Shown here piece after piece: positions 1 through 51,567 of a stretch of DNA of 51,567 nucleotides. The notes under the pieces are model-generated. The model made no database searches, was not told where the DNA came from, and was given only the letters and a program-made list of their open reading frames with translations. Where the stretch lies: positions 1 to 51,567 of the forward strand of contig CAYSBQ010000002.1 of NCBI GenBank assembly GCA_964429315.1, written 5' to 3'. Within the stretch, counting starts at the first letter, position 1. Each line of letters begins with the position of its first letter. The stretch comes from an uncultured Desulfobacterales bacterium. Lineage in GTDB: Bacteria; Desulfobacterota; Desulfobacteria; Desulfobacterales; C00003060. The position numbers were made by a program, and so were the translations under genes.

Positions 1-156
1 CTCTTCGATCCCCAAACCTCCGGGGGATTGCTTCTGGCCATGCCCGCTTCACAGGCAGAGGACCTGATGTCGGATCTGGCGGGCGCCGGGGTACAGACAG
101 CAGCTTGTGTAGGCAGAGTCGCAGCAAACGGCCGGCCATTTTTGCGGGTGGTGTGA
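1..156 (+). CDS. selD: 3' end (last ~51 aa) of a PurM/AIR-synthase-superfamily protein, best guess selenide,water dikinase; the 5' part lies outside the window
   Basis: Frame +1 is open from base 1 to TGA at 154-156: LFDPQTSGGLLLAMPASQAEDLMSDLAGAGVQTAACVGRVAANGRPFLRVV. The DPQTSGGLL motif is typical of SelD C-termini (from memory). Confidence 0.5.
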   Translation, partial: LFDPQTSGGLLLAMPASQAEDLMSDLAGAGVQTAACVGRVAANGRPFLRVV

Positions 157-243
157 AGCAGAATCAGGTCTTTTTCTCCTAAAACTTACACCCCTTAACA
201 CTGCCGAATTAACCACTTTCAAAACACCCGTAAAGCATGGCCA

Positions 244-1014
244 CTATGACAATAGCGTTGAGGTGGGAGAAGAAAACATGCTGTCCACGTCATCCCTCAC
301 AGGCTGAAAAACCATGCTAAGATACTTGGCAAAGGCAATCCTGAAAAACTCCGTTGCCCGTCGCCTAAGCTTCAGAAATTCGTCAGGCTCAATCCCATAG
401 GTTTTTCTGATTTTCTCAAGCCTGTTTTCTTGGTCTACTGCCCCCAACTCTTCTTCAACAGAAGCGCGAGAAATAGCCAAGACCAGGGAAAAGAGTTCCT
501 TGACAGCTTGGAAATATTCTTCTTTCTGTTTTTCATAGTGCTTGAGGTTGTCGCCCCACAACTCGGAGTTATCCATCTGGGCTTCCGTTCCTTGGCGAAA
601 TTCTTTCGAGGAAATGAGAGAATCAAGCATCTGGGGTATTCTCTGAAGAATTGGCTCCATGAGGGCCTGGTTTTTGCCCATGGGTATCACCAATTCATCC
701 ATGACCTCCTGGACCACGATGCCCAGCTGGTGACATCCATGCTCCAGTGCACTGCCAAGCTTGTGTAACCGGTCCTTGTCTGCCTTGTCTTTCTCAGGGT
801 TGATTGCCGGTAACTGGTTGTGCTTCATGATACCAAAATGAATCAAAAAACCGGCCATAAGCGATATGACATGCAAAAGCCCGGCAGCTTGAGTCATTGC
901 CACACGTCGTTTCTTGAAAAACGACAGAATCTCCTGTCCCATAGGGTGTCGATTCAATTCCCTTCCAAGGCCCTTCTCTTTGCTTTCCTTTTTCAGTCGG
1001 CTTTTCTTCCCCAT
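244..1014 (-). CDS. hypothetical protein, 256 aa, basic N-terminus followed by one hydrophobic helix
   Basis: Longest ORF in the region. N-terminus MGKKSRLKKESKEK, then AAGLLHVISLMAGFLIHFGI. No recognisable catalytic motif. Confidence 0.5.
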   Translation of the reverse strand: MGKKSRLKKESKEKGLGRELNRHPMGQEILSFFKKRRVAMTQAAGLLHVISLMAGFLIHFGIMKHNQLPAINPEKDKADKDRLHKLGSALEHGCHQLGIVVQEVMDELVIPMGKNQALMEPILQRIPQMLDSLISSKEFRQGTEAQMDNSELWGDNLKHYEKQKEEYFQAVKELFSLVLAISRASVEEELGAVDQENRLEKIRKTYGIEPDEFLKLRRRATEFFRIAFAKYLSMVFQPVRDDVDSMFSSPTSTLLS

Positions 1015-1124
1015 GAGAGACCACCCGCTTCGCTTGGATTGGCCTTATTGGGTCTGGTGTCAGGCGGTTGCCTGAACAGGGCCTGCTCCTCAAATGTCTT
1101 TGATCAGACTGTGGCCGAACCTTC

Positions 1125-1172
1125 TATGAAAAAAGAAATTTGGTCTGAAAAAACCCAAAACACCACCAGACC
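1125..1172 (-). terminator. weak hairpin plus U-tract (GGUCUG..16 nt..CAGACC AAAUUUCUUUUUU)
   Basis: GGTCTG at 1142-1147 pairs with CAGACC at 1167-1172. The A-rich run on the plus strand at 1125-1140 reads as a U-rich tail on the minus strand. It lies about 230 nt downstream of the polyferredoxin stop. Confidence 0.3.
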
Positions 1173-1210
1173 GCCCCAAAAACTCCTTGAACTCTTCTTT
1201 ACCATTTTTG

Positions 1211-1239
1211 ATAATACCAAACCTGTCAGAGCTTTTCAA
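1211..1239 (-). promoter_or_regulatory. sigma70-like promoter TTGAAA-17-TATTAT
   Basis: Minus strand: cTTGAAAagctctgacaggtttggTATTATcaaaaATG. Two mismatches to consensus and a 17-nt spacer. Confidence 0.35.
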
Positions 1240-1402
1240 GCCCTATAAGTCCGTTCGTTTGGCCCCAGGATCATCCAAGATTTCCTTGACTGCGTCTAAC
1301 AGTTCCTCTCGTGAACCGAAACGTCGGGATTATGTTTATAGGTCTCAAGCGGAGCAGGCAATGGTCGCTAGAGAGAAATTATAGCCTTTCGTTTATGGGT
1401 TT

Positions 1403-3028
1403 TCATAATAGTAAAATTTGGTTTTTCAAGGACCTGGATTCTCCGGCACTGATGGTTCTGATGGCCGGCAGGCTTTTAACAGGGCATTTGTTTTCACAAA
1501 TACCGCAGCCCACGCATTGTTTAAGATTTACAAAGGGTAATTGGACTGCCAATTCTTTCCCACCTGGACCGGACACAGCCCCTTTCTTTAAATAAATTGC
1601 TTTAGGAGAGGTAGGACATACTTCTTCGCAAACAATACAGGGAGTGTTTCCTGACCAGGGAAGACACCGCCCCCTGTCCACATATGCGGAGCCGATTTTT
1701 ATCGGCCGATCAATCTTCTCCCTGGCTGTAATATTGGCAATAGCTCCTGTGGGACAAACACTACCGCACAGCGAACAGGTATATTCGCAATAACCTTGCG
1801 TCATTATTAAGCGGGGAGTCCAGAACCCCGCCATCCCTGCTTCTCCAAGGGTGGGGTTAAGGGCATTTGTCGGGCAAACCTTCATACACAGCCCACACCG
1901 CTGGCAAAGTTCCAGAAAATCTTTTTCCGGCAAAGAGCCGGGCGGCCTGATGAGCCGGGGGTCCGCCATTTTGTCCACCCGCCCATCGAGTCTTCCCAGA
2001 AATGGCACGGAAATACCGGCCAGCATACCGCCCAGCAAGGCACGTCGGCCAATGTCCGGCTTGCGGTTTAATTTGGGATTCAAGGTGAAACTAAAGGCAA
2101 GTGCCTCCTCGGGACATATGTTGTGACAGTTGAAACAGGCGATGCATTCGGCCGCTTCCCAAACCTGATCCGGATGGGGAGAAGCCGCACCCTGACAGTG
2201 TTTGGTGCACAAATTACAATTTGTGCACCGTTCCGGATACTTTTCCAATTTCAGCAGGCTGGTCATGGAAAAGATTCCCATCAGTGCGCCGAGAGGGCAA
2301 AGCACACGGCACCAGAAGCGGGGCCGGATGCGGTTGAGGAAGACAATGATTAGAAAAACCAGGCCGATGAACCAGGCCGTTTGATACGCCTGGATATTGT
2401 ATCCGAAAACCGGGGAAAGCAGGACTTCTGCGCCATAGCTAGCCAGTCGCAACACCCTGAAATCGCTGTTGGCCATGACATCGAAAACCGAACGAAGCCC
2501 CACGCCGAGGCCGGGAATTATCGACAGGGCCATGGATCTAAAAAATAAGGCGATGGGATCTATCAACCCGGACAGGTTCAGGCCGACAATCGCGCCGATC
2601 AACAAGAACAGGAGAAGGAAATACTTGATTTTCTGTTCAGGCGTTTTCTGATTGGCCTGTACCATTCGGTTTCCTTTAAGGGCCGGACGAACAGCGCCGA
2701 CGGCGTGATGAATGGTTCCAAAAGGACAAATGAAACCGCAAAAAACACGGCCGAAGAAAAGGGTGATCAAAAGCACACCAAAACCCCAGAGAAACCCCGG
2801 AAGGAGGCGGCGCCCCGACAAAAGGGAGGTCAATCCAATGAGTGGATCGAGCTTAAAGAAGAAGGTGACCGGCTGATCCAGTCTTATATCGTTGTCAGTT
2901 GAAAAAGCGATGGAGTAATCAACATAAATATCCTGTGAAAGCCTGCTCTCTACCAGAAGAAAAAGAAACAGACACAGGAAAAAAATTTGGGTAATTCTCC
3001 TGAACCAAACCAGATGCCGGATTTTCAC
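1403..3028 (-). CDS. membrane-anchored polyferredoxin (NapH/MauN-like membrane part plus about six CxxCxxCxxxCP-type 4Fe-4S motifs)
   Basis: 541 aa. Several N-terminal TM helices carry CGFICPFG and CRVLCPLG motifs. The C-terminal half has CTNCNLCTKHC, CIACFNCHNICP, CQRCGLCMKVCP, CSLCGSVCP, CIVCEEVCP and CVGCGICENKCP. The GTG start overlaps the upstream stop (GTGA). Confidence 0.85.
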   Translation of the reverse strand: MKIRHLVWFRRITQIFFLCLFLFLLVESRLSQDIYVDYSIAFSTDNDIRLDQPVTFFFKLDPLIGLTSLLSGRRLLPGFLWGFGVLLITLFFGRVFCGFICPFGTIHHAVGAVRPALKGNRMVQANQKTPEQKIKYFLLLFLLIGAIVGLNLSGLIDPIALFFRSMALSIIPGLGVGLRSVFDVMANSDFRVLRLASYGAEVLLSPVFGYNIQAYQTAWFIGLVFLIIVFLNRIRPRFWCRVLCPLGALMGIFSMTSLLKLEKYPERCTNCNLCTKHCQGAASPHPDQVWEAAECIACFNCHNICPEEALAFSFTLNPKLNRKPDIGRRALLGGMLAGISVPFLGRLDGRVDKMADPRLIRPPGSLPEKDFLELCQRCGLCMKVCPTNALNPTLGEAGMAGFWTPRLIMTQGYCEYTCSLCGSVCPTGAIANITAREKIDRPIKIGSAYVDRGRCLPWSGNTPCIVCEEVCPTSPKAIYLKKGAVSGPGGKELAVQLPFVNLKQCVGCGICENKCPVKSLPAIRTISAGESRSLKNQILLL

Positions 3029-3969
3029 ACGATTACCTTTTTATTGTCAAGCTTTGAAAAATCATAGGTGCCGAGGCCACTCTTTTGGGCCAGATGAATA
3101 AACCCGATCTTTTCCGGTTTTAATCCGAAAAGCATGCTCGCTCTGGCATCCGCAGCCACGGGATCATTGCTTAGAATTAGTGTGTTTTTGATCGTCACAT
3201 CATCCGTGCTGCCGCCGGAAGGCCCGTTTTGAGTCATAATACGGATGGCATCGATCAGAGTAACTTCGGGTTTAAAGAACTGCGCCAGATCGACAATGCT
3301 CTGATGGATATCCTGATGAAGCGACCACCGGCTCCCACCTACCCCCCCAATCCAGTTTTTCATTCCCAGTGTGAGGGTGCTGAGGGAGTGGTGTTTCGCC
3401 ACCGGGAGGTTGATTACCTTATCGGCTTCCACCAAGGGTGTGAAGACCGGCCACACATCCAGACGATTACCCCTCAATTTCATTTCTTTCATCAAAGATG
3501 ATCTTGGGTAAACCAGATCGGCTCCCGTTTCCTTAGCCACCTTGCCAACCCCGTTCATAGCAAAACATTGCCTGGCATCGTGGATGGTATTATCCGCGAT
3601 TCGAACCCGACTGGCGCCGGCCTCCTGACACAGCTCGATGACGGCTGACAGAACTTCGGGATTTGTCGTGGCCGCAAACCGTGGATGCCTGGCCCAGGAT
3701 ATGTTCGGCTTGATCGCCACCACATCTCCTCGGGAGACAAACCGTTGGATCCCCCCGGCGGCTTCAAACACCTTTTTTGTCAGCTCTTTCACGGAGAATC
3801 CTTCTGTCTGGCCGCGCCCCTCAATGATAAATCTTTTTTGCGTCGTCGCCCACGCATCAAGCGCCGTGAATGAGGGCCATTGGACCGCTCCGGCAAGCAT
3901 CGTGTACCCAGACAACTGCAATAGCTTTTGGATCCATTCTCTGCGCGTGAGAGGTCGATTAAGGTTCAT
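3025..3969 (-). CDS. Tat-signal DUF362 domain protein
   Basis: Start chosen at ATG 3969, which has an AAGGAG RBS. N-terminus MNLNRPLTRREWIQKLLQLSGYTMLAGA (twin-arginine motif). Body has GDVVAIKPNIS...NLPVAKHHSLSTLTLGMKNWIG...LIDAIRIMTQNGPSGG, typical of DUF362 (from memory). Confidence 0.75.
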   Translation of the reverse strand: MNLNRPLTRREWIQKLLQLSGYTMLAGAVQWPSFTALDAWATTQKRFIIEGRGQTEGFSVKELTKKVFEAAGGIQRFVSRGDVVAIKPNISWARHPRFAATTNPEVLSAVIELCQEAGASRVRIADNTIHDARQCFAMNGVGKVAKETGADLVYPRSSLMKEMKLRGNRLDVWPVFTPLVEADKVINLPVAKHHSLSTLTLGMKNWIGGVGGSRWSLHQDIHQSIVDLAQFFKPEVTLIDAIRIMTQNGPSGGSTDDVTIKNTLILSNDPVAADARASMLFGLKPEKIGFIHLAQKSGLGTYDFSKLDNKKVIV

Positions 3970-4074
3970 GGATTTTACTCCTTTTTTGATTGCGTTCTCA
4001 AGGGCAACCGGATATTGACCGACAGTCAATCCGTTATAAGCCCATTAGTAACTGGGATCGGACCGGTTTAGGAT

Positions 4075-5199
4075 CTATCCACCTTTTGCTGCCTTTTCCC
4101 GCTCTTTTTTCTCTACCACACAATAAATGCCGCCTTCTTCGAGGCCAGGCTTGAAACAGCTATTGCATGAAATACACTTTGCCGGGCTACGATCACCCTG
4201 CAGCCAGCGGTTGGGCAAGCCTGGTTCCCGGATTAGCGGCCTGGCCATGGAAATGTAATCCATGCCGTCATCCTTGATTGCTTTTTCGGCAACCTCATAG
4301 GACCGGAATCCACCCACCACCATCACCGGACAGCCCACCGCCGCTTTGACTTTGCGGGCCAGATCCAGGTTATAAGCCTCCCTTTCCGGTTTGTTGATCT
4401 TGCCGCGCACCGGGCCTTTCTCGCCGGAGGCCGGGGTGCCGGCGGAGATCTCGATGGCATCGATACCTGCTCCTGAAAGTTTTTTTGCAGCATAAACCGC
4501 ATCATCAATTTCCAATCCACCGTCAAGGTTGTCCGCAGCGTTCAGCTTAATAAGGACAGGATAATCGGTGCCCACCGTCTCCCGAACCATTCGGTACACT
4601 TCGAGCAAAAACCGGCAGCGATTATCCACGCCTCCGCCATATTCATCCGTTCGGCGGTTTGTGAGCGGAGAAAGAAACTGGTTGATTAAATAGCCATGGG
4701 CGCCATGCAGTTGTACGGCATCAAAACCCCATGCCTTGGCCCGTCTCGCCCCTTCTCCAAAAGCAGTAACAATGTCACTGATTTCATCTTTCGAGAGTTC
4801 GGCCGGCATCTCCGGAAATTGGTCAACCTTCACGGCTGACGGAGCAAGGGGCTGCCGGCCGGCGGCGTTAGCATCGGTCTGGCCACCGGCATGGACTATT
4901 TGAAGCGCAATCTTGCCGCCGGCATCGTGCACAGCACGGGTCAAATTTTCATAATTACCCGCAAAAGCATCGGTATGGATGCCCATTTTGCCGGGCAACT
5001 GCTTGCCTTCCGGCCGAACGAATGCATAACCCGTAATAATCAGGCCGACACTGCCTTTTGACAGTTCCCGATACCAGTTGACCACTTTTTCCGTGGGTTT
5101 GCCGTCCTGTTCGCACATCCCTTCCCAAGTGGCTGAACGGACGAGGCGGTTTTGTAACGTCATGCTGTTGATCGTTGTCGGGTCGAATAAGTTTGCCAT
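4075..5199 (-). CDS. Old-Yellow-Enzyme family NADH:flavin oxidoreductase with a C-terminal Cys cluster (short 2,4-dienoyl-CoA-reductase-like N-domain only)
   Basis: Start chosen at ATG 5199, which has an AGGAGGA RBS. MANLFDPTTINSMTLQNRLVRSA..., HGAHGYLINQFLSP, and C-terminal CISCNSCFKPGLEEGGIYC. Confidence 0.85.
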   Translation of the reverse strand: MANLFDPTTINSMTLQNRLVRSATWEGMCEQDGKPTEKVVNWYRELSKGSVGLIITGYAFVRPEGKQLPGKMGIHTDAFAGNYENLTRAVHDAGGKIALQIVHAGGQTDANAAGRQPLAPSAVKVDQFPEMPAELSKDEISDIVTAFGEGARRAKAWGFDAVQLHGAHGYLINQFLSPLTNRRTDEYGGGVDNRCRFLLEVYRMVRETVGTDYPVLIKLNAADNLDGGLEIDDAVYAAKKLSGAGIDAIEISAGTPASGEKGPVRGKINKPEREAYNLDLARKVKAAVGCPVMVVGGFRSYEVAEKAIKDDGMDYISMARPLIREPGLPNRWLQGDRSPAKCISCNSCFKPGLEEGGIYCVVEKKEREKAAKGG

Positions 5200-5252
5200 A
5201 ATGTTCCTCCTGTACAATTAATTTTGTTAATCGGTACGTAGTTTGCGACGCC

Positions 5253-5345
5253 TTATTCGCCATCCGTCCGTTCGTAGTCAGCAGCCATCTTTTCGAAATC
5301 CTTGACCCTTGGTTCCAATTCTTTATAGTTTGGTTTCTGGGCCAT
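5253..5345 (-). CDS. small ORF, 30 aa (MAQKPNYKELEPRVKDFEKMAADYERTDGE)
   Basis: ATG preceded by GGAGGA at 7-nt spacing. Lies between a leader hairpin and the OYE gene. Below the ORF-track cutoff. No homology known to me. Confidence 0.3.
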   Translation of the reverse strand: MAQKPNYKELEPRVKDFEKMAADYERTDGE

Positions 5346-5365
5346 AAGAATATCCTCCAATTGCG

Positions 5366-5420
5366 TCAAAAGCAAAAAGGGCTCCAAAAGAGCGTATCTT
5401 TTAAAACAACGCATGGAGCC
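5366..5420 (-). terminator. leader hairpin plus U-tract (possible attenuator) about 20 nt upstream of the small-ORF RBS
   Basis: Minus strand: GGCUCCAuGCGU...ACGCucuuUUGGAGCC followed by CUUUUUGCUUUUG. Confidence 0.45.
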
Positions 5421-5500
5421 TTTGATGGCCCCCTGGGACTTTCCAGTTGAAGTTGGTCATTTATGGGGGACATGTTGTTGAATGGAATTCAGATAGAAAT

Positions 5501-5530
5501 AGTATACAACAGGATGCCATTAGATGTCAA
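5501..5530 (-). promoter_or_regulatory. sigma70-like promoter TTGACA-18-TATACT
   Basis: Minus strand: tTTGACAtctaatggcatcctgttgTATACTa. One mismatch in total. It would give a ~150-nt leader for the small ORF/OYE operon. Confidence 0.5.
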
Positions 5531-5589
5531 AGAAGGTTCTCAAATCATAATTTTCCTTTTTGCTCCGCAATCTCAACGCGTGTACCTGA

Positions 5590-5631
5590 TCAAAAAAGTA
5601 GAGCGGCACATGCTGCCACGCCATGCGCCGC
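5590..5631 (-). terminator. intrinsic terminator (10-13 bp stem, 9-nt loop, U6)
   Basis: Minus strand: GCGGCGCAUG-gcguggcag-CAUGUGCCGC, then UCUACUUUUUUGAUC. All positions pair (one G-U). Confidence 0.6.
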
Positions 5632-5679
5632 CCTTGAAAGAGGAAAGGAGAAGAGAAAAGGAGCGGGTGTTACTCAGTT
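5592..5679 (-). ncRNA. candidate ~90-nt sRNA with a CU-rich (anti-Shine-Dalgarno-like) 5' half
   Basis: Bounded by the promoter at 5686-5714 and the terminator at 5590-5631. Contains CCCGCUCCUUUUCUCUUCUCCUUUCCUCUUUC (5637-5667). No ORF with an RBS. Confidence 0.3.
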
Positions 5680-5685
5680 GCGTAT

Positions 5686-5714
5686 ATAATATGCACGAAT
5701 AACAAATGCGTCAA
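5686..5714 (-). promoter_or_regulatory. sigma70-like promoter TTGACG-17-TATTAT
   Basis: Minus strand: aTTTGACGcatttgttattcgtgcaTATTATata. Two mismatches and a 17-nt spacer. Confidence 0.4.
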
Positions 5715-5806
5715 ATAGTTAATATTGATGCCATGGCGGCGGATGCATTGACCAAGTCTATGGATGGGAGAAAAATGGAGCTAAGGATTAGGATGCGGCC
5801 GGTTTG

Positions 5807-6670
5807 TCAAAGACGCCCCAAAAATGACCTGTCTTTCCGTCTTTGCCGAAAGGACCGCCGTTTGGGCCGTATCCCCTGAATCTTGTCGGTAAAACACTTT
5901 ATCAACTCAAAATAGGTCCTGCCGGCATCTATCATAATCGTATTATGATCAGCCCCTGGTATCATGTGAAATTCCTTGCTACGAGCAGCACAATGAACCT
6001 GTAACAACTCAGCGCTCGCTATCGGGATGATCTGATCGTTTCGTGCGTGGATAATGAGAGTTGGTTTGGAAAACTGTTCAATCTTTTGAATGTTCTTAAA
6101 GCCTTGCTCTTCCGAAATCTCCTCAGACTCTGTATCAACGCCCAAACACTGTAAAAGCGGCACTGTAAGAGCAAAGCCACTTTCAATGACAATACCTGCT
6201 ATTTCCGCTCCGTAAGAAGCCGCCAACTCCAATGCGCAGGCACTCCCAAGGGAACGGCCCATAGCAAGGAGGGGACCTGTCCGTCCTTCGCTTTGCAGCC
6301 ATTTCTGAACATCTTTGAAAATATGGTGGGCATCACCCAGCATGGTACTTGCCGTAGGCATACCCCCGCTCTTGCCATAACCCCTGTAATCCACAGCCAA
6401 GAAACTCAACCCGTATTCGTTATAAATGGGGCCAACGGGATCATAATCCTCGACAATCTCCCCGTTACCGTGAAAAAATAATATATTAGGGGCGTTCCTG
6501 TCCGCCATGTAAAACCTACCTCCAACCGTAATACCTTCTTCGAGTGTAATGTCGTAGTCTGTGGCATTCGCGGGCGGACCGGACCCCGAGTCTTGCCTCG
6601 GGTGAAAAAGCATTTGAAGGACCGCCGGGTGATCCAGCTTGGAATATTCAAAAGCCTCAGTCGTCATCAT
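5807..6670 (-). CDS. alpha/beta-fold hydrolase
   Basis: 287 aa. FFHGNGE oxyanion region, GRSLGS nucleophile elbow (GxSxG), and a late D...GADHN triad context. Confidence 0.8.
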   Translation of the reverse strand: MMTTEAFEYSKLDHPAVLQMLFHPRQDSGSGPPANATDYDITLEEGITVGGRFYMADRNAPNILFFHGNGEIVEDYDPVGPIYNEYGLSFLAVDYRGYGKSGGMPTASTMLGDAHHIFKDVQKWLQSEGRTGPLLAMGRSLGSACALELAASYGAEIAGIVIESGFALTVPLLQCLGVDTESEEISEEQGFKNIQKIEQFSKPTLIIHARNDQIIPIASAELLQVHCAARSKEFHMIPGADHNTIMIDAGRTYFELIKCFTDKIQGIRPKRRSFRQRRKDRSFLGRL

Positions 6671-6826
6671 GGTCTCCTTTCACAAGATTGACGGTTTCGT
6701 AAAAATTAGCAAATACGAGCACTCGGGCGCCTTTGATTGGGAAAGCCCTTGAAAACCTGTTGAAAAGTCTATATATAAAGGATGTAGTATGCAACTGGAA
6801 ATTCAACGTGATTTTGCAAATAAGAT

Positions 6827-7201
6827 ATGATCTGCTTTCAAAGAATAGCTGAACGGCACATAAAAGAGGCCATTAAGGAAGGGGCCTTAGACGACCTGCC
6901 GGGGGCCGGAAAGCCGCTGGTCTTCGAAGACGACTCCCACGTTCCCGAGGAACTCCGAATGGCCTATAAGATCTTAAAGAATGCGGGGTTCGTGCCGCCC
7001 GAGGTCACGATAAGGAATCAAATTGCAAAAGCCGAGGAACTCCTGGCAGGGATGGAAGACACCGAAGCCAGGTATCGCCAAATCAAGAAGTTAAACTTTC
7101 TTATCATGAAACTCAACACAGCAAGAGGAACTTGTGTCAGCCTCGAAATAGACCAGCATTACGAGAAAAGGATCCTGGAACGTCTGGGTCATGATACCTG
7201 A
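6827..7201 (+). CDS. DUF1992 (DnaJ-C28-like) domain protein
   Basis: 124 aa. IAERHIKEAIKEGALDDLPGAGKPL matches the family's conserved N-terminal motif (from memory). Confidence 0.7.
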   Translation: MICFQRIAERHIKEAIKEGALDDLPGAGKPLVFEDDSHVPEELRMAYKILKNAGFVPPEVTIRNQIAKAEELLAGMEDTEARYRQIKKLNFLIMKLNTARGTCVSLEIDQHYEKRILERLGHDT

Positions 7202-7860
7202 TGCCTGTTGACAGAAACACTCTTCTTCTCGATCTTTATAAAAGACTTTACGATAGCTTTGGCCCCCGCCACTGGTGGCCGGGAGATTCCCCCTTTGAAA
7301 TAGCGGTAGGCGCCATCCTTACCCAGAACACGGCCTGGCGCAATGTTGAAAAGGCCATAGCAAACCTAAAGAAAAAGAGCCTGTTATCCGCTGAAGCCAT
7401 CTATAGCCTACCAGTGGAGGATCTGGCAGCGCAGATCAGATCGGCAGGCTACTATAATATCAAGGCCAAACGGCTAAAACACTTCGTCGAATTTTTGTTC
7501 CGGGAAAGCGGGGGCAATCTAGACGGCCTCGTTACCTGGGATCTTCATATATCAAGAAGCGAGTTGCTATCAATCAACGGGGTCGGGCCGGAAACCGCTG
7601 ATAGCATTTTGCTTTATGCCGCCAACAAACCAACCTTTGTTGTAGATGCTTATACAAGGCGTATCTTGTCCAGGCATAGACTCATGCCAGAGGAGGTCTC
7701 TTACGACGAAGTCCGCTCTTTTTTCATGGACTCTCTAGAGCCTGACGTGTATATTTTTAACGAATTCCATGCACTCTTGGTCCATTTGGGCCACACGTTT
7801 TGTACAAAGAGAAAACCAAAGTGCACTACATGTCCTGCTATTGGGTGGAATAATGACTAA
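7201..7860 (+). CDS. endonuclease III-like HhH-GPD base-excision repair protein
   Basis: 219 aa. AILTQNTAW, a helix-hairpin-helix LLSINGVGPETADSILLYA, and a C-terminal Cys cluster CTKRKPKCTTCP. The start overlaps the upstream stop (TGATG). Confidence 0.8.
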   Translation: MPVDRNTLLLDLYKRLYDSFGPRHWWPGDSPFEIAVGAILTQNTAWRNVEKAIANLKKKSLLSAEAIYSLPVEDLAAQIRSAGYYNIKAKRLKHFVEFLFRESGGNLDGLVTWDLHISRSELLSINGVGPETADSILLYAANKPTFVVDAYTRRILSRHRLMPEEVSYDEVRSFFMDSLEPDVYIFNEFHALLVHLGHTFCTKRKPKCTTCPAIGWNND

Positions 7861-7875
7861 GGAGCGTAACACAAA

Positions 7876-8817
7876 ATGGCAAAGCTGAACCTGGCCTTGC
7901 TTTCGGGCGGCATTTCATCTGAAAGAGAGGTTTCTCTCAAGGGGGGCGAACAGGTATTTGAAGCCCTTAACAAGGATAACTACGAGATAATCCGCTACGA
8001 TCCGGCCACTGATCTGGGCAGACTTGTAGCTGATGCCAAAAAAATCGACGTCGCATTCATTGTGTTGCACGGTCCATACGGTGAAGACGGCACCATTCAA
8101 GGGTTACTCGACCTCCTTCACATCCCCTACCAAGGTTCGGGCGTGCTGGCAAGCGCCTTGGCCATGGACAAACTCGTGTCTAAGCGCCTCTACCAAGAAG
8201 CCGGGCTCCGCGTACCTCCTGCTAACGTGTTAACGCAGGGCCGGCCTTTTGATCCAGAGGCATTTGTGCAAAACCCGGGATACCCTTTAGTTGTAAAACC
8301 CAGGCGTGGGGGGTCCAGCGTTGGGACTAACATCGTCTCCACCCCCGACCAATTGCAAGAAGCCTGCGACAAGGCCTTCGCATTTGACCTTTCTTTGATT
8401 ATTGAGGCCTATCTTGAAGGAACTGAAATAACCGGGGGTATTCTGGGAAATGATGAACTACAACACCTTCCCATCGTGGAGATAGTACCTGCTTCAAGCT
8501 ATACCTTTTTTGATTACGAGGCCAAATATACCAAGGGGGCCACAAGTGAAATCTGTCCGGCACGAATTAGCAATGCGCTTTCCGTCCAAGCCCAGTCAAT
8601 TGCTGAAACAGCTCATAAAGCCCTTGATTGCCGGGGATACAGCAGGACCGATATGATCATTCATCGGAATGAAATCTTTGTGCTTGAAACCAATACCATC
8701 CCCGGCATGACCCCTGTCAGCCTTTTCCCTCTGGCTGCCCAAGAGGCGGGATTCTCTTTTGAAAGGCTTCTCGACCGCTTGATAGAGCTTGCGCTGGAAG
8801 ATCATAACGGGGGTTGA
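7876..8817 (+). CDS. ddl: D-alanine--D-alanine ligase
   Basis: 313 aa. LSGGISSEREVSLKGG, VLHGPYGEDGTIQGLLDLLHIPYQGSGV, DKLVSKRL, and LETNTIPGMT are typical Ddl motifs. Confidence 0.9.
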   Translation: MAKLNLALLSGGISSEREVSLKGGEQVFEALNKDNYEIIRYDPATDLGRLVADAKKIDVAFIVLHGPYGEDGTIQGLLDLLHIPYQGSGVLASALAMDKLVSKRLYQEAGLRVPPANVLTQGRPFDPEAFVQNPGYPLVVKPRRGGSSVGTNIVSTPDQLQEACDKAFAFDLSLIIEAYLEGTEITGGILGNDELQHLPIVEIVPASSYTFFDYEAKYTKGATSEICPARISNALSVQAQSIAETAHKALDCRGYSRTDMIIHRNEIFVLETNTIPGMTPVSLFPLAAQEAGFSFERLLDRLIELALEDHNGG

Positions 8818-8822
8818 TATCC

Positions 8823-9572
8823 ATGATTATCCGATCAAGCCGTGAACTTAGAGAACACTATGACGAATTGAAGCCAGGGGATTGCTTTATCGGCATGCTC
8901 GGCTTTAGGAACATAAAATACCGCATTTTTGTTGACTTATTAGAAAGAGGAATTCGGGTCCTCCCTTCCGCCATATCTCAAACGCTTAACAGTTCCAAGG
9001 CGGCTCAATCCCACGTCCTAGGACAGTGGATGATTCCCAATACGTTAACTATCACCGGGCGTGCAGATCTTATGCGTACCATCAACATCTACAATAAGCA
9101 CAACATCGGTCCTGTAGTCACAAAAGAAGACCGCTTTGATTGTGGATTTGGTATTCATAAGTGGGACGATATTGAGGCGGTATACAACCTTGCATCCCTC
9201 AACACAAACATCTACCCTTTTGTGGTGCAGCCCTTTATCAGTAATTACACAGACATACGCGCAATTATTGCGGGAGATTACTTCGAGGCATACACGAGAG
9301 AAAACCAGTATAATTTCAGGATGAACCTTACCGCAGGTGGCAGGAGCAGGTCCTACAAGTTGAACAAGGATCAACTTGCCCTTTGCCATGACGTCATGAA
9401 ACGGGGAAGATTTCCTTACGCCCATATTGACATCCTCGTTACCGATAATGGCCGCAATTATGTATCAGAGATTGCCTTAAACGGCGGCATGAAAGGGGCG
9501 ATTATCGATCGCAAAAAATTGGATGGGATAAAAATGGGGATTCTGGAAAAAATGGGGGGACAGGAATTGTGA
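8823..9572 (+). CDS. ATP-grasp fold protein of unknown specificity (short, RimK-like)
   Basis: Start chosen at ATG 8823 (GGGGG about 9 nt upstream); the ORF is open from 8814. VVTKEDRFDCGFGIHK, FVVQPFI, DIRAIIAGD, and a NLTAGG...HIDILV...SEIALNGG pattern like ATP-grasp ligases. Confidence 0.55.
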   Translation: MIIRSSRELREHYDELKPGDCFIGMLGFRNIKYRIFVDLLERGIRVLPSAISQTLNSSKAAQSHVLGQWMIPNTLTITGRADLMRTINIYNKHNIGPVVTKEDRFDCGFGIHKWDDIEAVYNLASLNTNIYPFVVQPFISNYTDIRAIIAGDYFEAYTRENQYNFRMNLTAGGRSRSYKLNKDQLALCHDVMKRGRFPYAHIDILVTDNGRNYVSEIALNGGMKGAIIDRKKLDGIKMGILEKMGGQEL

Positions 9573-9595
9573 ATTGACAAACCAATGATTTTCCC

Positions 9596-9624
9596 TTGAC
9601 AAAACGAAGGCATCAAGGTATGGG
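9596..9624 (+). promoter_or_regulatory. possible promoter TTGACA-17-TATGGG upstream of qrcA (a second TTGACA lies at 9574-9579)
   Basis: cccTTGACAaaacgaaggcatcaaggTATGGGg. The -10 element is weak (3/6). Confidence 0.25.
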
Positions 9625-9701
9625 GACATAATATTTTTCGCCACATCTAATATCTTTGTTGATTTTATTAAGTTACCAAAACTTACTTGTCTGGAGTACC
9701 C

Positions 9702-10352
9702 ATGAGCACATCAGAAGAAAAAGAGCGAAACGTGGCTGGAGGTGAGCAGAACATGGAAGGCAGTAGTTGGCGCTTTCTTGTCCCTGTAATTGCTTTTTTT
9801 GTGAGCTTTTTGGTGTTTCTGTGTATCGGTTGGGGTATCTTCCCGAAGCTTCTTTATTCTGAGAAACAACAACCGATAGATTTCAATCATCAACTCCATG
9901 TGGACGAGATGGGAGATTGCCAAGCATGCCACTACTTCGGGGAAGATGGTAGTTTCTCTGGAATTCCCAAAAGCGAGAAGTGTATCGGTTGTCATGAGTC
10001 CGCCATGGGAGAACACCCCGAAGAGGCAAAGCTCATTAACCAATACCTTGAACCGGGAAAAGATATCCCGTGGCTGAGTTATGCCCGTCAACCTGACTGT
10101 GTCTTTTTTTCTCATGCCGCCCACGTTAGAATGGCTGGGTTGGACTGTAAGACTTGCCACGGCCCCATAGGTGAGTCGGAGCATACGAGACCTTACCAAT
10201 ATAACCGACTCACAAAGTACAGTCGAGATATCTGGGGCTGGAATATCGCAGGTATCAAAACAAACACGTGGGACCGGATGAAGATGGATGATTGTGCAGA
10301 ATGTCACAAGAAAAACGGCGTCAATCAGACCTGTTTTGTATGCCATAAGTAA
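9702..10352 (+). CDS. qrcA: membrane-anchored multihaem cytochrome c (QrcA-like; five CxxCH)
   Basis: Start chosen at ATG 9702 (GGAG RBS). One N-terminal TM helix. CQACH, CIGCH, CKTCH, CAECH, CFVCH. First gene of a haem/Mo-family/FeS/NrfD four-gene set. Confidence 0.7.
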   Translation: MSTSEEKERNVAGGEQNMEGSSWRFLVPVIAFFVSFLVFLCIGWGIFPKLLYSEKQQPIDFNHQLHVDEMGDCQACHYFGEDGSFSGIPKSEKCIGCHESAMGEHPEEAKLINQYLEPGKDIPWLSYARQPDCVFFSHAAHVRMAGLDCKTCHGPIGESEHTRPYQYNRLTKYSRDIWGWNIAGIKTNTWDRMKMDDCAECHKKNGVNQTCFVCHK

Positions 10353-10396
10353 AATACATTAGTTACCTTTCTAGACTTGATCTGAGGGGAAAGTTT

Positions 10397-12598
10397 ATGA
10401 AACTGGACAGAAGAGCTTTTATAGAACTTGCGGTTGGGGCTTCACTGGGGGCCGGGGCCGGCATTACTTTTTCACCGTTGCCCTGGAAACTAACAGATGA
10501 CGTTGCCATTTGGACACAAAATTGGCCGTGGACGCCTGTACCCTCTGAGGGTCGAGTCTCTCATACCGATACTATCTGCAATCTTTGCCGCGGCAATTGT
10601 GGCATTACTGTACGGAAAGTTGAGGGCCGTGTCACAAAGATTGAGGGAAGGGAAGGATACCCTGTCAATGACGGAGGCATTTGTCCCCTAGGCGCTTCAG
10701 GACTCCAACTCCTGTACGGTCCGTGGCGCGTGCCGGGTCCGGTGAGACGAGTCGGAAAAAGGGGCGAAAGGAAATGGGAAAGGATTTCCTGGGATAAGGC
10801 AATCGCCGAAGTAGTCAAAAAACTCTCTGATTTGCGAAGCAAGGGAAAACCTGACACAGTCGCCTGCATCACGGCCACCGACCAAGGCACCGTACCGCAG
10901 TTGTTTTCCCGCTTTATGGAGTCATACGGCTCACCGAATTACATACGTACTGCCTCGGCTGAGGATACCAACGAGCTGGCAATGAAGCTCTTACAGGGGA
11001 AAGACGCTTCGGTAGGCTATGATCTTGAAAAAGCAAACTTCATACTCAGCTTTGGTTGCGGACTAATCGAGGGGTGGGGATCTCCTGTACGTACGATCCA
11101 GGCTCACAGCAAGTGGCGTTCCGGCAACGGAAAGAAGGCTGCCACCGTGGTTCAGATTGAACCCCGCCTTTCAAACACTGCCGCAAAGGCAGATGCCTGG
11201 TATCCGGTCAATCCTGGCGCAGAAACGGCCCTTGCTCTCGGTTTAGCACATGTAATCATAAAGGATTCGCTCTACGATAGCGCCTTTGTCGAAAATTCAA
11301 CGTTGGGTTTCAACGAGTGGCGCAAGATGGTAATGTCTGAATACTCACCCGGGGATGTTTCTGCCACTACCGGGCTTTCTACAGCCAAGATAACTAACCT
11401 AGCCAGGGCCTTTGCAAAGGCTGGGCGGCCCTTGGCCGTCTGGGGTCGTGGCAAGGGAACCACGCCGGGAAGTCTCTATGAGTGCATGGCAGTGCTTGCC
11501 CTTAACGCTTTGGTGGGAAATATTAACAAGCCGGGAGGTGTCTGGACCAACTTGCGCAGTACGGACCACCTGGGATGGCCGGAGTCTCCTCGAGATACGA
11601 TAGCCAAGTCCGGAAACAGCAAGCCTCGTTTGGACGGTGCGGGCACTAAAGACTATCCCATGGTCAAGTATCGACCAGATGAACTGCCTAAAATCATAAA
11701 CGACAACCCGGAAGCAATTCAGGCGCTCCTAGTCCATGAGGCAGATCCATATTTTACCACAATGGACTCTAACAGAGTTGCGGAGGCTTTTGAAAAAATT
11801 CCCTTTGTTGTAAGTTTTTCCACCTATTTCGATGAAACAGCCCAGCATGCAGACCTTATTCTTCCCAACGACCACTATCTTGAACGATGGGAAGATATTC
11901 CAAGCCCTGTAGGACTGCACAAAGCGGTGATCGGAGTCTTAAGGCCGGTAATAGACCGTCAGTTTGACACAAAACACGCTGGAGACACGATCATGGCCAT
12001 TGCCAAGAAACTTGGGGGGTCTGTTTCTAATGCATTCCCGTGGGATGATTATGAATCTGTGCTGAAGGAGGCTATGGGCGCCAATTGGGATGCATTGGCG
12101 AAAATAGGCTATGTCGCCAAAACCGGCAGTACACCTTCCGGAGAGTTTGAGTTCTACGCCAAGCCTTATGAACCAATCGAGCTTGAAGGGGATTCAAGCA
12201 CACAACCATTAACCCTGATTCCAGTGGAGTTGATGCGGTTGGCAAGCGGAGCTATCGGAAATCCACCATTTTGCACAAAGACCTTGGAAGTAACGGAACT
12301 CAAGGGTAACGACCTTTTTGTTGAGGTGAATCCCAAGACTGCTGGAGATTATGGGCTTGCCGATGGAAAATATGCAATGCTGGAAACCTACAGAGGGAAG
12401 GCGAAGGTACTCGTACATCTGTCTGAAGGAATCATGCCGGGCTTGGTGGGTATACCAAAAGGGCTCGGCCATACCGGTTATGACGATTATCTGGCCGGTA
12501 AGGGGGTAAACGCCAACAGTTTTATGGGAGCAGTAGAAGATCCCATCTCTGGTTTATCTGCAACCTGGGGGATCAGAGCGAAACTGACCAGTGTTTAG
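10397..12598 (+). CDS. qrcB: molybdopterin-oxidoreductase-family large subunit with Tat signal (QrcB-like)
   Basis: 733 aa. MKLDRRAFIELAVGASLGAGAG twin-arginine signal, N-terminal CNLCRGNCG...C FeS motif, and an MopB-like body. GAGGGGA RBS. Confidence 0.8.
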   Translation: MKLDRRAFIELAVGASLGAGAGITFSPLPWKLTDDVAIWTQNWPWTPVPSEGRVSHTDTICNLCRGNCGITVRKVEGRVTKIEGREGYPVNDGGICPLGASGLQLLYGPWRVPGPVRRVGKRGERKWERISWDKAIAEVVKKLSDLRSKGKPDTVACITATDQGTVPQLFSRFMESYGSPNYIRTASAEDTNELAMKLLQGKDASVGYDLEKANFILSFGCGLIEGWGSPVRTIQAHSKWRSGNGKKAATVVQIEPRLSNTAAKADAWYPVNPGAETALALGLAHVIIKDSLYDSAFVENSTLGFNEWRKMVMSEYSPGDVSATTGLSTAKITNLARAFAKAGRPLAVWGRGKGTTPGSLYECMAVLALNALVGNINKPGGVWTNLRSTDHLGWPESPRDTIAKSGNSKPRLDGAGTKDYPMVKYRPDELPKIINDNPEAIQALLVHEADPYFTTMDSNRVAEAFEKIPFVVSFSTYFDETAQHADLILPNDHYLERWEDIPSPVGLHKAVIGVLRPVIDRQFDTKHAGDTIMAIAKKLGGSVSNAFPWDDYESVLKEAMGANWDALAKIGYVAKTGSTPSGEFEFYAKPYEPIELEGDSSTQPLTLIPVELMRLASGAIGNPPFCTKTLEVTELKGNDLFVEVNPKTAGDYGLADGKYAMLETYRGKAKVLVHLSEGIMPGLVGIPKGLGHTGYDDYLAGKGVNANSFMGAVEDPISGLSATWGIRAKLTSV

Positions 12599-12622
12599 AG
12601 AAGAGTAAAAGAAGGGGTAACC

Positions 12623-13465
12623 ATGAAAGATGCACATCATAAGGGAGAGGGGCGCCAGGAAGGGCATGCACCTGAGCACCATGAAGGACACGGCGCGGTT
12701 TATAAGTATGGGATGGTCATTAACCTTGACAAGTGTACCGGCTGTGGCGCTTGCATGGTCGCTTGTATGGCCGAGAACAATATCCCCTTCAGAAAAGAAG
12801 ACACCAACGATAGGCTAACACAGAACTTCTGGATGCGGGTCTATAAAATCAGTAACGGCCGCTCTTTTCCTGACAACGATATCTGTTATATCCCACGGCC
12901 CTGCATGCACTGTGAAGGCCATGGTCACCATCACTCCCCTTGTGTGTCTGTGTGTCCCGCAACAGCTACCGATTACAATCATGAAACCGGCATTGTAAGC
13001 CAGATATATACTCGTTGTTTCGGATGTCGGTACTGCATGGCAGCATGTCCATATCATGTTCGTGTCTTCAATTGGTGGGATCCGAAATGGCCTGAAGGCA
13101 TGGAAGAATACCTTAATCCGGATGTATCGCCACGTATGCGCGGTGTGGTTGAAAAATGCAGCTTCTGCTTTCATCGTCTTCAGCGGGCCAGAAACAAGGC
13201 CTACTCTGAGGACCGGCGCGAAGTGCATGAAGACGAATATCAGACTGCCTGCACCCAGGCCTGCCCCGCAGGCGCCATTACTTTCGGTGACCTCACTAAT
13301 CCCGAACATAAGGTCTATGACCTAAAGAAGGTACCGAATGCCTTCAGGCTCTTGGAAGTTCTTGGCACAAACCCAAAGGTATATTACACCTCATCAAGGG
13401 CCTGGGTCAGTAAGGCCGCGGACGTTTATGTCGGCAAGGAAGGAAGCAGCGTAACCCACGCCTAG
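12623..13465 (+). CDS. qrcC: four-cluster 4Fe-4S protein (QrcC-like) with a His-rich N-terminus
   Basis: 280 aa. CTGCGACMVAC, CMHCE...CVSVCP, CFGCRYCMAACP, CSFC...CTQACP, as in the PsrB/NrfC family. Confidence 0.8.
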   Translation: MKDAHHKGEGRQEGHAPEHHEGHGAVYKYGMVINLDKCTGCGACMVACMAENNIPFRKEDTNDRLTQNFWMRVYKISNGRSFPDNDICYIPRPCMHCEGHGHHHSPCVSVCPATATDYNHETGIVSQIYTRCFGCRYCMAACPYHVRVFNWWDPKWPEGMEEYLNPDVSPRMRGVVEKCSFCFHRLQRARNKAYSEDRREVHEDEYQTACTQACPAGAITFGDLTNPEHKVYDLKKVPNAFRLLEVLGTNPKVYYTSSRAWVSKAADVYVGKEGSSVTHA

Positions 13466-13503
13466 GCTTGGGTTATCTTTACTGAATAAGAGGAGTGTCT
13501 ATC

Positions 13504-14736
13504 ATGTTCGATTCTGCATTAATCCCAAAGGGCGTAAAAAGGTGTTCATTTGCAAAGTTCTTTATGTGGATCCTCATCCTCAATATTCCCGTGCTTATAG
13601 GAGCGGTCGCTGCTATCTTATGTTGGGGTTTGGCACTTAATCAGACTTACTTGAACAACAACTTCCCTTTTGGGCTCTGGATTGCCGCCGACCTTGGAAT
13701 TATTGCCCTTGGTGGCGGCGCCTTTTTCACCGGTTTTTTGAGGTACGTCATCAACATAAAGGAACTTAAAAACATCGTAAATTATGCGGTCGTCATTGGC
13801 GTTATTTGCTATGCCTCGGCCCAGGGTATTCTGGCTATAGATATCGGTCAACCTTTAAGAGGCTGGTTTATTTTCTGGCACGCCAATGTCCATTCCATGC
13901 TCACAGAGGTGGCCTTCTGCATTATGTGTTACTTCATGGTTCTTTGCGTTGAGTATCTCCCTCTCATCTTGGAAAACCGACAGATATTCAAATTTTCAGT
14001 ACCCCATTCCTTTGCCCATCATCTCCATGAAGCCATGCCCACAATTGCTGCTCTGGGAGTATTTCTTTCTTGCTTCCACCAAGGCTCTCTGGGTGGTGTG
14101 TCCGGTGTACTTTACGGCCGGCCCTTTGCTTATCGGGAAGGTTTTCTGGTCTGGCCTTGGACATTTTTTCTCTTTATTCTTTCAGCAATGGCATGCGGTC
14201 CCTGTTTTACAATCCTGATCACCAAAATTACTGAATTCTTCGGCAAGAAAAAACTTGTAAAGAAAAGTACTATCGGCATTCTCGCTAAGATTTCCGGCGG
14301 GCTGACCACTCTATATGTTATATTGAAGATTATTGACACCCTCGGTTGGTTTGGCCTAGCCAAGGATGCCGGAGCCCCCGTGAAAAGCTTTTACGCCAAT
14401 CAGCCGTATGGCTGGTGGGTCCTGGTCATGGAAGTAATCATCCTTGGCGCTATTCCGGCCTTGCTCTTGTCGATTAAGAAGACCAGAGACTATGAACCAC
14501 TCCTCATCCTGGCCTGTATCTTAAATTGCTCCGGTATTCTTATGAACCGCTGGATTCTGACTGTGCAGGCCCTGGTCGTACCGGTGATGCCTTTTGATAA
14601 ATTTGTAAACTACTATCCCAACTGGGTTGAATGGGCAACCACGCTGCTGCCCGTCTGGGCGGGAGCAATCGTTATTATGCTCTCTTATCGTTACCTGCCC
14701 ATTTTTCCGCAGGAAAGAGAAATGAACCCATATTAA
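13504..14736 (+). CDS. qrcD: NrfD/PsrC-family integral membrane quinone-interacting subunit (QrcD-like)
   Basis: Start chosen at ATG 13504 (AGGAG RBS at 8 nt). About 410 aa and highly hydrophobic with multiple TM helices. Position follows the FeS subunit. Confidence 0.8.
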   Translation: MFDSALIPKGVKRCSFAKFFMWILILNIPVLIGAVAAILCWGLALNQTYLNNNFPFGLWIAADLGIIALGGGAFFTGFLRYVINIKELKNIVNYAVVIGVICYASAQGILAIDIGQPLRGWFIFWHANVHSMLTEVAFCIMCYFMVLCVEYLPLILENRQIFKFSVPHSFAHHLHEAMPTIAALGVFLSCFHQGSLGGVSGVLYGRPFAYREGFLVWPWTFFLFILSAMACGPCFTILITKITEFFGKKKLVKKSTIGILAKISGGLTTLYVILKIIDTLGWFGLAKDAGAPVKSFYANQPYGWWVLVMEVIILGAIPALLLSIKKTRDYEPLLILACILNCSGILMNRWILTVQALVVPVMPFDKFVNYYPNWVEWATTLLPVWAGAIVIMLSYRYLPIFPQEREMNPY

Positions 14737-14763
14737 TCAGGATATAAGAAAGGACTCCGTGCC

Positions 14764-14928
14764 ATGTTTCCATTTGCATTTGAGTGGGTAAATGACCCAA
14801 GTCACTTTGTCTTTATGGGCGGCTTCTATGCGGCCCTGGGCGGGCTTTTTATTGCGGTGAATTATTGTGCCATGCGGGCCATCTTTGATTGGCTTTGCAA
14901 GGGCGGTGAAAACCACAACGAGCATTAA
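14764..14928 (+). CDS. small single-TM ORF, 54 aa
   Basis: MFPFAFEWVNDPSHFVFMGGFYAALGGLFIAVNYCAMRAIFDWLCKGGENHNEH. AAAGGA lies 9 nt upstream. Starts 27 nt after the qrcD stop. Below the ORF-track cutoff. Confidence 0.35.
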   Translation: MFPFAFEWVNDPSHFVFMGGFYAALGGLFIAVNYCAMRAIFDWLCKGGENHNEH

Positions 14929-14982
14929 CCCCGAAACGGTCAATTGCACGTTTTAGAACACAAAGAATTCAGGGGGAATATC

Positions 14983-15171
14983 ATGGACATTGCAAGATTT
15001 ATAGGCATCGTTATCGTTTTCGGTGTTCCGGCCATATGGTTCGGGGGCCTTGTCTTCCATTGGTTCCACAGTTGGGTGGCCGTTTGGATATGGGAGATAA
15101 TACTTGCGATCATCGCAATCAGCACGGCCCTGAAAGCCACACGCCATAAGTCGGCAGACGCCCACCACTGA
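14983..15171 (+). CDS. small two-TM ORF, 62 aa
   Basis: Start chosen at ATG 14983 behind AGGGGGA. MDIARFIGIVIVFGVPAIWFGGLVFHWFHSWVAVWIWEIILAIIAISTALKATRHK... The terminator follows directly. Confidence 0.45.
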   Translation: MDIARFIGIVIVFGVPAIWFGGLVFHWFHSWVAVWIWEIILAIIAISTALKATRHKSADAHH

Positions 15172-15206
15172 CCCATCAAGATCTTTAGTTACTGCAACAA
15201 TTCGAA

Positions 15207-15240
15207 CCCCTGCCGGGGAACCGCCGGTCGGGGTTTTTTC
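15207..15240 (+). terminator. intrinsic terminator closing the qrc unit
   Basis: CCCCTGCCGG-ggaaccg-CCGGTCGGGG followed by TTTTTTC. Confidence 0.6.
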
Positions 15241-15542
15241 GTTTCCACAGAACAAAACAGTTCACCGGGGTCGGGGTCAGGGGGTGACTATTAAACACAC
15301 ATGAGACCGTGTGCATTGTAAATATCGCTTTTGTAATTTCTTTTCCTGAACAGCAGAATATCGAATAAAGAATTTCGAATGCCGAAGTACCCTCTTCGTG
15401 ATTCTGCGGTTCCTTGTTCGATATTCAATTTTTTGGGGCAATTACAAGAACTCCCAAAAACACCCTCTGAGTCAAGTGTGTATTGCGCTCATCTCCTGGC
15501 ACCCCGACCCCTGATCCCTGGTTTGACACACCCGACAGCTAT

Positions 15543-15578
15543 AAAAAAGGGCCGATCCCCAAACTGGGAACCAGCCCC
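15543..15578 (-). terminator. intrinsic terminator closing dsrMKJOP
   Basis: Minus strand: GGGCUGGUUCCC-aguuu-GGGGAUCGGCCC (12 bp including 3 G-U), then UUUUUU. Lies 28 nt after the dsrP stop. Confidence 0.6.
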
Positions 15579-15605
15579 TCAAAATACTCAATTAACAATT
15601 GGCTT

Positions 15606-16766
15606 TTAACCGGTCAACTGTTCTTCCTTCACCGTTATGGCCACCTTATAAAGCGCACTCAGGATAAAAAAGCCGGTGGCCCAAACTCCCAGCGTGATAA
15701 AAACCTCCGGAGCGGTTGCCTTATACTCGGTTATATGGTGCAACGGATTCGGCACGAAACCACCCAGAACCAAACCAACACCCTTATCGATCCATGTGGC
15801 AATAAAAACACAAATACATGCTACTACCAGCGTATCGTCTTTTCTACGTGTGGCAGGCACCAGCAACAACACAAGGCATACCGCCGCGAAGAAGGTCGCC
15901 GTCCACATCCATGGTACGAGAGCGTGATGGCCATTAAGCCCCACAAATAGGTACTTGAGGGTATGCATATGCCCGGGAATATTACTGTAAAACCCAGTAA
16001 AGACCTCAAGCAGGAAGAAAAAGACATTCAGGCACATTGCATACGTGACGATACCTGAAAGCGTCCGGATTGCCTGATTACCCGGATCAAATTTCGTGTT
16101 TTTCCTGACTATGATACAAAATATAATAAGAAGCGCCGGCCCGGCCGCGAATGCCGAGGCCAGAAAGCGGGCTGCCATAATTGCAGTTAACCAATAATGC
16201 CTTCCGGGAAGCCCGGCATACAGGAATGCCGTTACCGTGTGGATACTAACCGCCCAGGGTATGGAGATGTAAATAAAGGGCTTGACCCACTTTGGGGTTG
16301 GCATGGACTTGCGCTCAGCAGCCAAGACGTTCCATCCTATGAATATATTCAGGAACAAATATCCATTCAGGACAATCATATCCCAAAAAAGGATCGAGTT
16401 GGGAGTCGGATGCAGCAAAACATTCATTGCGCGGGCAGGGTTTCCCAGGTCTGCAATGATGAACAACAAACACATAGTTACTGCGGAAACACCTAAAAAC
16501 TCCGCCAAGATGGTGATTTTCCCAAATGCCTTATGATGATGAAGATAATACGGTGTTACAACCATCACGGCCGCCGCCGCAACACCGACAAGAAAGGTGA
16601 AATTGGCGATATAAACACCCCACGACACGTCTCTGCTCATGCCTGTTATACCAAGGCCGTAGCTCAACTGCCAGAGCCACATAATGAACCCCACGCCCAT
16701 TACAGTGAGCAGACATGCCATCCATATCCAGTACTTACGTCCTCCAACTAGTGCCTTCTCAAGCAT
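15606..16766 (-). CDS. dsrP: DsrP, NrfD-family membrane subunit of the DsrMKJOP complex
   Basis: Start chosen at ATG 16766. About 386 aa and polytopic. Last gene of an M-K-J-O-P ordered set. Confidence 0.9.
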   Translation of the reverse strand: MLEKALVGGRKYWIWMACLLTVMGVGFIMWLWQLSYGLGITGMSRDVSWGVYIANFTFLVGVAAAAVMVVTPYYLHHHKAFGKITILAEFLGVSAVTMCLLFIIADLGNPARAMNVLLHPTPNSILFWDMIVLNGYLFLNIFIGWNVLAAERKSMPTPKWVKPFIYISIPWAVSIHTVTAFLYAGLPGRHYWLTAIMAARFLASAFAAGPALLIIFCIIVRKNTKFDPGNQAIRTLSGIVTYAMCLNVFFFLLEVFTGFYSNIPGHMHTLKYLFVGLNGHHALVPWMWTATFFAAVCLVLLLVPATRRKDDTLVVACICVFIATWIDKGVGLVLGGFVPNPLHHITEYKATAPEVFITLGVWATGFFILSALYKVAITVKEEQLTG

Positions 16767-16777
16767 AGCCACCTACC

Positions 16778-17623
16778 TCATACAATATAGTATACGTTTG
16801 GATTCGTACCAAGCGCTGGTTTACGACGAACTGAATACCTGGACCGCAACACTTTCCTCACCTCTGAATCGGGGTCTTCCAGATCGCCAAATATCAAGGC
16901 CGGTTCTTTACCCTTTTGCGCACAAAGCTTCTGGGCCGTTTCGACGCAATATGGCATCTTTCCCTTGGCAAGCCGTTCAGCACAGAAATTGCACTTCTCC
17001 ACCACACCTTTCATTCGGGTCGGATACTCCATGTTTTGCTCTTCTTCATTGATAAACTTTCTTGGATCGACCCAGTTAAAGCTCCTTGAGCCGTATGGAC
17101 AAGCCGCCATACAGAACCGACATCCGATACAACGATGCATGTCCATAAGGACAATCCCATCGGTTTCCCTTTTAAATGTCGCCTGCGTCGGGCAAACCCT
17201 CACACACGGAGGCTCATAACAGTGGTTGCACATAACCAGAAAGGGGGCATCTTTTAAATCTTCCATTATGTGCTCATTTTCCTGGTCGGTAAATGTGTGC
17301 TCGTAATCATCATGCCAGACCCACTTGATCTCGTGCTTCGGGTTTTTTATCTCTGGAACATTATGAAATTTGTGACAGGCCGCCCGGCAAGCTTCTGCTA
17401 TTTCCTCGTCAAGCGCCTTGACATTTACCACCATGGCCCACCGTTTTGCCGTCAAGGCCTCCCCCGGTTGAAACCCTAGAGGCTTGGCAAAGAAGTGCAG
17501 GACCTTCTCGCTAATCGTAAAGTCCATTTCCTCCTTTGCGAGGACATCCGCAGCAGGTTTGGCCGCCAATCCCAACGTTGACATTCCGGCAATCTTTAGA
17601 AACTTCCTTCTGTCTACGCCCAT
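16778..17623 (-). CDS. dsrO: DsrO, periplasmic 4Fe-4S ferredoxin-like subunit with Tat signal
   Basis: MGVDRRKFLKIAGMSTLGLAA. CNHCYEPPCVRVCP, CIGCRFCMAACP, CNFC...C. The start overlaps the dsrJ stop (TAATG). Confidence 0.9.
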   Translation of the reverse strand: MGVDRRKFLKIAGMSTLGLAAKPAADVLAKEEMDFTISEKVLHFFAKPLGFQPGEALTAKRWAMVVNVKALDEEIAEACRAACHKFHNVPEIKNPKHEIKWVWHDDYEHTFTDQENEHIMEDLKDAPFLVMCNHCYEPPCVRVCPTQATFKRETDGIVLMDMHRCIGCRFCMAACPYGSRSFNWVDPRKFINEEEQNMEYPTRMKGVVEKCNFCAERLAKGKMPYCVETAQKLCAQKGKEPALIFGDLEDPDSEVRKVLRSRYSVRRKPALGTNPNVYYIV

Positions 17624-18018
17624 TACATCTTCTCCTTAGGTTCCTTAGGTGCAATATGGCAATCCCAGCAGTATGGGGCTACCGCCGTGTAGTTATGACA
17701 CTGATCGCAAAACTCCGTCTTTTTCGCATGGCAATCATTGCTCATACACGTGTTTTGCAGGCTCATCTCAAACTTCCTGCCACTGTCACTTACATAGTAT
17801 CTCCTGGCTGTCCTCACCACAGAGTCTCTCCACAGGTCCAAGACCTGCATGTGATTAACCTTCATATACTCTTTCGACTCAATGCACTTTTTTTCCTTCT
17901 TCGGATATTTTATGTCCGGCTTCGGCCCGGCCGCCCCGAGGTTCCACCACACAGGAAATGCCAACAAGATAACGCCGATAATTATGCCTGTGACTATTTT
18001 GCCTCCATCATACATCAC
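17623..18018 (-). CDS. dsrJ: DsrJ, membrane-anchored trihaem cytochrome c
   Basis: 131 aa. N-terminal TM helix. Haem sites CMSNDCH (CX4CH), CDQCH and CWDCH. ATGA overlap with dsrK. Confidence 0.85.
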   Translation of the reverse strand: MMYDGGKIVTGIIIGVILLAFPVWWNLGAAGPKPDIKYPKKEKKCIESKEYMKVNHMQVLDLWRDSVVRTARRYYVSDSGRKFEMSLQNTCMSNDCHAKKTEFCDQCHNYTAVAPYCWDCHIAPKEPKEKM

Positions 18019-19676
18019 TTTTTATCCTCCTTGCCTGGAAGGGGTTCGCCACGCAGATTCACCGTTTTTTCTTTTTCTCCATCCAATACCATGGCATTTG
18101 TCACGAGTTCATGGATACCGGTAATGTCCACTTCAGGAACATAGTAGGTCATGAGATCGGGAAGGACCGCTCGGTCGATGGCACAGATACATGCCATCAT
18201 ATTTACACCGTGTTGCTCGTGGGCATATTTCACCGCGTTTGCCCTGGGAAGCCCCCCGCGCATCCTAAGCTCCATATCCTCACCGGCATTTAAGCCGGAC
18301 CCTGCACCACAGCAAAATGTTTGCTCTCTGATCGTATTTTCCGGCATCTCATAGAAGTTGTTACACACGTTTTTGATCACATATCGGGGTTCTTCGAACA
18401 ACCCCATTCCCCGTGATGGGTTACAGGAATCATGGAAGGTCACCGTCAGATGATCATTCCTGCTGGGATCAAGCTTGAGCTTGTTATTTCTGATAAGGTC
18501 TGCCGTAAATTCGGTAATGTGGACCATCTTCGTTGACTTGGCATTCTCAAATTTGGTCCCCGTAATGGGTGAAACCGGCTCTTCCATCTTGCTTCCTTCC
18601 GCCAGTTCAAGATTCATGGTTCCCATATACTGGTTTACCACACGCCACATGTGGCCGCATTCTCCGCCGAGAATCCATTTTACACCAAGCCGTTTGGCCT
18701 CTGCATACATTTTGGAGTTCAATCGCTTCATTATCTCGTTTGAGGTGAAGAGCCCGAAGTTACCCCCCTCAGAAGCGTATGTGCTCCAGGTAATATCCAG
18801 GCCAAGCTTTTGGAGTTCATGGAATAAAATCATATAGCCCATACAAGTGTAAGTGCCAGGATCACCGAAGACATCTCCGGAGGGTGTTACAAACAGGACC
18901 TCAGCGCCCTTTCTGTTGAAGTTAGGCTTTACCCTTACACCGGTGACTTCTTCAATCTCATCAACAAAGAAATCTAACATCTCGACAAAGGCGTGAGGCT
19001 GGATACCCATGTGATTGCCGGTCTGGTAACAGAAAGCGACAGGGGCTGCGATCCAATCAATGTTTAGCCCCAGCAGGTTAGTCAGCTCACGCCCCATAAT
19101 GGTAATTTCTGCCATATCAATCCCATAAGGACAAAAGACCGAGCAACGCCGGCACTCGGAACACTGATACAGATAGTACCACAGCTCCTTAAGCCTATCG
19201 TAAGTCAGCTCTCGTCCCCCCGCCACCGGGCCGAGAATCTTTCCTGCGGTAGTAAAGTGCTGCCTGTAGATTGATCTCAGCAGCTCCGCCCTCAAGACAG
19301 GCATATTCTTTGGGTCGCCCGAACCGATGTAGAAATGGCATTTGTCGGCACAGGCGCCACACCTGACACAGATATCCATAAAGAGCTGGAACGTACGAAA
19401 CCTCCCCAGGCGGTCCTTCATGCCGTCCAGAAAGATCTTTTTCCAATTCTCCGGCAGTTTCCAGTCATCATCCATTGCCGACCATTCACGAGGGTTCGGC
19501 ATCCCTACCTTCTTAAGCCTATCCGGTTTGGCGGCGTAACAATGCATGCCGCGCTTGATTTCAACAGGGGTCGTATTCATCCACCCCTTTACGCGGGGCT
19601 TGGGCGTGTGCTCTGTTCCGCTCAGAAAGTCCCCTGGTTCTTGTGGAAGTTTCCAATCCTTTGGTATCCTAGGCAT
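18015..19676 (-). CDS. dsrK: DsrK, HdrD-like FeS/CCG-domain catalytic subunit
   Basis: 553 aa. CVRCGACADKC, CSECRRCSVFCP, and C-terminal CCG-type motifs (FCCGAG). AAGGAG RBS. Confidence 0.9.
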   Translation of the reverse strand: MPRIPKDWKLPQEPGDFLSGTEHTPKPRVKGWMNTTPVEIKRGMHCYAAKPDRLKKVGMPNPREWSAMDDDWKLPENWKKIFLDGMKDRLGRFRTFQLFMDICVRCGACADKCHFYIGSGDPKNMPVLRAELLRSIYRQHFTTAGKILGPVAGGRELTYDRLKELWYYLYQCSECRRCSVFCPYGIDMAEITIMGRELTNLLGLNIDWIAAPVAFCYQTGNHMGIQPHAFVEMLDFFVDEIEEVTGVRVKPNFNRKGAEVLFVTPSGDVFGDPGTYTCMGYMILFHELQKLGLDITWSTYASEGGNFGLFTSNEIMKRLNSKMYAEAKRLGVKWILGGECGHMWRVVNQYMGTMNLELAEGSKMEEPVSPITGTKFENAKSTKMVHITEFTADLIRNNKLKLDPSRNDHLTVTFHDSCNPSRGMGLFEEPRYVIKNVCNNFYEMPENTIREQTFCCGAGSGLNAGEDMELRMRGGLPRANAVKYAHEQHGVNMMACICAIDRAVLPDLMTYYVPEVDITGIHELVTNAMVLDGEKEKTVNLRGEPLPGKEDKK

Positions 19677-19695
19677 GATAACTCCTTCTTCAGGT

Positions 19696-20733
19696 CTATT
19701 CTTTTGCTTCCTTCGACGCCGGCTGTTTATCTACTGGTAGCCCAGCGCCAATCATCTTGTCTCTATAGTCATCTTCGTACTCTTCGTATGTATGTAACTT
19801 AACTTCCGGGTTCCACGGATTTATGTGCCTGACTGCACGGTTATTGTTCTCAAGGTTTCTCGTGGGGCTCAGGAAAACACCGCCCATGTGCGTTAGTTTG
19901 CTGAATGGAAAGTAGGCAAAAAGGACACTCACCAGAAACAAATGGATATAAAATAAAACCCCTATTCCTTCAGGGATCTTGGGGTTAAAATTGGCAAGCC
20001 CCATGGTAAGCTCCTTAACACCCACAATATCGGTCTTTAGACCGTATCGCATCAAGATGCCTGTTCCTGCAATGGTTAAGATCAAAAAGAGAGGGAAATA
20101 ATCGGCAGGAAGCGAGATATAGCGTAACTGAGGGACAAGAAGCCTTCTTAACAGCAGGAATGTTAAAGCCGCACCCAGCAGAAGACCGCTCTGATAAACA
20201 GCGGGAACAAATATCTGAAAAAAACCATCAATGTTTTCGGTAAGAGTCACAAACCAAGGATTAGATTGTGTAAAAAACCTCAGATGCCTGATTATAATAA
20301 CCAAAAAACAATAGTGAAACGCCATGGCCCCAATCCAGAGCCACTTAGAAGATGTGTATCTGACATCTTGCCCTGTGCCGAATTGCATCCTTGAATTTCT
20401 GAAAAGAGAGCGGAAAAAGAAGATCTCAAGAATCATCCGACCCCAGACACCGAGCTTTGTGGAAGGGTTGTCCAGTTTGTCACTATAGGTATACTTGATC
20501 CACGGCAAAGACTTTTGTTGCGAACAGGTAGTTGGTATCCGGAAGGGGACAGGCGATTTTGCCCATTTCACCACACGGTAGATCATCCCTAAAAAGAATA
20601 TGATGACAGCAATATAGGGAATAACTATCCCAAACAGGACATTAAAGTGTGCCACCCAAACTCCCAAAAAGGCGATCGCAACAAGCCCGGAAATCGCAAG
20701 ACCGGAAATCGCAAGACTCAGTATCACGTTCAT
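19696..20733 (-). CDS. dsrM: DsrM, NarI/HdrE-like dihaem b membrane subunit
   Basis: 345 aa and polytopic. GAGGGAG RBS. First gene of the dsrMKJOP order. Confidence 0.9.
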   Translation of the reverse strand: MNVILSLAISGLAISGLVAIAFLGVWVAHFNVLFGIVIPYIAVIIFFLGMIYRVVKWAKSPVPFRIPTTCSQQKSLPWIKYTYSDKLDNPSTKLGVWGRMILEIFFFRSLFRNSRMQFGTGQDVRYTSSKWLWIGAMAFHYCFLVIIIRHLRFFTQSNPWFVTLTENIDGFFQIFVPAVYQSGLLLGAALTFLLLRRLLVPQLRYISLPADYFPLFLILTIAGTGILMRYGLKTDIVGVKELTMGLANFNPKIPEGIGVLFYIHLFLVSVLFAYFPFSKLTHMGGVFLSPTRNLENNNRAVRHINPWNPEVKLHTYEEYEDDYRDKMIGAGLPVDKQPASKEAKE

Positions 20734-20760
20734 TTAGTGCTCCCTCGCTTCCGTGTAAGG

Positions 20761-21315
20761 TTAGCTATTATTAATGTTGGCCATGTTCTCTTGGAGATCC
20801 AGCTGATCTTCCGGGATCTCAAAGACCAAACCTGCCTTCTTTAACAATCTGGAAGTATGCCTCTTGACAGATTCCACCCTAATATCGTAAATCTGTTGTC
20901 GGCACCTGGAATAAATATCAAAGCCAAGAAGGGCTAAGTCATCTATCTTCGCCTCAAATGCAGCCCACTCTTTGGAAAACCCATTTTTATTGATCTTACT
21001 TCCCAGGTCTTTTCTTATCACCTGCTTCAGCCCAAACAAAAAGCTGATGGCTTTTGACGGGGAAAACTCCTGAATGGCCCTTATCCTAATGATACTATCA
21101 AGGACCTTAGAAAGCTCATCTATGTCAGCATCTTCTAGGAGAGCGTCATAAGCCAACTCGATTCCCTCAAAGAGAACGTGACCTACCGGATTCCCGAATT
21201 GGTCCTTTTTTTTGAAAAAACCTTGGCTTTCTTCGGGATAACTTTTGAGTGCGAGATCACACCACGCCTTAACGATAGAAGATTTGTTGTCGGAAAGAAG
21301 TTTTTTCAGGCTCAT
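20761..21315 (-). CDS. hypothetical protein, probably RsbRD_N-like domain protein commonly seen next to dsrM
   Basis: 184 aa. DQFGNPVGHVLFEGIE...FSPSKAISFLFGLKQVIR resembles the RsbRD N-terminal domain family (from memory, not searched). Confidence 0.5.
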   Translation of the reverse strand: MSLKKLLSDNKSSIVKAWCDLALKSYPEESQGFFKKKDQFGNPVGHVLFEGIELAYDALLEDADIDELSKVLDSIIRIRAIQEFSPSKAISFLFGLKQVIRKDLGSKINKNGFSKEWAAFEAKIDDLALLGFDIYSRCRQQIYDIRVESVKRHTSRLLKKAGLVFEIPEDQLDLQENMANINNS

Positions 21316-21381
21316 ATAATATTACTTTTTTTGTTCTCAAACGATTGTTGAATGAAAGTTAAAAGTCTCAAACCTCTTGGC

Positions 21382-21410
21382 CTCATACATAAAATAGACG
21401 CACTTGTCAA
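21382..21410 (-). promoter_or_regulatory. sigma70-like promoter TTGACA-17-TATGAG for the 184-aa gene plus dsrMKJOP
   Basis: Minus strand: gtcTTGACAagtgcgtctattttatgTATGAGgcc. Confidence 0.4.
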
Positions 21411-21456
21411 GACAAAAAAAGGCGGTCCTGCGACTGAGTTTGCCGGTGATCTGTTA

Positions 21457-21544
21457 TGGTGCCGGAGGTCGGAGTTGAACCGACATGAGCGCAAAGCCCG
21501 GAGGATTTTGAGTCCTCTGCGTCTACCAATTTCACCACTCCGGC
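21457..21544 (-). tRNA. tRNA-Leu (anticodon CAA), CCA encoded
   Basis: Minus strand: GCCGGAGTGGTGAAATTGGTAGACGCAGAGGACTCAAAATCCTCCGGGCTTTGCGCTCATGTCGGTTCAACTCCGACCTCCGGCACCA. It has a 7-bp acceptor stem GCCGGAG/CTCCGGC, an anticodon stem GAGGA/TCCTC with loop CTCAAAA, a long variable arm, and a T-arm GTCGG-TTCAACT-CCGAC. Confidence 0.92.
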
Positions 21545-21755
21545 AAAAGATCGTTTAGAGTCTAGAAAACGGCTTGCTGGTTGTCAATCAGAATTTTTCT
21601 TGCACACAATTTGGATAAGCTCTCAATAAGTGTGGCTTTAGTCAGCTCAACAAGATCCCTTGGCGTAACTTTTTAAAAACGTACCGAGTCGGCTCGCAAA
21701 TATTATTTAACGACTTCGTCCATCAATATTTGTCGGTCGACAAGACCAATATACC

Positions 21756-21784
21756 TTGACAGAACAGCCAAGCATCGTTATAAT
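21756..21784 (+). promoter_or_regulatory. perfect-consensus sigma70 promoter TTGACA-17-TATAAT upstream of tatA
   Basis: accTTGACAgaacagccaagcatcgtTATAATtcc. Lies about 55 nt upstream of the tatA ATG. Confidence 0.65.
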
Positions 21785-21838
21785 TCCAAAGATATATTTA
21801 GCCGTAATTCTGAAATTTTATACTATAAGGAGTCACTT

Positions 21839-22273
21839 ATGTTTGGGATGGGAATGCCGGAGATCATCTTGATTCTGGCCATAGCGCTGATAGTTCTTGG
21901 CCCCAAAAAACTCCCCGAAATAGCCAAATCGCTTGGAAAGGGTATCGCGGAGTTTAAGAAGGCCACGCGAGATTTCAAGGAAAGCATTGAAGTCGATAAC
22001 GATTTTAAGGAAGCCAAAAATACGATTCGAGACATCAAGGGTGATATTCAGCAGAGTGTCCATCAGTCCATGGCCGAAGGTGCTGCTTCTTTGAACGATG
22101 AAGACAAAAAACAAGATCCGGAAATTGGAAAAGACGATGACCCACTGCCGGAAGCTGATTCAGAGACTGATACTGAGCAACCACCCAATCAGGAAACAGA
22201 TCAGGACATAAAAGAGTCCTCGCAGCAGACGGAACAGGAAGCTGAAGAGAAAGGACCCTCCAAGGATGCCTGA
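21839..22273 (+). CDS. tatA: TatA/TatB-family twin-arginine translocase subunit with a long acidic tail
   Basis: MFGMGMPEIILILAIALIVLGPKKLPEIAKSLGKGIAEFKKA is the canonical TatA/E/B N-terminus. 144 aa. AAGGAG RBS. Confidence 0.85.
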   Translation: MFGMGMPEIILILAIALIVLGPKKLPEIAKSLGKGIAEFKKATRDFKESIEVDNDFKEAKNTIRDIKGDIQQSVHQSMAEGAASLNDEDKKQDPEIGKDDDPLPEADSETDTEQPPNQETDQDIKESSQQTEQEAEEKGPSKDA

Positions 22274-23042
22274 AGGTGAAAAGCTTCCCTTTACCACACA
22301 TCTCGATGAACTTCGTAAGCGACTCATAATTTGCTTTATTGCCATCGGTGTTGGCTTCTGCCTCTGTTATGGCTTTTCAAAGCAGCTCTTTGAAGTCCTC
22401 ATGCAGCCTCTTCTTGCGGCAATGCCGCCCGAAGGAAAACTTGTCTACACAGGTCTTCCCGAGGCCTTTTTTACTTATCTAAAAGTTGCTCTATTGGCAG
22501 GGATACTTCTGGCTATCCCTGTTATCATCTATCAATTCTGGATGTTTATAGCTCCCGGTCTTTACGACAAGGAAAGGAAGTGGGTTTTGCCCATTGTCTT
22601 TCTTTGCTCATTCTTTTTCTTGGGTGGGGCGCTATTTGGATACTACGTGGTTTTTCCTTTTGGATTCAAGTTCTTTATGGGCTTTGCATCTGACGCCATT
22701 AAGCCACTGCCGTCGGTAAAGGAATATATGGGTTTTTCTACCAAACTCCTTATTGCCTTTGGCATTGTCTTTGAGCTTCCCCTCTTTATAACCTTTTTGG
22801 CAAAACTCGGGATAGTGGACGTACGCTTCCTGACGACCAACCGCAAGTATGCCATCCTCAGTTTCTTCATATTGGCGGCAATCTTGACCCCCCCTGATGT
22901 TGTCACACAGATCATGATGTCCGGCCCCCTGATTATCCTTTACGAAGTAAGCATCGTAGGCGCCAGGCTCTTTGGAAAGAAGAAAAAGAACAAAGACATA
23001 GAAGAGACTGACAAAAAAGACGATAAGCAAAATGCCGGGTGA
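22266..23042 (+). CDS. tatC: twin-arginine translocase subunit TatC
   Basis: 258 aa. LPFTTHLDELRKRLI start and a six-TM pattern. 8-nt overlap with tatA. Confidence 0.9.
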   Translation: MPEGEKLPFTTHLDELRKRLIICFIAIGVGFCLCYGFSKQLFEVLMQPLLAAMPPEGKLVYTGLPEAFFTYLKVALLAGILLAIPVIIYQFWMFIAPGLYDKERKWVLPIVFLCSFFFLGGALFGYYVVFPFGFKFFMGFASDAIKPLPSVKEYMGFSTKLLIAFGIVFELPLFITFLAKLGIVDVRFLTTNRKYAILSFFILAAILTPPDVVTQIMMSGPLIILYEVSIVGARLFGKKKKNKDIEETDKKDDKQNAG

Positions 23043-23054
23043 CGGTTTTTCTCC

Positions 23055-23083
23055 TTGACATCTGCCGGTCATTTTGCTAGAAA
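23055..23083 (+). promoter_or_regulatory. possible promoter TTGACA-17-TAGAAA upstream of cytochrome c3
   Basis: tccTTGACAtctgccggtcattttgcTAGAAAagc. Confidence 0.35.
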
Positions 23084-23159
23084 AGCTCCCCTTAGAGTTG
23101 GTCACAGCTCTTTAAAGTTATTAGCTTATTAAATTTTGTGAAAGGAGGAAAGGTAGGAC

Positions 23160-23612
23160 ATGAAGAAACGCGCACTGTTAACATTGGCAATTGCACTATT
23201 GGGGGTGGTCTTTGTCTTTTCGATGGTGCATGCCACAGATGCACCCGATACCATCGAGATGAATTCCAAGGTGTTCAAGAAACACTCAAAATCTCTCGTA
23301 ACCTTCAGCCACAAGAAACACAATATCGACTACAAAGTCCCCTGCGCTCAATGCCACCATGTGTACAAGGACGGAAAGAATGTGTGGAAAGAGAGCGATG
23401 CAGTCCAAAAATGTGATGTCTGTCACAGCGAGGCCAAAGCGCCCAAGACAAAGAAGGATGAACCAAAGATATCTACGAAGGAAAAAATCGCAAAGTACTA
23501 CTACTCAGCGATTCACGAGAACTGCAAGAGCTGCCACAACGACTTGAAAAAGGCTGGAAAAAAGGCCGGCCCCACGGCATGCAAGGACTGCCATCCGAAT
23601 AAAAAGAAATAA
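23160..23612 (+). CDS. periplasmic tetrahaem cytochrome c3 (type I c3-like)
   Basis: 150 aa. Sec signal MKKRALLTLAIALLGVVFVFSMVHA, FSHKKH, four CxxCH (CAQCH, CDVCH, CKSCH, CKDCH), and Lys-rich. Confidence 0.85.
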   Translation: MKKRALLTLAIALLGVVFVFSMVHATDAPDTIEMNSKVFKKHSKSLVTFSHKKHNIDYKVPCAQCHHVYKDGKNVWKESDAVQKCDVCHSEAKAPKTKKDEPKISTKEKIAKYYYSAIHENCKSCHNDLKKAGKKAGPTACKDCHPNKKK

Positions 23613-23626
23613 GAAAGATAAGAAAA

Positions 23627-23668
23627 CCAATAGGGCAATGGCCGTTAAAGCCTTGCCCTATTGGTTTT
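23627..23668 (+). terminator. strong intrinsic terminator (perfect 12-bp stem)
   Basis: CCAATAGGGCAA-tggccgttaaagcc-TTGCCCTATTGG, then TTTT. The reverse strand also ends in a U-run, so it may act bidirectionally. Confidence 0.7.
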
Positions 23669-23834
23669 AGGGGACAAGGATTCCAGGGGTCAAGTGCTTT
23701 TCTTGCTAACGATCATATAAATTCCCAAACATAGCTTATAGGACCTTTGTAAAACTTTTTGTTCTCTATAATGTCTATGCATTTCACTTGAATCCTAGAA
23801 CCCTTGCATCTTTTAAAGGCGAAAGCCACAATCC

Positions 23835-25292
23835 TCAAATTGTATTCTTTTCGCCTTGATACCGTCTGCTAGCCTCCACCATCGCCTTTGCCCAGGCAGG
23901 TGTTCCCAGGGCATGGATGTGGGTGTATGTTGCAAGGGTGTTCTTGGAGCACAGGCCGTCCCTTTTGCCGTCAATACCGCCACCGCGTATCATCCTGAAG
24001 GCCAGATCCTCGGAATTTCCCTGCCAACTTAATACCTTGGAATAATGAAACTCATGCCCACGGACTCGACTACCTATCTCAAAGTATGGGTTTTGCCTTT
24101 CTACCTCAAAAATAGTGTACCCATGCCCCTGTGGCCGTCTTGAAAACCCAAAAACCACCGGGAAAAGCCCGACCATGGGGTAGACCTCGCCTCCCAGGAC
24201 GAGCTTCTGCCCTAAGTACATGAGTCCGCCGCATTCCGCATACACCGGAAGACCTCCTTTTGCCAAACGGCACAACTCCTTTCGAAATACCTCGTTGGCC
24301 GCAAGGCCTTTTGCCTGTGTTTCCGGGAAACCACCGCCGATATAAAGCCCGTCCAGGGGGGGCAGTCCTGGATCCGCCAGGGCGCTCAATATGACGATTT
24401 CGGCCCCGGCCTGTTCAAGGGCTGTTATGTTTTCCGGATAATAAAACTGAAAGGCGGCATCTTGGATGACACCGATGCGGGGCAGGGTTGCACTCGTTTT
24501 CCATCCGCCGGGGCCATGGGCATCGTCCGGACCCGAAGAAGTAGCCGGCTCTCCACTACTGTTGATACACTTGCCGGAGGCCTTGTTGCCGGCCGGCAGA
24601 TCCGGGGCCTGCCTTGCCACCGCCAAGAGCCCTTCCAAATCAAGGAACTGTTCCGCCATCTCGGCGGCTATGTCTATTGAGTCTGTCGCCCAGGCGTGCT
24701 CTGGTGTGGGGACAAGTCCCATGTGTCTTTCCGGAAACAGCTCTTCTGTGAGCTTGGGTATGGCCCCAAGGACAGGCACATGGCAGTAGGTTTCCACGGC
24801 CTGCGTGACGATCGATTGGTGGCGAGATCCGGCAATGCGATTGAGGATTACACCGGCAATATCGACGTCGGGGCTAAACTGAATACACCCGAAAACCACC
24901 GCCGCCACCGTGCGAGTAGTCTTGGTACAATCAACGACTAGGATCACCGGGGTCCCCAACAACCTGGCCAGCTCGGCCGTGCTGGTGCTCCCTTCCACAT
25001 CCAGCCCATCGTAGAGCCCCCGGTTGCCCTCGACAACACAAACACCTCCGGGCTCAGCCCAAGAGAGAAAAGAGGAACGGATCGTTTCGGCAGGCATAAA
25101 AAAAGGGTCCAGATTATGACACGGCCGGCCGGCCGCAAGGGCCAGCCAACCCGCATCAATAAAATCCGGTCCCTTTTTGAAAGGGATAACGGCCATCCCG
25201 CTTTTCCGCCAGGACGCGATCAAACTCAAGGAAACGATCGTTTTTCCCGAACCTCCACGCAAACCGGCGATCAAAATCCGGGAAGTTGCCAT
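23835..25292 (-). CDS. dsrN: CobB/CbiA-family a,c-diamide synthase; in this context DsrN (sirohaem amidase)
   Basis: 485 aa. GLRGGSGKTIVSLSL...PFKKGPDFIDAGW...NLDPFFM N-domain and a glutamine amidotransferase C-domain (AECGGLMYL, GHEFHYS). Follows dsrD. Confidence 0.85.
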   Translation of the reverse strand: MATSRILIAGLRGGSGKTIVSLSLIASWRKSGMAVIPFKKGPDFIDAGWLALAAGRPCHNLDPFFMPAETIRSSFLSWAEPGGVCVVEGNRGLYDGLDVEGSTSTAELARLLGTPVILVVDCTKTTRTVAAVVFGCIQFSPDVDIAGVILNRIAGSRHQSIVTQAVETYCHVPVLGAIPKLTEELFPERHMGLVPTPEHAWATDSIDIAAEMAEQFLDLEGLLAVARQAPDLPAGNKASGKCINSSGEPATSSGPDDAHGPGGWKTSATLPRIGVIQDAAFQFYYPENITALEQAGAEIVILSALADPGLPPLDGLYIGGGFPETQAKGLAANEVFRKELCRLAKGGLPVYAECGGLMYLGQKLVLGGEVYPMVGLFPVVFGFSRRPQGHGYTIFEVERQNPYFEIGSRVRGHEFHYSKVLSWQGNSEDLAFRMIRGGGIDGKRDGLCSKNTLATYTHIHALGTPAWAKAMVEASRRYQGEKNTI

Positions 25293-25367
25293 AATCCAGG
25301 TTTCTTTTTGCTCAGAAGCAACTTGGTATTAGAAAGTCATTACCTGATAGGCCGAGGCACATATGTA

Positions 25368-25610
25368 CTACTCGTCTTCACCCTCGCCACCGGCCTGCTT
25401 GCCAACACCTTTCAGCCCAATCAGGGTCGTGCTTCCACTCGACCAATACTCAAGAGTACCTTCCCCTACCATTTTGTTAACCAGGTTCTTCACGGTCCTG
25501 GGCTTTTCGTCAGGGATCATCTTGTAGAAATCCTTGAGATAGAACTTGGACTTCCCCTTTTTCTTTTCCAGGCTTTCTACGATGGTTTTCTTTGCAGCTT
25601 CTTCGTCCAT
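25368..25610 (-). CDS. dsrD: DsrD, small winged-helix protein of the dsr operon
   Basis: Start chosen at ATG 25610 (MDEEAAKKTIVESLEKKKGKSKFYLKDFYKM...VNKMVGEGTLEYWSSGSTT). About 80 aa, directly after dsrB. Confidence 0.8.
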   Translation of the reverse strand: MDEEAAKKTIVESLEKKKGKSKFYLKDFYKMIPDEKPRTVKNLVNKMVGEGTLEYWSSGSTTLIGLKGVGKQAGGEGEDE

Positions 25611-25636
25611 TTTTTCTCTCTTTCTTTGCCTGCAGG

Positions 25637-26797
25637 CTACTTGATAGCATTCGTAAACTTGAAGTTCGTTGTCTGACGCCACGTGTAGTACGCAGGATCA
25701 CGAAAATCGTCGATGAGATGGTGGGTAAACGGAATGTCACAAACCTCAAACCATCGTTCCCAACCGATCCTCTCGGCCCATTCACCCAGCCGCTCATACT
25801 TGTTGGCATTGGCGGAATAGGCATTAACTATCTTCTTAATGGCACCGGTCATGCTCGGCCAGCGCGGCATCTCGTTGGGGATAAAGGCGACTACCACCTT
25901 GGAGAACTTCGGGGCACTGATTCTGTTGGATATCTTGCCCCCCGCCATGAGGACGATACCATCGCCTTCCGCATCAGCCAGAGGCATGGACGGACACATG
26001 GTGTAGCAGTTGCCGCAGAACATACAGCGCCCCGCGTTGACCGCTACACTCTTTACCTGCTGGCCGTTTACCTCTACTTTGGCCGGCTTGACTGCCGCCG
26101 TCGGGCAAGCCGCTACGGCAAGAGGAATCTCGCACATCTTGTCCAGATACTCATGGTCCAACATGGGCGGTTTGCGGTGATATCCCAGAATAGCGATATC
26201 AGAGCAGTGCACAGCGCCGCACATGTTCAGACAACATGCCATAGAGACCCTGAGTTTTGCCGGGAGTTTCATCTCCGTAAACTCATCAAAGAGTACATCC
26301 ATCGTGGCCTTTACGGTGCCCGAGGCATCCGTTGCCGGCGTGTGGCAGTGTATCCAGCCCTGGGTGTGAACGATATTGGTGATCCCAGCGCCCGTACCGC
26401 CTAGAGGAAACTTATAGCACCCGCCTGGTTGTTTCCGGCTCAGAAGATCGTTTTTCAAGGGCTCAACCTTGTCCTTGCTGTCTACCATAAACTCGATGTT
26501 ATTCCTGGTAGTAAACCGGAGATAGCCGTCACAGTGTTTTTCGGCGATCTCATTTATCTCGCGAATGTGAGACACACTCATGAGGCGGCACCCACCAACG
26601 CGAAGAACATAAAGCTCATCGCCGCTTTCGGCGACGTGAACGCAAATACCCGGCTCCAAGATCTCGTGATAAAGCCATTTTCCCTTATTTTTCTTGATAA
26701 CCGGCGGATAAAACTCTTCGTAATATTTCGGTCCGATATCCGTAATCCGGTCTACCATCGGTTTTTTGGGATCATATCCTGATGAAATAAATGCCAT
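25637..26797 (-). CDS. dsrB: dissimilatory sulfite reductase beta subunit
   Basis: Start chosen at ATG 26797 behind [37 protein letters not shown]..., sirohaem/FeS Cys motifs and a ferredoxin insert (CPTAA...CMFCGNC). Confidence 0.95.
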
Positions 26798-26809
26798 GGT
26801 TGTCACCTC

Positions 26810-28129
26810 CTATCTCTGATGATACTTCCTGAATTCGTTAATATCACGTGTAAAGCCACCCGGAACCTCTTCTTCTTTCCAGAAGACATAGGGGTTGGAC
26901 CGGGGTTCTTGAACCATCTGTGGGATGGCGTCGAAGCCGGTCACTTCAAGCAATTTCTGCAGACCCTGACGCTTCAGCAGCTCGCCAAGACGCTCCCGGT
27001 TTTTGCCTTCTTCCATCCACCAATCCCAAATGGGTTCGATCACCTTCTCCTTGATCTCATCATAAGGAGGCTCAACCTTGATAAAGGGAACAATCAATGT
27101 AGCCATTTGAGCGCCATCCAAAATTGGGGCCTTGGCGCCCGCCAGCAAACTAGCACCGGTATCTTTTCCAATCCTCAAGGCCCTGGGCATAACGTTAATG
27201 CAGTGCATGCAGCGTGTACACTCCCGGTTGTTGATCTCAAGCTTGCTGCCGTCCATTCGCATACACCCGGTAGGACAAAGATCAATGACCTCTTTTTGAA
27301 TGTCAAAAGGACCCCAATCACGGCCTGAATGGGCGCCGCCGTTGGACTTTAGCTCGCCACCCACATACGCCTTGACCGCCTCCTGGTCCATGCGGATATC
27401 ATCTCGCCATGTGCCGATAAATGAAAGGTCCGAACGGGCGATAGAGGCCACACAGCAGTTGGGACAGCCGTCAAACTTAAACTTAAATTTGTACGGAAAT
27501 GCCGGACGATGAAGCTCATCCTGGTATTCCATGGTCAGCTGATAGCAAAGCTCCTGAGTATCGTAACAGGCATACTCACACATGGACTGACCCATACAGT
27601 CGGAAGGCGTTCTCAGGTTCGAACCGGAACCCCCAAGGTCTTGACCCAGGTTGTGGGTCAACTCATAGAAGATCTCCTCCAACTGTACTGTCGTCGTCCC
27701 GATAAAGACAATATCACCGGTAGCACCGTGCATGTTTGTAATGCCGCTGCCCCGTCTCTCCCACAAATCACACAGTTTTTCCAGGTACTCCGCCGTATAG
27801 TAATGTCCCATTACCTGATTGACACGCATCGTGTGAAAGGCTGCAACACCTGGAAACATCTGCGGCTGGTCACAGTACCGGCCGATAACTCCACCGCCGT
27901 AGCCAAACACGCCCACGATGCCGCCGTGCTTCCAGTGGGTCCTGCCGTGCTCGTACGACAATTCCAAGATACCCAAAAGATCTTCGCAACAGTCTTGGGC
28001 GATCTGGTACTCAACATTCTTCTCGTTTTTCTGCCTGGACTCAGCTTCACGCTTAATATCGGAGACAAAGCTCGGCCACGGCCCTGTTTCCAGCTCGTCC
28101 AGTAGAGGTGTTTTATGCTTAAATCCCAT
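26810..28129 (-). CDS. dsrA: dissimilatory sulfite reductase alpha subunit
   Basis: 439 aa. MGFKHKTPLLDELETGPWPSFVSDIK..., CPNCC, CTRCMHCINVMP. GGAGGT RBS. Confidence 0.95.
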   Translation of the reverse strand: MGFKHKTPLLDELETGPWPSFVSDIKREAESRQKNEKNVEYQIAQDCCEDLLGILELSYEHGRTHWKHGGIVGVFGYGGGVIGRYCDQPQMFPGVAAFHTMRVNQVMGHYYTAEYLEKLCDLWERRGSGITNMHGATGDIVFIGTTTVQLEEIFYELTHNLGQDLGGSGSNLRTPSDCMGQSMCEYACYDTQELCYQLTMEYQDELHRPAFPYKFKFKFDGCPNCCVASIARSDLSFIGTWRDDIRMDQEAVKAYVGGELKSNGGAHSGRDWGPFDIQKEVIDLCPTGCMRMDGSKLEINNRECTRCMHCINVMPRALRIGKDTGASLLAGAKAPILDGAQMATLIVPFIKVEPPYDEIKEKVIEPIWDWWMEEGKNRERLGELLKRQGLQKLLEVTGFDAIPQMVQEPRSNPYVFWKEEEVPGGFTRDINEFRKYHQR

Positions 28130-28285
28130 TATTCTACCTCCAATCTTTTTAAATATGTAAACTCACACGGTACAAACCGTACCCCATTACCCTCAAATGA
28201 AGATGCCGATGTTCACCTCCTCCCAGTCTATGATAGTCTTTGTGCAAACCAAGAAAATGCCCGGCAAAGCTACGTTTATCTATAT

Positions 28286-29545
28286 TTAACGGGGCCTTTC
28301 GACAGGTACACAGACATTCGCATAAGCCTTGCCTATAAGCTTATTTGTATTGTTTGTCAACAAAAAACTTGGGGCGGCGTTTACAGGTTCGGGGTTACCT
28401 TCCTGCCCGTCACTATCAATACCTTGAATCGCTTCCCACAATAGCTGTGCGTGCCTTTCCAAATTCTTCCTGATCACACCAATATCCGGGGCTGCCTGAT
28501 CGCATGCATCAATCAACGCATAGAATCGGCCTTTAATGTCCTCTTTATCAAGGCTCTTGGCATATTTGACAAACTCATCGAAAAACCCCACTTTGATTAT
28601 GCATTGCTCCTCCTTAAACCTGATCCCCTCCAAAAACCCGCCTAACGTCGAACCCACACATTCATCGCCTGCCCATGCAACGGCGCCAACGCCATCGAAG
28701 CGATCCAGTCTCATTCTTACTGAAAGATTTAAGAAGAAAAAGAGCAATGCCTCATGTACGGAAGCACCTTCTATCATGGCGACATACTGTCTGGCCGTCA
28801 CCAATCTGACATCAAGGCAATCGCCCCGGGTTCGGATAATGAAGTCGCCGGCCGCATGGTGCCACGGGAAGATCTGCTCAAAGGTCTCGATATCATAGTA
28901 GAGTGTCAATATCTTGGCAGTCTGACTGTAGGCCTGCTCGATCTCGGATCGAGAAAGGCAATAATTGCCCTTTCTTCTATTCCAAACGACAACTCCTTGT
29001 ACCCCAATAGCCGTATCAACCGATAAATGGAATTCATCATACCCATCAAACCAATCCGCCAGGAACATGGCAAGGGGGCTGCCATCCTCACTCTTAAAAT
29101 ACGCCCTGGGCAAAAAGGAGAAACCGTGTTTGCTGTTCAGGCGCTGCAAGACGCCAAACTCATGATATAACCTTCCTTTTCCCCGCTCGGTGATCGCAAC
29201 GTTCATCGCAAAAACAGTGGTAGTATCACCGATTATCACCTCGATTCTAGCAGGGTGATAGTCACTGCCATGCTTTTCCGCGTATATCAGTATCTCTGCC
29301 ACGTCAGCAGCGGGAATCTCTTTTGCCAGTTTCGCGCTGATGGCATCAATTAAGGACTTACAGCCATTCCTTGAAATCACATCAGTGATCCCCTTAAAGT
29401 ATTGGCCGTATGTCAGGGCTGGGATTTGTCCGGGGGCCGGTTCATTGCGAAACAATCGTATGGGCATCCGACAGAAATGGCGGTCAACAGGGAGGTAACC
29501 ATGAGGGGAGGGGGCCAGGCAGGTAGTTTTCGGGGTTTTCGTCAA
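28286..29545 (-). CDS. hypothetical protein, about 400-419 aa (start uncertain: TTG at 29545 or ATG at 29467)
   Basis: Long uninterrupted ORF, co-oriented with and 10 nt after the TPR gene. Only a weak kinase-like WHHAAGDFII motif. No confident family call. Confidence 0.55.
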   Translation of the reverse strand: MTKTPKTTCLAPSPHGYLPVDRHFCRMPIRLFRNEPAPGQIPALTYGQYFKGITDVISRNGCKSLIDAISAKLAKEIPAADVAEILIYAEKHGSDYHPARIEVIIGDTTTVFAMNVAITERGKGRLYHEFGVLQRLNSKHGFSFLPRAYFKSEDGSPLAMFLADWFDGYDEFHLSVDTAIGVQGVVVWNRRKGNYCLSRSEIEQAYSQTAKILTLYYDIETFEQIFPWHHAAGDFIIRTRGDCLDVRLVTARQYVAMIEGASVHEALLFFFLNLSVRMRLDRFDGVGAVAWAGDECVGSTLGGFLEGIRFKEEQCIIKVGFFDEFVKYAKSLDKEDIKGRFYALIDACDQAAPDIGVIRKNLERHAQLLWEAIQGIDSDGQEGNPEPVNAAPSFLLTNNTNKLIGKAYANVCVPVERPR

Positions 29546-29555
29546 GTCGCAACGT

Positions 29556-30188
29556 CTACCTATGCTGATCTAACTCCTTGACCAGCTCCGGCTCAACCTC
29601 AAAACCGTATTCCACTGCCTTGTCGCAATGCTCGACCGCCTTTTGATGATCCCCCTTTTCAAGATAGGCCAAGGCGAGGTTGTTATGGGCAACGGCAAAA
29701 GCGGAATCAAGTTCCAGGGCCTTATTGGATGCGGTAATCGAATCGTCCAGACGCCCCTGCATGAAGTAGGCGCTGGCAAGGGTACTGTGGGCCTGTATGA
29801 ATTGCGGATTGATGGAAATCGACTTCTCAAGATATTCGACCGCTTTGTCGGGCTCACCCTTTTGCACATAGGCAAAGCCCAGATTTCCGTAAGGCTGGCA
29901 GAGTTTCGGTCTGATCTTGATGGCATGTTCGTTGAATCTGATACACGCTTCCATATCCCCTTTGTGAAAATGGATGCCGCCCAATGCCACATAGGCTTCT
30001 CCTAGGCTGGGGGAACAATCAATGGCCGCCACGAGTTCTTCTATCGCCTCATCATATTTGCCTTCATTGATCAATCCAATAGCAAGATTGTAGTGGGTGG
30101 TACCACACTCCGGGTTGTTTTGAAGGGTGTTTACCTGTTCTCGAATGTATTCTTTTACTGTTTTTGCTCCCGCCTCCGGCCTTTTCAT
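29556..30188 (-). CDS. tetratricopeptide-repeat protein
   Basis: 210 aa. Repeated 34-aa A-x-x-x-Y-x-x-A...P units (YNLAIGL, YVALGGI, YGNLGFAY, HSTLASAY, HNNLALAY). GGGGGA RBS. Confidence 0.8.
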   Translation of the reverse strand: MKRPEAGAKTVKEYIREQVNTLQNNPECGTTHYNLAIGLINEGKYDEAIEELVAAIDCSPSLGEAYVALGGIHFHKGDMEACIRFNEHAIKIRPKLCQPYGNLGFAYVQKGEPDKAVEYLEKSISINPQFIQAHSTLASAYFMQGRLDDSITASNKALELDSAFAVAHNNLALAYLEKGDHQKAVEHCDKAVEYGFEVEPELVKELDQHR

Positions 30189-30240
30189 GCATCCCCCTGA
30201 TGAAACAATCTTGATAACTGAACAAACAAATAGCTCTTTG

Positions 30241-30281
30241 AAAAAACGAGGGGACCAACCTAAAGGCCCATACCCTCGTTT
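30241..30281 (-). terminator. intrinsic terminator after the 110-aa gene
   Basis: Minus strand: ACGAGGG-uaugggccuuuagguuggu-CCCCUCGU, then UUUUUU. Confidence 0.6.
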
Positions 30282-30404
30282 AATGGCACGCTCTTTGGCA
30301 GAAACCGATACGTTGAGGCATACGATTACCCAACAATTCGTCCTGATCCATTCTCGGAAAGGCTTCTAACAAAAGCGATATCAAACGCTCTCTGTTGTAC
30401 GTTG

Positions 30405-30737
30405 CTAACCCCGGCCCGTACCCCTCCCAAACACATCCCTGCCCGCAAGAGGATTATAAAGTTTCAGAATTGCAAACTTCATAATGTCCAACGAATTATT
30501 GTCCAACACAAATCCCAACAAGGTGTCCTCCGGCTCTGCCGGAAGCACGCACGCGTTTGATGAATCAAAAGTCAGGTCTGGGAACCCCTTGACCAGCTTC
30601 TTCTTCTCCTTCTTGTTGACAGGCACCTGAATTACCTTTTTGCCGTCTATTTCCTTTGCTTGGTCACCCAATCCAGCCTCTTCGATCTTCCTGAGCTTTT
30701 CATCATCCAAAAAAACGTTGATGTAATAGTCTGCCAT
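30405..30737 (-). CDS. hypothetical 110-aa protein with a Gly/Arg-rich C-terminal tail
   Basis: Start chosen at ATG 30737 behind GGGAGGTG. MADYYINVFLDDEKLRKIEEAGLGDQAKEIDGKK...KLYNPLAGRDVFGRGTGRG. Has its own promoter and terminator. Confidence 0.6.
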   Translation of the reverse strand: MADYYINVFLDDEKLRKIEEAGLGDQAKEIDGKKVIQVPVNKKEKKKLVKGFPDLTFDSSNACVLPAEPEDTLLGFVLDNNSLDIMKFAILKLYNPLAGRDVFGRGTGRG

Positions 30738-30902
30738 GTGAACACCTCCCGTCAATAAGGTCCCAAATCCCTGGTGATGCATCTCAAAATGCACCTTTTC
30801 CCTTTACAAACCGTGCCGCTTGTACTCAAGATACTCAACAACCTCTTCGACGCCTTTCATTTGTCCCTCACCCACCCAAGAGGCGGCGCTACGTGAAATG
30901 TG

Positions 30903-30931
30903 CTTATATTATGGAAGCGAACTCCTGTCAA
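30903..30931 (-). promoter_or_regulatory. near-consensus sigma70 promoter TTGACA-17-TATAAG
   Basis: Minus strand: tcTTGACAggagttcgcttccataaTATAAGcac. One mismatch. It would give a ~155-nt leader for the 110-aa gene. Confidence 0.5.
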
Positions 30932-30969
30932 GAAACTTGTCGAAGTGATCTGGGATTATCGTAATCATT

Positions 30970-32298
30970 TCACGATGTCGCAAAGAAACTTTCCATTACC
31001 TTGTTGAATTCTTCCCCCCGCCACGCTGCGGAAGGTTTTGTGGCCTCAGACACCAGGATGTCCTGTTTCAAAAAAGGCAAAAAGTCCGAAACCCTTGGGA
31101 TAACTACCCTGACTACCGGAAAGTCCAGTACCGGATGCGTCTGCTTTAATATGATGGGTTCGGTGTTCAGGACCTTGCATATCCCCTTGATTTTCTCAGT
31201 TTCGCCAAGGATGTCATCGACCGTGACGTTCCCATAGTCTTTGGTTTCACCTTGCTCAAGAAACGAGATGTCTTTCGGAGAAATGCCGCATTTCATTAAC
31301 AAATAGAAATTATCTACCTGAGACCTGTGGATAACAGGCCTGTCCAACTGCGGGCGCGGAGTCGATAATGTCTCCCTGCCTTGCATGCTTTCCGTAAAAC
31401 ACCTTGTCAGGGCTTCGTCGAGATTGAAAGAAACCCCCGGTATGAGTATTCTATGCTCCAGCCGATCGGAACGTAGATTATGGTTAATGAAAAGGACACC
31501 TATGGCCGGCAATAGACCATCAAAAGAAAGATCCTTGATTATAACATCAACTTTGTTTTCCTTATAGAACGCGATCATACGCCTTATGCTCTCGTTTTCT
31601 ACTGAATCAGGGTCGATTGATGGTATTATCTTTTCAGGTCTGATCGTCTCTATTTGGGCATGACGTTCAAAGATTTCACAGGAGGCCTGAACCATTGCCT
31701 CTTCAATGGTGTTTCCTGCCGCAAGGCCGTTAGAGGCGTGAATGTAGGCAATAAAATTAACAGGTACCTTTATGGTTTTTTTACGGTTTACCGAAAACCC
31801 GTCAACCCAATGATGGGCCATCCGGCTGTTTTTGATATCTTCGATGTCCGCTTTGCGCAAATGCGTCTCGTTTCCCAGCAAGTCCTCTATCTTTAAGGGA
31901 TCTTCTACGTCGTCCTGATGGGCATGGATATACCCATCCATCCATTCATAATTCAGGAACCTGTTGATCTCCTTGTTGTAAAGCGCGGGAAAGTTAAACC
32001 TTACCTCTTCTTCAAAAACCGGATAGAATAACCCGGCGCTGAAGCGTTCAGCCAGTTCTGCATATGCGCTTGCCTCGGCAAGCTCCGGGGTAATGCCTTT
32101 TCCGTTACAAACGATCCTTATGGAATCGATCCAGACCCGCCCCCAATGTATATTCTCCGACACCCGGAAAGGAGCGTACTCGGCACTAAGTCCCAACTTG
32201 CGGAATCCAGTCTTTATCCTCTCAATGGTGTTGGCGGGAATGTCGCACTTGCCATACTCGTTTCTAACACAATTTTGAAATTCCATTCTATTCGCCAC
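30970..32298 (-). CDS. stand-alone YcaO-family ATP-dependent amide-activating enzyme
   Basis: 442 aa (GTG at 32298 or ATG at 32286). SAYAELAERFSAGL and ASNGLAAGNTIEEAMVQASCEIFERHA are hallmark YcaO motifs, as is the C-terminal DFPVVRVVIPRVS. Confidence 0.85.
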   Translation of the reverse strand: MANRMEFQNCVRNEYGKCDIPANTIERIKTGFRKLGLSAEYAPFRVSENIHWGRVWIDSIRIVCNGKGITPELAEASAYAELAERFSAGLFYPVFEEEVRFNFPALYNKEINRFLNYEWMDGYIHAHQDDVEDPLKIEDLLGNETHLRKADIEDIKNSRMAHHWVDGFSVNRKKTIKVPVNFIAYIHASNGLAAGNTIEEAMVQASCEIFERHAQIETIRPEKIIPSIDPDSVENESIRRMIAFYKENKVDVIIKDLSFDGLLPAIGVLFINHNLRSDRLEHRILIPGVSFNLDEALTRCFTESMQGRETLSTPRPQLDRPVIHRSQVDNFYLLMKCGISPKDISFLEQGETKDYGNVTVDDILGETEKIKGICKVLNTEPIILKQTHPVLDFPVVRVVIPRVSDFLPFLKQDILVSEATKPSAAWRGEEFNKVMESFFATS

Positions 32299-32352
32299 TA
32301 TTTATTTTTCTTGTCTCCTTAGGAGTAAATCGTGGGGCTTCCTGCAAGTCTG

Positions 32353-33162
32353 TCACTCATTGCGTAGGACCATACACGCCCAGCTGCGTTCCGTCGCCTC
32401 TTGAACCAAGGCGAGGCCCTGTTCAATATAGGTCCTGGTAAGAGACATCAACAGATCCTCTTTGAAACCGGAAATAATCACGACTCCGCCCCGGAGTATT
32501 TTTTTTGCTACTGCAGATGAAAGATTCTTTAGCGTAGGTGCGGCCAGATTGGCAAGAATGATGGAAAAGGCAGTATCCAACTCCTCAAAAGGTCTTTCTG
32601 TGATATAAACCTGCTCGGCAACATTATTGATTGAAACATTACGGCGGGCCTCAGCTATGGCACACGGATCAATGTCGTTGCCAACCACCTCTTGCACCCC
32701 TAGGTGCGCCAGTGCAATCGCCAGGACTCCGGAACCCGTACCAATATCCAAGCCGGCGAGAGGGCCGCTTGGAAGCATTTCGGCCTCACGGCGGAAAAGC
32801 CGATCCAGCGCCCTTAAAATCAGACAGGTGGTTGGATGGGCACCTGTCCCAAAGGCAGCCCCAGAGGCAATGTCGATTACTATATCCCCCGGATGTGCCT
32901 GATAAGCCTTCTCCGGCGGTTTGAGTACAATCCTTTCTGAAATACGAACGGGTTTATTAAAGGATGGTTCTAAAAAGCTTGTCCCATATATATATGTGTA
33001 CGCCAGTTCCTCAGAGGCGACCATCTGCCTGACGGCCTGCCTGACCACCTTTCGGTCAAGACCCGAGGCGTCAGAAACACTCCTTTCCACCTCGGCTGAA
33101 GTCATTTTCTCTTTGGCATCAACAATTGCGCTATATATTATGCGCTTCAGTTCTCGGGTCAT
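32353..33162 (-). CDS. PrmA-like SAM-dependent (protein) methyltransferase with a divergent N-terminal domain
   Basis: 269 aa. IDIASGAAFGTGAHPTTCLILRALD and LDIGTGSGVLAIALA...VGNDIDP match the PrmA catalytic core. The first ~90 aa look like a winged helix (ELAYTYIYGTSFLE). Confidence 0.75.
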   Translation of the reverse strand: MTRELKRIIYSAIVDAKEKMTSAEVERSVSDASGLDRKVVRQAVRQMVASEELAYTYIYGTSFLEPSFNKPVRISERIVLKPPEKAYQAHPGDIVIDIASGAAFGTGAHPTTCLILRALDRLFRREAEMLPSGPLAGLDIGTGSGVLAIALAHLGVQEVVGNDIDPCAIAEARRNVSINNVAEQVYITERPFEELDTAFSIILANLAAPTLKNLSSAVAKKILRGGVVIISGFKEDLLMSLTRTYIEQGLALVQEATERSWACMVLRNE

Positions 33163-33168
33163 AACTCA

Positions 33169-33516
33169 TCAATCATGGCCCTGCGCTTTTAAAAAATCAC
33201 GATACCAACAGGAAAACTCGTACATCCCCTTAAACCGCTCGTCATCGTTAATGATACCGAGACATATTTCCCACGCCCCTTGGCCAAAGGCATTACTGTA
33301 TTTCTCCGCATCCCAGTCAGCCAAAAACTCCCGGGCTAATTGGAGGGCTGTGTGCCTTGTCTTGTCTTTACGCATGTCAATGGGATCTTTCGGCTCAATA
33401 AAAGGGTCCCACTTGTCATAGCCCTCTTTCTTGAGGATATGCTCCCGTCGTCTGGCTGACATGCAGTCGAAGATGGTTCTTTTTCTTGCTTCCTCTTCAG
33501 GTGATAGTTTTCTCAT
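33169..33516 (-). CDS. hypothetical 115-aa protein
   Basis: Tightly packed between the YkgJ-type and methyltransferase genes (gaps 41 and 6 nt). No motif recognised. Confidence 0.55.
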   Translation of the reverse strand: MRKLSPEEEARKRTIFDCMSARRREHILKKEGYDKWDPFIEPKDPIDMRKDKTRHTALQLAREFLADWDAEKYSNAFGQGAWEICLGIINDDERFKGMYEFSCWYRDFLKAQGHD

Positions 33517-33557
33517 CTTGCTAATTCCTTGTTTGACGACTTCGTAAAAAGTCCATC

Positions 33558-34205
33558 CTATTTGGCGCCAAAATAGTCTTCGTTGTAATCCGTTATCAGG
33601 GCTGCCGAGGGGGGCACAAGACTCATGTGCATCTTCGCGTTTCCTGAACCAATCTCTTCGAGGAGTTGCCTGGAAAGCTCGAAGAGACGATCATTTATCT
33701 TGTCAAGGTTTACCGTAGGGTAAGCTGTGCCCTCCTTAAAGTCCGCCTTTTCGCAGGTGTGGGCCTTGCCTCCAATAGAGGTGGGAATTCCGTAGATCCT
33801 GCAAGTGATAGGTCTTCGATCATATAAATCACACAGATTTTCCTCGTTTAGAAGGGGACAAGGGACCCGCTCCCGAGATAATTCCAAAAAAACCTCTTCC
33901 GGGGGTTTCCCTTGATCTATATACATCTTTTGGAGCTTCTTCTTGATTTGATAGTACTTGCGATCCGCTGTTTCCGCCCGTTCCAAGATGGGCTCCCGTT
34001 CCTTTTCACTCAAGGATTTGTTGAAATGGCGGCTTATGTAGACTGCTTCAATAAGCGTGAGGTCAAATACGGCATTACAACAATCGGAACAATGGATTCC
34101 GCAGCGTATAAAGTCTTTGTGAGACTCTTGCATCCCCTTAAAGATTTTGTCAATCTCAGTAACGAGGGTTTCGTATTTTTCGAAGGTCTTTGAAAGATTT
34201 AGCAT
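33558..34205 (-). CDS. YkgJ/UPF0153-type cysteine-cluster (CxxCxxCC family) protein
   Basis: 215 aa. CGIHCSDCC, then PCPLLNEENLCDLYDRRPITCRIYG, typical of the putative Zn/Fe-chelating family. GAGGAG RBS. Confidence 0.75.
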   Translation of the reverse strand: MLNLSKTFEKYETLVTEIDKIFKGMQESHKDFIRCGIHCSDCCNAVFDLTLIEAVYISRHFNKSLSEKEREPILERAETADRKYYQIKKKLQKMYIDQGKPPEEVFLELSRERVPCPLLNEENLCDLYDRRPITCRIYGIPTSIGGKAHTCEKADFKEGTAYPTVNLDKINDRLFELSRQLLEEIGSGNAKMHMSLVPPSAALITDYNEDYFGAK

Positions 34206-34237
34206 AATCGCTCCTCACAAAATTCTAAAGTGGGCAT

Positions 34238-34266
34238 CTGATAACAATATTGGTTGACCCTGTCAA
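34238..34266 (-). promoter_or_regulatory. sigma70-like promoter TTGACA-17-TATCAG for the YkgJ-to-YcaO operon
   Basis: Minus strand: cgTTGACAgggtcaaccaatattgtTATCAGatg. Confidence 0.4.
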
Positions 34267-34342
34267 CGAGCAATTATCCTTATGAACCATGAACCCCAAA
34301 GACGTTATTGAATTTGATCGATTAATGTAATATGGTTTTGCT

Positions 34343-34750
34343 ATGAAGAAAGTAAGGGCTTTTATCCTCTGTTTCATTTTCGTCTATTCCGGCATAGCCT
34401 TGGCCGGCGATGATCCAATGAAAGGCCCGTGGGGATACCATGACGAAGAGACTTTGTGCCAACAACATGCAAAGGATTCGCGGAACCTAGGGACTATTTC
34501 TGTGAGGCTTTACAGAAGATACGTTTCACCCATTGACGGAAGTGATTGTCCGATGTATCCGTCATGCTCCCAATATGGTATAGAGTGCCTTGAAAAACAC
34601 GGCCTTTTCGTTGGCTGGACAATGATCTGGGATCGGCTGTATCGTTGTGGACGAGATGAATTGAGACTATCTCCGTGGACCATCTTGGATGGCGAACTGA
34701 AATGCTATGATCCAGTAAAGCATAATGATTTTTGGTGGAGCCGAAAATGA
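34343..34750 (+). CDS. YidD (DUF37) domain protein with an N-terminal signal peptide and extensions
   Basis: 135 aa. MKKVRAFILCFIFVYSGIALA signal. YRRYVSPIDGSDCPMYPSCSQYGIECLEKHG is the YidD core. Confidence 0.7.
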   Translation: MKKVRAFILCFIFVYSGIALAGDDPMKGPWGYHDEETLCQQHAKDSRNLGTISVRLYRRYVSPIDGSDCPMYPSCSQYGIECLEKHGLFVGWTMIWDRLYRCGRDELRLSPWTILDGELKCYDPVKHNDFWWSRK

Positions 34751-35679
34751 ATAGGCGCCTTGTTATCTTTGTAACACTTTTAGCCGTTTTGTTGTGTGAC
34801 CTTCCCCTGGCTCATGGTCAGATATCCGTTGTTATAAAGGCCGATGAACAATTCCGGTTTGCTGAAAATTACTTTCAAGAAGGAGAATACTACAGGGCTA
34901 TCAGCGAATATGAACGGTTTTTGTACTTTTTCCCTGAGGATCATCGCGTGGAATTGGTCTCATATAAGGTGGGGCAATCCTATCTCAACGGTAAACGCTT
35001 CAAGCAAGCCATTGGCGCCTTCAATGTCCTGATCGAAAAATATCGTAACACAGAATTTGCTGTAAAAGCATACTTCAGATTGGCCGAGTGCCACCAGAAA
35101 TTGAAAGATCTCCAAAAGGCCCTTGCCGCGCTGGACAAGCTATTGGCAGTATCCGATAAAACCGAAATAAGAGACGAGACATTTTACCGCAAGGGATGGA
35201 TCTATCTCGATATGGACAAATGGGAAAAAGCGCAAACTTTTTTTGACAAGATTAGCCCGGCAAATAGGGAGATCTACCGACTTAAGCAGCTATCTGAAGA
35301 CATGAACAAAAAAAAATTCTTGAAAATTAAAAACCCCACAGCAGCCGGCTTGCTTGCAATCCTGCCCGGGGCGGGTCATCTCTATTGTGAAAGGTATCAA
35401 GATGCCTTCATCGCTTTTTTGCTAAATAGTGCCATGATCTTAGCTGCATACGAAGCCTTTGACCATAACAACGAGGCACTGGGGGGATTAATCACTTTTT
35501 TTGAGTTAGGGCTATATTCGGGCAATATTTACAGTGCCGCAAACTGTGCCCACAAATACAACCGGAAACAGAAGCAAGGATTTCTACAATATCTAAAGGA
35601 GCATTCGGTATTAGAGGCTTCTACAGGAAAAATAGATCAGGGTCACGCAATAGCCTTGTCCTATAAGTTCACCTTTTGA
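34747..35679 (+). CDS. TPR (BamD/YfiO-like) protein with a C-terminal membrane domain
   Basis: Start chosen at ATG 34747 (ATGA overlap with the YidD-like stop). Signal-like MNRRLVIFVTLLAVLLC, TPR units, then hydrophobic AAGLLAILPGAGHLY...ITFFELGLYSGNIY. Confidence 0.7.
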   Translation: MNRRLVIFVTLLAVLLCDLPLAHGQISVVIKADEQFRFAENYFQEGEYYRAISEYERFLYFFPEDHRVELVSYKVGQSYLNGKRFKQAIGAFNVLIEKYRNTEFAVKAYFRLAECHQKLKDLQKALAALDKLLAVSDKTEIRDETFYRKGWIYLDMDKWEKAQTFFDKISPANREIYRLKQLSEDMNKKKFLKIKNPTAAGLLAILPGAGHLYCERYQDAFIAFLLNSAMILAAYEAFDHNNEALGGLITFFELGLYSGNIYSAANCAHKYNRKQKQGFLQYLKEHSVLEASTGKIDQGHAIALSYKFTF

Positions 35680-35758
35680 CCTTACGCCCCTAACCCGTCA
35701 TAAGTGGTCTTTGTTTCCTCCCTCTTTTGACCCTTTCATCATAGTCTTATGAATTCTT

Positions 35759-38700
35759 ATGCGTGATCCAGCCATCTACATAAAAGGGGCCAGGCAAAAC
35801 AACCTCAAGAACCTTGACCTTAAAATCCCCCTCAACCAGATCACAGTAGTCACCGGGGTTAGCGGATCCGGGAAGTCTTCGCTCGCCTTTGACACCTTGT
35901 ATGCCGAAGGGCAACGCAGGTACGTGGAGACCTTCTCACCTTATGCCCGACAATTCATGGACCGTATGGATCGACCTCAAGTAGATCGTATTGAGGGAAT
36001 CCCGCCGGCCATCGCCATTGACCGCAAGGCTCCGGTGCGAACCTCCCGCTCCACGGTGGGGACCATGACGGAATTGACTGACTACGTGAAGCTCCTCTAC
36101 GCCCGTCTGGGACAACTCCACTGCAAAGGATGCGGTAGACCGGTCATACCTGAAACCCCACAGTATGTATGGGAACTCTTGCAGGATCTGTCCGATGGTA
36201 TCCAGGTCGTCATTACCTTTCCCTTCTCCGTTAAAGGGAAAGAACCCGTCACAGGGTACAAAGAACTGGCACGGCTCGGCTTTGATCGCTTTTTTTGTGA
36301 CGGCAAGGTTTGGCCCATTGAGAACAAAGGGGCAAAGGAAGATCTCGAATCGTTCCATATAGTTGTAGACCGGGTCATACTCCGAAAAAAGGACAAAACG
36401 AGAATCATAGCCTCCCTGGAGCAGGCCTTCCATTTCGGGCAGAGCTACTTCGATGTTTGGATCAAGCCTGCCGGCGCTGATTCTAATTCAAACGAACAGA
36501 ATCAACACCTTTCTTTCAGCAATACCCTGGAATGTGCTAAATGTAAGATCTCCTATACCCCTCCACAGCACAACCTCTTTTCTTTTAACAGCCCCCTTGG
36601 AGCCTGTGAGAATTGCAGGGGATTTGGTCGGATCATCGATATTGATTTGGACCTCGTCATCCCGGACCCCAACCTTTCCCTGGAAGACGGCGCCATCAAG
36701 CCTTGGGGAGACTGGCTAGACCATCGCATGGAATATGAAGACTTGATAGCCTTTTGTCGGCGCAAGAAAATACCAACCCGGATTCCATTTCAAGACCTCA
36801 AAAGCCACCACAAAGATGCCTTAATTGAGGGTACGTCCCGCTACTACGGAGTACGCGGTTTTTTTAACTGGCTCGAATCGAGAAAATACAAGATGCATGT
36901 GCGGGTTTTCCTTTCCCGATACCGTCTATACACGATTTGCTCTCGGTGTAATGGAACGCGCTTTAAGGAAGAGGCCCTGCTGTATCGACTTGGGGGGCTG
37001 AATATCGGCGAGCTTTACGCATTGAATGTAGATAAGGCCAATGAGTTCTTTGCATCGCTCCGCATACCACCCTTGGATGAAGCCGGCATGCTTGTCTTGG
37101 ACGAAATCCGAAACCGGCTAAGATATCTTCGAGACGTAGGGCTCGGTTATCTTGCTCTCAACAGGCAATCCCGTACTCTTTCCGGGGGTGAGGTCCAGCG
37201 CGTGGCCTTGGCTTCCGCCCTCGGGTCTTCACTGGTCAACACCCTCTATGTCCTTGATGAACCAAGTATCGGCCTTCACCCCAGAGATAACCATCGCCTT
37301 ATCCGTATAATGAAGGGTCTAAGAGACCTTCAGAACACATTGGTTGTAGTGGAGCATGACCCTGAGATCATCAGTCAAAGTGACCTCATCCTCGATCTCG
37401 GCCCCGGGGCAGGCAAGCAGGGTGGGAATGTGATGTATTTCGGTCCCACGGCGAGCGTGAATAGCTCCCTTACCGGACAGTATCTCAAGGGTGAGCGCTT
37501 CATCCCAGCGCCCAAGAAACGGCGAAAACCTAAGAAGGGACTGTGGCTCACGATCCAAGGGGCCTGCGAACACAATCTAAAGGATATAGATGTGCATATC
37601 CCCTTGGGTCTTATGGTCTGTTTGACCGGTGTTTCAGGCTCCGGCAAATCGACTCTGGCAGAAGAGATCCTTTATAAGGCCATCAAGTGGGCCAAGTGGG
37701 ACCCACGGGGCCGCGCCGGTCATCACAAGGCAATTGAAGGTATGGAACATATTGTGGACGCAATCCTTGTAGACCAACGACCCATTGGACGGACTCCCAG
37801 AGCAAATCCTTTGACTTATACCAAGGCGATGGGCCCAATCCGCAACCTCTTGGCTAACACACATGATGCGTGTGCTGGTAAGCTTGGGCCGAGCCATTTC
37901 TCCTTCAATGTAGCTGGAGGAAGATGTGATACATGCCGCGGGGAAGGATTTGAAAAGATTGAAATGCAGTTTCTCTCTGATGTCTATGTCTCTTGCCCTG
38001 ACTGCAAAGGGAAGCGATTCAAAGACAAGGTCCTGAAGGTAACATACAAAGGGAAAAACATCTACAATATCCTTTCTATGACTGTGGATGAGGCCCTTAG
38101 CTTTTTTGAAGATCAACCAAAAGTGGAAACTGCCCTAAGACCGATGGCAGATGTGGGACTCGGTTATGTACGCCTTGGACAACCCATAAACACATTTTCC
38201 GGAGGTGAGGCCCAGCGGCTCAAGCTCTCCCGATACTTAAAGGAGAGCACCGGCAATTCTAAACTTTTTATCTTTGACGAGCCGACAACAGGTCTTCATT
38301 TTAACGACATTGAAAAGCTCCTGGCTGTCCTGCAAAGGCTTGTCGCTGAAGGCAATACGGTATTGCTGATAGAACATAATATGGATGTCGCAAAGGCGGC
38401 TGACTGGATTATTGACTTGGGGCCTGAGGGTGGAGAAGATGGAGGTCAAATCGTTGCAACCGGGCCACCTGAAAAAATAGCAAAAGAAGCGGGATCTCAT
38501 ACAGGCCGGTTCCTTAAGGCCTATTTAACCAACCGGGGTCGTTTAGAACCCGACAACCTCTCTGATCCTGGGTCCAAGATGGTTTTCGCCACTTCCACGC
38601 TGCCCGTCTCACATAAAGGGAAAGGTTTTGGAACAAGCAATGCCGCAGCGGTGACCACCATTTCAGAACCGTCCGATCTAAGACAGTCTATGGGCTTCTC

Positions 38701-41173
38701 GTCGGCTATTACCATAAAAGGCGCAAGAGAGCATAACCTCAAGAATTTGACACTGTCCATTCCACGCAACCAACTTGTGGTCCTCACGGGAGTGTCCGGC
38801 TCGGGTAAATCGACACTCGCCTTTGACATCCTCTTCGCCGAAGGACAGCGCCGCTATTTGGAAAGCCTAACCCCTTATGTGCGACAATATATACAGGCGC
38901 TTGAACGCCCCGAAGTAGATGTCATATCCGGCCTTCCGCCTACGGTTGCTATTGAACAGCGTATCAGTCACGCCAGCCGTCGCTCTACAGTAGCAACCCT
39001 AACGGAAATCTACCACTTTTTGAGATTGTTATACAGCAAACTGGGTTCTCAACACTGCCCCGGCTGTGGACGCAAATTGACCGCCCGGAGCCCGGAACAA
39101 ATAGCAATTCAAATCAAGCGGCGTTACAAAAACAAGAAAGCGATTGTCCTGGCTCCCAAGATATCAGGAAGAAAAGGCTTTCAAAAGGATGTCTTGGCCC
39201 AGGCGCGGCGAAAAGGCTTTTCGGAAGCAAGGATTGATGGTGTTATGACCGGGCTTGAAAAGCACATGGCCCTCGCACGCTACCACGAACACACTATCGA
39301 GGTTGTTGTTGGGCGACTTCCTGCGGCAGATCCGGACAGCGTTGTGTCACAGGCCCTTAAAGAAGGCAACGAACACCTCATCATCGTCGACTCCAGTGGA
39401 CATGAAGAAGTCTTCAGTCAACATGCTACCTGCCCTGTATGCGGTCTTGGCCTCCAAATGCCGGACCCTCGGCTTTTTTCTTTTAACAGCAGCCATGGAG
39501 CCTGTCCCGAGTGTGATGGTCTGGGTGACATAGGACACAAGGATGAACGCCGCGTGTGTCCCCGCTGCCGTGGAAGTCGTCTCGGTCAAAGGGCATTGGC
39601 AGTAAAGATAGGCGGCCATACTATCTGGGACCTGGTACAACAACCATCCGACAAAATCTTTTCAATCTTGAAAGGTCTTTCCTTTCCCAAAGAACAACTA
39701 CCCATTGCAGAGCCAATCCTGGCAGAGGTCCTAACGCGACTTGCTCTGCTTAACCGGCTCGGATTGTCCTATCTTTCGCTAGGCAGAAGCGGCGACACCC
39801 TCTCCGGGGGTGAGGCCCAACGAGTCCGGCTGGCAGCTCAACTCGGATCAAACCTGACAGGCGTATGCTATATTCTGGATGAGCCTACCATCGGGCTTCA
39901 TGCCAGGGACAATAGGATGCTCCTTAATGCTCTAGTGGAACTCAAGGAAAAAGGCAATTCAATCCTGGTAGTAGAACATGATGAGGAGACCATTCGAGCT
40001 GCCGACCATATCATCGATCTCGGCCCGGGAGCCGGCCGGGATGGGGGACAAATCGTGGCAAGTGGCAGCCTGAAAGATCTAAAGAGCGTTGCCGAATCTA
40101 TTACCGGCGCCTGTCTTAACTCAATAACCCGCACGGTTACCTCCCGTCTCAGGCCGTATAACAAGCTACCCGGCCTCACCATTCACAAGGCAAAAGAACA
40201 TAACCTAAAGGGGATAGACGTGGGGTTTCCCCTGGGAACCTTGATTTGTGTGACGGGTGTATCGGGATCGGGAAAATCTACCCTTCTTAAAGATGTTTTG
40301 TACCACGGAGTGCGTGAACGTCTATTGAAGAAACCCTCCGGCATAAGAAACTATGAGAAAATAGAAGGCTGGCAAAATCTAAACCGTATACTGGAAGTAG
40401 ACCACCGCCCCATTGGCCGCACCCCCCGCTCTGTGCCAGGTTCTTATGTGGGATTTTTGTCCGATATAAGAAGGCTTCTTTCTAACACCCCCGAGGCACG
40501 TGCCCGAGGATATGAGGCCGGTCGGTTTTCTTTCAATGTGGCTGCCGGTCGTTGTGCGGTCTGCAAAGGCCATGGCAGCCTAAAAGTTGCTATGAACTTT
40601 CTGCCCGATGTCTATATACACTGTGAGGTATGTGGTGGAAGACGATTTGATCAGGAAACCCTGGCAGTAACCTACAAAGGAAAGAATATTGCTGAAATCC
40701 TGGATCTTACTTTCAAAGAGGCCGGAGACTTCTTTGCTGCCATTCCTTCGATTTGTAGGCCGGTTTGTTTTGTATGTGATATCGGCCTAGGCTATCTGCG
40801 CCTCGGTCAAGCCAGCCCTACTCTTTCCGGGGGGGAGGCCCAACGTATTAAACTAGCCAAAGAATTGGCCAAGCCGTCAAAGGGCCAAGATCACAACACG
40901 CTCTATATCCTGGATGAACCAACCACAGGGCTACACCTTGACGACATTCACCAACTCTTAAAAGTCCTGCAAGCGCTCGTTGATCAAGGGAATACTGTGG
41001 CTGTCATCGAACATAACATGGAAGTCATAAAAGAGGCCGACTTCATAATCGACCTTGGTCCCGAAGGAGGAGATCATGGGGGGCAGGTCGTGGCAACAGG
41101 TTCACCCTTGGAACTTCTTTCCAACCCAAAGACCTCTCATACAGCTTGCTATCTAAAGGAATATCTTGTGTAG
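35759..41173 (+). CDS. uvrA: tandem-fused double UvrA (two complete UvrA-like units, four ABC nucleotide-binding domains, 1804 aa)
   Basis: Four Walker A motifs (GVSGSGKSS/T) and four signatures (LSGGEVQR, FSGGEAQR, LSGGEAQR x2). Unit 1 is about aa 1-922, the linker about 60 aa, and unit 2 about aa 984-1804. UvrA-type zinc modules are present in both units. Confidence 0.9.
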   Translation: MRDPAIYIKGARQNNLKNLDLKIPLNQITVVTGVSGSGKSSLAFDTLYAEGQRRYVETFSPYARQFMDRMDRPQVDRIEGIPPAIAIDRKAPVRTSRSTVGTMTELTDYVKLLYARLGQLHCKGCGRPVIPETPQYVWELLQDLSDGIQVVITFPFSVKGKEPVTGYKELARLGFDRFFCDGKVWPIENKGAKEDLESFHIVVDRVILRKKDKTRIIASLEQAFHFGQSYFDVWIKPAGADSNSNEQNQHLSFSNTLECAKCKISYTPPQHNLFSFNSPLGACENCRGFGRIIDIDLDLVIPDPNLSLEDGAIKPWGDWLDHRMEYEDLIAFCRRKKIPTRIPFQDLKSHHKDALIEGTSRYYGVRGFFNWLESRKYKMHVRVFLSRYRLYTICSRCNGTRFKEEALLYRLGGLNIGELYALNVDKANEFFASLRIPPLDEAGMLVLDEIRNRLRYLRDVGLGYLALNRQSRTLSGGEVQRVALASALGSSLVNTLYVLDEPSIGLHPRDNHRLIRIMKGLRDLQNTLVVVEHDPEIISQSDLILDLGPGAGKQGGNVMYFGPTASVNSSLTGQYLKGERFIPAPKKRRKPKKGLWLTIQGACEHNLKDIDVHIPLGLMVCLTGVSGSGKSTLAEEILYKAIKWAKWDPRGRAGHHKAIEGMEHIVDAILVDQRPIGRTPRANPLTYTKAMGPIRNLLANTHDACAGKLGPSHFSFNVAGGRCDTCRGEGFEKIEMQFLSDVYVSCPDCKGKRFKDKVLKVTYKGKNIYNILSMTVDEALSFFEDQPKVETALRPMADVGLGYVRLGQPINTFSGGEAQRLKLSRYLKESTGNSKLFIFDEPTTGLHFNDIEKLLAVLQRLVAEGNTVLLIEHNMDVAKAADWIIDLGPEGGEDGGQIVATGPPEKIAKEAGSHTGRFLKAYLTNRGRLEPDNLSDPGSKMVFATSTLPVSHKGKGFGTSNAAAVTTISEPSDLRQSMGFSSAITIKGAREHNLKNLTLSIPRNQLVVLTGVSGSGKSTLAFDILFAEGQRRYLESLTPYVRQYIQALERPEVDVISGLPPTVAIEQRISHASRRSTVATLTEIYHFLRLLYSKLGSQHCPGCGRKLTARSPEQIAIQIKRRYKNKKAIVLAPKISGRKGFQKDVLAQARRKGFSEARIDGVMTGLEKHMALARYHEHTIEVVVGRLPAADPDSVVSQALKEGNEHLIIVDSSGHEEVFSQHATCPVCGLGLQMPDPRLFSFNSSHGACPECDGLGDIGHKDERRVCPRCRGSRLGQRALAVKIGGHTIWDLVQQPSDKIFSILKGLSFPKEQLPIAEPILAEVLTRLALLNRLGLSYLSLGRSGDTLSGGEAQRVRLAAQLGSNLTGVCYILDEPTIGLHARDNRMLLNALVELKEKGNSILVVEHDEETIRAADHIIDLGPGAGRDGGQIVASGSLKDLKSVAESITGACLNSITRTVTSRLRPYNKLPGLTIHKAKEHNLKGIDVGFPLGTLICVTGVSGSGKSTLLKDVLYHGVRERLLKKPSGIRNYEKIEGWQNLNRILEVDHRPIGRTPRSVPGSYVGFLSDIRRLLSNTPEARARGYEAGRFSFNVAAGRCAVCKGHGSLKVAMNFLPDVYIHCEVCGGRRFDQETLAVTYKGKNIAEILDLTFKEAGDFFAAIPSICRPVCFVCDIGLGYLRLGQASPTLSGGEAQRIKLAKELAKPSKGQDHNTLYILDEPTTGLHLDDIHQLLKVLQALVDQGNTVAVIEHNMEVIKEADFIIDLGPEGGDHGGQVVATGSPLELLSNPKTSHTACYLKEYLV

Positions 41174-41676
41174 CTTTTTAAATAAGCGCTCACAGGTTCA
41201 GGGTTCAACTTTTTTCTTGACACATTACAATATATTGTGCTTATGTGCTATGAGTACTGGAATATATGGATATGAGGAGGACTTTCAGCGAAAGTAGTAA
41301 AGACGTTGAATCTCGAAAAGATCGGAGCATGTGAGAAGCTGGGCCTGTATTTGTATTAGACTTTCACTAGTCCTTAAAGCATTGACATGCACGTTGCCCA
41401 CCCGAGAAAACGTTTGCAACCCTACCGACTGCAAGAACGATCAAGGTCTCCCGGTCCTGCAGGCAGGATCGGTATTTTTCCTTTCCCAGACAAAACCTTA
41501 GCCCTTATTATCATCCCGGAATCCCCAGAAGTTTTTCCAATCAAGCCAGATGCTTTTTCAGTCAAGATGATCCAACAAAAACAGATAGGAACAAACCATT
41601 TCCAATCTTTAACGCCGGGAAAAAGCGACGTTTGGCGAATCAAAATCCAACAATCAAAACATAAGGAGGATACGCC

Positions 41677-42750
41677 ATGAGAAAAATTGCTCTCGTCAAC
41701 CAAAAGGGCGGCTGCGGGAAGACCACGACCGCAATCAACATGGCATCTTGTCTGGCAAATGCGGGCAAGAAGGTTTTGCTGGTTGATCTGGACCCTCAAG
41801 GGCATGTGGCATTGGGCCTGGGAATAGAGACTGAAGGGATGGATAAGAGCATCTATGAAGTGTTATTGGGAGAAACGCCAATAACCAATGTCATTGTGAC
41901 CTTATCGGACAACCTTGATGCCGTTTTAAGCGATGTTATCCTAAGCGCCTTTGAACAGTCTATGGCCGGCACTCCGGGGCGGGAAAACAGACTCAGACAG
42001 AGCCTCAAGATTGTCGAAGACGATTACGAATACCTCATCATTGACAGCCCACCCAGCGTAGGGCTTTTAACCTTTAATGGTCTCATGGCCTCAAACGAGT
42101 TGATTATCCCCGTAGACCCCAGCCGCTTTTCTTTGCACGGACTAGGAAAACTACTGGAAACCCTCCAGATAATCGAGGAACAGGCGGGGCATAGGTTGTC
42201 CGTCAAGATTCTTGCCACAAATATTGATCTAAGGACCAATTTCTGTAAAGAAGTGCTGGAAACACTTATGGAACACTTTTCTGATAAATGTTTTGATGCC
42301 GTTATCCACACGTGCACCAGGATAAGGGAAGCTACCAGTCATGGCAAATCTGTTGTTGAATATGACAAACATTGTAACGCCTTTCGAGACTACCAAGAAC
42401 TAACACAGGAAATCCTCGGTCAGGAAGCTGATATGGAGGCGCGAGTGGCCCGGCTTGAACTCCTGTCAGAGATTGAAAAAGAGGAGGAGGAACAAAGGAC
42501 GGTTATGTTTACTGTAGAGGCGCCGGTGAACGCCGACGTACAAATTGCCGGGGATTTTAATCAGTGGCAACCCGAGGTTCTTCACTTTACCGACACTCCG
42601 GGAGAACCGGCATGGCAAAAACTCATCACCCTTAGCCCCGGTTCCTACGAATACAAATATCTCGTTAACGGTCTGTGGGTTGTTGATCCGGACAATGATA
42701 AGATTATAGACAACCCATTGGGCGGTACTAATTCCATCATAGATGTTTAG
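41677..42750 (+). CDS. ParA/MinD-family ATPase fused to a C-terminal CBM48 / AMPK-beta-type glycan-binding domain
   Basis: 357 aa. Deviant Walker A NQKGGCGKTT, VLLVDLDPQG, YLIIDSPPS. An acidic coiled linker follows. The C-terminus is VMFTVEAPVNADVQIAGDFNQWQPEV...GSYEYKYLVNGLWVVDPDN...GGTNSIIDV. AAGGAGGA RBS. Confidence 0.85.
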   Translation: MRKIALVNQKGGCGKTTTAINMASCLANAGKKVLLVDLDPQGHVALGLGIETEGMDKSIYEVLLGETPITNVIVTLSDNLDAVLSDVILSAFEQSMAGTPGRENRLRQSLKIVEDDYEYLIIDSPPSVGLLTFNGLMASNELIIPVDPSRFSLHGLGKLLETLQIIEEQAGHRLSVKILATNIDLRTNFCKEVLETLMEHFSDKCFDAVIHTCTRIREATSHGKSVVEYDKHCNAFRDYQELTQEILGQEADMEARVARLELLSEIEKEEEEQRTVMFTVEAPVNADVQIAGDFNQWQPEVLHFTDTPGEPAWQKLITLSPGSYEYKYLVNGLWVVDPDNDKIIDNPLGGTNSIIDV

Positions 42751-42805
42751 CTTTCAAAAAAGTTCGGCTTGCACAGCTACTTTAAGAATGAAGAAGTAAC
42801 ATAGA

Positions 42806-43558
42806 ATGGAAGAGAAAAAAACGGCTAGAAGCCTGGAAGATGTATCGCATTTTTTCCTTTCAGGTCACGATTCTTCTAATCAACCCTGCGGTCCCTCAAG
42901 AAAAAAGGGTCGGGGCGACCCTGTCCAAACCGCCGCTTTGTCTGAAGATATCCACCGAAGAGAGCGTCCCGTTTATAAGGGATTTGTCACGATGAAATCA
43001 ACACGTAGAACCGATGTTTCATCGGTACCCAAAGACCGGTTAGTAGAAGCAGCCGGGCAATTCTTGCTCAATCTTGGATCGTACGAAGATGCCTCTGTCG
43101 AAGAAAATATTGCTTCTCCCAAGTTCGGTTCATCAGATCTATTGCTTACTAATAAGGCCAAGACCGATATTGTTTGTGCTAGGCTAAACAATGGGAAAAA
43201 CTGTGAGGCTTTTATAGTTTCAGCCATTGCCTATTATTTCTGGTTTAGGGAATTTTTGCAAGTGGGCCAGTGTTTGTTCAACGGAAAACCCCGGCTCGAA
43301 ATGTACTTCTTCTTAGACGATCTGCCCGCTGTAGTTTCACACATGTTGGAAAAACTGAGAGAAAATGTGAGGGTGCATCTGGTTAAATACAATATATTAC
43401 AAGTCGAAGGCCTTAAAGGCCTAGCTATATATTTCCAGCATATCTTCCCCGATAACAATGTCAAAAGAATTTTTGGGGGGCCGCAAATCACCGAAGAAAC
43501 CCCTGTTTGCGACTCAATACCTTTGAATATCCCAAACTCAAGCCCTCTGTGTCGCTGA
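42806..43558 (+). CDS. hypothetical 250-aa protein downstream of the ParA-CBM48 gene
   Basis: Co-oriented with a 55-nt gap. Charged, disordered N-terminus (MEEKKTARSLEDVSHFFLSGHDSS...KKGRGD) and a folded-looking C-terminal half. No SD sequence. Confidence 0.5.
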   Translation: MEEKKTARSLEDVSHFFLSGHDSSNQPCGPSRKKGRGDPVQTAALSEDIHRRERPVYKGFVTMKSTRRTDVSSVPKDRLVEAAGQFLLNLGSYEDASVEENIASPKFGSSDLLLTNKAKTDIVCARLNNGKNCEAFIVSAIAYYFWFREFLQVGQCLFNGKPRLEMYFFLDDLPAVVSHMLEKLRENVRVHLVKYNILQVEGLKGLAIYFQHIFPDNNVKRIFGGPQITEETPVCDSIPLNIPNSSPLCR

Positions 43559-43616
43559 AACAACTCAAACACCATGAGCAAGGTGGATAAAGCTTTTTGT
43601 GAAGACTAGTAAGCCT

Positions 43617-43645
43617 TTGACACCCCTACCCCTTTCTGATAGACG
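43617..43645 (+). promoter_or_regulatory. possible promoter TTGACA-17-TAGACG placed so the purSL mRNA would be leaderless
   Basis: cTTGACAcccctacccctttctgaTAGACGtgctccATG. Six nt separate the -10 element from the ATG, and there is no SD sequence. Confidence 0.3.
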
Positions 43646-43651
43646 TGCTCC

Positions 43652-46648
43652 ATGCCTTATCGTTTGGAAATTGCCCTAAAACCGGAACTCTTTGATGCTG
43701 AAGGGGCTTCTATCTGCCGCAAGGCGAACGACTACTTCGGATTCAGTGTAAGATCTGTTCGCACCATAAACATTCTAACCATCGACATCGATCTTAGAAA
43801 AGATCAACTCGAGGCCCTCCAGCAAGAGATCTTTACCAATCCTGTCAGCCAGATTTCCTCCTACGACCCCCTTGACATAGATTTTGACTGGATTCTCTGG
43901 ATCGGTTACCGCCCAGGGGTGCGGGATAATCCGGGAAGCACGGCGGTAGAAGCTGTTCAGGATTTCTTTGGCCTTCATATCAAATCCCATGAAGGCATCT
44001 ATACATCCAAGAGATACGCCCTTAAAGGAGACAAGCTTTCCTTAAAAGAAGCGGACCAAATAGCCCAAGAGCTTCTGGCCAACGATACGATTCAGCAATG
44101 GAAGGTTTTTTCTAAAGACGACTGGAACCCGAATGAAGGCGCCGGTATCATTATACCCCGCATAAGGCTAGACCACAAACCTACTGTTACTTCCGTGGCT
44201 ATCGATACAAACGAAACTCTGATGCGGATAAGCGATCAACGCAACCTCGCCTTAAACCCGAATGATATTCCGACGATCAGGGCGTACTACCTCAAAGAAG
44301 ATGTTACTACCGAACGTAAGACCTTAGGCTTATCGGAGCCTTCAGACATTGAGCTGGAATACATCTCCCAGGCCAGGAGTGATCACTGCAACCATAATAC
44401 CTTTAAGGGGCTTTTTCGCTACCTGGACCTCGAGACGGGAGAGCGCCGGGAAGTAAACGATCTCTTTTCCACGTGCGTCGAAACCCCTACCCTGGAGATC
44501 AAAAAAAAGAAGCCGTGGGTAATCTCGGTCCTTTGGGACAACGCGGGGGTCGGACGATTCAATGATGACTATTACTATGTTATTACTGGAGAAACCCATA
44601 ATTCACCTTCCAATATAGAGGCCTATGGTGGCGCCATTACCGGGATAGTAGGCGTCTACAGGGATCCCATGGGTACCGGCAAAGGCTCCAAGCTCGTTGC
44701 CGGCATGTACGGATACTGCGTTGGACCTAGGAACTATGACGGGCCATTAAAGCCCCGTCTCCACCCAAAGCGTCTACTAGATGGCGTTATTGAAGGGGTC
44801 CGTGACGGCGGCAACAAAAGCGGCATCCCAACGCCTTATGGCCAAGTCTTCTTTAATGAAGGATACCTAGGCAAGTGCCTTGTCTTCGTCACCGCCATCG
44901 GACTTATGCCTTCCCAAATCAAAGGCATCCCTTGCGAAGAAAAGACCACATCTCCGGGAGAACTCATTGTTATGTGTGGCGGCCGTGTGGGAAAAGACGG
45001 CATTCACGGCGTTACCGCAGCCTCCGAGGGCTTTTCCGCCCACACCCCGGCAGGTCACGTACAGATTGGAGACCCTTATACACAAAAAAAGATGCATGAC
45101 TTTCTCTTAGAGGCCCGTGATCAAGGCCTTATTGCCTTTATTACGGACAATGGCGGGGGAGGGCTTTCATCTTCCATAGGAGAATCGGCCTGTTTTAGTA
45201 ACGGCTGCATCGTTGAATTGGAAAAGGTCCCTCTTAAATACGAGGGACTGGACCAATGGGAGATTTGGATCTCTGAATCACAGGAGCGGATGACTGTAGC
45301 CGTTGAGCCCGAACATCTCGAACAGTTCATGGCCCTTTCCGGAAAACACGCGGTGGAAAGTACCGTTATTGGTCGTTATACGGATTCCGGGAAACTCCAC
45401 ATTACTTATAACGACAAGACCTGTGCCTATGTGGACCTTGATCTGCTCAGCCGTCAATTTCCCCAATGGGAATTTGACGCCGAGTGGATACCCCCGAAAC
45501 TAAGAGGACTTGCCGAGCCGGTCTTAGAAGAGCCAAAGGAAGCCTCCGCCTTGCTTCTTGCCCTTCTTTCCCAGCCCAATATCTGTTCTAAAGAGTGGAT
45601 TGTCCGGCAGTACGACCACGAGGTGCAGGGAACAAGCGTTATAAAACCCCTGGTTGGAAAGGCCCGTGATATAAACAGCGACGGGGTCGTCATCCGCCCT
45701 GATCTAAAATCAACCCAAGGCCTGGCAATGGCGCAGGCCCTGCTTCCCACCTATTCTAATATAGACACATACGATATGGTTGCCTGTACAATCGATGAGG
45801 CTGTGCGTCGCGTGGTAGCCGTGGGAGGCAACCCCAACCACATTGGAGGGGTAGACAATTTCTGCTGGCCCAGTGTCGGGTATGACCCGAGTGACAATCC
45901 CGACGGCAAATACAAGGCGGCCCAGCTTGTGAGGGCCAACTGGGCCTTACGGGATCTTTGCCTGGCCTATGAGCTTCCGCTGCTTTCAGGAAAAGACAGC
46001 ATGTATGTAGACGGACGTCTCAGAGGACCGTTTGGAGAAACCCATAAGGTCTCGGCACTTCCCACACTGCAGTTTTCATGTATAAGTGTAGTAGCGGATA
46101 TCACACAATGCATAACCATGGATGCAAAGGTTGCTGGAGATCTTGTATATGTAGTAGGTGCGACAAGGGATGAATTAGGCGCCTCTGAATATTACGAGTT
46201 CTTCGGCTATGTGGGACTCAATCTTCCCAAGGTGGAACCCGCCTCATTTATGAAGTGCTACAATGCACTTAACCTGGCCGTAAGGAAAGAACTGATCGCA
46301 TCTTGCCATGGCATCTACCGGGGCGGCCTGGGAATTCATCTGGCCATGGTGGCTATGGCAGGGGAGCTAGGAATGTCTGTGGACTTATCCGGGGTTCCTA
46401 AAACGGGTGCGGAAAAAGACCATACCATCCTCTACTCGGAAACACCGGGGCGTTTCATAATAACTATCGATCCAGGAGATCGATCCTTCTTTGAATCAAC
46501 TATGGACAACATCCCTTGTGCCTGCATTGGAACTGTTTGTGAAAGCCCGGATTTGCGCATCAACGGACTCGATGGAAAGCCCCTTATCCGCCTGCCCGTC
46601 TCCAAACTGAAGAAGGCCTGGAAGGAAACCTTCGGGGGGCTTGTATGA
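43652..46648 (+). CDS. purL: fused PurS-PurL phosphoribosylformylglycinamidine synthase subunit
   Basis: 998 aa. The N-terminal ~80 aa are PurS-like (MPYRLEIALKPELFDAEGASI...). The rest has FGAM synthase II motifs (SDHCNHNTF, ETHNSPS, GGGLSSSIGE). Confidence 0.9.
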   Translation: MPYRLEIALKPELFDAEGASICRKANDYFGFSVRSVRTINILTIDIDLRKDQLEALQQEIFTNPVSQISSYDPLDIDFDWILWIGYRPGVRDNPGSTAVEAVQDFFGLHIKSHEGIYTSKRYALKGDKLSLKEADQIAQELLANDTIQQWKVFSKDDWNPNEGAGIIIPRIRLDHKPTVTSVAIDTNETLMRISDQRNLALNPNDIPTIRAYYLKEDVTTERKTLGLSEPSDIELEYISQARSDHCNHNTFKGLFRYLDLETGERREVNDLFSTCVETPTLEIKKKKPWVISVLWDNAGVGRFNDDYYYVITGETHNSPSNIEAYGGAITGIVGVYRDPMGTGKGSKLVAGMYGYCVGPRNYDGPLKPRLHPKRLLDGVIEGVRDGGNKSGIPTPYGQVFFNEGYLGKCLVFVTAIGLMPSQIKGIPCEEKTTSPGELIVMCGGRVGKDGIHGVTAASEGFSAHTPAGHVQIGDPYTQKKMHDFLLEARDQGLIAFITDNGGGGLSSSIGESACFSNGCIVELEKVPLKYEGLDQWEIWISESQERMTVAVEPEHLEQFMALSGKHAVESTVIGRYTDSGKLHITYNDKTCAYVDLDLLSRQFPQWEFDAEWIPPKLRGLAEPVLEEPKEASALLLALLSQPNICSKEWIVRQYDHEVQGTSVIKPLVGKARDINSDGVVIRPDLKSTQGLAMAQALLPTYSNIDTYDMVACTIDEAVRRVVAVGGNPNHIGGVDNFCWPSVGYDPSDNPDGKYKAAQLVRANWALRDLCLAYELPLLSGKDSMYVDGRLRGPFGETHKVSALPTLQFSCISVVADITQCITMDAKVAGDLVYVVGATRDELGASEYYEFFGYVGLNLPKVEPASFMKCYNALNLAVRKELIASCHGIYRGGLGIHLAMVAMAGELGMSVDLSGVPKTGAEKDHTILYSETPGRFIITIDPGDRSFFESTMDNIPCACIGTVCESPDLRINGLDGKPLIRLPVSKLKKAWKETFGGLV

Positions 46649-47526
46649 CACAAGCGCAAGGTGAAACAAAAAAGGCCCGCGTCCTTGTACTGGCAGGCTA
46701 CGGCCTAAACTGTGACCATGAAACCGCCTACGCCTTTGACCTGGTGGGGGGCGCTTCCTATCGCATACACATCAATGATCTTATATCAGGCCGGGTTCTA
46801 CTTCAAGACTATGACATCCTTGTGCTTGGTGGCGGCTTCAGCTGGGCGGATGACCATGGCGCCGGCGTGTTGGAAGCGGTTCGATTGCAACACAATATCG
46901 GCGAGGCGCTCCAGCGCTTTGTCGAGGAAGGAAAGCTTGTGCTGGGAATCTGTAATGGATTCCAGGCCCTGGTAAACCTTGGTTTTCTCCCTGGGTTTGA
47001 CGCGGATTATAAGCAAAAACGGGTGGCCCTTACATATAATGATTGTGGGAATTTCAGGGATGATTGGGTAAACCTTGTGGCAAATCAACAGTCTCCATGC
47101 GTTTTTACGAAAGGGATAACCGAGCTGGAACTTCCCATACGCCATGGCGAAGGCAAATTCATCGCCCCTGCCGAGGTGATTGAACGTCTGGCAGACCAGG
47201 GACAGATCGTCCTGCAATATGCTACACCGGAAGGGGAGTTTGCGGGAGGCAATTTTCCGTACAACCCCAATGGATCAGTTGAAGACATCGCAGGGATCTG
47301 CGACCCTACCGGACGTATCTTTGGGTTGATGCCTCACCCGGAGGCCTTTAACCACTGGACCAACCACCCCGGCTGGACTCGAAGGAAAGTGTTGTCGAAG
47401 CGCCAGGGAAGGCGCATAGACACCGAGTTGACTGTAGCAATGAAGATTTTTGAAAATGCTGTCGAGCACATGCATAAGAAGCATCCTAAAAATGATGATT
47501 TCGTAAAAAGTCCGAGTTCTTCATAA
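46645..47526 (+). CDS. purQ: FGAM synthase glutaminase subunit PurQ
   Basis: 293 aa. GICNGFQAL nucleophile Cys and MPHPE. ATGA overlap with purL. Confidence 0.9.
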   Translation: MTQAQGETKKARVLVLAGYGLNCDHETAYAFDLVGGASYRIHINDLISGRVLLQDYDILVLGGGFSWADDHGAGVLEAVRLQHNIGEALQRFVEEGKLVLGICNGFQALVNLGFLPGFDADYKQKRVALTYNDCGNFRDDWVNLVANQQSPCVFTKGITELELPIRHGEGKFIAPAEVIERLADQGQIVLQYATPEGEFAGGNFPYNPNGSVEDIAGICDPTGRIFGLMPHPEAFNHWTNHPGWTRRKVLSKRQGRRIDTELTVAMKIFENAVEHMHKKHPKNDDFVKSPSSS

Positions 47527-47562
47527 CCTAGGTCGAGGAGGTTTTTTTTAAAGGCCCTATAC

Positions 47563-48711
47563 GTGACGGAAGATAACCGCACATTCCAAACAGCCCAAGT
47601 GGCAACCGTGGCTGCCGGACATTTTATCCACGATGTTTTTAGCAGCTTCCTTGCTCCATGGCTTCCGTTGCTTATAGAAAAACTCGGTCTCTCCCTAACC
47701 CTTGCCGCATCCTTCACGCTCTTTATCCGTATGCCATCTACACTAAACCCCTTTGTCGGCATAGTGGCAGACCGTATAGACATGAGATATATGGTCATTC
47801 CCGCACCGGCGATTACTGCTGTTTGCATGAGTCTGCTAGGCCTTGCCCCCAACTATGAGATAGCAGCTATGCTGTTATTTCTCGCTGGGCTAAGTGTTGC
47901 CATCTTTCATGTGCCGGCCCCTGTTATGATCACTCGCGTATCGGGGACACAAGTAGGAAAGGGTATGAGTTATTTTATGGCCGGTGGTGAACTGGCCCGG
48001 ACAGTAGGTCCTCTAGTAGCCGTAACTGCTGTCTCACTATGGGGCTTTGAGGGAAGCTATCCTGTAATGATCCTGGGGCTTGCCGCCACCGTTTTACTTT
48101 ACTGGCGCTTGCGCCAAGCCACCATGCACAGGAAAAGGTTGCGCCGCACTTCTTTGACAAAAACCTGGCAGGCCATGCAACATGTGATGGTCCCCCTGAT
48201 CTGCCTTATGATAGCCAGGGCATTTATGGTTGCTTCGCTGACAGCATTTTTGCCCACCTACATGTCAATCCAGGGGAAAAGCCTCTGGTTGGGAGGCACT
48301 GCCCTGGCTCTCCTTGAGTGTGCCGGGGTTGTGGGCGCTTTCACCTCTGGTACGCTAAGTGACCGCTTGGGCCGGCGCTTTGTCCTGCTGGGAGTAATGA
48401 TCACCTCCCCTGTGCTTATGCTGGTCTTTCTGTCAGCCCATGGCTGGATCGTTTTTCCCGTCCTCGTTTTGCTCGGTTTTTGTGTCTTTTCAGGATCACC
48501 GGTTATGCTCGCCATAGTCCAGGAACATGCCCAGGGCATGAGAGCCACGGCTAATGGGATTTATATGGGGATCAACTTTGCGGCTGTCTCTGTAATAACG
48601 GTGCTGGCTGGCTGGACAGCGGATCTAATAGGCCTGCAAGCAGCCCTTTCTTGGAGTGCCTTAGTTGCCTTCGCCGGCATTCCGGCAATCTACTTTCTTC
48701 CAAAACGCTAA
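47563..48711 (+). CDS. MFS transporter
   Basis: 382 aa (GTG start). About 12 TM helices. GTLSDRLGRRFVLL loop motif. Confidence 0.8.
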   Translation: MTEDNRTFQTAQVATVAAGHFIHDVFSSFLAPWLPLLIEKLGLSLTLAASFTLFIRMPSTLNPFVGIVADRIDMRYMVIPAPAITAVCMSLLGLAPNYEIAAMLLFLAGLSVAIFHVPAPVMITRVSGTQVGKGMSYFMAGGELARTVGPLVAVTAVSLWGFEGSYPVMILGLAATVLLYWRLRQATMHRKRLRRTSLTKTWQAMQHVMVPLICLMIARAFMVASLTAFLPTYMSIQGKSLWLGGTALALLECAGVVGAFTSGTLSDRLGRRFVLLGVMITSPVLMLVFLSAHGWIVFPVLVLLGFCVFSGSPVMLAIVQEHAQGMRATANGIYMGINFAAVSVITVLAGWTADLIGLQAALSWSALVAFAGIPAIYFLPKR

Positions 48712-48998
48712 AACCACAGGACTTTTCCGTAACTTAAATTCCTTGACCAACCCCCCGGTCTAGGATCAAAATTGAAGGAGTGTTGACCTCTATCGGATAT
48801 TCAAAGGCCCGAACTTAGAAGGCAAGAATACGGTCCGAATTTCTCAAAAAACCCAGGTAATCCTTTGGCTTCCCCATTCAATAAATGAATATGTGAGTTG
48901 TGTAGGCCTGGTAACGAACTTCCCTCTCGCAGATTAAAAATTTGCATACATATACAAAAAACTCTGGATATTTTTGTATGTTTGTAGAAAATAACCCC

Positions 48999-49258
48999 AT
49001 GGAACGAGTACAATCATTATATCTATTTAATCCTGATGTTAACGCAAACAAGATGATTTTCCTCTCCGGTCCTCGTCAGATTGGGAAAACAACTTTCGTT
49101 TTACAAGCGACCTCGAACCTTCCGCTTCGGGGACCTATTTTAAAGACCGTTTGCAAATACCATATTTCCAGGTTGTTGAACACTTTGACGGAGTGGAGGC
49201 GTGGCCGGACCAGAAGTATGTAGTCGCAGCTTCCCGGCTATTGAGCTTGCTGGGCTAA
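48999..49258 (+). pseudogene. remnant of an AAA/P-loop ATPase gene (AAA_14/DUF4143-like): N-terminal Walker A piece joined out of frame to a C-terminal tail
   Basis: MERVQSLYLFNPDVNANKMIFLSGPRQIGKTTF (GPRQxGKTT is typical of that family, from memory). The frame is then lost. The other frame reads FQVVEHFDGVEAWPDQKYVVAASRLLSLLG up to TAA at 49256. Full-length relatives are about 400 aa. Confidence 0.45.
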
Positions 49259-49293
49259 AATTATGAGGCATCAATAATTTGGAAGAATTTGGC

Positions 49294-49749
49294 ATGATAA
49301 GAAGATATTTCAATGACCTAAGTGAAGGGGAACCTCTCAATTGTCAGCCGGTTTTAATGACGCGAGAGGCAATCATCGAATTTGCACGAAAATATGACCC
49401 ACAACCCTTCCATACTGATGAGAAGACTGCGAGTGAATCGATTTTTGGTGGGCTTGTAGCGTCTTCACTTCATACCCTGTCTGCTTGTACTCGCTCAGTT
49501 GTAGAGGCACAGGGTAATATTGCAATACTAAGCGGGGTTGGTATGGATGAGGCCAAAATGTTCAATCCAGTAAGACCTGGCGACATCCTTTCTGTCAAAG
49601 CCTGGTGGACTGATCTCAAACGATCTCAGAGCAAACCGGATATGGGATTCGCTGGGATCAGATGCAAAGTTACTAATCAGAAGGGGGAGCCAGTAATTGA
49701 ATATGGCTATCGTTACCTGTTGGCTTGCCGTAATTCAGATCAACCTTAA
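49294..49749 (+). CDS. MaoC-like hot-dog fold dehydratase
   Basis: Start chosen at ATG 49294. REAIIEFARKYDPQPFHTDEKTA...FGGLVASSLHT...VRPGDIL pattern. Confidence 0.8.
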   Translation: MIRRYFNDLSEGEPLNCQPVLMTREAIIEFARKYDPQPFHTDEKTASESIFGGLVASSLHTLSACTRSVVEAQGNIAILSGVGMDEAKMFNPVRPGDILSVKAWWTDLKRSQSKPDMGFAGIRCKVTNQKGEPVIEYGYRYLLACRNSDQP

Positions 49750-49930
49750 GGGAGTTAACAAACTGATACGAAGATCATTGATGTGGAGGCGTCGTTTTAG
49801 CGCATTAACAACCAAAGGGCGTATATTGTATCGTATATCGGGACGTTCTTTACTTTTCAAGTTGAATGGTGCCTAGGTTTTTGATATAGGACTGGTATGA
49901 CGCGTCAAAAGAATAGATGCACCGGGTGCG

Positions 49931-50029
49931 CTTCATCATATTGTTGCCAGCGGTATAGATTGCAAAAGGTACTCGTTAAAAACTTATCAGTGAATCATAA
50001 ACTAATGTACGTCCCGAAAGCTTCCTGAG
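49931..50029 (+). repeat. direct repeat copy 1; degenerate 5' fragment of a Y1 (IS200/RayT-like) transposase gene
   Basis: With the upstream ATG at 49897 and one frameshift it reads MTRQK(R)IDAPGALHHIVASGIDCKRYSL, like the M.RQ.RIDAPGALHHI..RGIERR N-terminus (from memory). About 13 mismatches in 99 nt versus copy 2 by eye, with no gaps. Confidence 0.65.
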
Positions 50030-50087
50030 CAGCCAAAGATACTTGTCGTTGGCTTTTTTGTCTTAAGGGTACCTGGAGGATGTTCTG

Positions 50088-51224
50088 ATGGCCAAGGAAC
50101 CAAGCTATGAAGAATTGAAAGAACGGGTCCGGGAGCTAGAGAAAGAAATCGCCAAGCACAACCGGACGGAGGAGGCGCTACGGGAGAGTGAACACCGGTT
50201 AAATATTGTGTTAGATACCATTCAGGCTGGGGTCGTAGTTATTGACCCCGAAACCCGTATCATCGTAGGGGTTAATGCTGCCGCTGCAAAAATAGTTGGT
50301 GTTTCTGAGCAGAAAATTCTGCGGAGCTTATGTCACAACTACATTTGCCCGGCAGAAGAGGGCCAGTGTCCAATCCTAGATCTTGGACAGAATTTGGACA
50401 ACACAGAACAGGTATTATTGACTGCCAGTGGCGGGAAGATACCGATCCTCAAAACAGTGGTTCCCGTGATATTGGCTGGCCGAAAGCACCTGCTCGAAAG
50501 TTTTGTGGATATCAGCGATCGAAAGCGGGCGGAGGAAGAACTGCGAAAGACAAACGAGGAGCTTAAGCACTTCGTGAATGTTGTGTCCCATGACTTAAAA
50601 AACCCCATCATGTCCATCCAGGGATTTTCTTTTCTCCTGCTAAAGAAGTATAAAGGAACACTTGATGAAAAGGCCCTTAGTTTCCTTCAGCACATCGAGG
50701 CCAGTGCCCGCCGGATGGGTGCATTAGTCTCGGACCTCTTGGATTTGTCAAGGCTGGGCAGCGTAGGCTCCAGCTTTGGCGATGTTCGTTCCCTTGAGAT
50801 AGTGACGAAGGTGACCTCGGACCTCCAAGATAGACTGAGGAAAAGGGGAATAGATCTTGTCGTGGTAAACGACGTTCCGACTATCCACTGTGATGGGAAA
50901 AGGATCTATCAGGTTTTTGAGAACTTGCTTGTCAATGCCATCAAGTTTATGGGAGACGCTAAGGATCCCAAGATCGAGATTGGGTATCAGGATAACGGAG
51001 ACATGCATCAGTTTTACGTAAAGGATAACGGTATTGGGATTGATCCAAAACATCACCTAAAAGTATTTGAGATGTTCCAGAGGCTAGAGCAAATAGAAGA
51101 CCAGGAAGGAACAGGGTTAGGACTTGCAATTGTTGACAGGATTGTGAAAAACCACGGTGGAAAGGTGTGGGTGGAGTCTGAAAGGGGTGAGGGAGCCACC
51201 TTTTATTTCATCTTACCCAAGTGA
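50088..51224 (+). CDS. PAS-domain sensor histidine kinase (cytoplasmic)
   Basis: 378 aa. Coiled N-terminus, a PAS region, H-box FVNVVSHDLKNPI, N-box ENLLVNAIKF, G-boxes DNGIGI and GTGLGLAIV. GGAGGA RBS. Confidence 0.9.
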   Translation: MAKEPSYEELKERVRELEKEIAKHNRTEEALRESEHRLNIVLDTIQAGVVVIDPETRIIVGVNAAAAKIVGVSEQKILRSLCHNYICPAEEGQCPILDLGQNLDNTEQVLLTASGGKIPILKTVVPVILAGRKHLLESFVDISDRKRAEEELRKTNEELKHFVNVVSHDLKNPIMSIQGFSFLLLKKYKGTLDEKALSFLQHIEASARRMGALVSDLLDLSRLGSVGSSFGDVRSLEIVTKVTSDLQDRLRKRGIDLVVVNDVPTIHCDGKRIYQVFENLLVNAIKFMGDAKDPKIEIGYQDNGDMHQFYVKDNGIGIDPKHHLKVFEMFQRLEQIEDQEGTGLGLAIVDRIVKNHGGKVWVESERGEGATFYFILPK

Positions 51225-51236
51225 TTCTCAAGGCAT

Positions 51237-51267
51237 GCCACGTCATGATACGTGGCCTTCCCTTTTC
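51237..51267 (+). terminator. hairpin plus T-rich tail after the kinase gene
   Basis: GCCACGT-catgat-ACGTGGC followed by CTTCCCTTTTC. Confidence 0.45.
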
Positions 51268-51418
51268 AGTCAGAATGATCAACATATTGTATACGAGCCT
51301 CCCCCCGCAAAAGTAGCGATGTCTGAAGTTGGATTTTTGAAGGTCTCCATTCCTTTTAGATTTCCCTCTGAAACCAGCACAAATGACCCACTCATCCCCG
51401 AACTTGACAGTTGTCCCA

Positions 51419-51517
51419 CTTCATCATATTATTGCCAAAGGTATAGATCGCAAAAGGTACTCGTTAAAAGCTTAACAGTAATTTATAAACTAATGTACGT
51501 ACCGAAAGCTCTATGAG
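51419..51517 (+). repeat. direct repeat copy 2; degenerate Y1-transposase 5' fragment
   Basis: Reads ..PLHHIIAKGIDRKRYSLKA*. It shares with copy 1 the non-coding-looking tail ataaactaatgtacgt.ccgaaagct. Confidence 0.65.
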
Positions 51518-51567
51518 ATTATGCGGTCGGGCAAGCAACCTCAAACAGTCAAAGCACGAAGCTTGAT

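Follow-up and report, generated by a model that had tools for sequence, protein, structure and literature searches.

Gene organization of the region

This locus raises the question of whether four adjacent genes, encoding a YkgJ-type Cys-cluster protein, a conserved 115-aa protein (u115), a PrmA-like methyltransferase and a stand-alone YcaO (YcaO438), form a single backbone-modification cassette, as a sequence-only reading of the DNA had proposed. The window, meaning the whole stretch of DNA analysed, is 51,567 nt long. The ORF coordinates confirmed four co-oriented genes on the minus strand with gaps of 41, 6 and 54 nt (Table 1). Because the homologues of the YcaO begin at MEFQN in the sequence comparison, its true start is probably the ATG at 32286, which would widen the methyltransferase–YcaO gap to 66 nt. 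The motifs named earlier, ELAERF and CEIFERH in the YcaO and AFGTGAHPTT in the methyltransferase, were each found in the translations, and the HMM search matched PF03692, PF02624 and PF06325. The reported dsrAB neighbourhood was also verified, dsrA scoring 594 bits against TIGR02064; DsrMKJOP-like and Qrc-like genes were located within the window as well.

Table 1. Features of the YcaO region, in minus-strand order (modules as described in the text)
Feature	Position	Strand	Remarks
Promoter-like TTGACA-17-TATCAG	34238-34266	minus	upstream of YkgJ gene; read directly
YkgJ-type CxxCxxCC Cys-cluster protein, 215 aa	33558-34205	minus	PF03692; opens module 1
u115, 115-aa conserved protein	33169-33516	minus	invariant YkgJ partner, module 1
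PrmA-like SAM methyltransferase, 269 aa, N-terminal winged helix	32353-33162	minus	PF06325; closes module 1
YcaO438, stand-alone YcaO, 438 aa from ATG 32286	30970-32286 (ORF 30970-32298, 442 aa)	minus	PF02624; module 2
Promoter-like TTGACA-17-TATAAG	30903-30931	minus	between YcaO stop and DUF6955; read directly
DUF6955 protein, 110 aa from ATG 30737	30405-30737	minus	PF22271
TPR protein (TPR210), 210 aa	29556-30188	minus	several TPR Pfam families; opens module 3
u419, conserved protein upstream of dsrA	28286-29545	minus	no family match
dsrA	26810-28129	minus	TIGR02064
dsrB	25637-26806	minus	putative, from position directly after dsrA and tblastn matches beside dsrA in relatives
dsrD	within 25368-25682	minus	PF08679
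dsrN-like amidase	23835-25292	minus	CobB/CobQ-type GATase_3 and CbiA domains

The promoter claimed upstream of the YkgJ gene is present as written, but it is no better than chance. Its -10 hexamer does not end in T, a criterion of the consensus scan, which therefore leaves it out; the scan itself listed 13 promoter-like sites for the 7 kb, where shuffled sequences gave 9.3 +/- 3.2. A near-identical copy exists in L084, a relative too close to be informative. The second site, behind the YcaO, is likewise absent from the scan list, and no terminator-like fold was detected after the YcaO stop (z = -1.07).

Conservation of gene order

Synteny was examined in 29 genome loci anchored on YcaO438 and flanked by 5 kb or more to either side. 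The methyltransferase, u115 and YkgJ genes lay within 5 kb of YcaO438 in only five of them, co-oriented in one, and on this check, which the sequence-only reading had itself named as decisive, the proposed four-gene cassette fails. All four genes point the same way only in the window, in the two loci most closely related to it (L084 and L085) and in one sister lineage (L012, L070 and L107). Another 15 or so loci contain all four genes with the YcaO inverted; in these a 772-aa B12 radical-SAM gene usually stands between u115 and the methyltransferase. Module 1 together with dsrAB also occurs without YcaO438 (L082, L098, L111 and L112), and the trio is found without it beside mnmE (19 loci).

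It is therefore quite improbable that the four proteins serve as one dedicated cassette on a shared protein or peptide target, although some observations speak for it: the four genes run closely spaced in one direction in the window, L084 and L085, and again independently in the sister lineage, and YcaO438 directly adjoins the PrmA-like gene, mostly from the other strand, in more than 20 loci. In L005, an unrelated locus, the gene adjacent to YcaO438 and divergent from it encodes another PrmA-type methyltransferase. Some functional tie between YcaO438 and methylation may exist. In the wider clade of the window, module 1 carries the B12 radical-SAM gene and an opposing YcaO of 576-589 aa, which may indicate a YcaO-plus-methyltransferase logic for the module; however, this YcaO is a different paralogue, about 25% identical to YcaO438, and both genes are absent from the window, whose lineage would have lost them.

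Because the four-gene set fails the synteny check, the YcaO is often inverted, and YkgJ-u115 is found elsewhere with jag-mnmE, the region is described as three juxtaposed modules: YkgJ-u115-PrmA-like (module 1), YcaO438 with DUF6955 (module 2) and TPR210-u419-dsrABDN (module 3).

The YkgJ-u115 pair and the PrmA-like methyltransferase

The YkgJ protein passed PF03692 with 30.6 bits (cutoff 23) and showed no sequence relative in PDB. Its gene is directly upstream of u115 and co-oriented in 61 of 63 loci anchored on u115. No Pfam or NCBIfam model matched u115, and its 921 homologous clusters are all unnamed or "hypothetical". Its invariant residues include W36-D-P-F-x-E-P42, G97-M98 and W104-Y105; the AlphaFold2 model consists of five helices (pLDDT 79, pTM 0.41) and found no fold match in PDB. 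A distant u115 subfamily in other Desulfobacterales has the order jag-mnmE-YkgJ-u115 in 19 of 20 loci, with neither YcaO nor dsr nearby. The YkgJ-u115 core is invariant across Desulfobacterales, and in most lineages module 1 lies just downstream of the tRNA-modification gene mnmE. In L122, L159 and others, mnmE-YkgJ-u115 is followed by a methyltransferase homologue of 35-40% identity. Module 1 appears to be of a protein-methylation type.

The winged-helix N-domain suggested for the methyltransferase was borne out by the AlphaFold2 model (pLDDT 89), with helix-helix-helix-strand-strand at residues 3-66 ahead of a PrmA-type catalytic domain. The match to PF06325 (E 2.7e-45) is limited to profile positions 106-295. 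The top sequence and Foldseek matches were PrmA structures (T. thermophilus 2nxc/3cjq and L. delbrueckii 3grz), which share the catalytic Rossmann domain and the GxGxG/AFGTGxHPTT region; the C-domain fitted 3grz with TM 0.90 and rmsd 2.1 A. PrmA differs at the N-terminus, where the first ~66 residues of our protein form a predicted three-helix winged helix unmatched by the PrmA profile, and full-length superposition on T. thermophilus PrmA gave an rmsd of 7-9 A. The protein was below all PrmA equivalog cutoffs of NCBIfam (TIGR00406, 120.5 bits, cutoff 183). Most likely it methylates a protein independently of YcaO438; L11 or some other part of the translation machinery is a possible target.

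These results bear on whether the locus is ribosome-modification housekeeping, in which the methyltransferase would be the L11 PrmA of this lineage and the YcaO would modify uL16 or uS12. By Pfam and fold the catalytic domain is nearest to PrmA, the NCBI name of the family is "50S ribosomal protein L11 methyltransferase", and in other Desulfobacterales the trio stands behind jag-mnmE, in a neighbourhood related to translation. Against this stand the subthreshold equivalog scores, the N-domain outside the PrmA profile, and the reduction of the enzyme to a 64-aa remnant beside YkgJ and u115 in L116. The YcaO half of this explanation is weighed below.

YcaO438 and its relatives

YcaO438 matched PF02624 with E 5.6e-48. 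The generic TIGR00702 domain is the sole NCBIfam model that it passed, and it was below the cutoff of every curated YcaO subfamily model there; the best-scoring of them was NF040716 (YcaO_for_S12), at 104 bits (cutoff 700). The closest PDB sequences were MJ1094 (E 4.4e-13) and E. coli YcaO (E 1e-12), and both acidic ATP/Mg blocks align with these two enzymes. Across 79 genome loci the identity was 58-81%. Towards SEEP-SRB2-type loci YcaO438 is 73-75% identical, where DsrA and DsrB reach 61-67%. The family comprises essentially one or two 50%-identity clusters limited to uncultured Desulfobacterota, and its nearest relatives outside are unannotated YcaOs of ~600 aa.

The earlier description of a YcaO without partners was confirmed. 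TfuA, ThiF/E1 and nitroreductase were absent when practically every sizeable ORF of the window was scanned against Pfam, the recurrent neighbours in the 79 related loci included no TfuA, E1 or dehydrogenase, and no Cys/Ser/Thr-rich precursor was found among the intergenic ORFs at 28-36 kb. By sequence, YcaO438 is a partner-less member of an uncharacterised clade confined to uncultured Desulfobacterota.

Nor is it the S12-linked type of E. coli. E. coli YcaO, formerly the "S12 methylthiotransferase accessory factor", thioamidates the backbone of uL16 at Met82, and it resembles YcaO438 in being stand-alone without TfuA or E1-like partner, in its housekeeping-like conservation and in the NF040716 alignment, which spans most of the YcaO domain. 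But it has 586 aa against 438 aa, with a C-terminal TPR dimerisation domain of ~150 residues that YcaO438 lacks; its acidic hallmark pI of 4.4 contrasts with 5.4 in YcaO438 (family median 5.85); and it belongs to Pseudomonadota, whereas YcaO438 occurs in Desulfobacterota, frequently next to dsrAB. The top NCBIfam match and the very high conservation, which suits a ribosomal protein or another static substrate (PMC13063428), favour the ribosomal explanation, but these differences and the narrow distribution of the family oppose it, and we consider it unlikely as a whole.

DUF6955 and the dsr genes

The 110-aa protein matched PF22271 with E 3.4e-25. It adjoins YcaO438 in about 25 loci, in two contexts, and is divergent everywhere except in the window. 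YcaO438 moves and flips as its own unit, usually with this divergent gene. The conserved Gly-rich C-terminal tail, YNPLAGRxxSGRGTGxR, is kept in 22 of 25 distinct DUF6955 sequences. The maintained divergent unit and the tail could suggest a minimal RiPP-like pair with DUF6955 as the substrate of YcaO438, but the protein is conserved over its whole length, unlike leader/core precursors, an unrelated sequence replaces the tail in the three other homologues, no protease, transporter or recognition-element partner was found, and many YcaO438 loci have no DUF6955 within 10 kb (contexts C, D and E; L001, L003, L012 and L070). Such a pair is thus extremely doubtful.

TPR210 is directly after YcaO438 and co-oriented in L022, L023, L025, L031, L037, L043, L058 and L063, among others. 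u419, located upstream of dsrA in 22 loci and called as 381-385 aa in relatives, gave no Pfam, NCBIfam or PDB match even with a 19-sequence profile; its invariant motifs are WHHAAGDF and NLxxRxRLDR. The dsrB ORF had tblastn matches of 61-89% beside dsrA in related loci.

Among the 29 well-flanked loci, dsrA/B was within 5 kb of YcaO438 in 14 (co-oriented in 10) and TPR210/u419 in 10. At least four distinct layouts show this linkage, and they are spread over several branches of the YcaO tree: YcaO>dsrA; YcaO>TPR>u419>dsrAB; YcaO> x< x< dsrABD; dsrAB x< YcaO>TPR>YkgJ; and the YcaO inverted. TPR210-u419-dsrAB is the sole recurrent genomic association of YcaO438. It is not obligatory, because about half of the well-flanked loci have only unrelated housekeeping neighbours, and synteny passed down within a single order may account for part of it.

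The recurrence beside dsrAB-dsrD-dsrN might also point to a small-molecule substrate from sulfur, oxyanion or cofactor metabolism instead of a polypeptide, for example a sulfur compound or an amide of the sirohaem amide made by DsrN. The distantly related DVU2210, a YcaO-TPR protein of Desulfovibrio vulgaris, contributes together with Sat to molybdate sensitivity, and its authors proposed oxyanion activation (PMC7774982). However, DVU2210-type proteins are just 24-27% identical to YcaO438, no supporting biosynthetic genes are consistently adjacent to it, and all YcaOs with established biochemistry act on backbone amides of peptides or proteins (PMC13063428), so that we regard a small-molecule substrate as very unlikely. 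The DVU2210-type fusion of Desulfovibrio is, like YcaO438, a YcaO of sulfate reducers with a likewise unassigned substrate, and one such fusion is located just after dsrD in L022. Its TPR is fused, whereas YcaO438 has none and is followed in many loci by a separate TPR protein; the similarity of TPR210 to the TPR region of the fusion is generic (25% identity, E 6e-11).

Possible chemistry and substrate of YcaO438

The explanation we prefer, tentatively and with somewhat less than even confidence, is that the 3.3-kb stretch holds two modules, each conserved independently of the other, which were brought together upstream of a third in this lineage only, with YcaO438 thioamidating a conserved protein. 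As characterised YcaOs do, it would phosphorylate a backbone amide oxygen with ATP/Mg. Given the unusual conservation (~75% against ~65% for DsrA) and the lack of RiPP hallmarks, its substrate would most likely be a conserved protein of the cell and not a peptide natural product; slow divergence marks YcaOs with a static protein substrate, and fast divergence those associated with RiPPs (PMC13063428). By analogy, and considering the missing TfuA and the sulfidic lifestyle, direct thioamidation with sulfide would be the most plausible outcome, for which the methanogen YcaO that modifies McrA and the E. coli enzyme, whose substrate is uL16, are precedents. The E. coli enzyme works without TfuA (PMC13063428), and the methanogen enzyme can do so in sulfide-rich organisms (PMC5589413, PMC13063428).

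MJ1094 of M. jannaschii (PDB 6pe3, TIGR03266) is such a TfuA-independent enzyme, thioamidating a glycine of McrA, and thus acts on the key respiratory enzyme of an anaerobe. It is the best PDB sequence match of YcaO438 and similar in size (385-438 aa), but the alignment is limited to the central ~150 residues, the TIGR03266 score was 68.7 bits (cutoff 365), and the methanogen enzyme is archaeal whereas YcaO438 is in a bacterial host without MCR. The MCR modification set comprises YcaO/TfuA for thioglycine, B12 radical-SAM C-methylases and the SAM methyltransferase McmA (PMC7058361). Relatives of the window similarly carry YcaO(s), a B12 radical-SAM gene and a SAM methyltransferase beside genes of a terminal respiratory enzyme. 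This likeness is an analogy only: the window has neither the radical-SAM gene nor the second YcaO, and the modules are found away from dsr too. We know of no modification of DsrAB.

For thioamidation by YcaO438, the leading candidate targets would be the proteins of the dsr neighbourhood, DsrA/B, u419, TPR210 and DUF6955. YcaO438 is a highly conserved orphan enzyme that recurs beside the sulfite-reductase genes of uncultured sulfate reducers.

Gene organization of the YcaO region

The four-gene region is part of a sulfate-respiration island that also carries Qrc-like, dsrMKJOP-like and tatA/tatC genes and a cytochrome c3 gene. Beyond dsrA, the minus strand continues with the genes for u419 (a 419-aa protein), TPR210 (a 210-aa TPR protein) and DUF6955, and then with the YcaO, PrmA-like methyltransferase, u115 (a 115-aa protein) and YkgJ-type genes. 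The sequence-only reading was correct in placing the last four in one direction with spacings, as called, of 41, 6 and 54 nt, and the motifs it quoted were found in the translations. YcaO homologues begin with MEFQN, so the YcaO start is probably the ATG at 32286, giving a protein of 438 aa (YcaO438) and a 66-nt gap upstream. The YkgJ-type protein matched PF03692 over residues 35-151 (30.6 bits, cutoff 23), and u115 matched no model in Pfam or NCBIfam.

That reading also placed the genes behind a TTGACA-17-TATCAG promoter. The sequence is present but falls short of the grade required by the promoter scan, and the region has no excess of promoter-like sites over shuffles (13 against 9.3 +/- 3.2). 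A similar TTGACA-17-TATAAG lies downstream of YcaO438. We found no significant terminator fold after the YcaO gene, and no RNA element emerged when 27.5-36 kb was scanned against Rfam with a permissive threshold.

On the plus strand, a 135-aa protein with a YidD domain and what looks like a signal or anchor at its N-terminus is encoded divergently from the YkgJ-type gene. Its ORF overlaps the start of a 315-aa TPR/BamD-like protein, and the setting differs from the usual rnpA-yidD-yidC context. A further ORF comprises two complete UvrA-like units fused head-to-tail, the N-terminal IKGARQNNLKNL block of its translation being repeated near residue 950 as IKGAREHNLKNL.

Table. Features of the window and of the related genome and metagenome loci (L numbers) compared with it; > gives gene order.
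Feature	Locus	Position	Strand	Remark
Qrc-like genes	window	9687-14736		
dsrMKJOP-like genes	window	15606-20733		
tatA/tatC and a cytochrome c3	window			same island
dsrN-like amidase, dsrD, dsrB, dsrA	window	23835-28129	minus	
TTGACA-17-TATAAG	window	between YcaO stop and DUF6955 gene		resembles upstream TTGACA-17-TATCAG
YcaO ORF, 442 aa as called	window	30970-32298	minus	PF02624
PrmA-like methyltransferase ORF, 269 aa	window	32353-33162	minus	PF06325
u115 ORF, 115 aa	window	33169-33516	minus	no family match
YkgJ-type CxxCxxCC ORF, 215 aa	window	33558-34205	minus	PF03692
TTGACA-17-TATCAG	window	34266-34238	minus	read in sequence
YidD-domain protein, 135 aa, and overlapping TPR/BamD-like protein, 315 aa	window	34343-35679	plus	
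UvrA-like fusion, 1804 aa	window	35759-41173	plus	
YcaO438 immediately upstream of dsrA	L034, L040			
YcaO438>TPR210>u419>dsrAB	L022, L023, L025, L031, L037, L043, L058			
YcaO438, two opposite-strand genes, dsrABD, two YkgJ-type genes, DVU0298-family protein	L018, L027			SEEP-SRB2-type
dsrAB, one gene, YcaO438>TPR210>YkgJ	L063			u419 on opposite strand
YkgJ>u115>B12-radical-SAM>PrmA-like, YcaO438, DUF6955>TPR>u419>dsrABDN	L080			YcaO438 on opposite strand
String as in L080 without YcaO438 and DUF6955	L082			different 576-aa YcaO divergent from YkgJ
jag-mnmE-YkgJ-u115	L122, L129, L130, L134, L136, L138, L140, L141, L148-L154, L157, L159-L162			Desulfobacterales metagenome contigs
c25 protein, 75 aa	L005	2228-2455		also L006, L009, L014, L029, L030, L042
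YcaO-TPR fusion, 575 aa	L022	18492-20219		
PrmA-type methyltransferase, 207 aa	L005	9056-9679		
PrmA-like remnant, 64 aa	L116	10350-10541		
YcaO, 576-589 aa	L082	4405-6135		also L087, L091, L103, L108 and others
YcaO, 576-589 aa	L057	16173-17942		
B12 radical-SAM protein, 772-777 aa	L008	12722-15046		
B12 radical-SAM protein, 772-777 aa	L080	7293-9611		
B12 radical-SAM protein, 772-777 aa	L082	7578-9896		

Classification of YcaO438

YcaO438 carries the YcaO superfamily domain (PF02624, 164.4 bits, cutoff 25.7, E 5.6e-48). Its AELAERF and NTIEEAMVQASCEIFERH segments, the acidic ATP/Mg2+ blocks, line up with GEYFERL and NTRNEARVQGLSEVFERY in E. coli YcaO, and the acidic nucleotide/Mg block was also aligned with its equivalent in MJ1094. 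The sole NCBIfam model passed was the generic domain TIGR00702 (91.8 bits, cutoff 75.65). The closest solved relatives were MJ1094 (E 4e-13), which is TfuA-independent and thioamidates McrA, and E. coli YcaO (E 1e-12).

The kinship with E. coli YcaO, together with the PrmA-type methyltransferase nearby, would suit ordinary ribosome modification, a rival explanation of the region. Against NF040716, the E. coli-type model for uL16 thioamidation, YcaO438 scored 104.3 bits, below the cutoff of 700. The E. coli type has a C-terminal TPR domain (PMC13063428), which comprises about 150 residues in E. coli YcaO, whereas YcaO438 stops at residue 438 without a TPR match in Pfam; the E. coli chain has 586 residues, of which the alignment covers none beyond 395. 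In the E. coli group that modifies uL16 the pI is about 4.4, complementary to the basic uL16 (PMC13063428), while YcaO438 has a pI of 5.44 (family median 5.85, range 5.1-8.6).

The models for McrA-glycine thioamidation (TIGR03266, 68.7 bits, cutoff 365) and SagD-type azoline formation in TOMM systems (TIGR03604, 58.8 bits, cutoff 219) were not passed either. A family scan of nearly all sizeable window ORFs gave no TfuA, ThiF/E1 or nitroreductase. The window likewise contained no Ocin-ThiF partner, FMN dehydrogenase or Cys/Ser/Thr-rich precursor, and no small Cys/Ser/Thr-rich ORF was found near the four genes; the absences reported earlier for TfuA, E1/ThiF, dehydrogenase and precursor ORF thus hold. 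A Pro-rich PxPxP C-terminus marks azoline-forming YcaOs; YcaO438 lacks it and ends ...EEFNKVMESFFATS. An SFF/SFY tail is kept in its clade and in relatives of about 600 aa.

In a search of 1.84 billion representatives, the YcaO438 family formed one or two 50%-identity clusters. Its next relatives (38-47% identity) are unannotated YcaOs of about 600 aa, with an insertion of about 170 aa ahead of the shared tail; these passed no curated subfamily model, and the names and taxonomy of distant relatives were uninformative. We considered the insertion as a Rosetta-stone link between YcaO438 and TPR210 and dropped it: the insertion matched no TPR or other Pfam family, and the single context checked was unrelated.

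YcaO438 is therefore a stand-alone protein outside the characterised YcaO subfamilies, a new and uncharacterised variant inside the known superfamily. Between the window and SEEP-SRB2-type loci it is 73-75% identical, where DsrA and DsrB reach just 61-67%. By sequence identity its conservation is about that of DsrAB, and higher in the deepest comparisons.

Neighbourhood of YcaO438 in related genomes

A YcaO-anchored scan of species-representative genomes gave 79 loci, all from uncultured Desulfobacterota MAGs including SEEP-SRB2, Eth-SRB1/2 and Ca. Desulfaltia, with YcaO proteins 58-81% identical to that of the window. Neighbourhoods were compared by tblastn with the window proteins, clustering of all neighbouring ORFs and a neighbour-joining tree, and proximity was counted in the 29 loci that had 5 kb or more of flank on each side.

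Only five of these 29 loci had the PrmA-like, u115 and YkgJ genes within 5 kb of YcaO438, and in a single one they were co-oriented with it. dsrA/dsrB lay within the same distance in 14 of 29 (co-oriented in 10), and TPR210 and u419 in 10 of 29. The dsr linkage of YcaO438 is thus recurrent, and it takes several architectures on several tree branches. Other branches had only unrelated housekeeping neighbours, such as aminotransferase, DapA, GlnD/PII, an ECF sigma factor and HU, and half of the YcaO438 loci had no dsr association; part of the linkage could be synteny inherited within one order rather than selection.

TfuA, E1-like protein and dehydrogenase were absent from the recurrent neighbours in the 79 loci. 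DUF6955 is the usual divergent neighbour and keeps a Gly-rich tail, features that would suit a rival explanation in which it is the precursor of a modified peptide.

In a non-dsr clade, a conserved 75-aa protein without Pfam match (cluster c25) is encoded directly upstream of YcaO438 and co-oriented, except in L005, where it lies about 7.5 kb upstream. It could be a partner or substrate of YcaO438 in that clade. A HEAT-repeat protein of the DVU0298 family (NF045662, 168 bits), with a zinc-ribbon at its N-terminus, was found in L018 and L027 (SEEP-SRB2-type), L051, L063, L001 and L008, and recurs near dsr genes, accompanied by small TPR proteins and by one or two genes of the YkgJ type; the literature on DVU0298 gave nothing useful. 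L022 holds, besides YcaO438, a YcaO-TPR fusion of DVU2210-like architecture just downstream of dsrD, a second kind of YcaO adjoining dsr genes.

The YkgJ-u115-PrmA-like module

A u115-anchored metagenome scan gave 80 loci, 63 of them informative. In 61 of the 63, YkgJ directly preceded u115 in the same orientation, and the u115 family split into two subfamilies. The distant one (59-65% identity to the window's u115) showed jag-mnmE-YkgJ-u115 in 19 of 20 loci, sometimes followed by a PrmA-like gene with the same N-domain, and had neither YcaO nor dsr within 10 kb. YkgJ and u115 may have a role connected with tRNA or translation.

Members of the closer subfamily usually have YkgJ faced by a YcaO of 576-589 aa, and a radical-SAM gene and the PrmA-like gene after u115. 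These are followed either by the YcaO438/DUF6955 unit with the dsr string or by unrelated genes (CarD-like protein, NiFe hydrogenase in L095 and L108). Neither the radical-SAM gene nor the second YcaO is present in the window.

The sequence-only reading had joined the four window genes in one backbone-modification cassette, a rival explanation to which their common direction lends itself. Co-oriented four-gene sets were found only in the window, in its two closest relatives L084 and L085 (83-95% identity), and in L012, L070 and L107; YcaO was inverted in about 15 loci. Given the YcaO- and u115-anchored synteny, a conserved four-gene operon has to be given up: the genes are two separately conserved modules, co-directional here by happenstance.

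The second YcaO paralogue has an unknown N-terminal region of about 260 aa, and its best NCBIfam match was the McrA-thioamidation model (118 bits, below cutoff). About 12 of 15 close-subfamily loci have it as the divergent partner of YkgJ-u115-B12 radical-SAM-PrmA-like, and this set may be the actual YcaO-containing modification cassette. The radical-SAM protein (772-777 aa), whose gene separates u115 from the PrmA-like gene in most relatives, combines B12-binding, radical-SAM and FKBP/trigger-factor-like PPIase domains with TPR repeats, an architecture that suggests a protein substrate.

The PrmA-like protein has a catalytic domain of the type found in PrmA, the L11 methyltransferase: it matched PF06325 (E 2.7e-45) at profile positions 106-295 only, positions 1-105 being without match. 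It passed none of the NCBIfam equivalogs, scoring 120.5, 106.4, 101.8, 101 and 79.1 bits against cutoffs of 183 (TIGR00406) and 188-327 (NF0017xx). The best Foldseek matches of its AlphaFold2 model (pLDDT 89) were PrmA structures; 3grz superposed with TM 0.90 and rmsd 2.1 A on the C-domain alone, and full-length superpositions gave 7-9 A. The N-terminus, the place of the L11-recognition domain in PrmA, was modelled as three helices and a beta-hairpin and is predicted to be a winged helix, in agreement with the earlier reading. About 2 Mb of related loci contained no canonical PrmA, the only finds being a PrmA-type gene without N-domain in L005, where it diverges from YcaO438 and the rest of the context is unrelated, and a remnant in L116 between u115 and a TPR gene. 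McmA was considered as a precedent and kept as a loose analogy: besides a SAM-binding domain at its C-terminus, its paper describes only an N-domain of unknown kind.

The AlphaFold2 model of u115 is helical and of middling confidence (pTM 0.41), without fold match in the PDB or hit in a PDB-sequence profile search. For u419, a kinase-like assignment from a WHHAAGDF motif was dropped; Pfam on 19 members and a PDB profile search were empty, and no family was detectable. The PrmA-like, YkgJ and u115 genes appear to form a separate module for protein methylation, perhaps with a link to the translation apparatus.

Possible function and significance

YcaO enzymes phosphorylate a backbone amide, and YcaO438 would be expected to do the same. 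Because YcaOs with a static protein substrate diverge slowly, an argument made explicitly in PMC13063428, the substrate of YcaO438 is most likely a conserved protein rather than a natural-product peptide. Thioamidation with ambient sulfide would be the most plausible outcome for a sulfide-producing organism that lacks TfuA, and the genomic association points to a target in the dsr neighbourhood. The specific proposal that dissimilatory sulfite reductase, or a tightly dsr-associated protein, has a backbone thioamide installed by YcaO438, plus radical-SAM/SAM methylations in relatives, we consider improbable, at roughly one chance in eight. If true, it would give DsrAB a set of post-translational modification enzymes comparable to that of methyl-coenzyme M reductase. 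Alternatively, YcaO438 might act on a small molecule, as proposed for the distant DVU2210 YcaO-TPR protein in molybdate sensitivity (PMC7774982), the only study linking YcaO with dsrAB in the library searched.

To our knowledge, YcaOs have only two established protein substrates: McrA in methanogens and uL16 in E. coli, the second known since 2026. The uL16 authors state that further ones are still undiscovered (PMC13063428). YcaO438 lacks a partner enzyme and RiPP hallmarks, is conserved to a DsrAB-like degree and repeatedly lies next to the key enzyme of sulfate respiration, which makes it a clean candidate for the third. The negative synteny result keeps the four genes from being annotated as a biosynthetic cluster, and YkgJ-u115 emerges as a widespread, uncharacterised gene pair with mnmE linkage.

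Carriers of YcaO438 drive the sulfate-dependent oxidation of methane and alkanes in marine sediments, and these uncultured Desulfobacterota include partner bacteria of methane- and ethane-oxidising archaea. YcaO438 is a well-defined orphan YcaO, probably with a protein substrate, in environmentally important organisms; if its target lies in the dsr system, dissimilatory sulfite reduction would gain its first link to an enzymatic backbone modification.

Follow-up and report, generated by a model that had tools for sequence, protein, structure and literature searches.

A single open reading frame in the window, that is, the whole stretch of 51,567 nucleotides analysed here, encodes two class-I-type UvrA units joined in one chain. 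Canonical UvrA is a protein of ~940 aa that works as a homodimer. On balance, we consider that the frame is probably an intact, expressed-type gene of an ancient fused class I UvrA paralogue, whose product would form a lopsided pseudo-dimer from one chain and recruit one UvrB. In the UvrA homodimer each mutation is present in both protomers, so that the number of UvrB molecules, insertion domains (IDs) and ATP sites actually required, and the side of the lesion on which they are required, have been difficult to establish. A natural single-chain UvrA with complementary halves offers halves that can each be mutated separately.

Architecture of the fused protein

The gene spans positions 35759-41173 on the + strand, which also carries all the features described below, and its 1804 codons run without an internal stop to the terminator at 41171-41173. 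A motif scan agrees with the earlier note, which had described one reading frame with two UvrA units and zinc modules in both. The protein contains four Walker A motifs (aa 33, 624, 1011 and 1500), whose lysines are K39, K630, K1017 and K1506, four ABC signatures (aa 474, 813 (FSGGE), 1348 and 1689), four H-loops and four Walker B motifs. Three of the Walker B motifs were detected by pattern, and inspection of the sequence added that of unit 2 (CYILDEPT). Six zinc modules, three per unit, have their CxxC pairs at the expected places, and the coordinates first assigned to every part were right to within a few bases. Pfam identifies UvrA_inter twice and UvrA_DNA-bind once (aa 296-361). In a profile search of the genome both units exceed the TIGR00630 cut-off (729.8) inside a single open frame of 1806 codons, unit 1 with 1032.8 bits; when excised, units 1 and 2 score 1034.7 and 1059.3 bits, respectively. 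For NF001503 (cut-off 1147), the whole protein reaches 2128.6 and the single units 1064.8 and 1070, both below the cut-off.

Unit 1 (aa 1-925, 35759-38533) is a complete class-I-type UvrA and can be aligned over its full length with that of T. maritima (3pih), aa 6-921 corresponding to chain residues 4-914. The Cys pairs of its zinc module 1 (C122/125 and C259/262, 133 aa between) flank the UvrB-binding domain (aa 126-258, 36134-36532; Pfam UvrA_inter), where the family alignment locates the UvrB-contact helix (aa 202-221, VVDRVILRKKDKTRIIASLE, 36362-36421) with R215 and E221, the equivalents of E. coli R216 and E222. Zinc module 2 (C283/286 and C394/397) encloses the insertion (DNA-binding) domain of 107 aa (aa 287-393, 36617-36937), which matches Pfam UvrA_DNA-bind and had been put at ~105 aa; the third module is formed by C723/726 and C746/749. 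The linker that follows (aa 926-982, 38534-38704) had been described as a low-complexity stretch of ~60 aa, and is 57 aa long and rich in Ser, Gly, Thr and Pro.

Unit 2 (aa 983-1804, 38705-41170), delimited by alignment and motif scan, is a UvrA unit without an insertion domain that retains all ATPase motifs and zinc modules. It aligns with B. stearothermophilus UvrA (2r6f) over chain residues 23-307 and 422-955, skipping exactly the insertion domain. The Cys spacing of zinc module 2 (C1249/1252 and C1267/1270, 39503-39568) leaves room for just a 14-aa loop (CPECDGLGDIGHKDERRVCPRC) in its place, and the earlier view of a covalent two-unit UvrA with one ID and 14 aa at the second site is borne out. 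Zinc module 1 (C1100/1103 and C1225/1228) has 121 aa between its pairs and the third module lies at C1599/1602 and C1622/1625.

The UvrB-binding-type domain of unit 2 (aa 1104-1224, 39068-39430) retains its fold according to Pfam, with the best UvrA_inter stretch at aa 1111-1209, and to an AlphaFold2 model. The model of unit 2 (pLDDT 79.3) has the UvrA chain of 3uwx as its best match (TM 0.77) and superposes on 3uwx and 2r6f with TM values of 0.76-0.77; within the UvrB-binding-type domain the block pLDDT is mostly 81-91. The UvrB-contact segment (aa 1182-1205, beginning VVVGRLPAADPDSVVSQALKEG, 39302-39373) is degenerate in the family alignment, with a 5-aa deletion and loss of the R216/E222 equivalents. 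The earlier note had assigned a UvrB-binding domain to both units; zinc module 1 and the fold are indeed found in both, but the R216/E222 contacts are confined to unit 1. Since the domain of unit 2 is well folded in the model, other contacts might allow it to bind UvrB, Mfd or a different partner. The alignments show that the sole insertion (DNA-clamping) domain and the sole canonical UvrB-docking surface of the protein are in unit 1.

Asymmetry and phylogeny of the fused family

The same layout is found in at least 120 protein clusters of 1694-1819 aa and 65-92% identity, with full query coverage in 119 of the 120 clusters and 96% in the remaining one. Seven same-genus genomes show the same split of matches in one frame of 1768-1830 codons, and no fused gene was found in 9 of the 18 same-genus genomes examined, many of them incomplete; given this patchy occurrence in the genus, the gene may be dispensable. 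Among 401 genomes sampled from the phylum, ~75 have frames of at least 1700 codons, by a hand count of the rows listed. Within its family, which is known but unstudied, the fused protein is typical: fused UvrAs are common in databases, and our literature search found no experiments on any of them. The architecture is not unusual: of the fused-UvrA layouts seen in the retrieved representatives it was the most frequent, in a sample drawn with a unit-2 query and thus skewed to the layout of the fused protein, with domains classified by pairwise alignment to the host genome's own canonical UvrA. A natural uvrA fusion is also present in the literature.

Roles in UvrB contact (R216 and E222) and in DNA binding (R730) have been assigned from E. 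coli mutants (PMC3025350). Across the family alignment, the R216 position is Arg in 120/120 unit 1 sequences and in none of the 120 unit 2 sequences, and the E222 position is Glu in 119/120 and 0/120, respectively. The R730 position has the reverse distribution, being kept in 0/120 unit 1 and 120/120 unit 2 sequences. The loss of R216/E222 from unit 2 follows the same trend in the wider clade. None of the Walker A lysines varies among 66 diverse clade members, and the Walker B Asp/Glu residues hardly do. The complementary asymmetry, in which the UvrB contacts are kept by unit 1 only and R730 by unit 2 only, is to all appearances new, and the DNA-binding arginine patch of signature domain II is better preserved in unit 2.

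The insertion domain of unit 1 is retained in all 66 clade proteins, with a length of 103-146 aa, and the remnants at the corresponding site of unit 2 among relatives measure 10-55 aa. One protein of this clade, WP_093394543.1 of the cultured Thermodesulforhabdus norvegica, has two IDs. The state of the unit-2 ID changes 13 times in the fused clade, at least 10 of these changes being forced by well-supported branches. A single loss was ruled out by the tree and by an AU test (p = 3e-8) whose groups were defined only after inspection of the tree. ID loss in the fused clade therefore appears to have been repeated and confined to unit 2, which we regard as a new finding, and the asymmetry in contact residues appears to be older than the loss of the ID.

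In trees of the separate units, the clade of unit 1 is mirrored by that of unit 2, and both stand apart from the canonical UvrA clade of the phylum. The units are not each other's sister group, nor is either of them sister to the phylum's canonical UvrA, and an origin by recent tandem duplication of the genome's own uvrA is rejected. Identity to P0003 is 77% for unit 1 and 75% for unit 2, and their end branches measure 0.23 and 0.24, respectively; both units evolve at similar rates. These phylogenies point to an ancient fusion and suggest that several independent fusion clades of UvrA exist.

Relation to known UvrA classes

Each unit resembles class I UvrA (E. coli; PDB 2r6f, 3uwx, 3pih, 3zqj and 9gxk) in passing TIGR00630 and in combining a two-module ABC ATPase core with three zinc modules and a UvrB-binding-type domain, to which unit 1 adds the insertion domain and the R216/E222 contacts. 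The fused protein differs from that class in having two unlike units in a chain of 1804 aa instead of a ~940-aa homodimer subunit, in the absence of the insertion domain and UvrB contacts from unit 2 and of R730 from unit 1, and in the position of both units outside the canonical clade. It also shares its double length, ~1800 residues, with the model NF001885 (PRK00635, 1809 positions), which we take to represent a Chlamydia-type double UvrA. The score of 1220.2 bits is far under the cut-off of 3054 and both units match best on the first half of that model, so the protein does not belong to the NF001885 family.

A natural uvrA fusion of double E. coli length has been reported in Planctomycetes (Seeger et al. 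2021, PMC8567305, Fig. 13), and like the present gene it consists of two uvrA-derived units in one frame. In the accessible part of that article, the fusion is covered by one sentence and one figure that make no mention of asymmetry, and the fused protein figures there as the UvrA component of UvrABCD, whereas here a canonical uvrA co-occurs. An engineered E. coli UvrA minus residues 290-400 resembles unit 2 in having no insertion domain; its incision on short substrates persists, its damage discrimination is poorer and transcription-coupled repair is less impaired than global repair (Manelyte et al. 2010, PMC3025350). However, this laboratory homodimer has lost both IDs, whereas the natural fused protein retains one.

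Class II UvrA (D. radiodurans UvrA2, 2vf7; Ecm16, 7sh1; DrrC) is likewise a UvrA-derived paralogue found beside canonical UvrA. It has no UvrB-binding domain and no zinc module 1 but does have an insertion domain, the opposite of unit 2, and the structural match of the unit 2 model to class II is weaker than that to class I (E 1e-55 vs 4e-78). The first zinc modules here bracket 133 and 121 aa, and the earlier distinction of this protein from class II and from doubled class II holds, as both units keep that module and a UvrB-binding-type domain. Among the sequences retrieved, 22 clusters are doubled forms of class II, with lengths of 1590-1680 aa. Goosen and Moolenaar reportedly called such doubled proteins 'class III' in 2008, and the phrase 'class III UvrA' was not found in our literature search. 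A reclassification by Marszalkowska (2013) is cited in other papers.

Function, pairing of the units and rival readings

A profile search of the host genome (Desulfobacterales-like) returned a canonical uvrA and a uvrB, the latter on contig C104; the fused protein is an accessory second sensor in this genome and the sole one in some relatives. The two flexibly linked units most likely fold together within the chain, mimicking the head-to-head UvrA dimer, with activity expected at each of the four ATP sites. Such a pseudo-dimer would probably sense DNA damage as UvrA does and, in view of its lopsided build, recruit one UvrB per molecule and not two, with handover to the normal UvrB/UvrC pathway. 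Competence of the fused form in nucleotide excision repair (NER) is plausible because it is the sole high-scoring UvrA in two closed, 100% complete genomes of relatives (G104 and G257) where uvrB and uvrC are both present. Bearing on this, M. tuberculosis complexes have been solved with one UvrB and with two UvrB (PDB 9ga3 and 9ga4), to judge from the entry titles.

We tentatively put forward a further proposal, namely that the protein is an obligate half-of-sites UvrA, in which one chain is the whole sensor, with exactly one UvrB and one ID; such a design would suffice for NER, given that some closed genomes have no other high-scoring UvrA. Beside a canonical UvrA, the lopsided sensor would then serve a distinct branch, e.g. 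transcription-coupled or strand-directed loading. If this is true, the repeated one-sided loss of the second ID would mean that a symmetric UvrA2B2 is not mechanistically required. Repeated one-sided ID loss together with the fused-only genomes does suggest that a single clamp and a single UvrB dock suffice.

The units could instead pair between chains, 1 with 1' and 2 with 2' or in a daisy chain, giving assemblies with at least two UvrB sites and IDs in which the single-site asymmetry would be only apparent. The linker of 57 aa is long and flexible, so intramolecular pairing is not forced. However, linkers in the family have a median of ~24 aa and a maximum of 70 aa, and the shortest reliable ones, from the wider clade, are 14-17 aa (lengths of 0 and 6 aa recorded within the family seem to be artefacts of the pattern used). 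Such short linkers, the mirrored unit phylogenies and the complementary loss of UvrB contacts from one unit and R730 from the other, as expected of obligate partners, make pairing between chains unlikely in comparison with the intramolecular pseudo-dimer.

The earlier note had suggested a drug-resistance or defence role, which the genomic context does not favour. The neighbours in the window are housekeeping genes, and no conserved operon partner was found in the window or in three relatives, where the neighbours are unrelated housekeeping or metabolic genes that differ between relatives. Class II proteins usually occur as an additional UvrA paralogue in genomes that also have a canonical uvrA (PMC9328131), and an NER-independent protein of the UvrA2, DrrC or Ecm16 type might displace DNA-binding drugs or confer self-resistance. 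This reading is improbable here: both units have the two elements that class II lacks, R216/E222 are present in unit 1, no biosynthetic or transporter cluster is found nearby and, apart from the fused form, G104 and G257 have no high-scoring UvrA. An anti-phage component, e.g. MADS-like, was considered from PADLOC matches to mad3 (543 bits) and mad8 (208 bits), and is very improbable. The canonical UvrAs of the host genome and of E. coli K-12 reach 338-342 bits to mad3 per unit (342 for E. coli), so the match reflects generic UvrA homology, and the neighbourhood in the window contains no further genes of mad or other defence type. Annotation with the PADLOC mad3 model calls for caution, as it strongly matches any UvrA.

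That two adjacent uvrA-like genes were merged at the linker by an assembly or sequencing error has a negligible probability even for a fragmented host assembly of 291 contigs, as the fusion is unbroken in the at least 120 independently assembled clusters, the seven same-genus genomes and several closed genomes, with linkers that differ in length and sequence but always stay in frame. The conservation of the fusion thus confirms a true single frame and not a missed stop, as the earlier note had read it. Database sources label the fused entries plain UvrA ('excinuclease ABC subunit A'), and such genes are easily mistaken for assembly errors.

Architecture of the fused UvrA

The fused uvrA is a stop-free open reading frame of 1804 codons at window 35759-41173 (+), in which a Ser/Gly/Thr/Pro-rich linker (aa 926-982) joins two UvrA units. 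By motif scan, Walker A motifs are found at aa 33, 624, 1011 and 1500 and ABC signatures at aa 474, 813, 1348 and 1689, together with four H-loops and six zinc modules; Walker B is likewise present four times, the fourth copy, CYILDEPT in unit 2, being read from the sequence. The ATPase sites are intact, and the frame and motif scan agree with the earlier note in its description of one frame with two UvrA units, four Walker A motifs, four signatures and zinc modules in both units.

[quoted passage not shown] The motif scan gave spacings of 133 aa (first module) and 107 aa (second module) in unit 1, and of 121 aa and only 14 aa in unit 2, where the second module with its short loop reads CPECDGLGDIGHKDERRVCPRC (nt 39503-39568). 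UvrA from T. maritima (3pih) aligned end to end with unit 1 (E 2e-260), and UvrA from B. stearothermophilus (2r6f) matched unit 2 at chain residues 23-307 and 422-955, so that unit 2 skips the ID exactly. Pfam gave two matches to the UvrB-interaction domain and a single one to the UvrA DNA-binding (insertion) domain. The earlier assignment of an ID to unit 1 and of only 14 aa at that site in unit 2 is borne out by these spacings, the 2r6f alignment and the single Pfam match. As modelled by AlphaFold2, unit 2 (mean pLDDT 79.3) keeps a confidently folded UvrB-binding-type domain, and its best structural matches are class I UvrAs (3uwx chain A, TM 0.77, E 4e-78).

In E. coli UvrA the surface that contacts UvrB is made up of R216 and E222, and DNA binding involves R712, R722, R724 and R730 (Manelyte et al. 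2010, PMC3025350). Using K-12 uvrA numbering, we scored 120 family members. R216 is Arg in all 120 first units and in no second unit, where Asp, Asn, Gly or Ser stands beside a 5-aa deletion, and E222 is Glu in 119 of the 120 first units and in none of the second. R730 is Arg in every second unit (120/120) and His or Tyr in the first (Arg 0/120), and R724 is Arg in 119 second units, with Arg in 56 and Lys in 42 first units; the Walker A lysines are invariant in both. The proposal that both units keep the UvrB-binding segment holds for the domain, found twice by Pfam; the R216/E222 contacts are present in unit 1 only. The same asymmetry extends across 66 diverse members of the wider clade of fused proteins, two-ID proteins included, and the division of labour between the units is therefore older than the loss of the ID.

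Conservation, age and repeated ID loss

A search limited to long proteins returned, among the matches listed, at least 120 clusters of relatives (1694-1819 aa, 65-92% identity), with full query coverage in 119 of 120 and 96% in one. The source assemblies are independent of one another and bear the names Desulfobacterales, Deltaproteobacteria or Thermodesulfobacteriota; annotated members are labelled excinuclease ABC subunit A/UvrA. Seven further genomes of the genus carry a single frame of 1768-1830 codons with an identical match pattern (a full unit followed by model positions 2-29x and 402-923), and fragments lie at contig ends in at least two more. The linker is variable in sequence and length (family median ~24 aa, up to 70), yet always in frame, and the fusion recurs in independent assemblies; an assembly join or missed stop, by which the earlier note allowed for two adjacent genes, is thus excluded for practical purposes.

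Layouts were surveyed by searching 1.84 billion representative proteins, without a profile, with aa 605-1804 as query. In this search a fused target scores about twice as high as a single one; the best 150 matches were mostly fused UvrAs of 1550-2340 aa. Every unit was classified by pairwise alignment to the canonical UvrA of the genome under study, capital B denoting a zinc module 1 that holds 80 aa or more and capital I a zinc module 2 that holds 70 aa or more. The layout of the fused gene, BI+Bi, was found 171 times (120 being its close family), beside BI+BI (41, both IDs retained), bI+bI (22, doubled class II), BI+bI (6), Bi+BI (5), Bi+Bi (3), BI+bi (3) and four stand-alone Bi proteins, counts that are not frequencies since the representatives were retrieved with our own query and are biased. 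By a hand count of listed rows, frames of at least 1700 codons occur in ~75 of 401 sampled genomes of the phylum.

In single-unit trees, unit 1 groups in a 67-member clade made up wholly of BI first units. Unit 2 lies in a mirror-image clade that holds 48 Bi, 16 BI and 3 bi second units plus three stand-alone proteins, and the two clades share their sub-groupings. A separate, well-supported clade is formed by the phylum's canonical UvrAs, including that of this genome. The mirrored topology and separate canonical clade indicate that the fusion is old, that its units co-evolved and that the gene is no recent duplicate of the resident uvrA. Other fused groups elsewhere in the tree look like independent fusions.

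On a concatenated tree of the 66 clade proteins (1687 columns, the filling threshold having removed those of the ID itself), the distribution of the unit 2 ID requires 13 changes of state, at least 10 of them forced by well-supported branches. Remnants of 10 to 55 aa persist in the ID-less second units, and the ID region of unit 1 measures 103-146 aa in 66/66 proteins. Because regain at the same spot is implausible, we take the ID to have been lost many times independently, in every case from unit 2. A single origin of the ID-less forms was 1136 log-likelihood units worse (AU p = 3e-8), although the group was named after the tree was seen, which weakens the test. The fused gene sits in a 7-member ID-less group (support 100), whose successive outgroups, drawn from two other families of the phylum, still have both IDs.

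Proposed function and alternatives

The genome assembly (3.0 Mb, 291 contigs, 91.8% complete) also encodes a canonical UvrA (contig C136, 950 aa, 1427.6 bits to TIGR00630), making the fused gene a second uvrA, as well as one uvrB (contig C104) and an Mfd-sized frame of 1169 codons with a partial match to the UvrB model. Of the repair genes named in the earlier note, uvrC alone was not found in the assembly, most likely because of an assembly gap, as 18 of 20 genus genomes have the gene. Among the genus and order relatives searched, canonical uvrA is nearly universal and the fused gene is patchy. In two closed genomes of the phylum (G104 and G257, 100% complete) the only high-scoring UvrA has the fused layout, beside uvrB and uvrC, and unit 2 of G104 likewise lacks R216/E222. 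M. tuberculosis UvrA2 complexes have been solved with one UvrB and with two. The two closed genomes, unit 2 of G104 and the M. tuberculosis complexes support competence of the fused UvrA in nucleotide excision repair.

We propose that units 1 and 2 would pair intramolecularly, as protomers do in a UvrA dimer, giving one UvrB dock and one DNA clamp per fused molecule, which would feed the ordinary UvrB/UvrC pathway; alternatively, units may pair between chains. Two IDs clamp DNA in cryo-EM structures (PMC12796330), and E. coli UvrA without IDs still handles short substrates but discriminates damage more poorly, with global repair more impaired than transcription-coupled repair (PMC3025350). With symmetric and lopsided sensors both kept in this genome, the fused UvrA could possibly define a putative specialised repair branch.

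The earlier note suggested a role in drug resistance, which, in the manner of class II proteins, is unlikely: class II UvrAs lack parts that both units retain, a difference the note had rightly drawn, and biosynthetic context is absent around the fused gene and its counterparts in three relatives. A role in anti-phage defence is also unlikely, since the 543-bit match to the PADLOC mad3 model is equalled, at ~340 bits per unit, by canonical UvrAs. E. coli K-12 uvrA (L052:3053-5872) itself matches this model (PDLC04135, MADS mad3) at ~340 bits, so that a lone mad3 match is no evidence of a defence system.

Seeger et al. 2021 (PMC8567305) state that two uvrA genes are naturally fused in Planctomycetes, and a separate NCBI double-UvrA model of 1809 positions exists, which our protein does not fit. 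Our literature search turned up no work on the biochemistry or structure of a fused UvrA and no published description of lopsided UvrA halves; fused UvrAs are a known but unstudied kind. New here are the clade-wide evidence that the units have lost complementary residues, the recurrent loss of the ID from one side only, and relatives whose sole high-scoring UvrA is the fused form.

Other UvrAs and neighbouring genes

The closed genome G039, of the same phylum, has no fused gene and no canonical-scoring UvrA. It carries three separate UvrA-type genes (C1:230740-233391, C1:1860552-1862942 and C1:1682066-1684420): one encodes a full unit of 909 codons that scores like unit 1, another an ID-less unit of 818 codons nested in the unit-2 clade, and the third a further ID-less unit of 801 codons. 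Together they resemble the fused protein in split form, possibly as a heterodimer. In one family of the phylum, a UvrA nested in the canonical clade has lost its ID (846-869 codons; G013:C34:9295-11787 and G218:C36:7130-9643), and the fused gene of these genomes retains both IDs. The canonical uvrA of our genome (L001:964-3816) has LSAGEWQR as first ABC signature and a normal second one; in 16/16 other canonical UvrAs compared the first starts L[SA][GS]GE, usually LSGGE, and none has Ala as third or Trp as sixth residue.

Downstream of the fused gene, a 503-nt ORF-poor spacer (window 41174-41676) precedes a ParA/MinD-type P-loop ATPase (AAA_31, CbiA; window 41677-42750, +) with a C-terminal glycogen-binding CBM48-type domain (AMPK1_CBM, aa 286-357), an unusual pairing. 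Elsewhere in the window, a 442-aa YcaO-domain protein (30970-32298, -) adjoins a PrmA-like methyltransferase (32353-33162, -).

Follow-up and report, generated by a model that had tools for sequence, protein, structure and literature searches.

What does a ParA-type ATPase position when a carbohydrate-binding module is built into its own C-terminus? The question is raised by a locus of an uncultured Desulfobacterales bacterium, lying in a stretch of 51,567 nucleotides that was analyzed as a whole (the window). A first-pass annotation, made from the letters alone, had described a ParA/MinD-like ATPase extended by an acidic linker and a CBM48 domain, followed by a gene for an unknown protein, and had suggested that the two could position glycogen granules. 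Both open reading frames were found where that annotation had placed them, on the forward (+) strand, as are all features given below. The ParA-CBM48 gene (41677..42750, 357 amino acids plus stop codon), defined by the open reading frame list and by Pfam matches to AAA_31 and AMPK1_CBM, is preceded by a Shine-Dalgarno sequence, AAGGAGG (41663..41669), read from the sequence 7 nt before the start codon. The partner gene (42806..43558, 250 amino acids plus stop codon) follows the ParA-CBM48 stop codon after 55 nt. The module is surrounded by housekeeping genes (uvrA-like, purL, purQ and dsrAB-like); no integrase, transposase, plasmid or other mobile-element gene was found among its neighbours in the window, and no replication-origin gene lies near the locus. 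Rfam, promoter and terminator scans of positions 40900-43900, including the 500-nt upstream gap, returned nothing above chance.

Residues 1-233 (41677..42375) constitute a Soj-type deviant-Walker-A ATPase domain, by motifs as well as by fold. The three motifs read in the first pass are all present, namely Walker A KGGCGKT (residues 10-16, 41704-41724), DLDPQG (37-42) and the Walker B IIDSPP (121-126); the catalytic residues are all intact, and Pfam AAA_31 matches the protein with an E-value of 4.7e-54. In an alignment of 83 homologues, which span at least nine phyla, K10, K15, D37, D39 and D123 are invariant, as is the Cys of Walker A, where Soj has a Val. The AlphaFold2 model of the 357-residue protein (mean pLDDT 85.9) consists of the ATPase core, a long helix (234-266) and an all-beta domain (274-357). 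Whole-protein Foldseek matches are dominated by the ATPase domain, for which the best are the Soj/ParA structures 9a6n, 8ray, 6iub, 8jmj and 2bek (TM(target) 0.87-0.92, 35-39% identity; E 1e-21 to 1e-26 for 9a6n, 8ray, 6iub and 2bek). The Soj-Spo0J-DNA complex, 8jmj, is thereby among the nearest structural relatives, the McdA structures 6non and 6nop also figure among the matches, and the closest sequences are chromosomal Soj/ParA proteins (E 1e-40 to 1e-46). We took K199, K230 and K247 of HpSoj and R189 of BsSoj to be DNA-contact residues and counted basic residues at the equivalent positions, which reach 98% at position 215, 82% at 191 and at 217, and 57% at 231. ParA-CBM48 is thus predicted, from its conserved residues, to dimerize in an ATP-dependent manner and to bind DNA non-specifically.

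The ATPase is followed by an acidic C-terminal helix and flexible linker (residues 234-273, 42376..42495), in agreement with the first-pass description: it carries 10 Asp/Glu versus 3 Lys/Arg, and AlphaFold2 predicts a helix at 234-266 with pLDDT values below 50 at 262-270. Its length varies from 15 to 82 residues across homologues, the longest being those of Planctomycetota. The CBM48 call for the C-terminal domain, for which an HMM check had been recommended, held when that check was run: AMPK1_CBM (PF16561) matches residues 286-357 with 37.6 bits, versus a gathering score of 26.8 (E 2.6e-9), and the best PDB sequence matches of the C-terminal 101 residues are the CBMs of AMPK beta1 and beta2 (E about 3e-6), followed by enzymes of starch or glycogen and by phosphatases, with a pullulanase, LSF1, SEX4 and GlgB among them. 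Matches of this strength to the ATPase and AMPK-beta-type families lie well outside what chance would give. The span originally proposed, 42495-42747, agrees with the modelled all-beta domain, and we place the CBM48/AMPK-beta-type module at residues 274-357 (42496..42747), where AlphaFold2 predicts eight beta strands (274-356) with mean pLDDT of 80-93 per 10-residue block. Over the 83 sequences W297, W313 and W334 are conserved in 100%, position 327 (K327) is Lys or Arg in 100% and position 352 (N352) is Asn or Asp in 96%. In the HMMER alignment W297, K327, W334 and N352 correspond to W100, K126, W133 and N150 of AMPK beta1, which we take to be the sugar contacts in the established structures of AMPK beta CBMs. 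No transmembrane segment is predicted in ParA-CBM48, so the protein is probably cytoplasmic, and intracellular alpha-glucan would therefore be the available ligand. We infer that the module may bind glycogen or another alpha-glucan.

The fusion proved, on survey, to be conserved well beyond the window. It is present in all 80 GTDB species representatives kept, at least 595 candidate relatives were found, and PF16561 was found in all of the best 240 protein clusters listed. All 80 representatives are metagenome-assembled genomes (MAGs), in which the protein is annotated merely as an "AAA family ATPase" or a "chromosome partitioning protein"; look-ups with a Myxococcota query and by cluster returned MAG or metagenome entries alone, with no cultured or named carrier. 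Neither a curated family nor a paper covering the module was found in family databases and the full-text literature, and full-text searches of the latter brought up no relevant paper joining ParA-type ATPases to CBM48, glycogen or storage granules. As a separate observation, the C-terminal 123 residues searched against 1.84 billion representatives gave, as best-ranked matches, proteins with 3-17 tandem CBM48 repeats, a result uninformative for the number of fusions.

ParA-CBM48 and its downstream gene are syntenic across the loci compared, with the partner gene conserved in at least nine bacterial phyla, as the first-pass annotation had anticipated, and what recurs in the downstream gene is a short N-terminal peptide. 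In the window it is KKTARSLEDVSHFFLSG (residues 4-20 of the partner, 42815..42865), with the consensus [KR]xLGRGLE[DE]VSHLFLS. According to the peptide HMM, the adjacent downstream gene begins with this peptide in 59 of 79 loci, a count that omits a few divergent Myxococcota peptides scoring below threshold; the remaining matches of the HMM, four in number, are weaker and lie deeper in those same partner proteins. About a quarter of the loci, mainly in Planctomycetota, have no adjacent partner. The peptide shares a K/R-x-LGRGL core with the N-termini of ParB proteins (GLGRGLEALL and GLGRGLSALL in the PDB sequences 1vz0 and 6t1f), a likeness that covers just 5-6 residues, and ParB was not recovered when the PDB was searched with the peptide profile. 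The N-terminal Lys/Arg peptide of ParB stimulates the Soj/ParA ATPase; by analogy, the partner peptide may stimulate the ATPase of ParA-CBM48. An apparent second copy of the peptide, at the C-terminus of MinD-like partners, is on inspection probably an ordinary C-terminal helix. The disorder attributed to the partner N-terminus in the first pass was recovered by AlphaFold2, which predicts residues 1-63 to be disordered (mean pLDDT below 50 for the 10-residue blocks of residues 1-60); beyond the peptide, residues 21-63 (42866..42994) would thus form a disordered linker.

The body to which the peptide is attached differs by lineage: it can be MinD-like, PD-(D/E)xK-like or a membrane protein resembling RodZ. 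In most phyla the peptide and the MinD-like protein are encoded by one gene and a PD-(D/E)xK-like protein by the next, and in Syntrophobacterales the peptide is fused to HTH_17; the RodZ-like partner body is composed of HTH_17, a transmembrane segment and RodZ_C. In the window, positions 42803-43072 (approximately the first 89 residues of the partner) align to the MinD-like gene of one such locus, L001, in its N-terminal part (tblastn, E 7.7e-8), and this part is joined to a PD-(D/E)xK-like domain whose homologue in other loci is a third gene of its own. The arrangement of loci L001 and L005, with a 68-aa Rho_N-like gene and a MinD-like body, was sought in the window and is absent; tblastn recovers the N-terminal MinD-like part alone. 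The partner is a fusion specific to its lineage, in which the N-terminal peptide of a MinD-like protein is joined to an otherwise separate PD-(D/E)xK-like protein. The ancestral module comprises three genes, of which the window holds a reduced and fused form. The simple two-component system of the first-pass annotation does not survive this result.

The PD-(D/E)xK-like (NucS-like) alpha/beta domain occupies the C-terminal ~150 residues of the partner (residues 64-215 in the model, 42995..43450, AlphaFold2 pLDDT 85-94). The 250-residue protein has no match in Pfam or NCBIfam, including any ParB/Srx CTPase or HTH centromere-binding domain, and the assignment comes from Foldseek, whose best matches are NucS/EndoMS (2vld, 5gke), SfsA, XisH, Nt.BspD6I and Can2/Card1. 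These matches are weak (E about 3e-3 to 1e-1, TM about 0.3); the five best are all PD-(D/E)xK proteins, as are most of the higher-probability ones below them. D111 is invariant and the strand motif GSSDLL or GEIDLL resembles the first acidic motif of the nucleases. The catalytic E-x-K is absent, the next strand reading ARL, AKL or VRL, and the motif Lys is also missing in distant homologues; the domain is probably non-catalytic. Between phyla, members of this family are linked by BLAST at E 1e-6 to 1e-15 (in a small set) and by hhalign at E 3e-4 with a probability of 40%; an iterated HMM found no new members.

We propose, with a confidence that stops a little short of even, that the module is an orphan chromosomal ParA positioning system whose cargo is most likely a glycogen (alpha-glucan) granule. 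The Soj-like ATPase would dimerize upon binding ATP and attach non-specifically to the nucleoid via R215, K191 and R217, and the CBM48 of each subunit, on its flexible acidic tether, would bind glycogen directly, so that the ATP-bound dimer would join nucleoid and granule as a bivalent bridge. The protein encoded by the adjacent gene would offer its ParB-like peptide KKTARSLEDVSHFFLSG, which may dock on the ATPase dimer and stimulate hydrolysis, releasing the bridge. Through repeated binding and release, the granules would stay spread over the nucleoid and be inherited with it. The body bearing the peptide may determine the site or the target of the release signal, and would be an inactive PD-(D/E)xK-like domain in the window and, elsewhere, a MinD-like protein accompanied by a separate PD-(D/E)xK-like one, or a RodZ-like membrane protein. 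Several points weigh against granule positioning, among them the lack of enrichment of glycogen-metabolism genes near the module, the loci without an adjacent partner and the shortness of the ParB likeness. The partner bodies look DNA- or membrane-associated rather than glycogen-binding. Furthermore, in canonical ParA systems it is the adaptor, not the ATPase, that binds the cargo; here the putative cargo module is on the ATPase, and a depletion gradient or directed motion, as opposed to mere tethering, is therefore hard to explain. The adaptor scheme invoked in the first pass is thus retained for the conserved basic peptide of ParA-stimulating type that the partner carries, and abandoned for the place of the cargo module.

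The module was compared with several known systems. With the type Ib Soj/ParA-Spo0J/ParB systems it shares the ATPase domain, the signature lysine of the deviant Walker A and the basic DNA-contact residues, and the window partner opens, like ParB, with a K/R-x-LGRGL peptide. Unlike in ParABS, this partner lacks the ParB/Srx CTPase and HTH centromere-binding domains, the ATPase adds a C-terminal CBM48 and replaces the Walker A Val of Soj by Cys, and the locus lies outside any origin-proximal context. The proposed logic, an orphan nucleoid ParA that distributes a large non-DNA body, is that of McdA-McdB, PpfA/TlpT, ParC/ParP and PomXYZ, and as in those systems the ATPase would be controlled by a small partner encoded next to it, whose N-terminus is disordered and charged. 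The differences are that there the adaptor binds the cargo, whereas here the putative cargo module is fused to the ATPase, that no similarity is detectable between the partner families (that of the window matches no curated family), and that the proposed cargo is a storage polysaccharide. The CBM48 belongs to the same module family as those of AMPK beta, SEX4, LSF1 and PTST, with the same W/K/W/N set of sugar contacts, and the principle, a CBM48 that anchors a non-glycolytic effector on glycogen or starch, is that of AMPK beta and the plant scaffolds; the effector is here a ParA ATPase instead of a kinase scaffold, a phosphatase or a coiled-coil protein, and the system is bacterial, in an operon with a partner bearing a ParB-like peptide. 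The proposed outcome, storage granules that hitch-hike on the nucleoid into both daughters, resembles that of PhaM, which tethers PHB granules to the nucleoid and is no ATPase. Finally, the partner may share, by weak Foldseek match, the alpha-beta-beta-beta-alpha-beta core of NucS/EndoMS and other PD-(D/E)xK nucleases, from which it differs in lacking E-x-K and any Pfam, NCBIfam or PADLOC family, in its low TM of about 0.3, and in being fused to, or encoded after, a putative ParA-interaction peptide.

The neighbourhood of the module was examined by clustering the neighbours in 82 loci, and its ties to glycogen genes are weak. Glycogen-metabolism families are not enriched; GlgB lies 227 nt downstream in locus L015, the one locus where it is adjacent, and a PGM/PMM-family gene is found ~4 kb downstream in both Pfam-annotated Myxococcota loci. 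Partners aside, each neighbour family occurs in no more than about 8 real loci; one that seemed to occur in 12 was an artefact of antisense open reading frames in GC-rich genomes. Two flanking genes are shared with related genomes, a double uvrA (L001) and a CheY-like response regulator upstream of the module (L001, L009 and L016). In Myxococcota, genes for MerR and an ECF sigma factor are neighbours, and other lineages have a gene for MerR or a small Rho_N-like protein upstream. That regulators are so often neighbours (CheY-like, MerR, ECF sigma factor) favours another reading, in which glycogen is the signal and not the cargo: the CBM48 would report the glycogen load, as in AMPK, and by capturing the ATPase on glycogen or letting it go would gate its action with its partner on the nucleoid or membrane, with outputs such as division inhibition or cell-cycle or developmental control. 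The CBM has its closest homologues in the regulatory AMPK beta modules, and MinD-like and RodZ-like partners are connected with the machinery of division and elongation. MipZ, PomZ and MinD regulate division through the specific partners FtsZ, PomXY and MinC; these are not seen here, the clustering revealed no conserved division or cell-wall gene beside the module, and the strictly conserved basic residues for nucleoid contact and ParB-like peptide fit a transport or tether cycle equally well. We regard this regulatory role, outputs included, as unlikely, though deserving some weight.

Several of the features of the partner described above would also be expected if it were an analogue of ParB, contacting DNA with its PD-(D/E)xK-like or HTH domain, and ParA-CBM48 connected this DNA, or the nucleoid, with a glycogen granule used as landmark or anchor. 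The nucleases closest to it in fold, NucS/EndoMS, SfsA and XisH, bind DNA, its peptide is ParB-like, HTH_17 is fused to the peptide in Syntrophobacterales, and other lineages encode MerR or the small Rho_N-like protein upstream. Against such a DNA-directed system stand the missing ParB/Srx, CTPase or centromere-binding domain, the weakness of the PD-(D/E)xK match (E about 3e-3, TM about 0.3) together with the absent catalytic motif, and a locus away from replication-origin or plasmid genes, and we consider it quite unlikely. It is, in our view, very unlikely that the C-terminal beta-sandwich merely resembles a CBM48 and serves as a module for protein-protein contacts or for another ligand, the cargo being non-glucan. 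The second Pfam family, CBM_48 (PF02922), does score slightly below its cut-off (20.3 bits, versus 22.4), AMPK-beta-type modules are very common in bacterial multi-repeat proteins of unknown function, and genomic coupling to glycogen genes is lacking; these points are opposed by the AMPK1_CBM score, which exceeds its gathering score, by the residues invariant across phyla, which are exactly the sugar-contact aromatics and polars of AMPK beta, and by the PDB relatives, among which all those named down to an E-value of about 0.8 are starch- or glycogen-binding modules, the one exception being the last (E 0.96). A defence system or mobile-element partition cassette, suggested because an ATPase next to a PD-(D/E)xK-like gene superficially resembles many defence systems, was rejected as hardly credible, given that PADLOC found only weak P-loop matches for the ATPase (27.8 bits or less) and none for the partner, MinD-like and PD-(D/E)xK-like proteins, that the nuclease motif is degenerate, and that the context is one of housekeeping genes, with flanking genes recurring in related genomes and without integrase, transposase or plasmid genes.

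We thus return to the positioning of glycogen granules. ParA/MinD ATPases are a general solution for positioning large cytoplasmic bodies; we know of no such system for a storage polysaccharide, and the placement and inheritance of bacterial glycogen granules are, to our knowledge, essentially unstudied. Two features make the family unusual, a putative cargo receptor fused to the ATPase and an activating peptide of ParB type that appears to have been moved onto unrelated bodies. The module would amount to a molecular handle, made of a predicted glycogen-binding domain, a domain with predicted ATP-dependent nucleoid binding, and a peptide of 17 residues that is predicted to trigger the ATPase. 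It is possible, although we would not yet wager on it, that many uncultured bacteria, in at least nine phyla, use a dedicated ParA machine to organize and partition glycogen granules actively, with the ATPase itself as the cargo receptor and a portable ParB-like peptide, carried by different bodies in different lineages, setting the site of firing. If so, storage polysaccharide would join the cargos of ParA systems, and this ATPase would be the first ParA to have its cargo-binding domain built in.

Within the window, the gene for the ParA-CBM48 protein, an ATPase fused to a CBM48 domain, occupies 41677..42750 of the plus strand (357 aa), with AAGGAGG read from the sequence on the same strand at 41663-41669, and it is followed by the partner ORF (42806..43558, plus strand, 250 aa), which starts 55 nt past its stop codon; both ORFs lie where the first-pass annotation had placed them. 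That annotation had described the first product as a deviant Walker A ParA ATPase, an acidic linker and a C-terminal CBM48/AMPK-beta domain, and each part was recovered. The motifs KGGCGKT, DLDPQG and IIDSPP are all found and the Pfam AAA_31 match has an E-value of 4.7e-54; the linker carries 10 D/E versus 3 K/R; AMPK1_CBM (PF16561) matches residues 286-357 with 37.6 bits against a gathering score of 26.8, the CBM_48 model staying slightly below its threshold (20.3 versus 22.4 bits). The AlphaFold2 model (mean pLDDT 85.9) consists of the ATPase core, a long helix (234-266), a low-confidence segment (262-270) and an eight-strand beta domain (274-356).

A PDB search with the last 101 residues ranked the glycogen-binding modules of AMPK beta1/beta2 first (E about 3e-6), followed by pullulanase, LSF1, SEX4 and GlgB. 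In its alignment, W297, K327, W334 and N352 correspond to W100, K126, W133 and N150 of AMPK beta1, the residues that contact sugar in solved structures of the AMPK beta CBM. Over the 83 aligned ParA-CBM48 sequences, the window protein plus those of 82 non-redundant loci, these positions are 100% W, 100% K/R, 100% W and 96% N/D, respectively. No transmembrane segment is predicted in ParA-CBM48, which is therefore probably cytoplasmic, so that intracellular glycogen or polyglucose would be the only plausible alpha-glucan ligand of its CBM48. Many proteins of the representative library, whose entries carry no organism names, are made up of tandem AMPK-beta-type CBM48 repeats (3-17 per protein, a common form having 4 repeats in about 480 aa), and these outscore single-domain proteins against the CBM of the window.

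The N-terminal domain groups with chromosomal Soj/ParA proteins (9a6n, 8ray, 6iub, 8jmj and 2bek; Foldseek TM(target) 0.87-0.92, identity 35-39%), 8jmj being the Soj-DNA-Spo0J complex, and McdA, MinD, FlhG and BcsQ rank below them. Residues K10, K15, D37, D39 and D123 are invariant in the 83 sequences, as is Cys13 within the Walker A motif (window 41704-41724), whereas the aligned Soj structures have Val at this place and read KGGVGKT. C205, C213 and C233 are kept only among close relatives of the window protein, where they are invariant or nearly so (20-sequence alignment); a redox or metal sensitivity of the ParA-CBM48 cysteines is possible. The DNA contacts of Soj, R189 in BsSoj and K199, K230 and K247 in HpSoj, were transferred through HMMER alignments to the T. 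thermophilus and H. pylori proteins. The equivalent positions 215, 191 and 231 are basic in 98%, 82% and 57% of the sequences, and the neighbouring position 217 in 82%. Together with the invariant catalytic residues, this makes an active, nucleoid-binding Soj-like cycle plausible.

The partner protein had been noted for a disordered N-terminus, and residues 1-63 are indeed predicted as disordered, while residues 65-215 are modeled with pLDDT 85-94 as an alpha-beta-beta-beta-alpha-beta-alpha-beta-beta fold. Its best PDB matches, NucS/EndoMS (2vld, 5gke), SfsA, XisH, the nickase Nt.BspD6I and the nuclease domains of Can2/Card1, are all PD-(D/E)xK proteins, at weak scores (E 3e-3 to 1e-1, TM about 0.3). 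D111 is invariant and no E-x-K motif was found in this domain, which is therefore probably not a nuclease; it has no family match in Pfam, NCBIfam or PADLOC.

Only 11 sequence relatives of the partner were detectable, most of about 200 aa and matching just its C-terminal 60%, which is explained by the layout of two homologous loci (L001 and L005). There, ParA-CBM48 is followed by two genes: the first (211-312 aa) starts with KRKLGRGLEEVSHLFLSG or KKKKRGLEEISHLFLS, after which comes a degenerate MinD/ParA-like body; the second (199-203 aa) is homologous to partner residues 64-233. As the window partner itself starts with MEEKKTARSLEDVSHFFLSG, its sequence identifies it as a fusion in which the peptide and linker from the start of the first gene run directly into the second gene, the MinD-like body being lost. 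L007, L009 and L016 share this fused form. Compared with L007 (about 7815-7850), the window has a 33-nt in-frame deletion just 5' of the partner stop codon (43540-43558), and has thereby lost what was left of the C-terminal motif (consensus ISxQELxEFxRLKExYL) kept by free-standing PD-(D/E)xK-like proteins.

The downstream gene is syntenic. In 59 of the 79 loci with enough downstream sequence, a peptide HMM showed the gene immediately 3' of ParA-CBM48 to have the peptide at its N-terminus, the only other matches being 4 weaker ones further along the same proteins. The peptide varies by phylum (PKTLADVSHLFFS in Eisenbacteria, PRDLGDVLHYFLP in Myxococcota, LRDISHLYIS in Latescibacterota), and the loci devoid of it are mostly from Planctomycetota, whose fusions have the longest linkers (63-82 aa). 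The body that follows also differs among lineages. One type belongs to the MinD/ParA superfamily (Pfam CbiA, ParA or AAA_31; best NCBIfam match archaeal-type MinD, below cut-off), with a GxxxxGK[ST] P-loop in Eisenbacteria and related lineages that is degenerate in Desulfobacterota. In the clade of the window the PD-(D/E)xK-like domain comes straight after the peptide, as in the ~200-aa partners of Gemmatimonadota, Rokubacteria and Acidobacteriota; this protein occurs in 33 loci, encoded either by a third gene or in fusion with the peptide. In Syntrophobacterales (L010-L014, L017; e.g. L011 6212-7558), HTH_17, a coiled coil, one transmembrane helix and a periplasmic RodZ_C form a RodZ-like membrane protein, which suggests that in this lineage the ATPase is linked to the cell envelope or the MreB machinery. 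Two long Myxococcota contigs carry, in this order, MerR, ParA-CBM48, proteins of 255-272 aa and of 188-213 aa, and an ECF sigma factor.

In position, preceding basic residues and LGRGL core, the consensus of the partner peptide, [KR]xLGRGLE[DE]VSHLFLS, agrees with the ParB N-terminal motif seen in PDB sequences (MSRKPSGLGRGLEALLPK in T. thermophilus Spo0J, EGRRGLGRGLSALLGE in C. crescentus ParB). In ParABS systems this part of ParB makes contact with Soj, whose ATPase it stimulates. The similarity is short, and a PDB profile search with the partner peptide did not retrieve ParB; it is a good lead, to which the Soj-like character of the ATPase lends support.

The fusion is widespread. PF16561 is present in 120 of the 120 closest protein clusters listed for the window protein, and likewise in 120/120 for a Myxococcota homolog, under the sole annotations "AAA family ATPase" or "chromosome partitioning protein". 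A survey of one genome per GTDB species gave at least 595 relatives, of which the best 80 were kept; all are full-length fusions from MAGs, distributed among Desulfobacterota and Thermodesulfobacteriota, Nitrospirota, Gemmatimonadota, Acidobacteriota, Rokubacteria/Methylomirabilota, Myxococcota, Eisenbacteria, Latescibacterota and Planctomycetota. The closest is from Desulfobacterales bacterium S7086C20 (L007, 90% identity).

Housekeeping genes and a dsrAB-like pair are consistent with the window being a chromosomal stretch of a sulfate reducer. The pair consists of two adjacent NIR_SIR-domain genes (25637-28129 and 30970-32298, minus strand) resembling dissimilatory sulfite reductase, with a YcaO-family gene about 3 kb away, a setting that indicates a sulfate- or sulfite-reducing Desulfobacterota chromosome. 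Directly upstream of ParA-CBM48, an 1804-aa ORF (35759-41173, plus strand) encodes a double-length UvrA-like protein, which combines two complete UvrA units, and so four modules of the ABC ATPase type, in a single chain; a 1792-aa counterpart lies 5' of the cassette in L001 (1-4785), and this adjacency is local synteny among Desulfobacterales relatives that does not characterise the module in other phyla. Two Desulfobacterota lineages have, just 5' of ParA-CBM48, a 68-aa ORF (L001 5746-5952; L005 5604-5810) with a Rho_N/SAP-like N-terminus (Pfam Rho_N 24.5 bits, slightly below the 24.9 cut-off) and a Cys-rich tail, a counterpart of which is absent from the 500-nt gap in the window. Several Desulfobacterota loci (L001 5278-5703; L009 5544-5975; L016 5401-5865) encode, upstream of the cassette, a response regulator with a single CheY-like domain, which is likewise not in the window.

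The best-supported model, in which we infer ligand binding, DNA binding, stimulation and a cellular effect around the observed architecture, residue conservation and synteny, is one of granule distribution. ATP dimers of the ATPase would bind the nucleoid, the two tethered CBM48 modules of each dimer would hold glycogen granules, and the partner peptide would set off hydrolysis and hence release, so that granules would be kept spread over the nucleoid and passed on with it. Its main weaknesses are threefold. The cargo receptor is part of the ATPase and not of the activator, an arrangement that does not obviously produce a classical depletion-gradient ratchet. There is no enrichment of glycogen genes near ParA-CBM48: a GlgB branching-enzyme gene adjoins the fusion only in L015 (7304-8479; CP070739.1), 227 nt downstream, a locus with no peptide-bearing partner. 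This 3.2-Mb MAG is labelled as a Methanomassiliicoccales archaeon, a label that looks doubtful because its ParA-CBM48 is 61% identical to the Desulfobacterales one. In both Myxococcota loci annotated with Pfam (L087 13046-14386; L088 13517-14440), the opposite, minus strand carries a PGM/PMM-family (phosphoglucomutase/phosphomannomutase) gene some 4 kb downstream of the cassette, and neighbor clustering found a matching 448-aa ORF family in 5 loci; this proximity may reflect lineage synteny and not a functional tie to glycogen. Finally, the partner bodies look DNA- or membrane-associated, not glycogen-associated.

The module might alternatively work as a glycogen-status switch or as a DNA-directed system anchored on glycogen, or its C-terminal domain might be a CBM48 look-alike devoid of glucan binding. 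PADLOC and the genomic context speak against a further rival, a defence cassette.

The ATPase belongs to the Soj/ParA family, but the module is not a ParABS system, as it contains no ParB domain; no description of such a system was found in the literature searched. By analogy, the closest in working would be the McdAB-like orphan ParA systems that position organelles, from which the ParA-CBM48 module would differ in having its cargo receptor fused to the ATPase, another kind of partner and a candidate cargo that is new.
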